Notes under the pieces: generated by a model
Told to the model about the DNA's origin: nothing
The model's input: only the letters and a program-made list of their open reading frames with translations
Databases searched by the model: none
NCBI GenBank assembly: GCA_973895155.1
Contig: OZ316891.1
Location: forward strand, 20,534,169-20,598,168
Length of the DNA: 64,000 nt
Source of the DNA: Marsupella aquatica
Taxonomy: Eukaryota; Plantae; Marchantiophyta
Direction: 5' to 3'
Translations under genes and position numbers: made by a program
Part shown: positions 1-64,000 of the stretch, one piece after another
Layout of the letters: each line of letters opens with the position of its first letter
Numbering within the stretch: position 1 is the first letter of the stretch

Positions 1-15
1 GAAGAGGTCAAAACT

Positions 16-300
16 TTGTATTTAGCGGGCAGCGCGGTATCTGGAGGGTATCCCGCTAATAACGTCTGGAAAACAAAACACCCCTACTCCCGATTGCACG
101 CCACTGTATTTTTAGATTTTACGTTGTGTCCGTTTAGGAGCTCCCTGTACCTGTGATTACGGTGGAGGTACCAATTTTCTCGCTTCCCGAAAGAAGGCGA
201 AAAGAAGTCTATTCTATTCCCTAACGATTCCTATTACTGTACAGTTGGATATTCCGAAGTGCACACGCCCAGGAAGAAACAAACGCTTTACATTTTCATG
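16..300 (+). repeat. Dispersed ~285-bp duplication (partner at 40618-40898)
   Basis: gcgcggtatctggaggg, cccgattgca, tgtacctgtgattacggt, ccgaaagaaggcgaaa and aacgattcc..ttactgtaca are shared with 40618-40898. Confidence 0.85.
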
Positions 301-1715
301 TGATTTGCAGAAGGGATAAGTCCACAATTTCAGACTGCCCTGATGGATCAATCAATAACAACAATAACTATGATTCTTTTGGTTGCAACGTCAGTCATTT
401 CTCGTCCCTCTTTGCCTTGTCACATTCAAGACACTGTCATCTGATGTTCCAGTACTGGTCTCGTGCCTTGCCAAAATCATCAACTGTCCTAATATCCCTC
501 GGTTGGTGCAGTATAGTTTAGTCTTTAGATTATTTTAGTAAATTATCCTGAAAGATGGACAACGAAGCTCCATGTCTAGCTTCAAGCTGCTTTCGGTTTG
601 TACTGAGTGAATCAAGATCCTCGAAAATGCCTGATTGAATGAAAAACATTGCAGCTACTGTCGTTGATTGTGTTGTCTCTAAGTTGCAGTTCTCCCCGTC
701 GTGCATCACTTCGGCTCTAGCTTGAACATGTCCTTCACAATAACACCTGATTATGAAAACTTACATAAGCTTCGAAAAGATGTCCAGTAGCTGTAAGTCT
801 CAGATTTATATAGAGGGCATCAAATAGTCCGTCTGTGCCCGGATACTGTAGCTCTCTGTCAAGAGCAGTGTGACCAGTGCCATTAGATCCGCAGTTTGTA
901 GATTTTCCATCGGATAGTCTCTTGCTTTGTTGAAAGTCTTTAATTCATTCCTGATTTGCTTTCCTCCCATGAGGCAAATTCGTGTTCCTTCTTATCTTAC
1001 ATATATATAAAAGCGTAATTTTTCTGCTGTCCCTTAAAAGATATTACCGACTAATCCTCAAAACTCATTGACCAGTAGTCTCCTTTTTATTAAAAAACAA
1101 CTTTGCTTTGTACTGCCTAGGGCAAGATAACTCAGAGCTGGACCATGGCAAAAATGTCTACTGGAAATAGGAATAACCAATGAACTATAGCACATCACTG
1201 TTATACGAGGAGGGTTCCCTTTGGCAAAAATCTTTACTGAAACTTGGAACTGGGGTTGTTGGAGAAAAGCAGCCCAGAGATACCACAGCCTTTGACACAC
1301 AACTCGGATGGAACCACTCGGAAAGTCCACTTTAGTATCATCCGTTGGTTAAATGGTCACACATTTGAGTCTCAAAATCCAAGTTTCAGGGTTACCCTAA
1401 ATCTAAGCGTCAATCATTGTAGTTTGAGGGTCACTTTCAATCTAACAATCAATCATTTTTTTGTTATTAAAACATCGAAATCTAATGATTCACTAAAAGA
1501 CACCGAGACGCACCGAAAACTCTATTTCTGGTCGTCTAAACATCAACTTTTGTGATTGGAGCACATTTAAACGTTTGTTGAGAATCCATCTAGGAGTTCC
1601 AAAAGTCCATCTAGGATTTTGGACAAAGTTGAATACCAAGGGGGCCCTTTTTCTTTGAAAGAAAGTTGATCATCGTCTCACTGTCAAGAAAGCTATCTCC
1701 ACTAGAAGAGTTAGG

Positions 1716-4626
1716 TTACGACCCATTACTAAAATCAGCAAACATGGCTTCATATATTTCTTTATATGTCTCACGTGATAATGCTGCCTCCTTCATCTCA
1801 TGATAAGTGAGCCTGGAGCTTTCTTCGATCATGCTCGAAACGTCTCTGCTACTAAGGAAAGAAACCACTTGCCTCATGTTGGGCCTCATCTTGCCATCTT
1901 CTTGCATGCACAGCTTGGACAGATCGACCAAGGTCTCCAGTTCATGGGCATGGAAATCACCGTTTAGTCTGTTGTCTACCAACTCATGATACAGAGATGG
2001 GCTGCGTAAGTATGGAGCTGCCCAGGAAACCAGTGAATCCGCCTTGTGGACGGCTTGGTGACCCGAGATAAGCTCCAGAAGGACCACACCGAAGCTGTAC
2101 ACATCACTTTTGGGGGAGAAGACCCCGGTCAAGACATATTGTGGATCCAAGTATCCAATGGAGCCCTTCACAATAGTCTCGAATGATTGGAAGGACGTGG
2201 CATCCACTGGGGCAGCTTTGGACAGCCCAAAGTCCGCGAGCTTGGCAGAGTTCGTTGTTGTGAGCAAAATGTTCCGTGATTTGACGTCCCTATGCACAAT
2301 GGGGGGATTTGCTTCATGGTGGAGGTACTCCAACCCATGGGCAACGTCGGCTGCAATTTTGACTCGTTGCTTCCATGTGATCACATTGTATACTCCTAGT
2401 TCCATGGAATTCATAGATTTCTCTGACGGGGAGGGCAACACGGATTGATGGAGCCGATCATAGAGACTCCCATTTGGAAGATACTCAAAGACCAGCATAT
2501 GCCGACCTGCAAAGATTAAATCTAGAGTTAGTCTCTTGACGTTGAGGGTTAGGGTTAGCTAGCTAGCTCCAGTGGCTATCTCCATCAGGAGGCTCAACAG
2601 ACATAATTATGTAAGACTTGAAAACCAGCTTTCGGGTTTATCACATAAATGAATTTCAAATATACATTTTGTGAGTGAATTGATCTGAATTAGGTGTCCG
2701 AGTCCATGGAGGTGATTTGGGATGCCCTCCAAACACTTGCAATTTTTACTTGTACCTCTGTGACTGCAAAATCCAAACAAGTTCACGAGTTGTGGTAATA
2801 AATATTTCAAACGTACATTTTATGAGGGATTTGATCTCATATTAAGTTCGGAATGAATGGAGTTGATTTCAGATGCTTCCTACGCAATTTCAACATGTAC
2901 CTTTGTGGATACAGAATCCAATCAAGTTCACGAGGTGGCGGTGGTGAACTCTCAGCAGGACAGCGATCTCATCCGAAGCGAGGACTTTGGAAGAAGAATA
3001 TGGCCCTCTCGGTTTCTCCACTTTCACAGCTCCCACCGTGCCATCGGGAAAGTCGGCTCTGTACACGGTTCCGAAGCCGCCTTGTCCGAGAACGGAGCTG
3101 AATTTCTTGGTGGCTATTCTCAACTCTTCTAACGAATATAGTCTGGCATGCTCGGTCTTGTACAGACGAGAGTAATATTCGCGTTCTCGACCCCGCTCTC
3201 GACAGCCCCTGATTCTATATACAATTGCTACTATAGCAATGAGACCCACCAGTCCCCCGATTGATCCCGCTACTGCAAGCATAACCCTTTTTGAACCACC
3301 CACTGACTTCTTTCGCTGCACTTCGACCGTGTCAATCATCGGCCCACAAGAACCATTGAAGTTCAAGCTGCTAAAGGAAATCGTTGTTACATTGGCCGAG
3401 GCTTTGAAGGTCACTGTCTGCTGCGTCCATGATGCCGCCATAGTCGTAGCGTTCAAACCCGTGACATTCGTGGTGAATTGGTGTCTTATGTCACTCCCAT
3501 TGATCTGGAGCCCCATCGACGATATGTCCGTCCTCGTCGCATTAGTCACCTGCAATTGCAATCGAGCACCACCTTCGACGTAGGTCGAAGTGCATGCCCA
3601 GTTTGGCCTACCTGGTACGACCTTGACGTCTGGAGGGAACCCAGTCATGTAGAAAGTCAGGACGTACTCTTGCCCAACATCCGTCCTGAACGTCTGACTG
3701 ATCGAGCCATTGTGATCCACGTCCGTGTGCGTATTCAAATGAATGCTGTGCTTCCCATCTTGAGGTGTGAGGAATCCCGTACTCACATAATCGATGGGGC
3801 CGTAGTCAATGACCCAGCCACAAAATGAGAGGTAACTAGGATAAGATTGGTTCCAGGCGCTTGCTGCTATGTTATCCCCTGACAGAATGGTGCTGGTTTC
3901 GAATCCTCCATTACTGATCTGACCCTCCGAGTCGAGCGAAAAGTTCGAGAGCTGAAGCAACCCCTCGGTTGTGAATTGGTTAGTAGATCCTTGAGTAGAT
4001 CTGATAACGAAGTTCGCCGTGGGTAGAAATGTAAAGCTGGACGTGTAGGAAAATTGATCCGAGGGTTTGGAGTAATTGGCGATGAACAGCGGATATGTAT
4101 AATTCTGGTTACTAGGATTCGTTCCCAGATCGGGAGGAGCAGCCAGAAGGTAGTACTGTTGCCCATTTGGATCAACAAGGCCATTTACCAAACTGTGGTT
4201 TTCGTAGGTCCACTGCTGCGTGACGACAGACGAATTGCACGTACGGAGTTTTAGGACGCTGGATTCCCAGGACACGGCATCGAGACACAGGTTCCTCGCG
4301 GGGTTCCTCGACGGTATTGAGAAGGCAATGCTCCTGGTAGAGTTCTGGTAAGACCAGACCTCGTTAAACTGAGCGCCATCGCATCTGTACAAGCCCACTG
4401 TCCGGTTCCAGTCCGATTCATGGCCTGGGTGTGTAAACGTTGAATCTCCCAGTGCGTTGATGCAATACTTACAAGTCGGTAGTTCTCCCGAATCAAAGAC
4501 TCCCGTTGTGATCCAGCCGAATTCGGACTCATTCTTTGCTTGCACACGATCCCTGAGCAGTAAGAGACTGACACAAAAAAGCGTCAACATATACGAAATC
4601 CGACACAAGTAAACCATGGACAACAT
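1716..4626 (-). CDS. Receptor-like kinase: signal peptide, ricin-B-type lectin domain, DUF642/galactose-binding-like domain, TM helix, RD Ser/Thr kinase. Exons 4626-2901 and 2506-1716
   Basis: Hydrophobic N-terminus; lectin-like LCLDA and QQWTY; DUF642-like ISNGGFE...GPIDYV...ISQTFRT...CGPMIDTV; TM VMLAVAGSIGGLVGLIAIVAIVY; kinase motifs LGQGGFGTVY, AVK, HRDVKSRNILL, DFGLSK, GSIGYLDPQY. A GT-AG intron at 2900-2507 joins ...IHKG/RHMLVFEY in frame. Confidence 0.93.
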
Positions 4627-4829
4627 TTGAAGCTATTGAATCCCAACACGCTGTGAAGCTATTACCCTCCTGTACGGATATCTATGGCAACCACGATGCT
4701 ATGATCTGTGACCGAATTGAAAACAAAGACCGGACGTAGGGTGGTCGCGGTCGTGCCCCGGCTACTAGAAACGCTACATACGAAACTGGCAATCTTTCAA
4801 TCTTTCAAGGTAAAATAATATTTCTGAGT

Positions 4830-5500
4830 CTATCCAAAGGCTGCAGAACCTGTCCCGAGCTAGATCCATTGTCCCATCCGCGGTCCCCAAACATTGCCTG
4901 AGCGTTAATTTGGGGATACAGCGTCGGGCAATTGGGAGTTGAATTTTTCAAGAATGTACACAAGTAGCGCTTGCATTTGATTAAATTTTCCAGAAAGTCC
5001 GCGCCTTAGATTCTATATCTAAGGGCTAGTCTGCAACATGCATGCACTGCCGACTTGTTTCCTCTGAGCACTGGGTAGGCTGTTTATGTTTTTCCCCTTA
5101 GTTTACGCTCCTCGAGCTGGCTTGCGGCCCAATGCCACATGCATATACCTACGTATAGCCCGACTCTCCATAGCTCTCCAATCCCATCGCCCTCACATTC
5201 CATAGTGCTCTCGCCCTTTAGCCTCCTCTCGTCCTTTAGCCTCGAATCCATACTCATTTCAGGAGGAAATGGAATTTTCAAGAGTGAGAGATTGTTTTTT
5301 ACACCATAAAATAAAGCTGCGCCAAAATATGATTCTGTCTTCATTGTTAATTATGTTAATCTGTCCAAAAGCTGCCGAACCCGTCCAGACCTCGATTCGC
5401 TAGTGTGTTTGTGGACGGGTGCCCTTCAATTGGGAAGTCGAGTTTTTCAAGAATATACACAGGTAGCGCTAGCACTGGATGTAATGTTCCTGAAATCGGC
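4830..5500 (+). repeat. Diverged duplicated ~170-bp module in the RLK upstream region (4830-5000 and 5362-5500)
   Basis: tccaaa.gctgc.gaacc and caattggga..tttttcaagaat.tacaca.gtagcgct occur in both copies. Confidence 0.75.
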
Positions 5501-6350
5501 ACCAATTATCTAGAATCAACTGTAAGTACTGTATTTGCAGCAGTGCCGTCTTTTCTACTCTAAACTGTTGTAAAAGGCTGTGTATGTTTCCAATGTCCGC
5601 TCCTCAGGCTCTCTCTCTCTTTATGTTTCTAGAAATAAAAAGTCTCTTAGGTGTAAGTATAATGATAGCATGTTAGAATATATAGCATTGTAGACAACAA
5701 TGGCCCCTCGTTCAAATGTGTATCATCCAAGGCAAATCACGAAGGAATTTGTCTTTTCATTAAATGGAAAGGAGACCGAGGTAACTCCGAACTTCTTGTT
5801 CTGTGAATTGGCAACTTGCCGCCACATGTCAGAAATACACGAATCATCCTTTCGTCCCAGTATCCATGGGATCACCAAAGGATCGAGTGGCGCCGTCTGA
5901 GGAGGAGATTCCCATGCCATGGAAGTCAGACCGATCCGGTGGAGGTCAGACTCGTCACCACTCTATACTCATCAGTCACGAAGAACATAGTGCAAACATC
6001 CCAGTAATCAGATCATATATATGGAAAGTACTGTAAATGAGGTGACTGAAAGCCGCTCTCAACTCAAATTGTCTTACACTCCTGAGTCAAATTGACGAAG
6101 TCGCCACGAAACGACTGTAGACCTAGAGTATGCCGGCTGAGAACGTTCATCATTTTGCTCCTACACTATCAAGCGGCTGCTCAGTGCTTAAAAAAACCAT
6201 AGTTGGACCCCATGAGGATTTGGATGCGCTGATTTCAGGTCTATGAATCGTCTGGATCACTCATGGGGTCTATCAAGTAACACTGCTCATTTGGGGGTCC
6301 ATCAATATTTATCAGGTATATCTTTCATGCAGCGTACTCTTTCAGCTTCT

Positions 6351-6577
6351 TCTTGTCTCAGTGTGGCCTTGTGTCAGTGTTGCTTTGTGTCAGTGTTGCC
6401 TTGTGTGTGAGGGAGAACATACTAACAATATGCATTATGTATACAGTAAAATCTTGTCTCAGTATTTCAAGGAAAATCTTGTCTCAGTGTGGCCTTGTGT
6501 CAGTGTGGCCTTGTGTGTGAGGGAGAACATAGTCAACATACTAACAATATGCATTATGGATACAGTAAAATCTTGTT
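6351..6577 (+). repeat. Tandem duplication (~125 bp x2) with internal gtgtggccttgtgtca sub-repeats
   Basis: tcttgtctcagtgtggccttgtgtcagtg...actaacaatatgcattatg.atacagtaaaatcttgt occurs twice. Confidence 0.85.
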
Positions 6578-9146
6578 TAGAGGGCATTATGTTCCTAGTT
6601 TGCCTTGGAAAAGACAGGCAAAAATCAGGCATTAAGTGATTATCTTACATTATTTTCTGACAGTCTCCCTGGAATCGGGCCTGGAATTAAGGATGAGCGT
6701 TAGATTCTGGATATTGGCATCTTGGGCTAGGTGAGGTACTGGCTAATGTGAGTCAAAAACCCTACCGAATTTTCGGCAAAAGTGGCCAAAACTTTTTGAA
6801 GAGGTGGAATCTAGCTGGACCACCTTAAAACGACTGATTCATCGGGGTAGGGTTGATCCGACCCTTCAGGCTGCATCACAGTAGTAGATATTGTACCATC
6901 AACCATGACCAGCAATATGACATTAGGTGAGTTAGTCGTGATCCGCCTGTGGTCGACGTTGCAATAGGATATGACCTTGACTGAGCAGTTTTTGACTGGC
7001 GACACTTGCTACATTCATTTCTCCAGAATGCAGCATGTGAACACCGATATACAGTTCTGAACTTCTGTCAATCTGACTTTGCTTGCTTCCTGTCTCGTCT
7101 ACTCAAACACATTTCCCAGTGCCTCTGTTTTCAGTAGTCTGTATGTACTGTATAGCATGATTGGTTCTTGATAATCGTCTCCAGAATCACGGCTTTTTCG
7201 ATTGGTGGCGTCATGAACCTGATGAATCCACATTCTGTTGGGTTAAAGTTGACTTCTCGATCTCACCATTGAACTGCAGTAGCTACTTTCCCAGTGAATT
7301 TCTTGGAAGGTCACTTCTTTTTCTAATATCATTCTCCCATAGACCTTATATACAAATCATTTAACTGGGATAATTAAGGACAATTATTATCTAAGGTCTA
7401 TGGTTTATCAAAATCAATTTTAATATCGATGTAAATTTGTCTCACATTTTTTGGTCGTCTCGTCCTAACAAGAGATATCAAAGAAGCCTTACAGCTTCTC
7501 TGGGAATTAGAGTGGTGAGTAAAAATTATACACTTTGAAACTATTCATCTGAGCTTCAATTTCCGGGTGAGAAGCTGGTCTAAATACCCATTCGGGAACC
7601 AACATTAGAGTCGAAAGACAAAGAGCATCCTAGTACGGCAGTTCCCTCGGATTGAAAGCTTGCTGAGAAACAAGACAGTTGCTTGTACTGTCCTGCATAT
7701 CTCTTTCATATCTTGTAAGCTTAATCTTCAGTGGATTGTTCTGCCTTAATTATAAATTCTTGATCTTATCATAACAAATTTCCATGGATTGTTCTACATT
7801 GCATCTTTAGGATCTTATCAAAACAATCTTCAGCTGTTCATAGCAAAATTAATTCCAAGTTCCCAGCTCTCTAGCACTTTCTCATTTCTTTCCTGAGTCT
7901 AGCTAGAACTAGACCTACCTTTGTCTCACGACTGAAGGGCTTGGGAAGAGCTGATCATAGATACTCTCCATGGTGATTAATTGGAGCTATAATGTCATTG
8001 TCCAGCCAATTCTATCAGAGCTCGATTCAAGATTTCGTTTGTAAACAAGAAATTGCGCGAATCGTTTATGCAAATAAAACAGTGAAACAGCTTGGGGATA
8101 TCAGCTCCAGCAATGGCTTTATCATTCAGGACCACAGGATCGTGGGAGAAATTCCATCACAAATCTTCTTTGATCGCCCTGATCAGAGCTATCTGTAAAA
8201 CTACTCACCAAATGGGTGCGGTCTATCATGAGTCAATAGTACCTATAAAGGCATAAAGATCCCATTCCCGAAAATTCATAGAAACTTGCATTCGCAATGT
8301 GCACGGTGTTCCGATTGGGACTTTCATCTAAACAAGGGATTATAATGGCAGAGTATCATCAGCAAAGCTGAATGGACAGCTGTGAGTCACTGTCCCTCCT
8401 TGCAATTCGTAGCACCCGAAGTTTCAAGGGCGTATAATTCATTAATTGGCAAGTTGGCGATTGCAAGTGCAACGCATGCTCCATTATTCGTTGGAAGGAA
8501 TAGCTTTATCCATCCGCGATACTGCGGGTCCAATGGTCATGTAAACCTTACTACTCCAATCGTGAGAAGAAACGCGTATCATGTCTCAGAGAAACTGGAG
8601 CAAACACTCCCTTGCGAGTTGGGGATGAATTTTGAGGCTCGGCTTCTTCTCTTCCTTGGAAAATCTGGTCAAGTTGCGCAACCGTTTGGATCTGAGCATT
8701 CCAGCCGTATTCCCTTTGATGGTTTTCAACCTGTTCTATTTCCCAATGTGTCTTTGCTGTGGATGCAACACTTCGCAGCGTTGATATTTCAAATCTTCCA
8801 TGGCTCGAGTAGAACAAGAAGACTGCGCCAATGTGCAAAGGTCCTGTCATGGGAGATGCATGCAACATTTCCTCATCTCCAGCAAGCCACTTTGTTATTC
8901 GGCGTATTTGAATGTGAGGCCAAAACATTATCTTGAAAACCTTGAGAGGTGGTCATGGCACAACAAGAAGCTGATGGTGGAAGTTGGAGGTCCAGTTGTC
9001 ATGATTGAATCCATCGACCTGCCCTTGGTAAGATTGTGTCTAATGCAATTGGTTCGCAATCAAGCAAGTGCTGAACGTGCTTCAAATGATATGTTGCGGC
9101 GGTTTGATGGTACTGATGACGTCCCTCAGGAAGTCGAGCCCAAAGA

Positions 9147-12100
9147 TCAGTCAGAAGAGAAAATCCCATTGAAGTACCTGAACATTGGTAATTGCAACGT
9201 CGTAAGGGTAATTATTGAAATTGCTCGAGGTTACCAGACCTGGTTTATGAGACTTTTCCTGACTTATGTTATATTCGGAAACAACCAACGGACTACAACA
9301 GGGTCAACAAGTATAGTGCCTGCCAAAACAATATAAGCCACATGACACTCAACGGCAGTTCTACTTACCTTTTGTTAAGCTTCTCTGCAGCTTCGCAGGC
9401 AAGTAACAGAGTGTCACTGGCCCTCTCAAGCACCATATATAGATCCTGGCCCCCTCGACTGCGGACAATCACCCAGGAGTTCTGTTTGGTCCTCACACAC
9501 ATTTCAAATTCTCTATCCCGGGAAGACGTACTTCTTTCTTTCCTCCCAGTTTCTAAATCAATTTCTGCCCGAATTCGATTGAGAGTCGACAAAGATTCCT
9601 GCAAATCATAAATGGCATACATTCAATAAACAATTTTTTATGAGACAAATTGAAGCTGCGAAATAGACCTCATGAACAATACAAAATATTCATTGACGAG
9701 TTTGGTTGCAGGCAAAGTTCGATTTTTCAGACCTTGGCTAGTGTGGCAACTTTTCCCGCCGGTGAGAACTTGGAGACTCGATTATACCAATCGCAGTAAA
9801 GATACCGATAACCTGCAACATGCCAGGCATTGATGCCAGGCCACTCTTTCATCAGAATTTCGTCTAGTTTGTGTATTTTCTGCGACGCCTGCAAAACCAC
9901 AAACATGGATCATCCATCAGCACCAATATTAAGTGAAGCTTCACGGAGTACTCAACTAAGTTAAAATAAGTATTGGCTCAACATCAGGATTTTTTTTTAA
10001 ACATTGGGTAAAATTCTTCCTTCCATTATGTCATGACCAACAGACGACTATGAAACCTTTCCTCCTCGGTAAGAAGTGCCTAAGTAGTCATTTGAGGAGT
10101 GACACCTTCTCAAGAAGTTGTTCCTTCAGAGTTGTAACAGCTTCAGAACCAGAAGAAGTTGGAACAAGCATCAAAATCGTCAATGATTTAGATTGATATA
10201 TACACAACTGCATTCGCTCTTCTGATGACTGGAGCCACACATCTGGAAGTTCATTACTTCCTTCTTCTTTTGTATTCCACACATCTGTATCAAGAAACCC
10301 ATCTGCCCCTCGCCACCAGGCTTCCTGTGCAAGAGGTCGAGGCACAAATGATTTTGATCCCTCCCCTGTGACAGCCGCAACATCAGCACTTGCAGTAGGA
10401 GGACCAGCTGTGTCTCCTGCTATTGTGCCTGTGGACAAGTTACTGAGCATTTGGCGTAATCTTGAAGGTCCTATGGGACTGCTGGAGTCGCTACTTATAC
10501 TTGAATTAGTCAACGCTACACCTGTACGCAAAGAACCCCGCCTACTTGAAGCTTGAGTTAAAACGGATGGCAGCAATCGTAAGATGGCATACTGAAATAA
10601 TGTTGCTGTCTCCCCCTGCGAACAAGTCACAACGCGCCCCCAACCCCAGACATAATTCACCACTGGGAACACTCTTAGACATGAGGAGAAATCTGACGCA
10701 TTCTAGGAAAGGGCCAAAATGTTCACGGTATTACAAAATCTCAACTGACACTGATATTAGCGTTCAAACAACTCACAGAGATTCAATGATAGCGAGTGAA
10801 AACAAGGGTCCACGACATCAACCATACCGGAGGGAGAGTGCTTGATAGCAACATATTTTGAAACAAAATAAGAACATGTCGCACAGTTCTCCCACCAAAC
10901 CATGATTTCAAAAGTCCTTGAAGTGACTGCATCCACAAAAACAGACGACTGTTACCCAATGTCCACACCCTGCACAAAAATCTAGACGAAAAGACACAAT
11001 GGGTGAAAGCGAGGGAAATACCGACCAGGACTTCTAAAAGAGTTTCACGTTGAGGAAGGAAGAATTGGCCCAATCGCCTTTCTGTTAGAGAATCTCCAAC
11101 GCTGGGGAGATGCAACTTCTTCCCTGCTCCAAAATCTGCATTCCAAACACCAACAAAGTGTACAGTTCTCTGATCGAAATAGGAAGTACACGTGACATTG
11201 CACAGTGCTGTGACAACTCATGCGTGTATCTTAATTCTCCCCAACATTGAAGTCCTACATAACAAGCATACTACGTAATCTCAATAGAAGACATAAACAC
11301 AGCTCCGACAAGAATCGCAAGCAGGATGTGCACTAAGGAGAGCACTGTGACAACTTCCGCAAGTATCTTCCAACAATGAAGTGCTGCATGACAAACCTGC
11401 AATATAATCTGGAAAGAAGGCATAGAGACAACTCCGAGCAGCATCACCGGCAGGATGCGCATGAAGGAGGGCTCTTATGGATCCATAGAACAAAACAAAT
11501 AAGTCGTGTGCTTCTTTAAGCAAAGCACGTAGAGCATCCTCTCGTGGTGCTTCCACGTTCTCTTTGCTCTTCTCCACCACCTACAAACAACACCAACATA
11601 CCTCTTATACAATGTAATTACTTCAGCAATCTAATTGGCGCAGAGAAATTAAAATGAAGTAGATCTGAGGTGTAATCTGGCAGCGAGTGGCAAATTATAA
11701 ACCTCATCTAACCACATAAACTACCACAAATCCATCCCTACTTCAACACTTGCTAACATCGGGATAATTCAGTTCGTACAATGTTTTCAGCGCCATTGTT
11801 GTGCATCAAAACCTACGAAAAATCGCTTTCTTTTAAGTCCTTTCATGAGAAATCTACCGACAATGACTTCATATACACGTTTGAAGCAATCTTCATATAG
11901 GTGTTAGGAGAGATTATCTGAATACAAGAACTTTTCTCTTTTGTTTAAGAATCAATGAGGTTGGCTTACGAAGTGTACACCATAAACCTCCCATCGGACT
12001 TACGCCTCATTTCCAGCAACCAGGTTTATACATTTTGAAAGACAGACAGCCCATACTCTTGCGGCCAATCAACCTAAATTTAATTCCTGGAGGTGCAAGA

Positions 12101-12775
12101 GTCAGAATTCCCTCATTGGAGATTAAAGTCGAGCTGGAAACTAATTCGAGTCGGAGCCCTGGGCACCAAAAAAATTCATACCAGGACCATCCAGAGATCT
12201 GGCTCGCATTGGTAAAACAGATGCGTGTGTCGCTCTGCTTCCATCAACTCGCACGGAGTCTGTGGCGAGAATATCCTGAATTGCAAAACCCCCAATCCCA
12301 ATCCCGATCCCAACCCCGACCCACATTTTTAACTAAACCAATTCTCCAATCACTTTCCAATTTCTCCTTTCCACTTCACCTCACTTCATACGAAAACCAA
12401 ATGCAGAAACCTAAAACGGGAAAACTCTCAAACCCTACAAAACATTATGGATTCACGGCAATTCACGCTTTCTTAGGAAAAGCGCACTCTGCTCTCATCC
12501 CCTGTCCTGGTTTCATCAACGGAAGCGGCACTGGGAAGAGAAGAACTGCAAGAGCCGAGGGCCTTGGGCAGGCCCTGGTTGGAAGAAAGAAACCAATCAA
12601 GCAAACTCACTCACTTGGTGAAGGTGATTAGGCCTTCACTGAGGCCAATGAGGGAGAGCTGGGCAGGCAGTGGGCAACTGGGCGGCGAGAAGAACAAGAT
12701 TTTATCCAGCTCCTGACCTTCCACTGTTCCTCTCCGCATGTCGAACACACATAGCTGCACCCTGCTGTCCGCCAT
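9147..12775 (-). CDS. CCZ1: Vacuolar fusion protein CCZ1 homolog (MON1-CCZ1 Rab7 GEF subunit), 524 aa. Nine exons: 12775-12615, 12275-12182, 11580-11397, 11135-11026, 10926-10828, 10615-10106, 9888-9733, 9598-9369, 9177-9147
   Basis: Plant CCZ1 signatures FDMRRGTVEGQELDKILFF, QLSLIGLSEGLITFT, EAERHTHLFYQCEPDLWMV, AWHVAGYRYL, SPAGKVATLAKESL, and C-terminal RYFNGIFSSD*. All eight introns are GT-AG and phase-compatible; exon lengths sum to 1575 nt. Confidence 0.92.
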
Positions 12776-13397
12776 CGCTGCTGCCAAAGTTTCTCTCTCC
12801 CAATCCACTCCAATCCACTTCAATTCTCTAATGTTTCTTAGTCGGAGCCATCAAACCTCCTCTGAAGACCGAATCCATTACTTTTCAACCTTGAAATTTG
12901 ACAGATTGGCTTTTCGTTGGAGTTGGGCACCAGATGGAAGATACAATTTACGCACTTCGATTTCGACTATGATGAGCAGGACCGCACCTGATGGGAGTTT
13001 ACTTCAGTATGGAGGTAGCTCTCAGAAGTTTCTTGACACCTACTTTGTAAAATCCTCTCACTTCATGGAGTGACTTGACTTGACTTCTTTCTTCTTTGTG
13101 TGTGTGTGCGTTTGTTTGTTTGTTCTTGGCAGTGTTACAACTATTTTGGGTCTCCATTTCTCCAACAATTTCTTGCCCTTATCCTTTTTTGTGCTTAATA
13201 GTCATTGCCAAGCCTAAGCTCCCGTGCAGTGCAATGTTGAGATGCTTGCTTGACAAAAGGGGCAGATGGAGTGCCAAAACTCACATGGACCAGTTTGAAC
13301 TGTTATTTGTTACTAGTATAACATTTTTCTTTTGTTTCAATTCTGACCTTTCTAGTTGTTAACATTGTTATTATACATGCAGTGTATTTATATATTA

Positions 13398-13630
13398 TGA
13401 GCCCTATGCCCGTGCATTGCAATGTGCAAGGAAGGCTGGTCCATAGGGAGTCGGGTCGGGGCATTTATGGGGCAGCGGGAAGCACATATGTGCTAGGGGT
13501 GCACATTTACTCAATCAATGGTCAGCGAAAACAGCCAATCAAATCTAATGGCTATGGATCTTTCTTGCCCATGAGCTTTTTTGTATTGGGATGAAGGGCA
13601 AAAAAAGGTGGGATCCCTTATATGATATAG
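13398..13630 (-). mobile_element. Short dispersed repeat, Helitron-like non-autonomous element (copy 1)
   Basis: Homologous to 42655-42975. On the minus strand it begins ctatatcatataagggatccc and ends with the hairpin-like gcaatgcacgggcatagggc. The CTRR end is degenerate. Confidence 0.5.
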
Positions 13631-13669
13631 TTGTAGATATATATGTATATACTAGCTTTGTGAGTTGCA

Positions 13670-14245
13670 CAAAAGATGTCAAGGCTAGGATAAGATGTTG
13701 AGGTGAGAAAAAGAAGTCAAGGTGAGAAACAATGTTGAGGAGAGAAAAGATGGTGAGGTGAGAAAGATGTAGAGGAGAGAGAAAATGGTGAGATGAGAAA
13801 ACTATGTTGAGGTGAAAAAAAGATGTCGAGGAGAAAAAGAGGTCAATGGTGAGATAAAGATGTCATGGTGAGACAAAGATGTCATAGTGAGAAAAAGATA
13901 AGATGTTGCACTGACAAAAGGTGTCAAGGTGAGGAAAAGATCTCAAGGTGAGAAACAATCTTGAGTAGAGAAAATGATCTGGACAAGAGGAAAAGAAGTT
14001 GAGATGAAAAAGGATACCAGGGAAAATATGTGAGGTGTAAGAAGATGTCAAGGTGAGAAAATGATATTGTGGTGAGTAAAAGATGTCAAGAGGAGAAAAG
14101 TTGTCCAGGGTGAGATCAAGATGTGTAGGGTGAGAGAAAGGTGGCAAGATGAAAAAAAGATGTCATGACGAGAAAAAGGTGTGGAGGAGAGAAAATATAT
14201 ATCAAGATTAGATAAATATGTCAAAGCAAAAGATGTCAAGGCGAG
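13670..14245 (+). repeat. Degenerate ~19-bp minisatellite (consensus about gatgtcaaggtgagaaaaa)
   Basis: About 30 purine-rich variants in tandem. Confidence 0.9.
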
Positions 14246-15179
14246 GCAAGAAAATATAGGCATTGTGATGTAGTTGCAAAAACATGTTATGTGTGATCCT
14301 CGCCATGCAATTGTTGTGGTCGTGTTCAATACCTATGCATTACACATAAGAAAGATTCTTTTTTTGAAACACCCTAATTTTTGTTTGAAAAAGTACAGGA
14401 TTTGTACTTGTATGCATTGTTACTTCACATGTTGTCGGGGTAAAAAGGTGTCATTGCGTGAAAGATATCTATGTCAAAAAGATTTTACAAAAATGATGAA
14501 GAAGGGCACAAGATAGGTGATGACAACCGAGAGAAGCGCATTCACACAACGCTATGTAAGGGTGGCATCCCCCTCCCCCTCATGGCCTCCTCTCCCCTTT
14601 CTCTTGAATGAGCTGCCTCTCATCTCTCATCCCCTCCCCCCAGGTACTTAGGGCAGGAGGGTATGGTACCATTCAGCCCTTCTCCTACATATGGGTGCTC
14701 ATTAATTTCCCCTCCTCTTTGAAGTTTGAACTTAGTCCCTGTCCCCTCATAACGGTGTCTCAACTGCCCAATCCCAATGGCAACACATGGCACTCACATA
14801 TCTCATATGCCATCATGCCCCGCATACAGAATCTTTGTGGTCCTGTTTGTGGTCTACCAAAATCCCCAAAATCTCTTTTCTTGTTTGCTCTGGGTTTGTT
14901 TTTTTGGCTAATCAAAGGCTAGGATAAATCAAAGTATAAACCCAATGGTCATAAAGTATTCCCTCCAAAAGTCAGTTTGCAAAGGGGCCACCCACCGTTT
15001 TCAGATGTACTGTAGCTTTTTTAATTTTTAAGGGGAAATTTGTGAAACCCATAGAAAGAGAAGAGTTAGCCACAAACATTAAACCCAAGACCTATAAGTC
15101 TCTACTCAAGTGAGCTATCACAAAGTCATGCCTCTTTGGGCATGCAAAGGGGCCACCCACCATTTTTGGCTGCATCTGT

Positions 15180-15406
15180 TATGATAGTAGTAGATATATG
15201 ACACTGCAAAAGCTCAAAAGGGCCAAATTGGGAGACAAGAGCCCAAAGCCCAGGAACCCCAATATCTGGTAAAAATAAAAGGGAGAAGCCTATGTGATTA
15301 TGGTAGTAGATATATGACACTGCAAAAGATCAAAGGGCAAAATTGGGAGACAAGAACCCAAAGCCAGGAACCCCAATAACTGGGAGAAACAAAAGGGAGA
15401 AGCCAA
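15180..15406 (+). repeat. Tandem duplication (~115 bp x2)
   Basis: gtagtagatatatgacactgcaaaag...aaattgggagacaaga...ccaggaacccca...aaagggagaagcc occurs twice. Confidence 0.85.
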
Positions 15407-15627
15407 GGACGAAACCCTCAGAAGACCACATAGCCCAAAAAACCCAAGAGTCACCACAACAGTGAAAGACCTCCACAAAGCAAATAACTAAAACCCAACT
15501 AAACCCCTAGTGGGCAGCAAACTGAAAAGGGTGGTTCCAAAGTCAACTTTGGAGCAGGGTCATAAAAGAGAATGTGCCTAGAGGCCCTAAAAACCAATGT
15601 CTTGGCCCTTTGAAGAATAGTGATTGT

Positions 15628-15795
15628 CTAAGCCCGCTCTAGTGTAATAGACATCCGCCATCTAGAGAAGGCAATGATTACAGAAACATGGGGATAAGGC
15701 CTCCACTTGATAGAGAAGACCACACATGCCGGTAGGTACCTATCAAATATAGGGTGAAGAACTCCAGCAACCTCCAAAGCAAATGGGCAGTTCAA
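15628..15795 (-). pseudogene. Possible C-terminal remnant of a restriction-like-endonuclease (RLE) non-LTR retrotransposon
   Basis: PFALEVAGVLHPIFDRYL...RMSITLERA resembles the 'F.PF..E..G...' and 'R.S..LQRA' C-terminus of CRE-type LINE ORFs. Short and degenerate. Confidence 0.35.
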
Positions 15796-16707
15796 TAGAT
15801 CCCCTTGCAGATGTTCCATGTGGGGCGCAGGGCTGCTGTCCATTCTCACCCCCAATGCAGCAAACAATGACTTTCACATTTGCCCCAATAAATAAGTAAT
15901 TATTAGAATGTCAATCAGCCCTCAATGACTAAATTTTAGTTGGCTTTTGGGACACCTAGAAAATAATCCAATGCCTATAATTTTAAGAATACTCAAAGCA
16001 TATTTATGTAAACATTAACATAACAATGTATCAGTTATTTTGTAAGGTAGAAATGAAATGTGAAGAATAGTAATCTGGAAAATGATGCTCAGATAGACTA
16101 ACTGTGTAACAATACAAGTTGAATTGGCCAACGGAAGCCTTTTACAAAAGAAATACATTATCTGAGTTCAACACAAATGTTTTGATGGAATGCATTGTGA
16201 TATCTCCTGGAAAGAACCAAAAGTTGCCTCCCCTGGAAGAACACAATGTGCATTGCTTTCAAATTGATACAGGAAAATTTTCTAAAAGATCTCTCTGGCT
16301 GTTCTGTTTTGGGGTTGCAAGTTTAGCTAAGAAAGTAACGCACTAAATGTTTTGTGTCACAACTGCATCAATGGACACACTCACCATGGCTCTCACCCCG
16401 ACTCTAGTCCTACCTCTTTCCCTAACTATTGACCATCTCTCCTTGCCAGCAAAGGTTTTCATGGACCATCTTCTTAGCGTCTCATATTTTGCATTGACAA
16501 CATAGGTGTCAGGGCAGTAAATTTTTAATCTCAGTTTTTCTCATTATCTGTGCAACTTTTGCCTCTCCTTTATACCCTGGGACTCTTGCCTTCTTTTTGC
16601 ACTCTCCTGAGCCCCATCCTTGCAACTATTGACCCCTTGCCTTACCGCAACTCATGCATAATCTTTCAACAAACACTTCCACATTAACAACTTAGTTTGC
16701 TTAACAT

Positions 16708-17030
16708 TATGACAATAGTGAGAACACTTCCACAAAGCCAGCATGGCCTCTATGACAATGCACTTCTCCAATTAAGACAAAGTGGCTGCAACAGCTACAT
16801 GACTGTAATGAGAACCCGACCACAACAAGGAGTCTTGCAAGGAGTGTGCACCGCACAACCATTGGGCAAAATGGTCAAATTTGTCAAGTTGGTGGCGCTG
16901 CTGGCTCTTGGCTTTGGGAATAGAAAGGCGATATATTGAGAAAAGCTAGTCAATTCACGGAGATCCTGCAAAAACATCAGGATGTGCTATTGGATAGGGT
17001 TTTTTTGAGGTGGCAACTGTTGAGTATTGC
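16708..17030 (+). repeat. ~323-bp direct repeat, copy 1
   Basis: Near-identical to 39004-39327 (tatgacaatagtgagaacac...ggcaactgttgagtattgc). Confidence 0.95.
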
Positions 17031-17232
17031 GGTGCGGTCGGGGCCGGCGACTGGAGCCCGATGTTTCGGTGGCGCGACGTCCAACCAAAGTGGGAGGAAT
17101 GGTGCTTCTTGTAGAGAGCTGCTCAATGCTGTGAACAGAGGACTGAGCCAGCAACCTCTCTTCTACAGTCGTGCGCTTGATGCTGGTTTGAGGAGGAGAA
17201 GGAGGAATGTTGGAATGGTGAGCCTCTCGCTG

Positions 17233-17507
17233 CTGGACTCCATGGCTACTGCCTCTCGTTTTCAGCTTTCAAGCTCTCGCTGCTGGATTGGACTCGATTG
17301 GATTGGACTCAATGCTGCTGCTGATGGTGATGGGACTCTTGCTGTTGGACTCCATGGTTGCTGCCTCTCGTTTTCAGCTCTCCAGCTCTCGCTACTGGAT
17401 TGGACTTGATTGGATTGGACTCGATGCTGCTGCTGATCGCTGCTGATGGTGATGGGACTCTCGTTGCTGGACTCCATGGCTGCTGCCTCTCATTTTCAGC
17501 TCTCCAG
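17233..17507 (+). repeat. Tandem repeat (~115-120 bp, about 2.3 copies) with ttggac/ttggat micro-repeats
   Basis: ggactccatgg.t.ctgcctctc.ttttcagct occurs three times. Confidence 0.85.
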
Positions 17508-18167
17508 GATCGATGCTTTCATCCTCTTTTGTGGACCTCCCTGTTGTCTGATCCATGTATCTTGGAGATTTCCAAGTATTTTGGAGTTTGAAAGTATGAA
17601 GAAAAGTGAACGTTGCGTATAATCTGGTCTCCAGGCTTAATGTTTTGGGTGACTCACCTTAGCATTTAGTCTAGGGAGTATATTAGACTTGCTTCACAGC
17701 TATTTAACCTGAGCTCCTTTCTCAGTTCAGTACCTCCCTCCTTGTTCAGTGAATCTGCTATCTGCTCTTGCTCTCAGTGCGTAGCTCTGCCATCACTTTC
17801 TCAAGTCTTAGTGATCAGGTACTTTGCTTGGCTCTGCCTTTGCTTTGCAGGGGCTTTGCTCTGCTTTGCTCCCATGCAGCTGCTCAGATCATGCTAACTG
17901 GGCTACTGTATGTGAGCTTTGCCATTGCTTTCCAGTGCTCTCAAGCCTTAGTGCTCAGCCTTGCCATCGTTGCATTGGGTTTTTGTTCAGTGCATGCTCC
18001 AGTGGACTATCATTTAGTGTTGTGCTGCAGTGGGCTCAGTGAGGCTATATATTGTTTGGTGTTGCGCACCAGTGGGCTTTCGTTCCGTGCCATTGCTTCC
18101 CAGTGGTCTCCACCAGTAGGCTTTCGATCAATGCCATTGCTTCAGCTCGAGACATGAGAAGCTATTG

Positions 18168-18539
18168 TTCACTAACCCAGAGTTGTTGTTATAATTGTCA
18201 TCTTGGTCACTAACCCAGAGCTGTCGGCTCAGTTATCTTTTTGCTCTTGTCTCGTTCACTAACCCAGAGCTGTCGGCTAAGTTATCTTTTTTGCTATTGT
18301 CTCGTTCACTAACCCAGAGCTGTCGGCTCAGTTCATTTTGCTGTAAGAGTCATCTCTTTCACTAACCCAGAGCTGTCGGCTCAATTAACTTCCTACTCAA
18401 TTCATTTTGTTGTAACAGTCATCTCGGTCACTAACCCAGAGCTTTCGGCTCAGTCCTTTTTGCAATAAAAGTCATTGCTCACTAACCTAGAGCTGTTGGC
18501 TCAGTTAACTCTCTGGTCAGTTCATTTTGTTGTAACATT
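18168..18539 (+). repeat. Array of 7 repeats with the conserved core cactaacccagagctgtcggctcagtt and variable linkers
   Basis: Cores at about 18170, 18208, 18258, 18307, 18360, 18429 and 18480. The array is cut by the copia insertion and a partial unit resumes at 36274. Confidence 0.9.
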
Positions 18540-18795
18540 TGTTAGATATTGCTCTAGTCTTGTGACTCATGAGCTAACTATAGTTAGGCTAACTCGGGTT
18601 AGGACTTAGCTATTGTTAGCGGTAGTGCTATTGTGTTTATAGCCAGGGCTGATGCCAGACAATGGTGGAACTTAGGCTGATTGTTACGGAGCTAGTTGAG
18701 AGATAGGGAGAGCTTTTGCTGTGGATGCTTGGAATGGTCGGTCGGCCTAGAGTGCAGTAAAGCTCTTGTGTGTTCCCGTGGACGTAGCCTCATGA

Positions 18796-20099
18796 AGTCT
18801 TTTCACCGGTGGCTAAGTATTCCACAATTTGGATCTTGTGTCAGTTTGTTGTGTTTTTTAATCTGGTGATGGATTAGATGGATGTTGTTACTGCTTTTCT
18901 CTATGGCAACTTGGAAGAGTTGATCTTCATGAGACAACCACTAGGCTTTATGAAGAAGGGCCAAGAGAACTTAGTTTGTAGATTGCTCAAGTCCTTGTAT
19001 GGATTGAAGCAGTCTCCCAGACAATGGAACAAGCGGTTTGATGATTTCATGCTTGCTCAAAGTTTTACAAGAATGGTGTATGATCCTTGTGTGTATACAA
19101 AATCAGTCAAGAATGATGTATTTGGTTTCATCATTCTGGTGATCTATGTGGATGACATGCTGATTGTGGCTAAAGATCAATCTGAGGTTGACAGTCTCAA
19201 GGCAAAATTGAGTGTTGAATTCAGGATAAAGGATTTTGGTAAAGCCAAGAGGATCTTAGGGATGGAGATTTAGGAACTCTGATACTGGACAGTTGTGCTT
19301 GAGTCAAGGCCAGTATGCGAGGAAAGTACTTGCACGATTCAACATGGAGAACTGCAAGCCAGTGAGTATTCCTTTAGCTTCACATTTCAAGTTATCATTG
19401 GCTTTCTCTCCTACGGATGCTGTGGAGAAAGGCCTGATGGCTAAGATTCCTTATGAGAAGGCAGTAGGCAGTCTGATGTATTTGATGACTTGTACTAGGC
19501 CTGACTTGGCCCTAACAATGGGCAAGGTTAGCAGATTCATGTCAAATCCAAGGAAGGTACACTGGGAAGCTGTTAAATGGATTCTCAGGTATGTGAAGGG
19601 AACATAGGACTATGGATTACTATTTGATAACTGATCAAATAGAACGTTAGTTGGCTATGTAGATTCTGATTATGGAGGCTGTCTAGATACAAGGAGGTCT
19701 ACAACTGGGTTTGTATACACTCTTGAAGGAGGATGTATGAGTTAGAAATCTACCTTGCAGAAGTGCATTTCTCAGTCTACTACAAAAGCAGAGTATGTTG
19801 CAGCAGCAGAAGCAACAAAGGAAGCAATTTGGTTGGACAAGTTGATCGCAAAGATGGGTTTAGAGCATGACAAAATGACCCTAAACTGTGATAGTCAGAG
19901 TGCTCTTCACTTGGCTGCTAACCAGGTGATGGATAGCAAAGCACATTGATATCAGATACCATTTTATCAGACAAGCAGTGTCTGATAAAACTTTTGAGCT
20001 AGTCAAGATTGATGGAAAGCTCAATCCCGCTGATGCCTTTACCAAAGTGATTCCTTTAGAGAGTTTCTCAAGATACAGTGCTACTTTGCAGGTTTTGCA
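18796..20099 (+). pseudogene. Copia pol remnant (RT and RNase H) with stops and frameshifts. The last codons and TAG resume after the CACTA insertion at ~30997-31003
   Basis: MDVVTAFLYG, LLKSLYGLKQSPRQW, IYVDDML, VGSLMYLMTCTRPDL, YVDSDYG, STTKAEYVAA, CDSQSAL, NPADAFTK. Several in-frame TAG/TGA codons. Confidence 0.92.
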
Positions 20100-21453
20100 C
20101 ACTACTACATATTTGCCAATTTTGCGAAGGCGTTTTACAAGAGGAAGAAAGCTTTGCAAGATTAATCTCATCGCTAAACTTGCGATACGATACGCATCGC
20201 ACTTAGCGAATCTACACACATCGCAACACATAATTGCGAAACTTAGACCATTGCAACATTTTACGACACTTCAGGTATCGCAAAACATTTCCGAAGCAAT
20301 TACCATTGAACAAGTTAGCGATCTTTACCGCTTCGCAAATTCATTGAGATGCGCCGGAAAACTAAATGGTTGTGAATATTTAAGCATCTCAAAATATTTT
20401 GCGAGTCTTATTGTCTCGCAAATGAGCGATGTTTGTGGAATATATGGCTAACTTGCGATAGTAATAGGCTCGCAAATCCTGTGCCTGTCTAGGGTCTCAT
20501 TTTGTGAATGTTTTGGTTTCGCAACTCTGAGATGGTGGTATCTTCGGAAGTTTGCGATGAGGGGATGATGGCAATTAGGGAGCAGTTAAGTATCGCAAAT
20601 GTAGCGATGAGTTTGCGGGTGTAGGGGTTTCGCAAGATGTTTCGCAAAATATTATGAGCGCTTCAAAGAGGTGGAAAAGGAATGGGATTGGGGAGGGAGG
20701 GTAAAGGAGGGTGGATACATGTAATTTTTAGGGAGGGACAATGAAAAGGAGGAGGAAGGGAATGGGGCTAGGAGGGACAAGGAACGGAGGGATCCAAGAG
20801 GGAGGATACAGGTTTAGGGGGCACAAGGAAATGAGGGAGGAGGAAGGGTATGTAGATATAGTTTTAGGGAGGGTTTGGATTTAGGGAGTGAAAATAAAAA
20901 GGAGGGAGTTTAGGGTTTAGAGAGGGACAAGGAAAGGAGGGAGGGTATTGGTTTAGAGAGGGACAAGGAAATGAGGGAGGTTTAAGGGTATAGGTTTAGG
21001 AGGGAGGAGAGAAGCTAGGTTGTATAGGTAAGAGTGGGGGACAGGGGTGGAAAGTAAGGAAAGTATAGGGTTGAAATAGAAAGCCAGGGGTTGGGACAAG
21101 GAGAGGAAGGAGGAAGGAGGGTTTAATAAGAGGGACAAACAATGAAAGAAAGGAGGAGGGAGGTGGGTACAAGTAATAAGGAGAACAGCTAGGGGGGATT
21201 AGGAAAGCATGGAGGATAGAGGACTACAAGCAACATGAGTTTTCTTTGCATAAAGTCTACCAAAAGGTGTGGTGAGTGTGGGGTAGGGATGGGAGATATA
21301 GAAAACAACATTTGAAAATGATATACTTACAAAACATAAGTTTATTGATAATTGAGAAGCACATATTTCTCCATTCTACCGAGAAGAGAAATCTTCATAT
21401 CATCAAATCTAACTATATATCCGTGTAACTATATATCCACAAACACAGACCCC

Positions 21454-24400
21454 TCAAACTTGGTCCTCATCATCTTCAGGTTGGGACACAACCAGAATAT
21501 CAGGCTTTTCCCCAACGATTGAACAAGACCGTGGCACATATGTGATGACAAGTGACCATTCCTCTGGGTTTGGGGGGTATGGAATATAGAAACATTATTC
21601 CACATGACTTGGAAAAGTGAACGGCTCTGATGTTTGCCAATGAGATGGCTGGAAACTAGTGGCAGACGTCTTCAGTCGTGTAAATCCACACTCATCTTGA
21701 ACCACAGTAGGATTGTTACCTGCAAGGTTCACTTTGAACCACTTGCACTTGAAGACATACTCTTCAAACTTTGATTGTGCATCATAAGATATCACTAGAA
21801 TCTCTTCTACCTTTCCATAATGTGGCACAACATCTCAAATAATATTTGTGTCATGGCGACTGCTGCGGGAATCTTGAGAGAATTGTCCTTGAACTCCACA
21901 ATCAAAGGTACGACCCCTCTTCTCATCAAGGGAAGAAATCCTAAAATCCATCAAACCATAAGGATATGTTACACAAAAATAGACACAAACATATTCCAAT
22001 TAATTGAACACACCAAGAATCTGCCTCTTCAATATACGTGCTTGTATTACAAATGAATTAAATTAAACCAAGTGATTCAAATCAAAGGTTACTAAGGTAG
22101 ATGGAGATCACCTGAAATGTCTTCCTTGTGTCCACATTGCTGTCCTTGTTGTAACCACTCTCAAGGGACCATGAACAATGGTACGAACATCATCTGTGAT
22201 AGCCGGAAAATGTAATACACTCTCTCCCCTGACCACCATGTCATCCACCTCAACTAACGTCTCCTTCATATAGTCAAGGTACTTTGGAAAAATCCTTGGT
22301 CTTGTGCTGTTACTTTTGGCATCCTCATAGAAATCCCTCCATTCTTCCATGATAGTGCTGTTACTCAACATGAATGTGGTCAGTTGTTTCACCTCCACTG
22401 GTGTCAACATGCGAGTTTTCCTAGCACCTGTTAAACGATCCTCTTCATCTTCCCTCTCCTCTACCCAAGTACGGGGAGAGGTACAATCAATTGTGGCCAA
22501 TATGTTACTACAATAGAACATACTCTCAGCTGCTAAGTATCCTGTAGCCATGCTTCCCTCAACCCGTGCACGGTTACGTACATAACCTTTTAACACTGCC
22601 ATGTATCGTTCTAGCCAATACATCCACCGACAATGCACAGGACCTGCAATGGCCACCTCATGAACAAGATGAACAAGTAAATGCACTTGACAATCAAAAA
22701 AGGAAGGAGGAAGGGCCTTCTCCAACTTGCATACCACCTCTGCTGCCAAAACCTCCATCCCAAGGATCTCATCAGTATATATCTCCTTAGAGCATACCCA
22801 TCTCAATAGTCTTCCCAATGACCAAAGGGCATCTTGCACTTCTTCACTTGCCAAACCTATTATGGCCACAGGCAATATGTGCTACAATAACCTATGGTAG
22901 TCATGTATCTTGAGATACCTTGGCCACTTATGATTGTCCTCCATCCCAAAGGCCTTTCAGAGATTGGCACCATAACCAGTAGGAAACCGCATGTCTCCTA
23001 TGCAATTCTGAAACTCCCTTCTCTGGCCAATAGGAAGCACCCATGGAGCTGAAGGTCGATGCCCGATCCCTGTGATAGGATCACTTATGACCCACACGTC
23101 TGGATGCATCTCAAGATCCTCACAAGCCTCCCTGAAGTTAGTGTCTTTCTCTCCATAGAAAGCCTTTATCAAAGCCTTTCCCACATTTCCCTCAATGTGC
23201 ATGGGGTCTAATAGATGGCGGATCTTCAACTCACCCCAATAGGGCAAAGTGGTTAATATACTCCACCTTGTCAAGCCACTACCGTCAAATTGCATGGGAT
23301 CCTCTGGGTCTGCCACTCTTGCAGCCATGTCTTTCCAGTGTGTAAAAGTTGTTGGCTCAGGTACATCACGCTCGTCACCAAAGGGCATATCAATAGAGGA
23401 AAATAGTAGTGGGTCACGCCTCATCTGATGTCCCATTGGAAGAAACTTTGTATGCCCAAGATAAACAATCTTGCGAAGATGTGATGAGTACTTGGCTACA
23501 TCACCAAGGCTTGGGCCACAAGTGGAGCAAGCCTTGTAGCCTTGGGTTTGCAACCCACTCACAAAGCCAAATCTTGGTCATATAAACACACATTATGTTA
23601 GGATTAGCACATGGAAATGAGGGGATACCATGCATTAGAATATGATGCATTTAAACAACAAAGTTCTTACCTGGGTAGTCATGCATGGTCCACATACAAA
23701 CCCCTTTGAGTTTGAAAACCCGTGGGGTACCCCTTGTAGTCTTTCGACCATCATATGCCCATACTCCTTCCCATAATTTCTGGAGTTCCTGAACCAGTAA
23801 TGTCAAATAGGTGTCCATGTTCTTCACCTTCTTTGGCCCTGGGATAATCAAAGATAGCAACAAAAAACCCTTTTTCATGGACAACCATGGTGGAAGGTTG
23901 TAATTCATGAGAACCACAGGCCAGACCGATGTAGGTCTCCCCTTCCCTCCAAGTGAATGAGGGCTAACTCCATCTGATGCCAACCCCAGTCGCACATGCC
24001 GAGGGTCACGCTCAAAATCTGGCCATGTTGATTCCACATGTTTATGAGCAGGAGAGTCAACTGGTAATCGCATGACACCGGGCTCCGAACGATGTTTCTT
24101 GTGCCATACCATCAACTCGGCCAAGTCAGAACATCTATACATGTGCAACAAGCGAGGAATTATGGGGAACCAACGAACTGCTTTCCTTGGTACCTTCTGG
24201 GTTAGCATGTTTGGCTCATACCGTGGCTCATGACACATTGTGCATTCTGTGATATGGGCTGTATCCCCGTGAAATAACATGCAATCATTCACACAGGCAT
24301 GAATAATATGGTAATCCATACCAATGGATGAGAGAACCTTCTTTGCATCCTTCCAGGTCCCTGGCAACACATTCTCCGAGGGTAACATCAAGTCATGACA

Positions 24401-26225
24401 ATATTCAAATATGTCTGATAACATAGAATTGCTTGTCTTGTGTTTGGCTTGAATGTTCAAGAGCCCCAATATGGCAGAAAGACGGCTTAACCGAGCACCC
24501 TCAAAAATAGGTGTTCGAGCATGTTCCTCTGCCTCTTTCCATTGTTGTTGTCCCTCTGGAGTATGTTGTGGCCATGGGTCATTTGAAGGGCCAACCTCAT
24601 GACCAATGTGAGGCACATCATCCTCAACATCGGCACCAAACCAATCAACCATGAAGTCATCCATGGCTCTATCTTGATCATGCATGACCTGGTCATCAGT
24701 CCGAGGTGCGGCTTCCTCATCAGCACCACCTACATCATTACTTGATGAGGAATCACCCTCTGATGGTTCTCCCTCTTCTGGCATACCCATCTCCCGATAT
24801 GTTGCTCTCAACCTTCGTGGTAACATTTGTTGAGATGGTTGCGCATTCTATGCACATTACAACCAAAAAACCTCCTCATGTATATTTGACCAAGTACAAC
24901 AAATTAAAATAGACTTAACACCATTCATTCAAGACATTAAGAATTAAAGTAAATGCATGGGCTAAAACCTTATTACTCCAAAATGAGCCCAAAGGCCATA
25001 TATATAATAGTAAATGGGAAGTCCAAAATAGGTGCAAGAGGATAAAGGACATGATTTCCTAATCCCACTCATAGTGTGTGAATAACTCATCTCCTGCTCT
25101 AATGGTCCTAGTAGCAAGAACTAAGCAATGGTCCTTATGATATGTCGTGCCATATGGTGCCGGCATTGGACCATCAGTAAAAACCCACTCACAATTGGCC
25201 CTACGCTTGGGCCGAGTCCCCACAGTACTATTTATGAAACCAGCAATATTCCCATTATGTATGGGATCACCATCTATCACCCGCTGCTCACTATACATTC
25301 TAGTGCTACCATCAAAAGTATCCATCTCTAGAGCATATGTTTTCCACTCAGGATGTTGTGCAAGGATCATGTTCCAATGTCTTCTCTTGTAGATGGGTCC
25401 ACCGTATGGGAACAAAATAGGACCCTCTCTACCACGAACACTTGACCCACCCTCCTCATCCATGATGATATCCTCACAAGCAAATACTCCATATCCATGT
25501 CTCTCTCCAAGTGTGGAAGTTTTCACAATCCAACGTCTACCCCAAACCACAATCTCCTCATCAAAATCTGTAAAATAAGGCAAGCCAAGAGTGATAGGTT
25601 CCCAATCCTTGATGATAGAGGCACACTTGCCAGTGAATGAACAAACACCCCACCTACCCTGAACTAGTGTTCTGGATGGGTCATTGGGTGCTCGTGGCCT
25701 CCTGTTGGATTGGGGCCTGGACCGGGGTCTTCGTGTCTCAGTGGGCACATGAGGGTGTTCCCCTTCTGTCCCATGACTGGTACTAATTCCCAAACCCAAG
25801 GCTTGTGAAAGTGCATTGCCTATAGCATCTAAAACTCCTTGTGATGGGACATAGGGTGGTGGTGTCACCAATCTACGCATACTGGATCCCTATTCCATGC
25901 AAACACCCACAAACAACCAAATGTGCAAACCATATGTGTAAACATTGATTCACCTCTAAAAATAACAGTAAAGAACGGCAATCAATTGAAACAAACTTAC
26001 CATATGGGATGAAGAAGCCCCGGGAGTAAGACCTCTATGACGTCCATATCTCTCAATATGTTGAGCACACACATAAGATTTTTGAGAAATTTGGCCCACA
26101 CATCTGGTGCAGTCACAAAGTCTTCGGGGTGGACCACGAGGACCAGTAACCTCGGGCTGAGGAGGAGGGGGTATATCGTCATCGGAGGAGTACTCACTAT
26201 TGGATAGTTTAGAGGAAGAGGACAT
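21454..26225 (-). pseudogene. CACTA TnpD/Tnp2 (Transposase_21-type) transposase, disabled. Exons about 26225-26001, 24847-23671, 23573-22111, ~21960-21454
   Basis: Cys-cluster first exon (LCDCTRC), IHACVNDCMLF, RLGLASDG, SVWPVVLMNYNLPPW, MHDYPG, HLLDPMHIEGNV, PPSFFDCQVHLLVHL, RWMYWLERYM, FKCKWF. Premature stops near 22957, 22885 and 21595. The acceptor at 23575-23574 reads AA instead of AG. Confidence 0.9.
25059..25889 (-). CDS. SET-domain protein exon inside CACTA transposase intron 1 (putative lysine methyltransferase)
   Basis: Uninterrupted 273-aa ORF with SET motifs VKTSTLGERHGYGVFACEDI, YGGPIY, IDGDPIHNGNIAGFINS, ANCEWV, LVLATRTIRAGDELFTHY. AG acceptor at 25891-25890 is in phase 0 with the exon-1 donor at 26000. 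Confidence 0.82.
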   Translation of the reverse strand, partial: GSSMRRLVTPPPYVPSQGVLDAIGNALSQALGLGISTSHGTEGEHPHVPTETRRPRSRPQSNRRPRAPNDPSRTLVQGRWGVCSFTGKCASIIKDWEPITLGLPYFTDFDEEIVVWGRRWIVKTSTLGERHGYGVFACEDIIMDEEGGSSVRGREGPILFPYGGPIYKRRHWNMILAQHPEWKTYALEMDTFDGSTRMYSEQRVIDGDPIHNGNIAGFINSTVGTRPKRRANCEWVFTDGPMPAPYGTTYHKDHCLVLATRTIRAGDELFTHYEWD

Positions 26226-26329
26226 ATCCACTGCCACATTACATTGCATGTAGGGCGTGATTAGGAAAAATTAGGCCATATATAAAGCGATTTTAAAAAA
26301 AATGAACTCAAAAAACAATTAGGTTGGTT

Positions 26330-27400
26330 TATACATGGGGTTTTATTACCCTTTTATATTTGTTAGCATGAAACCCAAATTAAGGTGAGTGTCATGCAAG
26401 AAGAAACCACATTATAACCTTTGGGAAAATTGTAATACCCTATGTCCTAAGTGAGGTTAGATTATTACCTGAATGAGACCCGGGCTCAACAGTGCCTATA
26501 GGTCACGTGGCTTTTGGAACATTTGCCAAATCTAGAAGTAGGAGGAAAATACTGGAAACAAAATGTAAGTTTGGATGGTAATTAGCAGCCGTCAAGTTGT
26601 GGAATCTTAGACATTTACCCACATATATCATGACACAACAAAGTTTAGGGCAAGCATAAAAATCTGTACTAACAACATTGACTGTATACATGATGTTATA
26701 CCTTTTAGATGCCCGGGTTCCCACAATGCATATGCATTAGACAAAAGTTGAGGTAGTAGTGTTGGCCCTGCGTTGTATCATGATTACATGGGTTTTCCCC
26801 TCAATTGTTAGCATAAAACCCTAAACCCTAAACCCTTATCCCCCCTCGAGTGAAAGGTGAGTGTCATGCAATAAAAACCCACCCTAGACCCCTGGGAAAA
26901 CTCTAAAGGCCTAAGCCCAGAATGAAGTTGGACAATAATTACCTGAATGAGATCCGGACTCAATAGTGCCTGTAGGTCGTGTGGCTCATTGAACATGAGC
27001 TGAATCTAGAAGCACGAGGAAAATACTGGAAACAAAAAAGTAAGTTTGGATAGCCATTAGCTTCTCTCAAGTTGTAGACCCCCAAACATGTGCATATAGA
27101 TATTCTTGCACAACAAAGAAGGGCAAGGTTTATGAACAATCTCTTTATCAAATCCTGCTAACATACATGTTTAAATATACCTTTTAGATGTCCGGGTTCC
27201 CACAATGCATATGCATTAGACAAAAGTTGAGGAAGCAGTGATGGTCCTGCACTGGATCATGATTACATGGGATTTCCCTCAATTGTTAGCATAAAAACCA
27301 AAACCTCATCCCGCTTCAAGTGAAAGGTGAGTGTCATGCAATAAAAACCCACCATAGACCCTTGGGAACTCTAAAAGCGTAAGCCAATGAAGTTAGCAAA
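26330..27400 (+). repeat. Internal CACTA tandem repeat (~450-480-bp unit, about 2.3 copies)
   Basis: tgttagcat.aaacc...aaggtgagtgtcatgcaa at about 26361, 26806 and 27284; ataccttttagatg.ccgggttcccacaatgcatatgcattagac occurs twice. Confidence 0.88.
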
Positions 27401-28138
27401 AACCTAAATGGTCAATTCCCTTCAACCATCCTATGCTTCTCTCTACCATAATTATATGCCACCCCTCTTGGTTACCCTCCTAAGATACCATAAAAGTAAC
27501 CCAAGATACTATAAAATTGAAACCTCTCTTTCAAACCCTCCTAAGTTGGCCTAAACCCCAAAACCCAAAACATAAAACCCCTCCTAGCTCTTACCCTCCA
27601 ATACATATAACCCCAACCTTCATAAATAAAACCCCCCTGCAAACCCAAAACATAAAACCCCTCGTATCTAAGCCAATCTAAGCCCAACCTTCACAAAAGA
27701 AACCCTCCCCTAACCAGGCCAAACCCCCTCCTCTTACCCTGCAATATAACTCCTTCAATTTTCTAACCCCCCCAATCCTTATCTCATCACATCCCACTAA
27801 AATGCAACATAATCCTCTACATCTACCCCATTTAATGTTCATAAGCCCCCTTAGTATCCCTAACAACACATCAAATACGTATGCGAGACGGGGGTTATGG
27901 CAAAACCAAATAGCGAAGGCTTTTGCGAATCTTGAAGCTTCGCAAAGATAGAATTTGTGAAGCTTTTTGCGAAGGCCGATGCATCGCAAACTGCGATGCA
28001 AAACGAATCGCAAAGCCCAATATTTTGAATCCTTATGGATTGCCGAGCGCGGACAAGGCGGATTCAGTTCATTCAGGCCTGAGGAGAGCAACGAGGGCAA
28101 GGGCGGAGCGATGGCGAGCGAAGAGGGGACTGGTGGTG

Positions 28139-30215
28139 ATGGAGGGGCTTCTGGCAGCAGCGGAGGCAACCAAGGAGGGGGATCGATTGAAGGCGATTGT
28201 GGATGAGCATTTTTTGGTTGCACAGTTGAGTCAAATTGATTTCACCAGTCCAGCAGGGCTGGCATCATTGAGTGCCCTTCTGGGCCAAGCCTTGCAAGCA
28301 GGTCTCATTGCAGGACAAGCAGCAGTGGAGGAGGATGCAAGGAAGGCAGCAGAGCAGGCGGCTGCTGAGAGGAAGCGAAAGAGGGACGAGAGAGCTCAAG
28401 CTGGAGTGCTCTCGCCTCAAGCATTGGAAAAGAAGAGGAGGAAAGATGAGAGAGACCTGATCAGGAAACAGAGGGAGGAGCAAAGAAAGAAGGAGGCAGC
28501 AAGGAGGAAGCTACCTCTGATTACTTTAGAGGATGAGGGGATTCCCACCGAGCTTGCTTACAATGGGGCCAAGAGCACAATCAGGCACATTGTATCCACA
28601 AATTTTGCAAGAGGAGTCGAGTGGGGCACTCGCTCAAAGGCAGAGCAGAAGCGAGTCATCAATCAGGTGAAAGATGCATTTCGAAATGGAGGAGAGATGG
28701 ATTCACAGTGGCTTGCTGACAAAATTTCAAACTCCATGTCACAAGCTAGATACCATGATAGAATGAAGATCAGGTCTCACCTTAGAGATTTGGAGGAGTA
28801 TAGGAATTTGCAGAGGCCGCTGCAATTCTCAGAAGATATCTGGCAGGCCTTCTACCAGACAGAGGTGAAGTTGAAAGCAGCCAGGCTCCTCAATGATTTC
28901 ACAGAGAAGCTGGCAAAGGCTCGAAGGGCAAAGGAGGCCGGGAAGTCTGACCGGGACCTGAAGGTGATGGAGCAGAAGGTAGCCCAGCTCCAGCAGGTTG
29001 TAGCAGAAGTAGGCGATCCACCCAACAAGTTCCTGAAGGCAGCTGAGCGAGTCCGAGACAAGCCCAACATCACCCACAGGCTGGGTCAAGGTGGCCTCCC
29101 CGGCCTCAAAGCAGCATTCGTGAGTGCACCTCCCTCTCCTCCCTTGACTTCTTGCTACTCCAATTCCTATTCCAACACACCTGCAATGAGCCAACTCTTT
29201 CTTGCATTTCCACCAAGTAGTTACAATTAGACTTGTTGTGTCAGATTAGGTCACGTACAGTTGCTTCCCTCTCGGGTTTTTGCCATGACAGAGTTTGCGA
29301 TACATTTGCGATGCGGGTAGCTTCGCAAATCCTTCGCAAACCTTATTATGCCCTTTTTTGCTTACGTTTGCGAAGGCGTTGCAAAGACGTTCGCATCGCA
29401 ACCAGCTTCGCAAACGTAATTGTCCTTATGATTGCGAAGCTGGCGCCTTCGCAAAATTTCAAAAATTTGAATTTTTAAATTTTCCGATCGTTTAAGTGTT
29501 CTTTGAGGGTCTTCCCCATATATGCCACCCTCCATAACCCCAAAACCTTGATGCACCACCCCACCAACCCCAACAAACCCCCTAATTTTTAGAAGCCATG
29601 TGAATCGGGTTATGGGTTGGTGTTAACCCAATTGTGCTGGTTTTGTTTTGGCTTAGTACAAGAGGTACAAGAGGAAGATTACGGCGGCTGAGATGGAGGT
29701 GGGCCAGAAACATGGGAAGGAGCATCTCTTTCAGCAAGTTGATGAATTATTGGTGAGAATTTTTAGGTTATTACATTCATTGCAATTTTGAATGAATATC
29801 TCTTTTGTTCACACTTGTAAAGAATATGAGACTAACAGACACCCTGGTTTGCTAATGGAAGCAGGGAGGGGAGGATGGTGACTCCCATACCGAGGGTGGC
29901 ACCGATAGTAGTGATGAGGATGTGGAGGGGACAGGGGAGGGGAGCACAGCTCCTGCTACTCAAGCCAGGCCAACTAGTACTGGAGACCAGTCATTTGCAT
30001 CAGCACGTTCCAGTGGTGCTGGGGGTGGTAGCGCGGCAAGCCAGGGCGGTGGAGGTGGGGATGAGGATGAGGATGAGGATGAGGATGACCCCGAGGGTGA
30101 CCAAGAGGAGGAGGAAGTCCAGGTTGCACCCCCCCAAGAGCACACAAGGGCAAGGAGAAGGCCAAGGGGAAGAAGGCAAGGAGGGGCAGGAACACTCCTT
30201 TCTAGCTCGATGTAG
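28139..30215 (+). CDS. CACTA accessory ORF2 (TnpA/Ptta-En-Spm-like), divergent from the transposase. Exons ~28139-29119, 29657-29752, 29865-30215; start uncertain (alternative ATG at 28111 would need a frameshift)
   Basis: Long charged coiled-coil ORF with NLS-like KRKR/KKRRK and an HRLGQGGL motif resembling the H-x-x-G motif of En/Spm TnpA-like proteins. GT-AG junctions join the three exons in phase 0. Acidic low-complexity tail. Confidence 0.65.
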
Positions 30216-31402
30216 ACAAGTTGTAGCTAGAGCACTTACATCGAGTTCACATGTATAGCGATCAGCATGCATGGCCGTGGCACTTTACCTAAGGGTTTTT
30301 ACCCTTCCATTTTGTAACTTTTGTACTTTTTCAGTAATGCCATTTTAATTGCGGCAGACTGGGTCAACATCACTTTCCTCCCTCCTTCAAAACCCATGAA
30401 TGGTCTCCCTCACCCTCACCCTAACCCAAATACACAAAAACCCATGAAATATACATTTTGCAAAGCTTTTGAGAACCAACCCCCATCTCAAAGAGCCACG
30501 GTGAACGTATCGCAACCATTCCGAGGAGAAACGCATCGCAACACTTGCGATGTTGTCTAAATCACAACCCTAGCAAAGACTTCCTCTCCACACGTTTGCG
30601 AGTTAAATGCCTTCGCAACAAAGCGGTCATCCGCTTCTCGCAATCTTACGAGTTTGTTTGCATCGCAAGTTATAGAGAAATTTAACATCGGAAATTGCTA
30701 TGTAAATGTTATCGCAACGCGAGCGATTCATTTGTTCTCACAAAATAATGAAATTTGTCATTTCTCAATATTTGCAAGGACAGTACCGTCGCAACGTTGC
30801 GAAGATGTTGCGACGTATTTAGAATCGCAAGTTGCGAAGTAGTTGCGAAGGGCCGTTTGCGAAGAATTTGAGATGGGAAGTAGCGAAGACGTTGCGATGC
30901 GAGTAAGTTCGCAAATTGGGTATTTTGGATTTTGTTTCCTTTGTATGATGCGAAGGGTGGTGGTTCGCAAAAGAGGTGCATAGTGTTGTAGTGGCAGTTG
31001 TAGTGCAAGTAGAGTTATTTAGCAATGTATGACTATCTGTATATGGATTGCTCATTCCTGTTTGGCTACGGCTTAGTTCTAGTTAACCCTTAGTTAACCC
31101 TTGTGGTTTTTAGGGGGAGACTTGATTTGGTGATTGTCTAGAACTTCCCGCTGAGGATTCCATATGGTAGCATTTAGTCCAGTCCCCAAGACAAGAGTCA
31201 AGGGGAGTTTGTTAGATATTACTCTAGTCTTGTGACTCATGAGCTAACTACAGTTAGGCTAACTCGGGTTAGGACTTAGCTATTGTTAGCGGTAGTGCTG
31301 TTGTGTATATAGCCAGGGCTGATGCCAGACCCTGGTGGAACTTAGGCTCATTGTTACAGAGCTAGTTGAGAGATAGGGAGAGCTTGTGCTGTGGATGCTT
31401 GG

Positions 31403-34400
31403 TGTGATGCCTAGCCAGGAATCACTAGGCCGGTTTACATGGTAAAAGCAGGAGTGTACCCTGGAAACACCTTAGTATAGTAACAAGACAAGGAAAATAT
31501 AAACAATTAAGGGTGACTATGGAACCCGGGCCGAGGCCGAAAGTAAGGACGCTGGGGGAGAGAACACGATTAGGGTTAGGGCGCGCTAAGCGTCGGCGGC
31601 TAGGGGTGACCAACGGGAGGAAAGACCAGAGGAGGAGAGGGGTAAGGACCACTCGCGAGGAATAGTGGCTCATTTGCAAGCACGAACTGGGCAGACGACT
31701 ACGGGAGGCCAAATACTGTCAGCTGCTTAGGCAAGCACTCTGGGTGGGAACAGATACCAACAATCAAGTCAAGAAGGGTATGAGCAACGTCAATCAAGCG
31801 ACACATTTTTGGGGATGCCTGTTCGAACGGGCAACTGAGTACATTGGGACTTACGAGGATGAAGAATCAGAGAGAGCAGCTCAAGAACGGCAAGAGCTCG
31901 CTCGATTGTGGGAGCTATAGAAGTCTGCCTTCTTAGGAGGAGAACTCATCAAGGCTGAGTTCTTGCGGACTCCTACTGCCAATCAGCTCGATGACCTTCT
32001 GTTTTGCGAAGACAGAATCGTCGGCATTTGGGAAGCCATCAACCGCTGCAACGACGCGCACTGGGAGTTGAAGGGTAGCACGGAAGGGTGGACAAAGGCA
32101 ACTGTGCTAGGAGAAACATCCACGGCAGCCAAGATGAAGAGGAAAGGAAACAACAACAAAGAGGCCACCCCGGCAAAAAGAACGAGGTCGGCGGCACCAA
32201 GGAAACCAGCAGAGCAGCAGAACAAGAGGCAGGGAGAAGCCGAAGAGGAGGAGGTCGATCCCATCAATGCCATTCCAACAAATGATGACACCTAGAAAGG
32301 CTGGGCGGCGACCCTACCAGAGGAAGTGCAATTACATTTTGCACGGGAGGAGGATGCATGCTTTACGGCCATGCAGACCAAGAAGTACCAGGGTTTCATG
32401 GCCGGATCCGGCTTGGAAGCCTTTGTGAGATTACCATGCCTGAAGCCGGAGGTGCCGGACTCAGACTTATTAGAATTTGTGGGATCATGGGAACCCGAGA
32501 CCAATTCCATGAGGGTGTATGGGAAAGATTTCTATCTCACTCCCAAGGTGATTGCCGAGGTGTTTGGCTTGCCGATGGGTAATAAGACCAAGGTTGATAC
32601 CAGGAAGACCTTACCTGACAAGGAGTTTTGGTCGTTCCCAGGACCATCAACAAAGAATGGCTTCTTCCGGAACACCTACACCAACCCGCACATCGGAGAG
32701 ATGATCAATTTCTTGCGGGTGACCATGCATTGTAACTTGCCGAGGGCAGAGATTGGCAAGGCTCAGGTCTACCTAGCAGAAAGGCCAGATCCAAGCCAGG
32801 ATTACAACGGGTACCTCCTCAACCAACTGAAGAAGATCTTGAAGGAGGAACAGCAGGCGATCGGCGTGGGAAGCGTGTCCCGGCTTGGCTATCACATGTC
32901 GCTGTTGTGCCGGTATGCCATAAGTCAAATCTTTGCCCCAGTACTTCCCCTATGTGCAAGGGCACTGGAGGAGGTTCCGGAGCAGAGGCCGGCAACAGAA
33001 GAGCCCAACCAGCTTGCCAGTCCTACGATCGAGCAGGTGTTTTGGCCAAGGAAAGAAGACTTGCCGATGCAGCAATCAGGCATGCAGCAATCAGGCTGGA
33101 GAAGGAGACAACGGCACCAGCAACGGCAATGGCACCGGTACAGGACACTGCCCCAGAGGTCGGCCTAACCCGACTCAGGAGGGAAAACCCCTTTACCGGA
33201 GCCAAGGAGAGAAGGAGGCCGGAACACAAGCTGGGAGTGCGAATGTTTGTGGGAGCCTCAAGCCCCGAATCAGAGGCAGAGCAGCTTAAGGCTCCTTCCC
33301 ACGGAGAGCAAAGGGAGAGGACAGCCTGGAACCCAGAGGAGGAACAAGGGCCCGTGATCTGTGAGGCCGTTTTCACTGCAGGACCAGGGGAACAGAGGGG
33401 GAAGCAGGGAGTCCAAGCATTGGAGGAGGCGGTGGAGGACTACAGCAATGATAACTCCAGCTATGGGTCAGATCATCATGTTCCAGGAGTAAGGACCTGT
33501 GGCTGATTTATCCCCACGCTTCCAAGAGTAGTTCGAGGGGACCCCACCCAGCAGAGTAGCCCCGAGTCTCCCCCACCAGAGGTTGCTCCCCCGAGCTTTG
33601 ATGGCATAAAGCAGACGGCACAAGACTTTCAGGAGCGACTTAGGGAGGAAGAGAGGGCAGCCCTGGCTAGGGAGAAAGATTTACCAGGAGGAGATTGGCC
33701 GAAGGACATCAGTCGGCTTGCCGAAAAAAGAAGCAACCCTCTTGCCACCGTAGAAGAAATCCGCAAGGCGGCTTGGGAACAGAGGCCGAGGTGGTTGTTG
33801 CCGATGACTTCTACTTACTCCACCTATGCTAAGGATAGAGCCATGGAGTACGGGGAGATGTGTGGGGACCTGGCGCTCAGCATCTTTGGGGAGGACTTGG
33901 AGCAAGGACCTTTCTTCCAGAGGGAGAGGTTGGAGAAGCACCGATTAGAAGAAGCGATGGCTTTGGAGAGAAGCAAGAAGGACGAGGTCATTCGGCGGCT
34001 TAGGAAGAAGGAAGCCGAGGTGGAAGTCCTGCAGGCGGCCAAGAAAGCCCAAGATGAGCTGCGGATTAAGCGGCATGAGCTAAACATCATGCAGGGGCAG
34101 TTGGATACCGCTCAGTCTGACAATCAGATTATCAAAGATAAACTGACTCGGACCCAAGGAGAGTTGGCCGGCGCAGTCAAGGAAAGAGAGAAATGGAAGC
34201 GGGAGCTAAGGGACGCAGAGGAGGCCCACTTAACCGCCAACAACCGGGCCATGGCGGAGACTCAAAGAAGGGAGAGGGCGTTGAAAGGAGAGCTCGAAGA
34301 TATCCGTGGAGCCCTTGAGCAGAAGGAAGCAGAGTTAGGGAAATCCTATCAAGGGATTATTGCGCTGCAGCAGGAGCTTGCGTCCCTGACAGCCAGCTTC

Positions 34401-36112
34401 AAGGCCGACCTGCGTGAAAAGGACGACCAGCTCGACCAGACTTATGCCAAGATGAATAAGATGGAGTCTGTGGTCGTAGCAGAGCTCGACAAGGAGCTAA
34501 GAGCAACCCAGGAGGAGAGAGCTACCTTAAAGAAAGAATTGGAGGAAGCCAAAAAGGAGCTGGAGGAGGCGTGCAAAGACCTGGACGAGACCCAGGAGGA
34601 GTTGGAGGAAATCACGAGGAAGATGGAGAACCTACAGCGGCGGGCCGACATCCAAACGGAGTGGCTGAAGAAACAAGCCGCAGTATTTAAATGCTTGGCT
34701 TCATCAGGTCCAACTCCAATTGGGGCAACCCAGTTACCAGGGGTAGTATTGGCCGAAGGACAAGCCGAGACACTCACCCCGGTGCCGGAGGTAAGTGGCA
34801 AGGGGAAGGAACCGGCTGTCGAAGTAGGGAAGAAGAAGAAGCGGAAACCTTCTAGGTCTGGGAGTTATACGACTTCTCAAGCCGTTGTGACCGAGAAGAT
34901 AAACCCGGCACCAACCTCCGGCATCGACACGGCGATGGATCCACCAATCCTAGGAAGTGGGGATGGCAAGGCCGAGGCCGGGACAACCAGTAGTGAAGCC
35001 GAGGTACCAGATCCTCCACTAGAACATGTCGGGGAGGCCGTGGCCGATGCTGAGGCCGAAGCCGAGGGTGGACCCAGTCAAGCCGATGAAGAGTTGACTC
35101 GGTCCGGGGCAGGTAATATGTCAGAGGATGGACCGACGGTAGTGGCTGCGGGGGAAGCATTGGGGGCGTCCATTGAGGATCCGCCACTGGTTTCGTGACG
35201 ATGCAAGGGCGCCATTCCTTTTAGGAAGGGCGGACGTGGAGGCAGGAGGCGTGAGTGGGCAGGGCGGGCGCTGATCTCCAAGTTTAGACTAAGGATCAGG
35301 ATCAGGAGACGGCCCTGACACTTAGATTAGTGGGATTGCGGATCCACGAGTAAGGGCGATACTTGTGCTCTTGCCTCGCTATACACAGGTAGATTACAGT
35401 TAGGTAGATTACAGATAAGTAGATTAGGCTTACGTTGCAAGGAATCAGGCGGATCCACAACCAGGATAAGTACCTGGGCTGCGGGGAGTTCGGGGCCTCT
35501 TCTTTAGCAAGTTTTTAGTTGCACCAGCAGGGCTGGGATCAAGTAGTAAGAGAAGCTCTTGGTTAGTTATACAGTGACCCTTGTGTATATTCATGTTTCC
35601 TCATGCCTAAGAACTGAATAGAGTTGGCCTCACGGCTTAGTTTGTAGAGCTTGTGTATGAGATGTACTGTTTGTATGGCAAGTGCATGGTATAACTCAGT
35701 CAGAAGGAGTCATTTTGCTATTTGTGTGTCGCATTAACTTGTGTGAAGAGTGCCCACATCAAAGAAGGGAAGTAGCAAAGGAGTGAGAGATGGATGTGTC
35801 GAGCTGAGAGAGGTCTTAGCGGCTTAACCAAGCCAATTGGGGATCATTTCGGCGGCAGAATCCAAACATACCTAATGGAAGACCAGGAGAGGAATACAAG
35901 GGAGGGCCTAGAATAGGCCGGCTAAGTATCTCATGACCCGATGAAGGATCTGTCCAATATATGTGTGTAAAATGTTAATAGTAGTAGTAGAGGGGATTAA
36001 CAGCATCCCATGCCGCTAAGCCGCAGAAACGGCCTCGTCGAGGATGAAACCTGTGGGAATCGGCTTGTGTGGGGGGGTTTCTTGGGTTTGGGGAGCCATG
36101 GGAAGCACCACA
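31403..36112. mobile_element. 4.7-kb TG...CA element (giant solo LTR or deleted Ty3/gypsy-like derivative) inserted in the copia 3' LTR
   Basis: TGTGATGC...GCACCACA termini (7/8 inverted match) with 5-bp TSD CTTGG (31398-31402 and 36113-36117). Removing it restores the copia LTR as seen in the 5' copy. Confidence 0.85.
31519..35198 (+). pseudogene. Degraded long ORF (~1200 aa) of the TG...CA insert: plant-mobile-domain-like N-terminal half plus long coiled coil and acidic tail
   Basis: ATG 31519, ORF 31963-32295 and ORF 32326-33168 share one frame, interrupted by TAG codons. Frameshifts lead to the 32907-33506 and 33795-35198 frames. LLEFVGSW...RVYGKDFYLTPKVIAEVFGLP resembles gypsy-associated accessory/PMD-like domains (inference). 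Confidence 0.6.
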
Positions 36113-36697
36113 CTTGGTATGGCTGGTCGGCCTAGAGTGCAGTAAAGCTCTTGTGTGTTCCCATGGACGTAGCCTCATGTGGAGGTGAACCACGTATCTC
36201 TTTGTGTCGACTATTGTGCGTTGGATGGTTCATGGGCTTGCCGTTGCGAATGTCGTCTATGCTCAACAACATTGTCATTCTCTAACCCTGTGCATGAGTC
36301 ATCCTCGGAGTCATCAATCTCTCTTTTGAACAGTCTTAAGTTTATTAATGTCCAATGTGGAGTCACAGTTGCTAGAAGAGTTACCAGAAGACTAGCTTAT
36401 ACAACATCAGACATTGGAAATTTTATTTTAGAGAACATAGAAGCAATAACCCCTCATTGTGTAAGAGACGTAGAGTTTCAATTGTTGGGTGATTTTTCGT
36501 CAAGGTAACCATAAAATATTTGCTGGTCCATTTAGAATATTAAAACCCACAGAAAAGACAGGGGAAGAGGAAACTGTTGTGGAGTCAAAAGCCAAGGTTT
36601 TGTTCACTGTGAAAGTAGACGATATATATCCTATCATTTTGTTTGAGCTACGTGACTGTATCTGTTCAACCTCTCGTGAGTTGTGTGCACATTTAAC

Positions 36698-37946
36698 ATG
36701 GCTTCTTTGAAACGTAAAGCTCGTGCTATCATCCAAGAAGATGTTTCTTTAATGGACAGTGTCATGGAACTCAGTATTATAGTGGGATATCTTGGTGTAG
36801 ATGTGCATAGTGAAGAGTTGAGTCTGATGGACACACTGATACGATTGTTTATTTTGTCTAGTAGCTCTAGAGAGAGGAGAGTTAGAGAGTCATTTGCACA
36901 TGCAAATGGTTGTAAGAGCCAGAATCAAATCTGCCAGGTCGTTTGGTGTCCTTGTTAGGAAATACATGGGTTGGTAGGGTGTGAAGAACATGAATCCTGT
37001 AGGTAAAGTGATGTGCAAATCCTTGAGTAATAGACAATTGCATACATTCAAAGGAATGATAGGTTATTGTTTGAAAGATATGGGTAAAACTCATTTCTTG
37101 CATGCAATGTATAAAATTTCTGATGAAGATGTGATTGCAGGAAAACAACTGCATTCTATTTATGTGCGAGCTGATCTTAAGTCCAGAGTGACTTTGACTA
37201 ACAAAAATGTTGTAGAAAGAATGTATGTTTGGTATAAGTATAGGACAGATAGACCTTTGTATGCCACATTTCTTTATACACTAACTGAAATGATGAAATC
37301 TGGGATTTTTATTCTTGCATCTAGTTGGATAATTCCATTAAATGGACAGGGCATGGAAAAATCCAGAATGACATGTCTTTGTAAATGTATAGTTGACCCA
37401 TGCAATGTGACTAAGGTTGAAATTGAAGAAGTTTTTGTACGAAAACCTAGGACTGGCAGTTGGGGAAGATATCATACTGATTCTGAGATTGCAAATGATG
37501 AAGAAGCTTCACCAAGGAGTACAAAAACAAAACTCTCACCCCAAAAGAGTTGTTTTAAGAGATTGAAGGTGAAAACAGAATCTAATGGAAAATCTGTACA
37601 TTTTGATGATCTGTTTACAGAGTCTGTCATTCCTGGAAAGGGAATAACATTTCAGTATCCCCTTGGTGAATATGTATCTGTGAAAGATAGGCATAGGGTT
37701 CCCAAGAATGATTATATGGAGACAATTAATTTGTTGGAAAAGCCTATTGCAGGGGTGAGGAAAGGGAAACAGAAGGTAAGAGATGTGACAGAGCTGGTAG
37801 AATTGTCCTCTGATGATGAGAAATTAGCTTCAGCTGCTGTGTATGAGGATAGAGGCCAAAGTAGTCAAATGAGAAAGGAAAGAGTCTCTATGTTTGGAAA
37901 ATCACTTTCCAAGGTGAAAAGTGAATCATTTCACAAGATTTCATAA
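36698..37946 (+). pseudogene. Replitron-type HUH (Y1) Rep transposase with a frameshift near 36845 and an in-frame TAG at 36975
   Basis: Motif I-like ELSIIVGYLGVDV; motif II ALERGELESHLHMQMVVR (HLH at 36891-36899); motif III LHTFKGMIGYCLKD (single catalytic Tyr, YxxK). No helicase follows, which matches Replitron rather than Helitron RepHel architecture. Confidence 0.82.
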
Positions 37947-39003
37947 GGTATGTTTGTGTTATTTTTGTATGTGTATAAAATGTTCTATTTTTGTTTTTGA
38001 AATGGCTGGGATGGCGGGAAGGGTGTAGGGGCTAGTGGGTAAGATAGGGGGTTCTTTGCTTGGAAGGCTGCATCTCGCAGTTTGGGGTTCAATTCCCCAT
38101 CAGAGATATTTCTGAGTATATTAAGATACAAAATAATGAATTTGCAAAGGTCACCGAAGTACTCAAAGAAAAAGTTGTAGACATTTGTTTTATTTTCCTT
38201 CCAATGTCGGCAAAAAAAATTCCGGCATTGTTTTTTGGTATTTATGCAGGAAAAAAAATTCCTACATTATTTGGGTTATAGCACAAATTGAATTGTTAAT
38301 TTATTTTATGGCAGTAAAATAAGAAAAGAAACACTAGTGTTTGTTTTTCACATAGAGGGTATGGACTTGACCATATGGCTATTTCTTTTAGAAATACATT
38401 ACTGCAAGAGTGTATTAAAAGTTTAATTTGCTAAAAAAACAATCTAGAACAAAAAACATAACGTGGTTGCTCCATATATTTTTGAAGCTGCTATATGGTG
38501 AATGCACATTTCAGATTTTGTCTTATTCAGATTTTTGTGTCATGTATTTTCATTTCAATCTGCCTTATCAAGGGGCAGCCTTTGTATTCTATACATTTTT
38601 AATTAATTTTTAGACCCCTTTAGTTTTAGGTATTCTAGAGTGTTTTGAACTTATTTTGGCAGCCCCCTTTCACAGTATGTGTTTTCTTAGAGATGAAACC
38701 AAAGGCTCCACCACCACGAGTGAGAGAAATGATGCTGAAGAACATGAATGCATAGCCTCTTAAGTTCTCCTCATGTTTTTCTTTCCTAGGTTTATGGTTT
38801 TTACTGAAAGGAGTGTCATTCATAAGGCACCGTGAGTTATGTGCACACATTGTAGCATTGTTTGACTGTACCTTTTCTTGGTCACCGTGCTTTTCTTGGG
38901 AGACACTTTACTTATATAACAGCACTTCTATGCTCTCATATTTTATTTTATTTCAGATCACTACAAGACAAAAAATAAAGCATGTTCTTGGATGAGCATG
39001 CCA

Positions 39004-39327
39004 TATGACAATAGTGAGAACATTTCCACAAAGCCAGCATGGCCTCTATGACAATGCACTTCTCCAATTAAGACAAAGTGGCTGCAACAACTACATGACT
39101 GTAATGAGAACCCGACCACAACAAGGAGTCTTGCAAGGAGTGTGCACCACACAAGCATTGGGCAAAATGGTCAAATTTGTCAAGTTGGTGGCGCTGCTGG
39201 CTCATGGCTTTTGGAATAGAAAGGCAATATATTGAGAAAAGCTAGTCAATTCATGGAGATCCTGCAAAACATCAGGACGTGCTATTGGATAGGGTATTTT
39301 TTTGAGGTGGCAACTGTTGAGTATTGC
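39004..39327 (+). repeat. ~323-bp direct repeat, copy 2
   Basis: Near-identical to 16708-17030. Its last 13 nt are the start of the solo LTR at 39315. Confidence 0.95.
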
Positions 39328-39604
39328 TCTTAGTCTTGTGATCTCTAGGGCTTACCGTAGTTAGGCTAACTCAAGTTAGGACTTAGCTAAGGTTAGCAAT
39401 GATGCATGTTGTATATAACCAAGGATGCTAGCCCCTGGTGGATCTTCAGTTCATTGTTGGAGTGGAGCAAGAGAGAAGTAAAGATCTCTTGCTTTCCTGT
39501 GGATGTAGCCTTAGTCGTGACCTGAACCACTTACTTGTTGTGTTGACTACTTTGTATGATGTTTACATATACATGGTGTTAAGGGATAAGGTTTATACCC
39601 AACA
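39315..39604 (+). mobile_element. Solo LTR of a copia family related to the 18540 element
   Basis: TGTTG...CCAACA ends; flanks gcaac/acaac (4/5 TSD). Shares tattgctc(t)tagtcttgtga, gttaggctaactc..gttaggacttagcta and gtagcct..tgaaccac with the copia LTRs. Confidence 0.8.
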
Positions 39605-40617
39605 ACAACTATTGGAGATATTCCCATGGAACTAGCTAGGACCAGAGTGGGGCTCTGAGACTCAAAAGCATGGCTCACTAATTGGAAAGTGCTCATTAAT
39701 ATCTATAAAACCATTGTCATGGATGACACCATGAAAGTCATTGTCATGGGTGAGAGTGTACTATGCACAGATTCTCCTTTAATTGAGGGGCTTCACAAGA
39801 ACTTGGAAACCGATCATTTTTAAGTCTGAGATGTAATCCTAGCCATTCAAATGTTAGTGGGAACAAGCCAGGATTCACTTTACATGAACTTGAGGGCAAA
39901 ATCTGGCAAAATTATTACCTATCCTAGTCACATCCTAGTGAGCCCCTTTCTTTAGCTGATGTGTCAGTAAATTTTATCAAAAACTTATTAGGCCATCTCT
40001 TTAGGACCTTGCATTCATTTTTTCTTCAAACGTGTCACATTTTGGCTCGGGCATTTTAATTTAGTTTAGTGTATGCAATAATGGGTGAATTCTTTTAACT
40101 TAGTATAGTGTATGCAATCGACCTCTCGTTTGCAATAATGGGTGAACAGAGACAATTTGTGCCCCCAAATTCTTGTAAAGCCCCTTTATCAGTAAATAAA
40201 GTTTCCGTTTTGACCATGTGATCTCTGACCACAGTACCGTATGCTAAGACCAGCGACGACAGAAGCAGGTACTGTACTCTGTAGCCGTGAAAGGTATCGT
40301 AATAAGTACCGTACGCGCTATTTGCTGAAACGCTAGAGTAGAGATCTGCCGTCTGCGCAGTCAGTTTAGCCGATAATCGGTACCCATAAACCTTAGATAC
40401 CTAACCCCGGCTATATATAAGGGAACAGTCGGAAGTGAGAGTCGGCCACGTCATAAACGGAAGGCCCTATAGAAACGGCGGCAACGAGTTCATTGGAAAA
40501 GCCGCCAGAAGAGACGAGCGAAACCATGCCGCACAAGCAGTCACAGCCATTCTCTGGGGCCAGCTATATGGAGAGGTGGTGAAGTGTTAAGACAGTGCCG
40601 TGCTGAACATTCAAATC

Positions 40618-40898
40618 TTTGTATTTAGCGGATGGCGCGGTATCTGGAGGGTGTCCCGCTAATGACGTCTCTAAAACGACACATCCCTCCGCCCGATTGC
40701 AACGCCACTGTATTGACGTTGTGTCGGGGCAGCGGCAACCTGTACCTGTGATTACGGTCGACGTATCAATTCTCTCGGTTTCCGAAAGAAGGCGAAATGA
40801 ATTCTATTTTATTTCCCAACGATTCCCATTACTGTACATTTGGCTATTCCTAAGTGCACACTCCCAGGAAGCAGCCAAGGCTTTGCACTTACATGAGA
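40618..40898 (+). repeat. Dispersed ~285-bp duplication (partner at 16-300)
   Basis: Colinear shared blocks with window positions 16-300. Confidence 0.85.
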
Positions 40899-41049
40899 TT
40901 TGCATTCAGCGGTAAGACAGTGTAAAATAAATTTCCAGACATGCAGTAGGTAAGTAAGAGGATAATTCTGCTTGCTGCACCTTCAGTTATTCCTCTTCCC
41001 TGTGTCCCATGTCACATTCAATATATTGTCCTCTTCTCGTGCCTTCCCT

Positions 41050-41650
41050 ACATCCCTATCTCATTACTGTAGCAATAATACCTTTCCATAAAAATGGTAT
41101 GCACTTCATCGCAAGACTTCCTTGTAGGATTTTGTGCTCTTACCTGTTAGTGTCCACATGCCCTCATAGAAGTTTATGCACTTACAAAGTGATCAGTTTG
41201 TGGAGCCCTCTTTGCGCTTGCTAGAGAGTGCAAATGTTGGGAGAGAAAGCTCCCTTGGATTGTGCATCCATATCTCATAACTGTAACATTAAGTCTACAA
41301 AAAATAGATGCACTTCTCTGTGGGAGTTCCACACAGGAATTCTTGCTCTTACACATAAGTTTCCCAGTCTCTTTTTGACTTACATATTTGTCATTTCAGA
41401 GCCATAAGTGCAAAACATTGCAAAATGTCGAGGAAACAGAGTTCCTCAGATTGTGCATCCTTATCTCACAACTGTACCATTAACTCTCCATAAGGATGGT
41501 AGGCACTTCTCCACAAGAGTTCCCCATAGGAGTTTGTGCTCTTACCCATAACCGTCCACATACTCTAATAGAGGGCGTGGCCCTTACGTAGTTGAGCCCT
41601 CTTTGCACTTACAAAACTTACAAATTGCTGGGGAGAAAAGGGAAATACAT
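41050..41650 (+). repeat. Diverged ~200-bp tandem repeat (about 3 copies)
   Basis: gattgtgcatcc.tatctca.aactgta.cattaa and tgtgctcttac recur at about 200-bp spacing. Confidence 0.7.
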
Positions 41651-42654
41651 CCACCTTGTAATTATCAAGGGTTCACACTTATAGATTGTGCACTTACGAC
41701 GAAGACGTGACTGTATGGTAAAGCGAAACCGGGGAAGCGGGGATTCTTATTAGTCTGTAGCAAGAGGAGGCGTGACCGCGAGTTGACTGGGAACCTGCTA
41801 GGCATGCGGCGGCGGTGGGCTCTAAGTTGTCGGCCGCTGGTGGGGGACCGGTAACCAACACCGGGGGCACGAGGAGAATAGGGGCAGTAGTTCAGTCTTC
41901 ACTCTTCAGACTTCAGAGGGCCGCGAGGGGCCGCGATTTTCGGCATCGACGGACCGAATTCAAACAGAGCCGTGGAATTGGTCGACCGTCCCTGACGGTA
42001 AGGACTGGGGAGTCTTGGGACACACTACTGTAATCAGAATCACGCCGCAGACTGATACAGTCTAGGAATGGAATTGGGTACACTGGCAAAGGGCGTGGTA
42101 AACGATGTGGGGATTCTGGGCTGCCGTAATAAAGTGACGTCGCAATCGTGAGTCGGTCCCAAAAGGATGGAGCGAAGTCAAGTTTGAAAAAATATAATTC
42201 TGCCGTCTGTCCGGTGCCACCTCGAATTCAAAGCCGGCCCTCGAGTTCGAAACCGGCTCACTAATAAGAGCATCTCCAAAGTTCCTGGGTTTGGTTAGTG
42301 CAAATGCTCAATCTCATAATACCTTTCTGAAATTCTGGGCTTACCCTAGGACCATGAGATTCACGCAGTAACATGGGAGCAACTTTCAAGTATTTTGTCA
42401 CCAAAGTCACTCTAATTGACAATGATGTCACTTTTGTGTTTTGATATGTCATGGTTTCATATATGGACTACAAGCTCACTAGAATGTAATCTCTGTTGGT
42501 AATCACACATCAAAATATGATTATATTCATTGATTGAAAAAAAATTATTTATCATGATATGTAGGGGTGTCGTACAATGTATATGTCATATTTTGATGTG
42601 CAGTTATCGAGACCCGTAATTATATACATTACAAGAGTGGCATATTCATAAGTA

Positions 42655-42975
42655 CACGAGGCCCTATGCCCATGTGCTGCAAGGTGCAAGGAAAGCCGGC
42701 CTTTAGAGAGTCGGTTTGGGGCATTGGGGGGCAACATTGGGAAGCACATATGCGCCAGGCCAATGTCTTCCATCAATGATCAAAAGAAACTACCAAATGA
42801 TGGTGTCTTTTTGGGCCCCCTTTTGTATGTTGACTATTTAAATGAAATTTATTTGGTTTTTTAAGACAAAGAAAAAATAGTCAAACTAATCCAAGGGCTG
42901 TGGATCTTTTTTGCCCATGAGCTTTTTTTGTACTGGGGACAACGGATGGAAAAATACGGGATCCCTTATTATAGT
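42655..42975 (-). mobile_element. Short dispersed repeat, Helitron-like non-autonomous element (copy 2)
   Basis: Shares gccctatgccc, gcaaggaa, gggaagcacatatg, ggatcttt..tgcccatgagcttttt and gggatccctta with 13398-13630. Confidence 0.5.
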
Positions 42976-45900
42976 TGTAAATTTTTATTTTTTTTCAATA
43001 GTTGTACATTAGAAACACTGGCAGAGTTGTAAATTTGAACATCGTTATTGACAATGTCCTTCAAATCTGTAGCTAATCATTCTTGACATTCTATACAGCC
43101 ACGGTTGCCTTTCAACCTCAAGACCTTGCACACAAGAGAAAAGAACTGGAAATTCTGCCTCCATGTCATGAAGACATCCTACCATTGACGGAGACTCTAA
43201 CAATAGGTAACGTACAGCCATATTCATGGTAAAGGATACCGTCACATAAGTTCTGTGACCTATTCTTTTACTTTCAGGTGCATAGGATCCACGAAGGACA
43301 TAACGTTCATGTGATCCATCCATCCAAGCATCCATTATTTTCCTGGGATCAAAGCTATATAGGAGCCATTATAGTCTCCAATACCCCAGGTAGTTCCAAC
43401 ATATTACAACCAAGCATAAATGGAAGAGCAAGGGTGTGGTTTACGTGATTAGAGAGGATTCAAGAGGAGTTCCGAGATGAGTTGGGCTGCAATTTCCATA
43501 AGCAAACCAGCTGCCTGCTAAACAGCCAGGGGCCATTTTGAATGGGCATTGGCCAGCTAGTAAGTTGTCGTATATCTTGCTACTTGAGTAAAAATTCACT
43601 TTGACTTTCCCAGGGTAACACTTTGCCATTAGCATTTTACTCTATTTGCAAATTCTAGCTAACCATGACTTTCCACATAATAATAGCCAGTCTAGATCAA
43701 GATATGCACTTATGGTTATTTGCAAACTCTACTTAAGCATGATCTTCTGCAAAAATTTGACATTCTTGTGTTACTGTCATCCTTATTTGATCCCATGAAA
43801 ATCTCTAGGTTTCCAGGACCCTTTAATCTCCTCCGAGATAGATCATAGTATTTGAATGTCTGGAGCATCTTTACACCAAGCACACTCATGTGTTTGCCTT
43901 GGGACTGAGAGGGAATCCATCCAACCTTGAATATTATCATTGCAGTATTGTGGGGTAGCCCACAGGAGGAATTACGCAGGAGATCTGCTAACAAGAAGGA
44001 GAGCGGATTAAGGGGGAAGGCTTCTAAACAAGGACCTAGGGGATAATCAGAACTCCTACCACTACACAGGATAGAGTCTCTTTCAAGCTCTCCTTCTGCA
44101 AACCAACCGTTCTTTGGTCTTGTCTGTGCTCCCCCTTCCATTTTATGCTATGACCCTAAATTAATCTAACTACAGTAGTCAGCCTGGGTACCCCTACATT
44201 TGGGCAGAAAAGGCTCTCTGTAGTGCACCCAGACTCCACATGCCCCCCACAGGTGTAATCCAAATTTTAAAAAAAATCTGTTACTATAGAAACTAGTGCC
44301 TTGGGTTTCAGTCAATGGAGTAGGTACTGAAGGGTAGACTTAGGTTGTGAATTATAGCATAGTATTTGTGTATCTTTCCAGACCCAAAGAAAAACTCCCA
44401 CCACCAGACCACCCACCCACACAGGCACATGCACACAATCATACCCTCCAGAACTCCAATTCAAGCACGTGTATGCTTGGCGTTCAAAGGTAGAGGAGAC
44501 TTAGTCATCTCAAACAAGATAATAGACAGTACATGAATAGTTGCATTTCTGGCGCACAATTATTCTCACGTTTACGCATGGAGTTCTTGTGTTGATGAGT
44601 GCAATGGTCCAATGGAGCTGTGGAAGCATACGATGCTGGTTGTCCTCCACTGTTGTCAATTGGAGCACAACTACTGTACAACACTACAGTGGTCTAGTTG
44701 TTTAAGGGATAAAACACAAAACACGAGAAAACTGTCGAAAAGTGACTAGAAATTGTTGTGCAAATGTCAACAAATTAGATACTGGCAAACTGCTGACTTG
44801 CATGCTGAGGAGAGTGATTTCTGCACCCGTCCAGAAGTCTGTCTGTTGGTGACAGAGATCGCGCCTTTATGAGGGCCTTCTGTCACGGATTTGGGGACGA
44901 CAGAGCTGCCAAGTGCCAAGTACCAAGTCCTTTAAGAAAATAATTATTGAAAATCAAAACCAACTGAACTCAAGCAAACCAACAATTCAACAAACCAACA
45001 GACCCAACAAACCCAACAAACTGACTGGTAATTAGAATGCTGCTTAGGTCATTGATTCGCGGATCCTGCTATCTCCAGTATGCCTTCTGATGTTGTTGAA
45101 CTGCAGCAGAGGACAGGAAAAGAAAAGAAAGACTAAACAAAGTGAGGTAGTTTGACATAATAAAATACACTACCCCACCTGAGGCAGTGGCATCATTTTC
45201 CTTGCTGGTACATTAATAAACTCTGGTGCTGTTGCTCCTAAATGAATAATATAATGTGTTGTCTAACAGAATGCCCTCTGTCACACACTATTGTTGATAA
45301 GAAATGATGTTCAGTGACAGTGTTGTGGAGCATAAGTGAGATGACCAGGCACTTGGACTATGTAGGGAGTCTAGGAGTCAATGTGGCAACTCAATTTCAA
45401 GGAGAGTGACTGGTTGGGCATGGACAAGGTGCACAATGACACAGTTATGTCCATCTCATAATTAGGAAAAAGAATCTCTACACTTGAATAGCCAGGATAG
45501 AATCTTGCCAGAATGATTGTGAGAAAGAAAGAACAGGATTGGATATTATAGTGCTTAGATCGTTTTTGCTACATTGTCATGAAAGATGGGAAAGAAGCTC
45601 TCATGGCTGTCACTATTGTCATCATGCTCTTATGGACAATCAAAACCCCCATAGTGTGAAGAAACACTAAAAATATTTGAATAACATACTCTTGGGGGTT
45701 TCATTTTTGCAAAAACAGCACATCAAGTGTGACAAAGCATAAGGTCATTTTATTGATTCTAAGAGGAGATTTTCAATTTGTTGTAAAAGAACATTAGGGT
45801 ATTTTGAGTCCAATTTTGAGACTTATAAGAAAGGATAGAGACTTTTTAATATTCTTGGAATATTTCAAATTAATATGCATAAAAAATTACTATAAACCTT

Positions 45901-47258
45901 TTTGTTCTTGAGGTTAAGGGTGTCCAAGCCTTCACAAGGTGGCACATGATGGGGAGGCTCCATAAAGTGAGACCCATGAGAACATACTTTACAAATCTAC
46001 CCATACAAATGACCTTTAATTGGATGTCATCCAATATCCCCAGTACTCTGTTTATACACTCCGTTTTGTGTGAACTGTAAGTATATTCCATCCAAAATCT
46101 TAACCAGGTAAGTTTAGTAATATGCGCTTGATTCCAATTGACACTGGATTTTCAGTTTAATAAGCTTTGTCTCTGTTGCAGGTTATTGTGTCCTCATATA
46201 TGCTAGGTTTTGGGGGTTTGCATTTGCCCACTTCTTTTGATTTCCTTTGTTTATCCTTCTTTAGACCTCTTTCCCTTTTATCCATTGTACTTTGTTTGGC
46301 ACTCTTTAGTAACTTAGTCCTTTCTCGCTTCCTAGCTCACTAGGCAAGAGGCTATCCTTACTGTAAGATGAATGGAAACTTGAAAGGCTTTTTACATCCA
46401 GAAGAAGCCAGTTCAGTTGAGTTGCAGCAGCCTTACATGATCCATACCAATTGCCAGGGAAGTCTTAGCATTACTTTCCAAAATTGATTGATGTTACAAG
46501 AGCCATGAGCTCAGATGTGATAACCAAGTGAGGAAGCAAACTGGAAAGAAAACTCCTTTCAAGACCAAAAAGAAGCAAGAATGCAAGGATTTGTTTTGGT
46601 TGAATCTGAGGCTTTGTTAAACATCCCTCCTGTCAGTCATATCTATGTGCACTTGATGATTTGTTTTGGTTGAAATCCCAGGCTTCTTAAACATCGCTCC
46701 ACCTAAATATATGTGCAGTTGGTGCAGGATAAGTTGTCCAAAAATCCCAAAAATAAACATAGGGGCAGATAGACAAGCTGAGGAAGGAGGAGGAGGAGAC
46801 ACCCCCCTGCACAAACTGGCAGGCTCTCTTTGCTTAAAAGATGCACAGTCTGTAGATCACAAGACATTTTGCCTTGAAACAACCCATGAGTGGACAACTA
46901 CCTTTAGAGCTTGCAACACTACAATAGGTTACAGGGCTTTCTCAAGAGATATGCTTAGTAGACCCCTTCTGGAAAAATTTTGCTTAATCAACCCCCTCCA
47001 TACTTTTCCCCAATCTGGATCGTTGATGGTCCTTTCGATCTCAAATCTGGACCGTTGATAGACCTCAGGGGGTCGATCAAGTAACAAGTTTCATTTTGGG
47101 GGTCGATCAAGCAAATACCTTGGGCTTTCTCTTTCCATGGCCAGATAGTAAACAGAAGGACTATCCATTGGTCAGTAGATGATGACCATAGATCTTTTGA
47201 GCATGCAACATTACAGAAGATTACAGGACTCTCTCTTTCAATGAGATATAGACTGGGA

Positions 47259-47584
47259 ACCAATTGGCTTAGGTCAATTGGCTAGGGGATTTGCCTGGAA
47301 CTGAGAGGTCCCAGGTTCAATCCCCCTCCACACACTGGGGTGTGGAGGGTATATGTGTGTGGGTGGGATGGGTTTGGTGGGTAGTGGATTGGAGTTCTGA
47401 TTATCTGCTCAGCCCCTGGTCGTCCACTTTGTGGCCCTGATTTAATCCTCTCTCCTTCCTGGTGCGGGTCCCTGTCGGATCCGTTGGGGCTCACCCCGGT
47501 CTGGGTTCCCTACAGAAAAACTGTCACATTGGGATGGGGGGAGTCTAATTGTATTTCCTCCCCATTTCCGTTCAAGACAAAAAA
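47259..47584 (+). mobile_element. tRNA-derived SINE
   Basis: 15-bp TSD AGATATAGACTGGGA (47244-47258 and 47585-47599); A-box-like TGGCTTAGGTCAATTGG; B box GGTTCAATCCC (47314-47324); short A tail. Confidence 0.85.
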
Positions 47585-50500
47585 AGATATAGACTGGGAT
47601 ATAGAACAAATCCAAAGAACAAATAAGCCAAAATGGGAGACAGCATCCCAAAGGAGACCCAATATCCTACTTGTTAACTGATTCGCAGTCTTCAATGGCA
47701 GAAAATTATGTACATTTTTTGCCTGTGGCTGTGATACAACGGCAGAGAACATTCTCTACCCAAAACATTTTTTAAGAGGAGTTTCTCCAGTATTTCATTG
47801 TCATCTAACCTACACATGTGGTCACGACGTATTTAATTGAAAACAATGTTTTCCATGTAAGTATTTGGGGGCTGTGGCTCTGGATTTGAATTTGTTCCCA
47901 ATTCCAACTGCCAGCATGTTTTCCCGGGCTGACACATCAAACTTCAAATTTGTGTGCTGGGCAACAGGATTTTAAAAATTAGTCAATGAACAAGCCAACT
48001 CAGGCCATGATGGTGACAAGAGGATCATTATTCTAGACCAAACAAAGCTGATGATTGATAGATTGCCAGTGTACTTAGGGGCAGAAATCATCCTAATCTG
48101 AGGGACCTCAGTTTATCTAATTAGAACAGCCAACAAGTTTGGAGAGCTCAACAATAATTCGCAGAAGCGTGGCTGACATTCTCATTTGAGTTTCAAACGT
48201 GCCCACTGTCCCAACCGTTAGACTGGCAGACTTTTATATTCGAGTTTTCTCTCATGGCCAACAACCTTTACTTGTTTCAAAACAACATTCTTCTCACCAG
48301 GTCTACTATTAGACTTGTGCTCCTTTCTCTTGTTGATAGAAAATGCTTTGTGGGGAACCTGCAGTACAGCACAATCTCTCCAATTAGGGGAACGTTTTTC
48401 CTCTTCCCTCTGCAATCATGTTTATGGAGGAAAGCTATAACATAGCCTGCGTGGATGATCTACAGGTGGCCCTGTGTATGAAGCAAAAAAGTCACCCTGC
48501 CTAACTCTACAATGAGCCTCACTAAATGACAAATGGATATTTGCTACACGTGGATACTTATCTGCTTGCAATTGCCTACAATTGCTCTAGGTTCAGAAAT
48601 GCATTGATTATTGTCCAAGTCATGTTTACATAGAATATTATTTTGCACTAGTCCATCAACTATGCCATCCTGTGCACTAGAAGTGCAAGTTTTTTGGTGT
48701 TTACACTTACACCAGGATATTAACATTTATAACGAAGTTTCTAGAAATGCAAAAGAAATTTGCACTTGTACTTATAGCATAGTTGTCATGTCGGAATGCA
48801 AGATTATTGGGTTTGCAACTTTGCACTCATGGCCTAGTGCAAACCATGCACAAATGCACCCTAAAGCATGCTTCCGAAATTCGTGCACTTATACACGGCT
48901 GATTGTACTTAGCACAATTTATTTTCCCTTTCCTCCAAACAAGGAAGAAAAAATTGCGCCGGCAGTGAACTGGTCAAAGGGACCACTAATGCTGGGGGAT
49001 TGTGGGGCCGCAGAGGGATCAGGCAGCAAAATGGTTCAACTCTGCTCGCTTCATGAGTTGATGTAGTCTAGGCTTTACAGAACGAGAAAAGGGGGGCAAT
49101 CCGGACTGCATGGATGTACAGCATCAAAAGCTGATAGAATGAAACGTACCACCTATGTTGGTGGCTACAATGGCGAGATTGTCAAACTAGCTTTTTCGAT
49201 CACCCAGGTACGGTCCGTTACGAGGCTATTACTGATGAAACTATGAGAGCTACCCAAATCACTGCCTGTCACGCGCTAACATGTGAGGATAGCTGCTACG
49301 ATGGAATGAGAGAGGAGGATTTTATATGAGTCTCTGCGACTCTGTGAGAGAAGAGGATTCCCTGCAACTTCCCCTTTTCCCAGCTTTCCGAACTACAGTA
49401 ATGATTTGGCTTCGTTTGCTGATCAAGGAGCTAAACGCCTAGGATTTGCTTGATGAACTCCTTCTTGTTCTCTAATGAACAGAGTTGGGTCACAACTGAC
49501 AGTGAGAAATTAGACTTGGTGATCAGTCCTTGATCTTTCGAGGAGTTCACCGCTCACCATAGTTATTCTCTGATGAAAGAATGAACTGGTTCATTTTCGA
49601 GCTTCCAGCAGACTGTGGCTGCGTCCCTTGAGCTGACGAGGCCTTGAGCTGGGTGGGATTATCATCCTTGCTGATGGATTGATGGAAAGTTGAGCAGATA
49701 GTTGGGCCAAATCAGTATGATGACTTGACCGAGACAGACTCTGGACGGAGACATTTTGAGAGCAGGATAGGTTGGCGGAGTCCTGGCGTCCAGCTAAAAA
49801 ACTAAATCAGCTGTGGATTGTGTGCCACAAAAGTCGTCGATCGCAGAGGCGGATGGATAGATAGATAGATTGGCAGAGAGTAGACCCACCAGATTGCGGC
49901 CCCTCTCTTTCCAGCTAACGACCAACAAAGGTTGATTGCAAGATTGTTGGTCCAAGAGGAATCATTCAGATCTGCCAGTCAGTGAGCTGACGAGGAGCAG
50001 AGCAGGGCATTTACAGGCGAAGAGCTGGTCAGCCTTAAAGAAGCGGTACTTTACGAGACAGCCAACGGCAAAGAGAGGCTGCAGGCTCTGAGGTACTGGG
50101 TCGTGTTGATGGGGTGGGAGAGTTTGAAAGATTTGAAGAAGAAGATGGTAGACGAGAGCAGCAAATAACCGAGGATTGGGGACGTTTTATGTTAGTTCAC
50201 CTGATTTACGTGGAAGGAACACGGTCCAGTCATCGCTTACTGTTAATTACTACTACTGCTCTCGACGGCCAGCCGCTGAAACGAGGTCGCTGACTGCGGT
50301 ACTTTTGAGTTATATGTAATCGGTACATTAGCGCATGCTGCTGCGGAAGCGACAGACCAGGGAGTCCTAGTGGAAGTGCATTGGCAGAGCTCTAATAGGA
50401 AAGTGCACCAAGAGTCACTGGAGAAAACAGAGGCAGACAACACGAGCAGAAGCAGCAGCTCACGAGGCAGGCAGGTAGGGAAAGGCATGATGTATGCACT

Positions 50501-52484
50501 GTCCAATCACTGCCCTCCTTCGAGCAGATTGGCTCTGGAGAAGGCAGGAAGTCATCCCGCCTGCATGCTGCTGCAGCGCGTACGCCGGGCTGGGTGCTGG
50601 AGAAGAGATTGACGAGGTGGCTCTCACTCCGCGGGCAGAGAGAGGGACGAAAGAGCAAGAGGACATAGGGAGAGCGAGGGCAGATGGCGTGTTAGGAGGC
50701 TGATCGGATGGATTTATGAATCTTCATCCGGGTATTAATCTCGACGAAGCAACGGCTAAAGTGAGATGTGGAAAAGTGGGCACTGAGGTGAGGAGCTATG
50801 GGTAGGCGGTGGTGGTCTACGCTGGCGAAAGGTGGTGGTGGTGGTCCGGATTCCGCTCATTCGCTAGCCAGGTTTAATTTTGCATTGTTCGGAGAATCGT
50901 TGAGTGGTTTAGTTAGATTCGATAAGTTGTACCCTGTTGGGTTCCAATGCGATCATCTGCAATCCTATGTGAACGTTTCAACGAGTTGGGGAGGGTGACG
51001 ATTTTGTTTTGGAGGAAGTCGAAAAGATTCTGCTTGAGCGGGATAGCGAAGGGAGGTGCTTGCACAGTGCGGGTGTCTTGAGGTGGGTGGGCATTACGGA
51101 GGGAGGATCAGCGTTTTGCAGTGATCGGTGCTTTCCTTCGTGGTGGAGTGGTGCTGTGTCCTTACGTGGTTGGACTGGGATTCACGAATCGGACGAGGAG
51201 CGTTGTTGATTGTGCACTCCGGTGAGGCTGGCTGGGGCCTCAAAGCTGGTTAAACGAAAGGCAAAGGAAAGTTTTAACTGGAATGGAAAAGTTCTGAATG
51301 GTGACCGGAAGTGCCAAGGTGTGGGGCGGACTGGCTGTTTGGGTCGGGGCTCTTGGTATTCTTTCTCCTGGGCTCGCAAATTGCGGGGGCCTTTTGGCTG
51401 GTCGGGAGCTGGAGCACTCGGGTGGAGCTTTGATTGGAGCTTGAGTGCAGCTTCTGAGAGCAGCGGAAGCTGTCTTCTCCTCTTGGGGCCTGTGCGCTCG
51501 GACGACTGCTGGTGTGCGAGCCTTTTTTTTCTGCTCCAGTGCGTTTGAAGCTACGGGAAACTCGGAGGTCTGCTGGTGATACTTTGTGGAGGCAGATTTT
51601 GAAGGTTGTGTGACCAACGTGCTAGGGGATTTATCGGTTTCTTGCCCGGTGACTGTCTAGGCGTCGCTTTGTGGTGGACTGGCGGCAACTTATCACCTCT
51701 GAACGTTTGTATCTGTTTGGAGAGTTGGGGAGAGTCGTGGTACGTGGTGATATACGAAGCTGGACGTCAGCGTGAGGTGAGAACAGAGACTGCTGCTTCC
51801 TTAATTTTGCAAATTCCAAGTTTGGATTGTTTTCGGTAGAACGGAACATACCTTTGAGTCAAGAGCCGGGGAATAGAATAAGGGATGGATTATAATGGAG
51901 CGAATGCAATGGGAGTTCAATGGGAGCCTCCGGCCCTCGTCGCCTAGCTGGGAGGGTCTTGGAAAGGAAGGATATGGGACTCGGAATGAGGAAGCATCTC
52001 GTGGGAAGAGAATTGCAACTCTTCATTTCGAGTACGCGGCCTTCCCTCTGAACGAGCATCATTAGTCAGCTTGCGTTAGTAAACTCTTCTTCAAACAAAA
52101 GGGCAGTTCTATCGAAGCTTTCAATCCTGGTTCTGCACCCTGTAGATCAAATCTATACCATTTTGTAGTGGCTGCTAATTTACCCGCAACTTATAATTTC
52201 TGCCGTCTATTAATCCACTAAAGAATTTCAGGAGGCAGTTGACCACATAGACTCTCTTGTAAAACAGCATGAGTGCTCTCATCCAACAATCTAGTCTGAT
52301 ATGAAGTTCCAATTCGGCGGTCGGCAGTGGACGAAACATTGAAGTGCTTAGAAAATTTTCAACCTCGTTGCATGATTGTGTTTGATATAATCATCTGACG
52401 CCCAATGTACATTGTGTTCTTCGTATTGACGCGGTCAGAGCAAACTACTGTGTCCCATCTCATCTCGCAACAGTGGATTGAGCT

Positions 52485-54377
52485 ATGATAGTCTACGAAG
52501 GTAGCGAGGCGGAGCAGCAGCAACAGACTGTGGGGGCTTCATTCTCCGTGGGCAGAAACGTGGAGACGTGGTTACAACGTTCGCAAGAGCTGGCGAATAT
52601 TGTAGGTGGCGAGGCATCCGGAGTGAAGGCATTTCTGGGAAGATGGAAGACTATCAGGAGCCGGTTACTGCAGCTGCCAGCCCTGTTGAACGAGCTGGCC
52701 CAGACGCCATGCTTTCTTCAGAACTCCTTGATTTTGGAGCTCTTGGAGTCCATTGTTGGGAGCCTGGAGGAAGCCAAGCAGTTGGTCGATAGGTGTACGG
52801 AGCTTAGTTATGTGGGTAAGCTCCAAATGCAGAGCAATCTTGATGCTCTTGCTGCCAGGCTAGACTTGCACATACACGATGGTCAGCTCATGCTCAAGAG
52901 TGGAGTGCTCAAACAAGCCCCCGTGGTGCCAACAATGGCCACACCAGAAACCAGTAGGGAGGCAATGCGATGGACTATTAAGGACCTCCTTGCCCGTCTG
53001 CAGATTGGCAACACCGAATCGAAGCAGAAAGCGTTGGACACTCTCGTAGATTTAATGCATGATGATGACAAGAACGTCCTCTTTGTGGCCAGCCAAGGGG
53101 GCATTTCTGCCCTGGTCCACTTACTGGATGTGAGCTTACCAACTCTCAGAGAAAAGGCCGCCTCTGCAATCTGTAGCCTGGCATTGAACGATAGCTGTGA
53201 GCACCTCGTTGTCAGCGAGGGCTCAATTGCTCCGCTCGTGAGGTTACTGGATTCTGGCAGTTCACTGGCGAAGGAGAAGGCTGCCTCCGCATTACAGGGG
53301 TTGGCCTACACTGCGGAAAATGCCCGAGCAGTGGCTGCACATGGGGGCATTCCTGCTCTCATCGAGCTCTGTCGAATCGGCACACCTGCCACTCAAGCAG
53401 CAGCAGCCGGAGCCATCCGAAATCTTGCCGGGGTAGTGGAAATCCGAGCCGGTGTAGCGGACGAGGGGGCCATTCCCATCATGATCAATCTGATCACTTC
53501 AGGGACAGCAGTAGCACAGGAGCATGCAGCTGCGGCACTCCAGAACCTGGCTTTGAGCGATGACAGGATGAGACAGGCAATTTCCAAAGAAGGGGGCATT
53601 GAACCTCTCCTCAGATATTTGGACAGCACAACTAGCCCTCGAGCTCGAGAGATCACAGTCGAAGCCCTCCGCAACATAGCGGCCTCCCCTGCGAATTCTG
53701 AATCTTTGATTGAAGCTGGATTTCTTCCCAGGTTGGTTTCTGTGCTCAGAATTGGGCCTCTCACTGCTCAGCAATCCGCAGCTGAGGCTGTTTGTTACTT
53801 GGCCCAGTCGGAAGACTCTCGGCAGGCTCTTGGGGAGGCGGGCATCATTCCCCCTCTCGTGAAAATGCTCGACGCCAAGACAAGCTGTGCACAGGAGTTT
53901 GCTGCACAGGCCTTATCTCGCTTGTTACAAGTGGAGAGCAATTGCAAGGAGTTTATGTACGAGGAGCAGGGTATTCCTGGTCTGGTCCAGTTGCTAGACA
54001 TCCGCAACACCACCATCGCCAAGCAATTCCCAATCTCTGCTCTCGCTGCTCTTGTGGGCAGTGCAAGATGTCGCAAGCAGATGGTTGCTACCGGTGCTTG
54101 CGTCCATCTTCGAGCTCTAGCTGACACGGACGTTGCCGGAGCAAAGCGGCTGCTGGAGCGCCTCGAACGAGGCAAACTCCTGAAGATGTTCTCCAGAAAG
54201 ATGTCGTCGAAGAAGGTACTTTCCCCCCACTTTGTTCTGCATGCAATAGTAGTAGCGGTCCCATATCTAGCTCTGTTGCTCTGTTTGCTCTTGACTGTGG
54301 CAGCTGCCTCTCCTGAAATTTCCCAATGGTGGGCTGACTGCGTGGTCATGTCAAGGGAATTTGTCTGTCAAGAGTGA
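52485..54377 (+). CDS. Armadillo (ARM)-repeat protein of the plant Vac8-like family with an N-terminal helical domain. C-terminus may instead be spliced (54215 to 54469-54483)
   Basis: 630-aa ORF with about 8-9 ARM repeats (GGISALVHLL, GSIAPLVRLLDSGS, GGIPALIELC, GAIPIMINLI, GIIPPLVKML); N-terminal GRWKTI...GKLQMQSNLDAL; C-terminal GAKRLLERLERGKL typical of this family. Confidence 0.9.
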   Translation: MIVYEGSEAEQQQQTVGASFSVGRNVETWLQRSQELANIVGGEASGVKAFLGRWKTIRSRLLQLPALLNELAQTPCFLQNSLILELLESIVGSLEEAKQLVDRCTELSYVGKLQMQSNLDALAARLDLHIHDGQLMLKSGVLKQAPVVPTMATPETSREAMRWTIKDLLARLQIGNTESKQKALDTLVDLMHDDDKNVLFVASQGGISALVHLLDVSLPTLREKAASAICSLALNDSCEHLVVSEGSIAPLVRLLDSGSSLAKEKAASALQGLAYTAENARAVAAHGGIPALIELCRIGTPATQAAAAGAIRNLAGVVEIRAGVADEGAIPIMINLITSGTAVAQEHAAAALQNLALSDDRMRQAISKEGGIEPLLRYLDSTTSPRAREITVEALRNIAASPANSESLIEAGFLPRLVSVLRIGPLTAQQSAAEAVCYLAQSEDSRQALGEAGIIPPLVKMLDAKTSCAQEFAAQALSRLLQVESNCKEFMYEEQGIPGLVQLLDIRNTTIAKQFPISALAALVGSARCRKQMVATGACVHLRALADTDVAGAKRLLERLERGKLLKMFSRKMSSKKVLSPHFVLHAIVVAVPYLALLLCLLLTVAAASPEISQWWADCVVMSREFVCQE

Positions 54378-56202
54378 GTGATTTAAAGATAGCGGATCAA
54401 CATGCTGGCTCTGGTGCTGAGGATGAATGATAGATGCTTCGTGTGTGCTGGTTCCTTCACTGATGCAGCTTGGTGGATCATGAACGCGTGCACCAGGAGG
54501 CAAAGCTCAAGAGTCAATGCTGTCAACCACCATCGCAATGTGGGTTGATCGGCTGCATTCCGATCTCGGTGCGCATCAACATTGCGACATCACGGGAGCT
54601 TGATCAAACGTCTACCACTCCATTCGTCGATGACTTTCAGTAATAGCGGCCGATCAACCAACCAATCCTCGAGTCAATCAACCGCACGTCTGTCCATCGG
54701 TCCGTCTATTTCATCTAAATTGAGAAGCTGGCCCACCGATTTTCGGCAGTTTTTAACGTCTACTCGAGAGTGCTCAAGATGCTTCTGTGGATGTCACCTT
54801 CAACCTCTTGCCTTTCAACTCACTCCGCAGCATGAAGGGATTCTGCCCGTCTATGGTCCTGGGTGTTTACTGGCGAAGCTATCAGATGGATCTCAGACGG
54901 TTTTGTCAATGCAAGCAGTGTAGTGGTTGGGTGGTTCAATGAGCCTCGTACGTCTCGGCTTCTGAGCAGCTGGCTGTAAATCTTACTCGGCCTCCCAGGG
55001 TCAAGAAGTTTTCGAGATTTATTTTCCGGAAGATCCTAAGGCTGTTTGATACCAACGAATGGGTTGGTTCAACAGCCAGGTACAGTTATCCTATTTTCAA
55101 CAATTCGATCACCTTCCTGTACTAGCCTCGAGTACTTTCTCTTTTACTGTATCAATGCCCAACAAGTGCAAGAGGTATTACTCAGTCTGATGGGATGATT
55201 GCTCAAAAGATTTGCGGTTCAATAGTATTCGAGGGTATCTTTTCTCAAGGTCAATAGACAAGGAGCATTGTAGCTCTGCTCTATCTTGTTGTAAGATATG
55301 TAAAGACTCGTGAGTTCCTTCTCACCTCTATCACTAAGATACTACGCTCAAGTTCGTTCCACTGCCACAGCTGCAAGTCGTTACATGGTATGCCCTGTAA
55401 CGGGTTTCGAATTCGAGCTGGAGCTTCAAGTTTTGCGTATCAGACCTCTCGTCAGAGTCAATCTTAGATCCTTCCTTGTGTTCCAATAGAAGCACCATGG
55501 CAGTACCGGGTGGAACTAGGGAGGCTCAATGGGATCTCGAGATGGGCTTTTTCTCTTCAGAAGATTAGACGAGCTTGACAAGACGTCTGGCTCTAATTTG
55601 CACTATTGTAAAATGTATCATAGAAGACAATGATAGTGACTTCAACTGTCATACCGATAATGAACGTTTCTGTCCTCAGCTGAGGATTCATTATTCAACG
55701 CGACCACAATTGATCCAGGATTTTGCCATTTTTGTTGGCCTGTGTTGTTGTTGGACTTTGTTGCTCACGCTCACCATGCAGTAATTTCTCGTTTCTGACA
55801 ACAGACACGCTGTTCACTTTTGGCCATCATTGCAATGAACTTGTCTAAAGCGAATGACTCAGCAACACCCACTGTAGTCTGTCCAACTACTGTCGATGAT
55901 GGACTACGAAAAGAAAGCAAAGTCCCCTCAGTTGCCTGCAAACCACTTTTTCTCAGGGATTGCTGGAACGAGAGCAATTTCAGCCACAGAATGCGATTAA
56001 TAACATACAAAGTGGATCTGGGCATCTACAGCGTGTGCATGGTTTCTCATGTGAATCATAAAAGCATCTGGACGTCAAAAGGGCCGTGCGGACCCTCAAC
56101 TGTTGATGGGTTGGTCAACACTGTAGCCAAAAAGATAAGAGGATAATTATAGCGTCACGTCAGGGTCAACATAAAAACGAGCATGTGAAGCCGAAGGTGT
56201 GA

Positions 56203-56432
56203 AGTGGAATCGGGAACTGAATGAATGATGGATTTGGCTTGTGGATGAATCATGTGAAAGACATCAAGGCAGTAAAGGAACACGGAAGAGATGGAGCACA
56301 AGCGATGGGGACTGCCCAAGGTGGAATCGGGAACTGAATGAATGATGGAATTGGCTTGTGGATGAATCACGTGACAGACATCAAGGCAGTAACGGAACAC
56401 GGAAGAGATGGAGCACAAGCGATGGGGACTGC
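56203..56432 (+). repeat. Tandem duplication (~117 bp x2)
   Basis: gtggaatcgggaactgaatgaatgatgg...ggagcacaagcgatggggactgc occurs twice. Confidence 0.92.
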
Positions 56433-56563
56433 TGTGGTGTGCTCTTCACCCTACATCCACGACTACACGGTAGTTTTCACGTGCTTTTCGTCGTAATTGT
56501 GAAGTAAATGGTGTTATGATGTGCACACGTTCGTAGATGAGTGGATGGAAGCACGAAATTTCA

Positions 56564-56811
56564 CCCCTGAGCTCTTTCCCTTGGTCTCCACTAGATCACA
56601 ATGCAAATGCAAACTCTCTACAGCCCCCTGAGCTCCATCCCCAGGTCTCCATAAGACCACAATGCACCCCCCTGAGCTCCATCCCCAGGTCTCCACAAGA
56701 CCACAATGCAAGCCCCCCTGAGCTCCATCCCCAGGTCTCCACAAGACCACAATGCAAGCCCCCCTGAGCTCCATCCCCAGGTCTCCACAAGACCACAATG
56801 CAAACTCTCTC
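56564..56811 (+). repeat. ~42-45-bp minisatellite (ccccctgagctccatccccaggtctccacaagaccacaatgca, about 5 copies)
   Basis: Directly visible near-perfect tandem copies. Confidence 0.92.
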
Positions 56812-58021
56812 TATAAGGCCAGTCTTGCATGTGTAAGGTCCTCAAAAAATAGTCCCTTTGCACTTACTAAATTGCCTTGATTCTCCTTTCTTGCTAAGTG
56901 TGAGGTGCACAAGAATTTTCTTGTCTGTTATTTTTACTTTTGTTAATTTTTGCTTGGTCATTTCTTGTCCCTGTTGTCTGTTTTATTCTGACTTCAAAAG
57001 ACCTGACCTCGAGGGGCCGGGAAGTTTCCAGCCCTTGCCCTTGGTTCTCCACTTTGTATGCCAGAAGCGTTGCCTGATTAGGAGGTTCTCAGTCCATAAT
57101 GCCTGATTAGGAGGTTCTCAGTCCATAATGTACTGTGGGCAGGAAAACTAAGGACCACTCAGGTGCAAGAGTGCTCTTCAAGTGTGCAAGATGTTAATCA
57201 GAGTCATTCAAAGTGGCAGTGTAGCAAATACAATAGTTTTTACACAGTATTTATAGAAAGATTTCATACATGGCAGTTTGACATAAAACTGTGGCAATAT
57301 TGTATTTTAGTTCATCTTAGTGACAAGGTAGTCAAAAGCTGATTGGGAAAAATCTTTGATTTGATCAATTCCTTCCCCAGGTTTTCCACTAGACTACCAC
57401 AAAGTCTCTATGAGCGCGCACAATATGGATAAGAGTACTTATAAGTGGTGATATGACAAATACAACATTTGCCACACTGTAGTTATATAGGACAGTCATT
57501 ATATGTTGTAGCATAGCAAAATATGCAATAAAAACTGTGGCGGTTTTGTTTGTGCACATCTTTAGTGGCATTGTAGGTGAAGCTGATTGGAGAATTTTGG
57601 ATTTTGATCAAGTACTTCCCCAAGCCTCCACTAGACTACAATGCAAACTCACTATATGTGTGCACAATATGGATAGGACTTGTTTTTATACACAGTACAA
57701 CAAATACAATAGTTGCTACACAGTAGCTATATGCAACAGTCCTTATACATGGCAGTATAACAATTACAATAAAACTGTGGCAATATGTTTGAATGTAATT
57801 GTGCACACCTTTAGTGGCATTATAGTCAAAAGCTCATTGGGAAAAATCTTGGATTCCATCACAATTATTTCCCTAGGTCTCCACTAGACCACAATGCAAA
57901 CTCTCTATTTGTGTGACAATATGGAGAAGAGCCATTAAGTGGTGGTATACCAAATACAATAGTTGCTACATAGTACATATAAGTTACAGTTGTTAAACAT
58001 GGCAGTATAGAAAATACCCCC

Positions 58022-58740
58022 AAAACCCCAAATGTATGTTCGAACGGGCATGCTCTAAGAAAACCGGGTTGCCAGGCATTCAGGCAGCTGACGCGGGTGA
58101 GAGGGGGGAAAAGTGAGGCTGGGGAGGAGGGTCTGGACAACCTGTTCCCTCCCAATATTGACCCTTCAACCTTGGCTCACGGGCAGGGAGGCCAAGGTTC
58201 TCCCAAGAAAAATGTCGGGCCCCTTGGGACAAAATGAAAACACATTTGCTTATTCTGCGCGGGACACTGTGTGCATGGAGCGCTGCGCTGATGTTGCAAT
58301 TAGAGTGAAAAGGTCAAAGTTGCATTGTAAGGAGATAATTGCACGACTCAATGTTGACACATCGGGGATATGAAACTGCGGGGTGATCGAAGTTGTGCTC
58401 CAAGTAAAACTTAGGGCAATTTCAAATGCTTCAATTTGAGACAATTCAGTTTAGGGTGCGATGATCGAGCAGCTGAGCTCTGTCCAGTACTAGATGGAAC
58501 AGCTGCACTCTCTCCATTGAAACCTTTGCAGCGACAGACTTTTATGTAGGCATATTGTAGAGAACACAAAGCACCATCCGGGCCTTCAACGGGCAGTACA
58601 GGTTAACGGGAGGGAGCAAGTTGTCCTGACCCTCTTGCCCCGCCCTCACTTCTCCCCCTCTCACGTACCCGCGTCTGCTGCCTGAAGTCTTGGCAACCCG
58701 ATTTTCTCACAGCATACTCGTTCAAACATACATTTGGGGT
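58022..58740. mobile_element. Non-autonomous TIR element (MITE or Mutator-like) with ~130-bp diverged inverted repeats
   Basis: 58022-58152 (accccaaatgtatgtt...ggacaacctgttccctccc) is the reverse complement of 58609-58740 (gggagcaagttgtcc...aacatacatttggggt). No TSD resolved. Confidence 0.7.
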
Positions 58741-58817
58741 CCCACCAAGCCATTCTAAACTTAGTGGGTCTGGTTGAGTAGGTTGGTTTAGTTTGGGGTC
58801 CCACCAAGAATATCTTT

Positions 58818-59246
58818 CAAGAAAAGCACACTGACCAATGAAAAGTACAGTCAAGTTTTATGACACAAAGATGCTACTATTTGTGCAGTTAATTCAATGT
58901 GCCTTATGAATGACACTCATTTCAGTAAAGAACATAAACTAAGGAAAGAAAGACATAAGGGGAACTTAAGACAGTGTGCATTCATGTTATTCTGAATCCT
59001 TTCTCTCACTCATGAATATACTTTGTCCAAGTGGTGGAGCCATTGGTTTCATCTCTAAGAGATCACAAACTTGAAAAGTTATAAGGGGGCTGCCCAAATA
59101 AGTTCAAAATTCTCTAGAATACCTAAAATTAAAGGTGTCTAAAAATTAATTTAAAATGTATAAGACAGATTGAAATTAAAATACATGACACAAAAACTCT
59201 GAATAAGACAAAATCTGAAGTGGATTCACCATATAACAGCTTCAAA
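58818..59246 (-). repeat. Inverted homolog of the Replitron 3' non-coding region (38481-38900)
   Basis: Shared blocks such as tctagaatacctaaaa, aaaatacatgacacaaaaa, ctgaataagacaaaatctgaa, ggtttcatctctaaga and gtgccttatgaatgacactc. Confidence 0.85.
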
Positions 59247-59899
59247 CTTTCTATAAGCATACACAATATGGATAAGAGTCATCACAAGTGGCAGTATAAA
59301 TAATACAACAGTTATTACACAGTGGTTGTCTGTGACAACAGTTATACATAACAGGTAGTTGTAAGTGAATATCATTATGCATGGCAGTATAACAAACACA
59401 ATAAAAACCATGAAGGAATTGGAATTGCCCACATCTTTAGTAGCATTTTAGTGGAAAGTGGATTGGGAAAAATCTTTGAGTTGATCAATTATGTCCAATC
59501 AAATGAAAACTGAGTATTGTGCCCATGGATATCAATCTTGTAGAATAGCTTGACCCAAAAACTCCCTTAATTGATATTGCTCTTGAATTGTCAGATTGCA
59601 AATTGCCAATTGGTCATCATGCCTAAGTTAAGTTGGTTTCCTATGCCCTACAAGTTTTGAGGCCACTAATCAACATTGATAGGCTCAAGGAAATTTCCCT
59701 AAGAAACCCAGTTGTAAAATATATTCTAAGCAAATATAGCACTTGTTTCTACATTTCAAGCATGCAATTCTAAATTGCTTTATGTGTTGCTTCTGAATCA
59801 TGAAGACACAACCACTTTGGTGAACCGGTACAGATAAGCTATGCTGAGGTTTCCTTTCTCAACAAAGTTTTTAGATAGCTTGTCAATTTCTCCTTAGGT

Positions 59900-61300
59900 C
59901 TTAACACCTGAATGTCTTCTTGCAAGTCATAAAATCCAATTATCAGAGTCCCTAGTAATTAGAACATATTCCTCAATGAAGAGTGCATCTTATTTTACTG
60001 GATCCACTCAATTCAAGCTGATATTTTTATTTCAGTAGGAAAATTGAACAGAAACTTTCAGTGACAACAAAACTATATTTTGTTTGTAACTGAAGCTTCA
60101 AGATTTTCAAAACCTCAAATATGATAGTATCCTACCTCCTTATTCTCGTTCAAAATGAATGACATCTGGATTCAGGACAATCGCACAATTAAAACCAATC
60201 AACTTAACCAGATGCAATAGTTAAGCCTAACACTGCATGAGACCATAGCCAGTGTTCTTAGATAGTACACTCCAAAGGATTCAAATATAATGCTTCTTGT
60301 CTAAGTGAATAAGGAATAGAGTATAGTCAGAACAACAAGCAAAGTGATATTTTGGTAGAGCATAAGTAGGGTTCAAGCTCCAATTAACCAGACTTGGAAC
60401 TACTAGTGACTTCATCTTCCTAGGAGTGGCGTGTCGCTGTGTCTATTCTCGTATCTATTTTGGTGCTAGTGACTAAGAGAGAGTGCACCTGGTGTCCCTA
60501 CCCATTGCAAAATAATAATCTATCCACCACAGATTGAAGAGTTGAATTCCAAAATAAAAGGAAGGTCAAGCCTATGAAAGCTTGTTGCTAGATAGGATTG
60601 GTGTCTAGAATACTACCTAGTTTCTAAGTTGGATAAACTCAAATAATATAAATTGGTTTTGTTGTCTCTGTTTTGACTTCATTATGAACAAGAGGTATGA
60701 CATGGCATTAACAAGTTAGGATACTATTTAGCCCCGGGGGGTTAACTAAGTGTATATTTTGGGGTACCACATGCGATCCTAGCCTAATATAAATAGACCT
60801 ATTTTATAAGGAAAATATTTCAAGAATATTTCTTATTTTCAATATTAATAACCTATTTGACTTTATAAAAGGTATACATTAGAGAATATTCCATAAAAAT
60901 GAGTTTATAATGCCTTCTTTTGCCTCCAACACTTTTTAAAAATTTAGTTCATTTCTATCAAAAATACCTATTTTGGACGCACTTGGTTCCTAAAATTTTT
61001 GATAGGCAATCTCCCAAGGATTTAGCAAGTGACATATAGCTTTCACTTAGGAAAATATGTGCCTTCTCTCAAATCTCAAATGGTAGGTCTTGTATCGCAG
61101 AGTTTCAGATTTTTCAAGAATAACCTTTTGAATAACGTTTATCCTAGTAAAATAATGTATCAATCCTAGAAAAAAGATGTGTGTGACATGGGTATGGGTC
61201 AAGTAGACAGCAGCCAGCTAGCATAGATCTCATTTGATATTAATTGAGTAATGATAATAGGGCACAATTCTTCTTAAGGAACTCCAATCAAAGTATTCCT
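59900..61300 (+). pseudogene. Highly degraded L1-type LINE reverse transcriptase remnant
   Basis: Eroded motifs in the expected order: SGF..RTIKTN (~60165), LFSYLF near the QGCPLSPYLF position (~60445), YFGVP (~60755). No open frame. Confidence 0.35.
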
Positions 61301-64000
61301 GTCTAGAACTTTAATTTTTTCAAAGTTGAACTAATGCAACTGGTAGAATTCTTCTCAAATGCATTAAGGCACTCTTTTAGTTTACCTCAATAAGAATTTT
61401 GTCAAGCTCCCAAAGTACATCATCCTCAACCACCTAGACATTAAACTTGTTGTTAACTCAATTGAAGCCATCTTGCAAGCTTTGATGTGCACAACACTTA
61501 CATATGACTTAACACATGTAAGACTTTGGTTGGGGACATGGCATAGATGTACTCCAAACTTTAAGGCTCCAGCCATAAGCTTGTGTGATTGGCTTTAAGG
61601 CTTGCACAATTTTAGAAGAAATTGCAATAAGAATGAAATTCTAAAATATATTGCAGTAAGAATGAGATGTATGTCACCTGATAGACAGGTAATAAAGATG
61701 ATACAAGTGGCCTCAAATCAATACCTGATTCCTACATGCAGTTCATAGCAGAACAAAATTAAACGTCATTTAGATTTCATGAAAAGCATTCTAGGAGTAT
61801 CAAGTAATTTCACAAACTTCATAATGTCCACCTGTGAAGCCATTAATTTTTTGATACACCTTGTATTGATGCCTTGGTTTTTATGTCCTCAAATCAACAA
61901 GTGACCTTTTTTCAGAAGAGTGCAATGCGCCAAATGTAATTATATGAGTGACTTGAAAAAATGAAACATTAAGTAGTCTAATTTCTACAAGGCCTTCGTC
62001 TGTGTAGACCAGCTGGTGTCTTTCTTCTTATGGTTTGCTTCCTCCATGTGTTTCTTTGGTGGTCCTCTTGCACTGCCAGTTCTGATAATAATTAAAAGCC
62101 AAAATAGGGACTCATAAGAAACATCAAAATAAGTGATAGGAGAGACATACAGTAGTACATTGAATTGGGTAGGGCGTACTGGTATCCAACTCCTTGATAG
62201 TAGGAAGACGTTGGATCTTAGGGGTCAGAACAGCCTGAAAGAATCCAAGCTTTGTTCATCAGATAGCTATGTATACCAAAATTTCTTTATCGAGAATTTT
62301 GTGTGGCACCCAGGACTGCAATGTGTCACTTCCTACACTAATGTGTGTCTTAATAAAAAACCCGAGAAGTCTTACAAATTTTAACACATGCTTGTTGAGT
62401 TCCTTCCCTCACTGAAGTAGGACACAAAGGTGTTTAAACATGTCCCTTAGGCTCCATTAAAAATACTTAATGACGTGTGTCTATAGAGGGTTCAAGTTTT
62501 GAGAATACCTCCTCTTCTAGATCTGGAATGTGTTGAGCATCTATAATGGAAAAGACATATATGTCAGGAGTGAGAAGTAATTAAACTCAACATGTGACAC
62601 GATAGTCAAATGTGGGATATTATCTTTGTAACTTTGTGTTATAATTGTTCTAGCTTAGGTAGACTAGCTGTTCAGCCAACTATTGTATTACTTTCACAAT
62701 GAAGTAAGTAAGAGCTCCCAAGGAATAAAGGGGGAGATACCATCTTCTTCCAAATGCTTGGACCTATCAGGGATTGTTTGCGCATATGGTCTGCTTTACG
62801 TCAATGACAAGCAAAACAAGTCCATCAAAGCTCCAAAAACTACGGTGAAGAATACTATTTCCCCAACTTCAAATATCTCAGAACGTTCAAAAACTTGTTA
62901 TTTGTTCAATTGGCTGGTGATGAATCTGATTTTGGAACTCACTCTGTATACATCAAACTTACCCCTGTTGATGGCGCCCAAGAGTGGTCTTGAACGCACC
63001 ATCAAACACCTCTTGTTGAGGATGGTCGTCCCATACTGCCTTAGAGATTGGAGGTGGGGAATCCTACATATCAAAGCTAGAACAAATTTGTCCCTGGCCT
63101 TATACATATGTTGTGAACCAAAACAAATAACCTTTTCTATTAAAAAAATGAATTAAAATTAAACAAAATTGATCAACTTATCCTTCAAAGTAAACATCTT
63201 GCCATGTGCATCATCCTTCTCACCCAATTAATTAGGAGCATCCAGAATGCACTACAATTCCAGCTTTTGAAAGTGTGCCATATAAACTGCAAAAACTAAT
63301 AGCGCGCATAACCTCCATACTCTTATGTTTGTTCAGAATCCTCTCTTTTGCACTAAGTGAGAAAAGCAGGTCACCGGAAAGGTTGATTTAACTGCCAAAG
63401 AGCTCACTCCTCCAGACTCCACTTGGGAGAGGAGACAAAAATTGAAGCTACCAAGGATTCTTTCTTTAATCATACACACCTCTTCAGTAATTTCACTTGA
63501 TACTGCACAACCCTCAATCAACATTGATAATTTATCCCTTTTAGTTTGGCCCCTGTCCTCCATCCTTTGAGCTACTCAATTGGCTCAGTCATACTTCTTC
63601 TCCAAGATTGGGTTTTAGTGTAGCGTTCATGGATATATGCTCCTAAGACTGCTCTTATAATTCTTGGTGGAAGTTAGTTAACAAACTTATTGAAGTTCAT
63701 GCTCAGATGAACCACATTGTTTAACCATGCAACTTGGATGCACCTAGTAGGTTTTGGGACTGTGACTGTCACTCAAGGATAGAAGCTATTTGAGTTGAAA
63801 TAGTAGTTTAAAATGGGCCAGCTGATTGCAATGGTGTATCCGAGTTCTTGGTTGCACATTGTGGTCCGTCTAGGCCTATTTTTTGAGCTTCTTCTTTTGG
63901 GCATCCTTGCTTCCAACCTAATGTTCTCCTGTTAGATAATCCCAGATCTAACTCATCACTAAACTCTATACAACTTTGGTTACTTATCTACTGAACAAAG

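Follow-up and report, generated by a model that had tools for sequence, protein, structure and literature searches.

The CACTA (EnSpm) element that lies within the 64,000-nt stretch of the Marsupella aquatica genome analysed here (the window) has a transposase gene whose first intron contains a SET-domain exon, and comparison with related sequences indicates that this exon is an old, stable and selected cargo of its CACTA family, and not a stray capture. It is very likely, given the splice signals and the gene models of relatives, that the donor of the first coding exon takes either a near acceptor, which opens the SET exon, or a far one, which opens the transposase, such that both proteins would begin with the same finger. 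We propose, tentatively and at somewhat short of even confidence, that the element-encoded finger-SET enzyme made from this alternative terminal exon methylates a histone lysine at the motif clusters of the element itself, thereby favouring its expression.

Table 1. Features of the CACTA element and its insertion site, in window coordinates.
Feature	Coordinates	Strand	Description
Target-site duplication, left	20097..20099	+	GCA
Complete CACTA (EnSpm) element	20100..30993		10,894 bp; interrupts 3' end of a Copia pol remnant
Left subterminal cluster	20122..20647		15 TCGCAA, both strands
Transposase exon 4	21454..21940	-	two stops in window copy
Transposase exon 3	22112..23573	-	end of Transposase_21, DUF4218; dead acceptor and two stops in window copy
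Transposase exon 2	23671..24847	-	Transposase_21, LASDG and MHDYP motifs; 1177 nt, no stops
T-rich spacer	24848..25058	-	211 nt, 43% T; ends in transposase acceptor
SET exon	25059..25889	-	stop-free frame, 276 aa; first ATG 25880
Intron between exon 1 and SET exon	25890..26000	-	111 nt, GT..AG, 45% T
First coding exon (exon 1)	26001..26225	-	75 aa; Ser/acidic leader and C-x-C-x2-C-x13-H finger
Likely non-coding 5' exon	26469..26551	-	AG..GT splice signals; further donor after 26702
ORF2	27914..30215	+	divergent from transposase; long frame 27914-29230
Cluster between divergent genes, likely promoter region	27923..28013		5 TCGCAA
Cluster in likely first intron of ORF2	29295..29454		9 TCGCAA
Right subterminal cluster	30510..30970		18 TCGCAA
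Target-site duplication, right	30994..30996	+	GCA

The termini of the element, CACTACTACA from 20100 and TGTTGTAGTG up to 30993, are of the CACTA..TAGTG form and inverted at nine of ten positions, and contigs from four of four runs represent the empty site, joining 20096 to 30994 with three letters in common. The element copy is evidently young, since seven X1 contigs match the window at all but 16 of 4398 letters. The transposase is of the TnpD type (Transposase_21 and DUF4218; Pfam E 1e-39 and 1e-34), occupies four coding exons on the minus strand, and retains the C(2)C and H(3-4)H motifs (as defined in PMC12730594) as CSTC and HLLVH. It is broken in the window copy by in-frame stops at 22959, 22884, 21837 and 21597, and by an AA where AG is expected in the exon 3 acceptor (23575-23574). 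As nearly all contig depth in four of four runs reads another base at 22884, 21597 and 23574, among the 40 of 1170 variants listed, these three defects are evidently private to the window copy. The initial annotation had set an open SET frame against a dead transposase; the four stops and the dead acceptor stand, but the contrast is what chance could readily produce in a young copy. Given four stops in the 3125 nt of transposase exons 2-4, 1.06 are expected in the 828-nt SET exon and the probability of none is 0.35, and the 1177 nt of exon 2 are open as well, such that we rejected the open frame as a sign of selection in the window copy. The contigs, from five runs, span introns and empty sites as DNA would, and are uninformative on expression; no clean splice was found among the contig joints listed (15 of 76 and 15 of 27). 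Rfam returned no match between 18000 and 38500. Pieces identical to the window at 24813-25087 and 25536-25709 occur in runs labelled as three organisms from three studies, which may reflect close relatives, mixed samples or recent transfer.

The SET exon sits on the transposase strand between exon 1 (26225-26001) and exon 2 (24847-23671), its position and uninterrupted frame being as initially reported, and encodes in order a basic low-complexity linker of ~70 aa, a family-specific pre-SET part of ~45 aa, the SET core and a stop. Two acceptors, aatag|GGA (25889) and catag|AAT (24847), are in phase 0 with the donor of exon 1, each leading into a long frame, and these frames bear out the predicted product of about 351 residues (75 + 276). 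The spacer beyond the SET stop probably has two roles, as 3' UTR in transcripts of the SET form and as the last part of the long intron in those of the transposase. The whole arrangement recurs in the related DNA sequence L001, which keeps exon 1, a 111-nt GT..AG phase-0 intron, the SET exon, a spacer of 219 nt and catag|AAT.

Exon 1 (225 nt, terminating ATG|gtaagt) encodes what is probably, to judge from its residues, a minimal transposase-associated Cys3His domain. Pfam gave no match of exon 1 to PF13963, and the relatives P0065 and P0167 match that domain at E 0.03, under the cut-off; against a profile of 36 angiosperm TnpD fingers, exon 1 scores 9.5 bits, a value equalled by none of 500 shuffles (best shuffle 6.2). 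The finger core of the PF13963-type domain is present and its N-terminal helix is missing. Exon 1 also matches the first 58 residues of P0065 (E 3e-5), an 808-aa transposase frame which is itself the second-best match of transposase exon 2. The transposase would require an upstream exon, and the SET proteins appear to carry that exon: in P0136, finger and SET share a single 423-aa frame on a 2141-nt Logan contig, and the finger pattern begins 26 of 229 family proteins, P0136 included. The Calypogeia gene model P0035 contains the junction M|GSSMRR, residue for residue as predicted, and in the Sphagnum model P0062 the transposase part begins with the identical Asn, four of eight residues to the first Met being the same. 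Together, P0065, P0136, P0035 and P0062 point to exon 1 as part of both proteins, its junctions being those of gene models. The gene itself probably starts further upstream than exon 1, the first of its coding exons, because short AG..GT blocks upstream are conserved in L001 (75% and 89% matches); contig joints across diverged spacers fall at 26466, 26512 and 26699. The block that holds the putative non-coding 5' exon occurs twice in tandem, the second time at about 26940-27220 (within 26700-27280; spacing 479 nt, 91% identity over 103 nt).

Linkage of finger, SET and transposase extends beyond the window copy. Finger-SET gene models occur in five Sphagnum species, Calypogeia and Riccia, and the order finger, SET, transposase is repeated in the gene models of Sphagnum, Calypogeia and Riccia. 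Transposase exon-2 sequence follows SET sequence in eight of 229 family proteins; models that run from SET into the transposase (P0021 and P0062 in Sphagnum; P0178, P0203 and P0176 in Riccia) are probably mis-joined predictions, yet they preserve the same order and strand. A weak search for a full-length SET-transposase fusion found none among 6913 candidates of 805-2295 aa. At the DNA level, contigs extend from exon 1 into SET and from SET into exon 2, and where they have diverged it is the exons, and not the spacers, that can be aligned. A word search retrieved 46 relatives, of which those with a named source come from Sphagnum, Calypogeia and Riccia, and a profile search returned 148 clusters at 50% identity; the 19 representatives that were looked up comprise six from Riccia, one each from Calypogeia and Ginkgo, and 11 environmental or Logan proteins. 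Identity across the SET core is 82% to Sphagnum, 84% to Calypogeia and 39-46% to the Riccia models, and exon 1 is 77% identical to the Calypogeia model versus 65-68% to Sphagnum; the N-terminal half of the window protein is nearest a Calypogeia model.

In the one DNA pair compared, the window copy and L001, dN/dS is 0.14 for the SET core (bootstrap 0.08-0.25, 158 codons, dS 0.73), 0.26 for exon 1, 0.48 for the linker and 0.89 for the pre-SET part (0.43-1.88, 43 codons). Sixteen of the best-supported 25 variants listed in the SET exon are silent, and 18 lie at third positions. A dN/dS below 1, to which the initial annotation had pointed as one test of its proposal, is observed in this single pair. 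It is improbable that SET forms a gene apart from the transposase, starting at Met 25880, or that it is neutral captured host DNA, with exon 1 used by the transposase only. Many database proteins do begin at this Met (260-263 aa), as intron-blind callers would give, but L001 has preserved an intron of 111 nt with its phase-0 acceptor, and P0136 has finger and SET in a single frame, both of which speak against a separate gene, and the core dN/dS, the 148 clusters and the want of a close host gene exclude neutral capture. In a tree built by a quick method from 61 rows, fragments excluded, the window sequence, Calypogeia P0002 and Sphagnum fall in one starred set without Riccia; several old paralogous lineages exist, which bears on the question of horizontal transfer between mosses and liverworts. 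Two distant SET relatives lack the finger: P0190 (Calypogeia) has DUF5763-like CCHC repeats, and P0236 (Ginkgo Gb_21150) a Cys/His-rich N-terminus. The SET family may thus ride on other elements, or may have been domesticated in seed plants. No viral relative was found in viral contigs, and a viral origin was rejected, the best viral fold match (FirrV-1-G2, 18% identity) being no better than cellular ones; a bacterial origin was likewise rejected (a single locus with an ordinary NHS-type SET at 24%), and L002 was dismissed as the chance match of a short peptide.

The SET exon is predicted to encode a real SET fold, as first proposed. The Pfam SET profile scores 27.9 bits (cut-off 22.4; E 3.3e-6), the first Atlas match is a Streptophyta SET cluster (0.97), and the AlphaFold model of the SET part (pLDDT 82.8) retrieves 326 PDB chains in Foldseek at E <= 0.001, with SET8, LegAS4 and MLL1 at the top (best E 1.7e-7); among the chains listed, all are SET methyltransferases. 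VIA-align superposes the predicted model on such structures at Z 11-12 and rmsd 2-3 Å over about 120-135 residues, consistent with a SET fold that includes the C-terminal knot. The top rows are tied across PRC2, ASH1L, SET7/9, SET8 and MLL1, which between them methylate H3K27, H3K36, H3K4 and H4K20. The family profile reaches a best E of 0.28 against PDB sequences, a single-sequence search of PDB with the SET core gave chance matches only, and neither AWS, CXC or post-SET Pfam domains nor a post-SET cysteine cluster were found. Neither sequence nor structure ties the family clearly to a single class of histone-methylating enzyme (profile E >= 0.28, structural rows tied), the host classes considered being E(z), ASH1, TRX, SU(VAR)3-9, ATXR5/6 and SMYD, and therefore neither substrate nor sign of the mark is indicated.

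GxG is the SAM motif, and YxG the tyrosine motif, of SET methyltransferases. Across 47 whole-core representatives (out of 148), the corresponding positions are nearly invariant (G132 in 45, G134 in 46, Tyr or Phe at 162 in 47, G164 in 45), as are N220 (41, with Gln in five), N232 (47), E268 (45) and Y273 (42, with four gaps). The GxG motif first noticed in the window frame holds across the family, as do E268 and Y273 of ELxxDY, which supply ELxxxY, in register with SET7/9, SET8 and MLL1 as read from the ends of the alignment ranges. The RFxNHS motif is not matched, the window copy reading GFINST and the family G(F/Y)INS. The initial annotation had taken this NHS-to-NST change as cause for doubt on catalysis, but the weak point lies elsewhere, given that Ser replaces His family-wide (46 of 47), and that LegAS4 of Legionella, which has Phe at this position, methylates H3K14 (10.64898/2026.05.29.728679).

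The main doubt on catalysis is instead the missing post-SET lid. The stop codon follows the last Tyr (Y273) by three residues, the model ends at the equivalent of SET7/9 residue 338, and C-terminal tails in the family are short (<=12 residues in 32 of 37, <=5 in 14 of 37), whereas post-SET is described as always contributing to the cofactor site in cofactor-bound structures (PMC3868588). We nonetheless regard it as rather probable that SET is active, in which case a partner, a second copy or the family-specific N-terminal part would have to close the SAM pocket. If it were not, two splice forms might still be made, with SET as a weak or dead binder that holds a histone lysine, methylated or not, and shields it from host writers or readers, or that tethers the transposition complex to chosen chromatin. 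The lid-less window clade and the His-to-Ser change would suit such a binder; yet the SAM-side residues (G132, G134, N220, E268) are conserved as much as the lysine-side ones, several distant members retain a longer tail with a later Trp, and LegAS4 is active with Phe in place of His, all of which render this reading unlikely. For an active enzyme, the Phe/Tyr switch offers a further clue, since a small residue there permits multiple methylation. At this position, which precedes the final Tyr by two, the representatives have small or aliphatic residues (Ala in 14, Val in 10, Cys in six and Ile in five) and the window copy has Thr, such that di- or trimethylation would be permitted. Separately, model residues 13-23 (25700-25630) form an N-terminal hairpin that aligns in several alignments, by range ends only, to EZH2 from residue 109-110 onward, a region which we take to be the SET activation loop.

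What an active SET would methylate can be weighed from the same observations. The common finger and promoter would place SET together with the transposase, and there is neither a tie to a histone-specific class nor a pre-SET or post-SET zinc cluster, such that the enzyme might act on the transposase or ORF2 protein of the element, or on a host silencing factor, as a transposition switch set by the choice of acceptor. The listed structural neighbours are, however, histone enzymes, and published transposon SET cargo is read, by interpretation in those reports, as histone methyltransferase (PMC12730594; 10.1101/2025.02.11.637652; PMC4067079); a non-histone substrate is accordingly rather unlikely. 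A histone enzyme could equally write a repressive mark, whether self-limiting or as a Polycomb-type reversible silencing that substitutes for DNA methylation. The structural rows tied at the top include PRC2 chains, the small switch residue is compatible with multiple methylation, and bryophytes are reported to repress some transposons with H3K27me3 (10.1101/2022.10.24.513474). Ties within one Z unit hold no class information, though, and the family is recent, with high contig depth in several organisms, and we consider a repressive mark quite improbable. The reading that we prefer, if tentatively, is still that of a mark in favour of expression.

The sequence motifs that might direct such an enzyme are conspicuous. 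The window contains 63 copies of TCGCAA where 19.7 would be expected, a count reached by none of 100 shuffles, and 47 of the 48 copies within the element fall in four clusters, at both ends, between the divergent genes and in the ORF2 intron. The promoter-side cluster is kept in L001 (stretch 38-90, 77% identical, three motifs). Arabidopsis TnpA-Spm1 is reported to bind CCVTCGCAAA at element ends and to activate via DNA demethylases (10.64898/2026.08.24.746577). The exact Arabidopsis 10-mer is found in none of the 48 element motifs and the 7-mer TCGCAAA in 25, and this common 7-mer is only suggestive of a link to targeting. ORF2 likely has a donor after 29120 and two further exons, and its single-sequence model is helical at pLDDT 57. 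It is the obvious candidate binder of the TCGCAA clusters; a TnpA-like DNA-binding role for it would be a guess, and an assignment as TnpA finds no support in Pfam, Atlas, phmmer or Foldseek, which returned no ORF2 matches. Models of a TnpA-TnpD complex have been described (PMC13547354).

In the mechanism that we propose, one promoter would give rise to two proteins, the transposase and a 351-residue finger-SET protein, predicted to act as a SAM-dependent lysine methyltransferase, whose transcript would end in the 211-nt spacer. The finger would take the SET protein where the transposase goes, namely to the TCGCAA clusters at the ends and promoter, either directly or via ORF2; methylation of a histone lysine there would keep the element promoter usable despite host silencing. 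The targeting and anti-silencing step is the weakest of these, and several observations count against the mechanism: the absence of post-SET, the lack of class kinship, the pre-SET dN/dS of 0.89 and the absence of the Arabidopsis 10-mer. Further, Arabidopsis TnpA alone is reported to activate its element via DNA demethylases while H3K9 methylation remains (10.64898/2026.08.24.746577), and anti-silencing is therefore possible without a SET protein. More speculatively, in a version that we would currently bet against, an ancient land-plant CACTA lineage uses transposase exon 1 as the targeting module of its own lid-less histone methyltransferase, which is unrelated to host classes and switched on only inside the element complex at the TCGCAA clusters, and splicing decides between jumping and marking.

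Among known systems, En/Spm of maize and Arabidopsis is alike in its CACTA ends, 3-bp duplication, and Transposase_21 and DUF4218 with what is probably an equivalent N-terminal finger (10.64898/2026.08.24.746577; PMC13547354), and also in its subterminal clusters with the TCGCAAA core of the TnpA-Spm1 site. Some En/Spm families are described as making two proteins from one gene by alternative splicing, as we infer here. In the present element, however, the alternative product is SET and not the HTH protein TnpA, it lies in transposase intron 1 with a coding exon in common, and ORF2 is a separate, divergent gene. Plavaka PAG2 of red algae (EnSpm superfamily; 10.1101/2025.02.11.637652) is also a stable SET cargo, proposed there as a chromatin modulator, and is described as a separate gene, an N6-adenine methylase-SET fusion within a three-gene Plavaka cassette; compared by description only, the element here is instead a canonical plant CACTA with SET fused to the transposase finger. 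The initial suggestion that SET is not standard CACTA cargo thus holds in part: the paper listings and abstracts covered here, which take in neither subscription journals nor Repbase Reports or bioRxiv supplements, describe no SET exon in a CACTA element of land plants, but SET cargo has been published in the EnSpm superfamily. Such families may already be recorded in Repbase Reports. HarbingerS and Phytophthora MuDR (PMC12730594) and proto-Helentron-Pi (PMC4067079) also have their own SET gene, read as counter-silencing, and differ in belonging to other superfamilies and oomycete hosts; the Helentron SET is reported as 50% similar to Clr4 (PMC4067079), whereas the bryophyte CACTA SET reaches only that profile E of 0.28 in PDB. 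VANC of VANDAL (MuDR; PMC6719617) is likewise an element-encoded accessory protein with family-specific motif clusters, but it acts on DNA methylation, has no SET, and its effect has been shown experimentally. SET8, SET7/9, LegAS4/RomA and giant-virus SETs share the core fold and active-site frame at 16-26% identity; relative to these minimal enzymes, the window clade ends soon after its last Tyr, and both its pre-SET part and its insertions are peculiar to it.

Counter-silencing in plants, as shown so far in these sources, acts on DNA methylation or small RNAs (VANC, TnpA, mir820; PMC6719617; 10.64898/2026.08.24.746577). If our proposal is correct, a histone lysine methyltransferase of a land-plant transposon would show directly that an element can write histone marks, a proposition that moss and liverwort models permit to be tested, and a SET working without its own post-SET lid would be new enzymology. 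Hundreds of 'SET domain-containing proteins' annotated in Sphagnum and liverworts (360 members in one cluster) are transposon products, by which counts of host chromatin genes will be inflated.

The surroundings of the element contain further insertions and genes. The Copia remnant that encloses the CACTA element (18538-36179) has a 5' LTR from 18538, with the end of reverse transcriptase almost directly after it, and a 3' LTR from 31208 that is 95% identical to the 5' LTR and split by a 4.7-kb insertion (about 31403-36112), in which a 563-codon coiled-coil frame (33507-35198) belongs to no clear family. A Replitron HUH endonuclease fragment follows at 36978-37946 (Pfam E 4e-8). Elsewhere in the window, a host gene without introns at 52482-54377 encodes an ARM-repeat protein of U-box type (DUF7032 and Arm), and a receptor-kinase-like gene at 1716-4632 on the minus strand places a ricin-B lectin and DUF642 before a protein kinase, an unusual ectodomain combination.

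Follow-up and report, generated by a model that had tools for sequence, protein, structure and literature searches.

Positions 36698–37946 of the window, by which we mean the whole 64-kb stretch of DNA that was analysed, almost certainly hold the remains of a Replitron transposase gene, and a compact tRNA-like module lies behind it on the same strand. As defined in PMC10288648, Replitrons carry the motifs SUTU, a Glu, HUQ and GYxxK, followed by a second helical domain, and have no helicase. According to that paper the metal ligands of an intact transposase would be Glu, His and Gln, and the enzyme's one tyrosine would nick and join single-stranded DNA; the enzyme is probably multimeric through its second domain, and the elements move by copy and paste without excision, with host processes supplying the single-stranded DNA. 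A preliminary description of the locus had pieced the gene together from two reading frames, and its reading contained neither the tRNA-like module at 38053–38106 nor a small Cys/His ORF upstream of the gene. The features of the copy are the following.

36269–38480, + strand: outer limits of the Replitron copy, from contig depth, loose ends and a repeat boundary
36474–36710, + strand: 78-codon ORF with C-x-C-x6-C-x-H at 36657–36692, overlapping the start of the transposase by 13 bases
36698–36841, + strand: 5' gene piece of 48 codons from the ATG at 36698, with a basic N-terminal LKRKARA stretch and the motif I region
36773–36784, + strand: motif I (SUTU in PMC10288648), here S-I-I-V, with the conserved Thr changed to Ile at 36779
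36842–36845, + strand: frameshift with a net loss of about 5 bases (alignment rows P0002, P0006, P0009 and P0011)
36846–37946, + strand: 3' gene piece with the Rep domain, the second domain and a 160-residue tail that has no family match
36870–36872, + strand: conserved Glu, proposed third metal ligand (Glu in 108 of 116 relatives)
36897–36905, + strand: motif II, HUQ as His-Met-Gln (His in 111 of 117 relatives, Gln in 109 of 116)
36975–36977, + strand: in-frame TAG stop, a sense codon in sister copies
37062–37076, + strand: motif III, GYxxK, with the single catalytic Tyr at 37065–37067 (Tyr in 149 of 153 relatives, Lys in 149 of 154)
37269–37436, + strand: Replitron C-terminal (second, possibly oligomerisation) domain, below its cut-off (PF21860, E 0.0098)
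38028–38038, + strand: box A-like 11-mer with mismatches to the consensus, 47 bases ahead of box B
38053–38106, + strand: compact tRNA-like cloverleaf of 54 bases, 106 bases past the stop codon
38329–38342, no strand assigned: 14-base perfect palindrome, a candidate sub-terminal right-end hairpin (region 38280–38420 has a DNA fold z of −1.89)

The transposase gene and its decay

The segments from which the gene had been assembled lie where they were first placed. ELSIIVGY begins at 36767, in the frame 36680–36958 that contains the ATG at 36698; ALERGE (36864) and LHMQMVV (36894) lie in the next frame, which meets the TAG at 36975–36977, runs on through LHTFKGMIGYCLKD at 37038 and closes at 37946. 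The proposed frameshift join is upheld because the upstream piece adds 18 bits to the read-through: with an X at both breaks the protein scores 303.6 bits against the relatives' profile, versus 285.5 bits for the downstream part alone. The 5' piece by itself scores 10.4 bits (E 4.4e-05) and covers positions 15–47 of that profile. Word searches yielded six close relatives of 52–69% identity, and a profile search yielded 617 proteins at E 0.001 or better, of which the best 150 were considered; the relatives' profile and alignment comprise 155 proteins.

The assignment to Replitrons was borne out by the profile check that the preliminary description had proposed. PF21859 (Replitron_HUH) matches 36855–37943, with X at the stop, at 51.9 bits (E 1.3e-13, cut-off 28.5), no helicase is fused to it, and neither a Helitron nor a CRESS Rep is the best match. 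PF21860 (Replitron_C) reaches 16.7 bits over 37269–37436, below its cut-off of 27; in the alignment this second domain is colinear with the relatives up to profile position 264. Among 27 of the 155 relatives that were scanned with Pfam, PF21859 occurs in all 27, PF21860 as well in 15, and a helicase family in none. The tail of 160–161 residues matches no family. The encoded enzyme is of the helicase-less Y1 Rep type of Replitrons.

Most of the Rep motifs are as first described. A single Tyr and the lack of a helicase stand, but the histidines at motif II had been taken for an HUH motif of the form H-L-H. On the conservation among the relatives, motif II is H-M-Q (HUQ), the Replitron signature of PMC10288648, and not H-L-H: the earlier His of H-L-H-M-Q is retained in only 47 of 114 rows. 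The Glu at 36870–36872 owes its role as a metal ligand to a proposal of the same paper. Motif I is retained in position and in its Ser (82/90 in the relatives); its Thr (84/97) is present in the close relatives P0002, P0009 and P0025. The basic N-terminal stretch is also seen, by eye, in a fern protein of Craig Dataset S5.

Decay of the copy is evident from several directions. At 36842–36845 four bases in the window stand against three residues in the close relatives. Besides the two breaks, six conserved sites are altered in a majority comparison within the relatives' alignment: the motif-I Thr, Gly at 36855 (70/114), Asn at 37113 (122/149), Gly at 37164 (125/146), Pro at 37314 (85/122) and Trp at 37380 (93/106). 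On the strength of the frameshift, the stop and these six losses, the copy is dead and is predicted to be unable to make a working transposase; what had been called a hidden gene is a decayed pseudogene. The ratio of observed to expected CpG is 0.15 in the copy, versus 0.58 and 0.81 in two host genes. The stop at 36975 is probably private to this copy, since every contig that crosses the position in runs X1, X2, X4 and X5 has another letter than the window's, with the caveat that contigs drop variants.

It is very improbable that the gene still functions and that assembly errors, an intron or recoding signals account for both breaks. As such a reading would have it, the stop is missing from the sister copies, and none of the contigs listed has the window's letter at 36975, which may be an error at that base; but the pieces are colinear with the relatives, the net loss of about five bases against close relatives leaves no room for an intron at the first break, and the six altered residues include the motif-I Thr.

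The fold of the transposase was compared through an intact relative, P0002, rather than the window's own protein, to which P0002 is 55% identical. The structure model of this relative has a mean pLDDT of 91.2, and its best structural match is the circovirus Rep 7kii_A (Z 9.5, rmsd 2.8, 93 residues aligned), followed by other CRESS Reps, with nanovirus among the closest; a Helitron transposase reaches Z 5.1. Foldseek gave no match at E ≤0.001 against the PDB, and HUH Reps headed its list. The circovirus-like fold need not mean a virus origin, since PMC10288648 reports the same likeness for Replitrons. Reps from CRESS-DNA viruses (circovirus, nanovirus) and RepB of pMV158 share the HUH fold and one Tyr with the window's protein, and circoviruses also have HUQ; they are only about 10–19% identical to it, whereas the window's element is integrated, multi-copy and devoid of an SF3 helicase or capsid. 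Helitrons and IS200/IS605 likewise use HUH transposases on single-stranded DNA; Helitrons differ in having two Tyr and a fused helicase, and IS200/IS605 TnpA (Z 5.5) belongs to a distinct small Y1 family.

Both other candidates were rejected. A Helitron should have a Y2 Rep fused to an SF1 helicase, and here there is a single Tyr and no helicase; an endogenous CRESS-DNA virus was set aside for lack of an SF3 helicase and of a neighbouring capsid gene. No helicase or capsid ORF lies near the transposase gene, and no ORF of at least 150 amino acids lies between 37946 and 48608. Apart from the nearness of the P0002 fold to circovirus and nanovirus Reps, nothing favours a Helitron RepHel fragment or a Rep from an endogenous CRESS virus, and with one Tyr only, no relative of the transposase in viral contigs, and Pfam and all 27 scanned relatives pointing to Replitrons, that origin is scarcely credible.

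The gene is an ordinary member of the Replitrons; the module is what is new. In the motif I region, Glu, HUQ, GYxxK, the second domain, the lack of a helicase and the presence of many copies it resembles the Replitrons of PMC10288648, from which it differs in that the window's copy is broken and decayed, and in that neither a tRNA-like module nor an upstream Cys/His ORF is described in the portions of that paper covered here. Among the Dataset S5 proteins compared, the closest come from two 1KP transcripts of Bazzania trilobata, a leafy liverwort, namely WZYK_1 and WZYK_2; WZYK_1 shares, by eye, 33 of 50 residues with the window's protein directly after the break. PMC10288648 gives no liverwort genomic consensus (Dataset S1) and has liverworts as transcripts only (Dataset S3). 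With this gene the Replitrons, a group described in 2023, gain one more member, a decayed one, and their liverwort branch gains genomic context.

Sister copies, limits and surroundings

The element occurs once in the 64-kb window and has many diverged sister copies. Over 36280–38365 (2086 bases), 175 contigs of run X1 can be aligned, 77 of them less than 90% alike; run X4, which like X1 is from organism A, gives 161 contigs with 66 below 90%, and two other organisms give 36 and 34. The abundance of Replitrons in non-seed plants, to which the preliminary description had appealed, is stated as high copy number in PMC10288648. A metagenome scan for relatives returned a single locus, L001, of 1257 bases, a decayed and rearranged Replitron of plant type; the module is not in view within those 1257 bases, and the final 320 bases resemble an inverted copy of 760–1000.

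The outer limits of the copy are set by its neighbours. On the left an LTR ends at 36268, whereas other copies of this LTR run on into the primer-binding site; on the right a high-copy repeat starts at about 38450–38481. Direct or inverted repeats that might mark the element's ends were sought, and nothing rose above chance; the candidate ends share only matches of 6–9 bases, which is chance size. Neither the true ends nor terminal direct repeats could be located within 36269–38480.

The small ORF upstream of the gene is probably inside the Replitron element, since sister copies, which show small indels here, cover it. Its CxC-xn-CxH motif, which occurs once in the six frames of the window, is followed by a hydrophobic stretch and looks like a SWIM zinc finger. 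No homologue was found among proteins of 42–137 residues, PDB sequences, Pfam or the atlas, and a single-sequence model of the ORF has a pLDDT of 47.

The neighbouring genes are of plant type (ARM/U-box, receptor-like kinase, CACTA transposase), and with the closeness to the Bazzania proteins they point to a leafy liverwort as the likely host. The LTR on the left is part of a unit, LTR- or TRIM-like, whose uninterrupted copy lies at 18538–18794 and which is split next to the Replitron by about 4.7 kb into 31208–31402 and 36113–36268 (95% and 94% alike); the insert of about 4.7 kb contains a 563-codon coiled-coil frame at 33507–35198, and a more diverged copy of the unit begins at 39322. The AT-rich, high-copy repeat at 38481–38903 recurs inverted at 58813–59246, 76% alike. 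A 325-base duplicate links 39004–39327 with 16708–17030 at 96% identity; it has low contig depth and is unclassified. A broken CACTA transposase (Transposase_21, DUF4218) occupies 22108–25889 on the − strand, and directly upstream of it, on the same strand, lies a SET-domain ORF at 25059–25889 (E 3.3e-06), perhaps a histone methyltransferase domain that was captured or is carried by the element. The − strand at 1716–4632 carries a receptor-like kinase gene, split over two frames, with the unusual pairing of an extracellular beta-trefoil lectin domain and DUF642. An ARM-repeat gene without introns (DUF7032, ARM region of the plant U-box type) lies at 52482–54377 on the + strand.

The tRNA-like module and its counterparts in Isoetes

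The module is built as a shortened tRNA. Acceptor arms of seven bases form six pairs; a GG linker takes the place of the D arm, and is followed by a stem-loop of 4–5 bp and by a T arm with a 5 bp T stem and a 7-base T loop. An exact box B stands at 38086–38096. The box A-like 11-mer was judged, as was box B, against the consensus of the type 2 polymerase III promoter, in which the two boxes lie 30–60 bases apart. Four T in a row first occur in the window at 38188, not straight after the module.

It is not a canonical tRNA gene, which would have a full cloverleaf with D and anticodon arms; ARAGORN finds 0 tRNA genes in the window. The Rfam family mascRNA-menRNA aligns end to end over 38053–38106, weakly, at 20.6 bits (E 0.77) against a cut-off of 42.5. 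A cloverleaf pattern, composed after the site was seen, has one match in the window, at the module, and 1 match in 100 shuffles. In viral contigs the exact module pattern occurs in four stretches, one of them within a tRNA-Gly gene. Folded alone (55 bases), the module is dominated by the cloverleaf, with most pair probabilities at 0.85–1.0 and a z of only −1.29; when the surroundings are included (121 bases in all), the T stem alone is predicted, the acceptor pairs falling to about 0 and the middle stem to 0.09.

Sister copies bear on the module in several ways. Contig cover peaks at the module in four of six runs (X1, X2, X4, X7), with little or no cover there in X5 and X8. In run X7, from organism D, two contigs cover exactly 38053–38106, and 37400–38029 is uncovered; one contig differs at 9 positions without gaps, and the other has 5 differences and 4 gaps, its listed insertions falling in the middle stem-loop. 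Gene and module are joined on contigs from 37951 to 38047 in X1 and X4, and from 37242 to 38082 in X7, where the joint is weak, its short side being only 25 bases. Sister copies with C at 38056 turn the T-G pair of the acceptor stem into C-G.

A similar module is found in three of the 16 land-plant Replitron consensuses of Craig 2023, all from Isoetes, as compared by eye and without a covariance model. Replitron-2, -4 and -5 of Isoetes engelmannii were picked out by their T arm in a seed search; by eye, all four parts recur in these families in sense orientation, 250–270 bases from the right end. Their 7-bp acceptor stems read TGGAGCA/TGCTCCA, AGGAGCA/TGCTCCT and AGGAGTA/TGCTCCT, and each module combines a GG linker of 9 bases with a stem-loop of CCGC/GCGG and a T stem made of G-C pairs (all by eye). 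In addition to the compact module near the right end, the three consensuses (Dataset S4) share with the window, by eye, a GY-x-G-x-D stretch after motif I.

The correspondence extends to pairing. Between window and Isoetes the letters of the acceptor arms are, by eye, wholly different and the pairing is maintained; one pair in the middle stem has changed from C-G to T-A, and one in the T stem from G-C to T-A. The linker TTGGAA is common to the window and Isoetes family 5, and in Isoetes a box A-like motif lies, by eye, about 44 bases ahead of box B. The Isoetes families differ from the window in the acceptor letters, in the distance of the module from the stop codon, which ranges from several hundred bases to more than 1 kb, and in the four T that directly follow the acceptor arm in families 2 and 5.

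No such module is present in the other 13 consensuses, of which 10 were inspected whole or nearly so and three by seeds only; the seed search can miss sites at line breaks, and several consensuses are marked incomplete. Replitrons in general thus do not require the module, and the three Isoetes families, being close relatives, count as about one event. The shared parts and the maintained pairing nevertheless suggest that the module is probably a real, element-borne feature that the window's Replitron has in common with those of Isoetes.

Possible roles of the module

We consider the locus to be a dead Replitron with a compact tRNA-like module behind its gene, likely an RNA polymerase III mini-gene, and put the probability of this overall reading at roughly three in four. 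For the module taken by itself, the role of a polymerase III mini-gene or small internal promoter is tentative; it is favoured here because the box A- and box B-like motifs and the T runs fit a promoter. Boxes A and B would recruit polymerase III, and transcription through the right arm might open the DNA near the right end. The opened DNA could then serve as the single-stranded substrate of a transposase that has no helicase of its own, and the acceptor and T stems may have been maintained so that tRNA-processing enzymes trim the transcript. The source of single-stranded DNA for Replitrons and the role of their ends are left open by PMC10288648. Transcription-linked R-loops have been proposed in PMC3333891 as a source of single-stranded DNA for bacterial Y1 enzymes.

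A processing signal of the mascRNA or t-element kind is a somewhat unlikely alternative, in which RNase P, and RNase Z with it, would cut the mRNA and so form its 3' end. The position of the module on the sense strand shortly past the stop would suit such a function, as would its 7 bp acceptor and 5 bp T stem, the shape that RNase P and RNase Z read, and mascRNA-menRNA is the best full-length Rfam alignment; MALAT1 and NEAT1 take a route of this kind (PMC12941219). The mascRNA and menRNA of these transcripts (RF01684) resemble the module in their length of about 55 bases, in retaining acceptor and T arm with a reduced D arm, and in lying in the 3' part of a transcription unit. They differ in that the RF01684 score is far under its cut-off and in that they belong to vertebrate lncRNAs with a triple helix; homology is not claimed. 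By eye, no U-rich or A-rich triple-helix element is evident upstream of the module, a promoter accounts better for the box A-like motif upstream and for the T runs that directly follow the module in two Isoetes families, and the distance of the Isoetes modules from the stop speaks against the coupling of the module to the end of the message.

Less likely still, the module began as a tRNA pseudogene or as the head of a SINE of tRNA origin and is a passive passenger, acquired perhaps independently in Isoetes and in the window's Replitron. Boxes A and B and a type II tRNA-like look are typical of SINE heads, and the patchy distribution over the consensuses, with the Isoetes trio as about one event, agrees with chance acquisition. 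Summed depth in X1, which is not copy number and which true tRNA genes may inflate over the T arm, is nevertheless about 950 at the module, of the order of the transposase core (1400–2700) and not of the neighbouring repeats (10^4–10^6). A passenger would also hardly account for acceptor arms that differ in every letter and yet pair, or for the same strand and a similar distance from the right end in the window and in Isoetes; no SINE tail or target duplication is seen.

The module is improbable as a cluster of hairpins in single-stranded DNA, bound by the transposase in the manner of IS200/IS605 ends or CRESS origins and only incidentally like a tRNA. HUH enzymes do recognise DNA hairpins (PMC10288648), and the T-arm hairpin and a neighbouring one are predicted as DNA, but the folds fall short of significance (z −0.6 to −0.7), and the module lies about 250 bases inside the end. 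The letters of the T loop and the GG, moreover, are retained, and a plain hairpin would not need them. These letters matter for the tertiary shape of tRNA or for TFIIIC binding.

Extending the polymerase III reading beyond this copy, it is possible that a land-plant branch of Replitrons, with members in a likely liverwort and in a lycophyte, has a conserved mini-gene, a tRNA mimic, in its right arm and draws on polymerase III together with RNase P and RNase Z in its life cycle, for example in opening DNA; the window's family may also carry the upstream zinc-finger ORF. If true, a 54-base tRNA-shaped element in distant plant lineages would tie a DNA transposon to the tRNA machinery, giving it a built-in tRNA mimic. 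The main text of PMC10288648 uses none of the terms polymerase III, RNase P, cloverleaf and tRNA, the last of which its appendix lacks as well, and the module is described in no title or abstract found on Replitrons or on tRNA-like elements in transposons, in a search that covered subscription journals thinly and lay outside preprint supplements and Dfam entries. The consensuses of Dataset S4 hold a further feature: in Replitron-1, -3 and -4_iEng and Replitron-1_aNel, a second coding stretch seems, by eye, to follow the stop of the transposase across a gap that looks like an intron.
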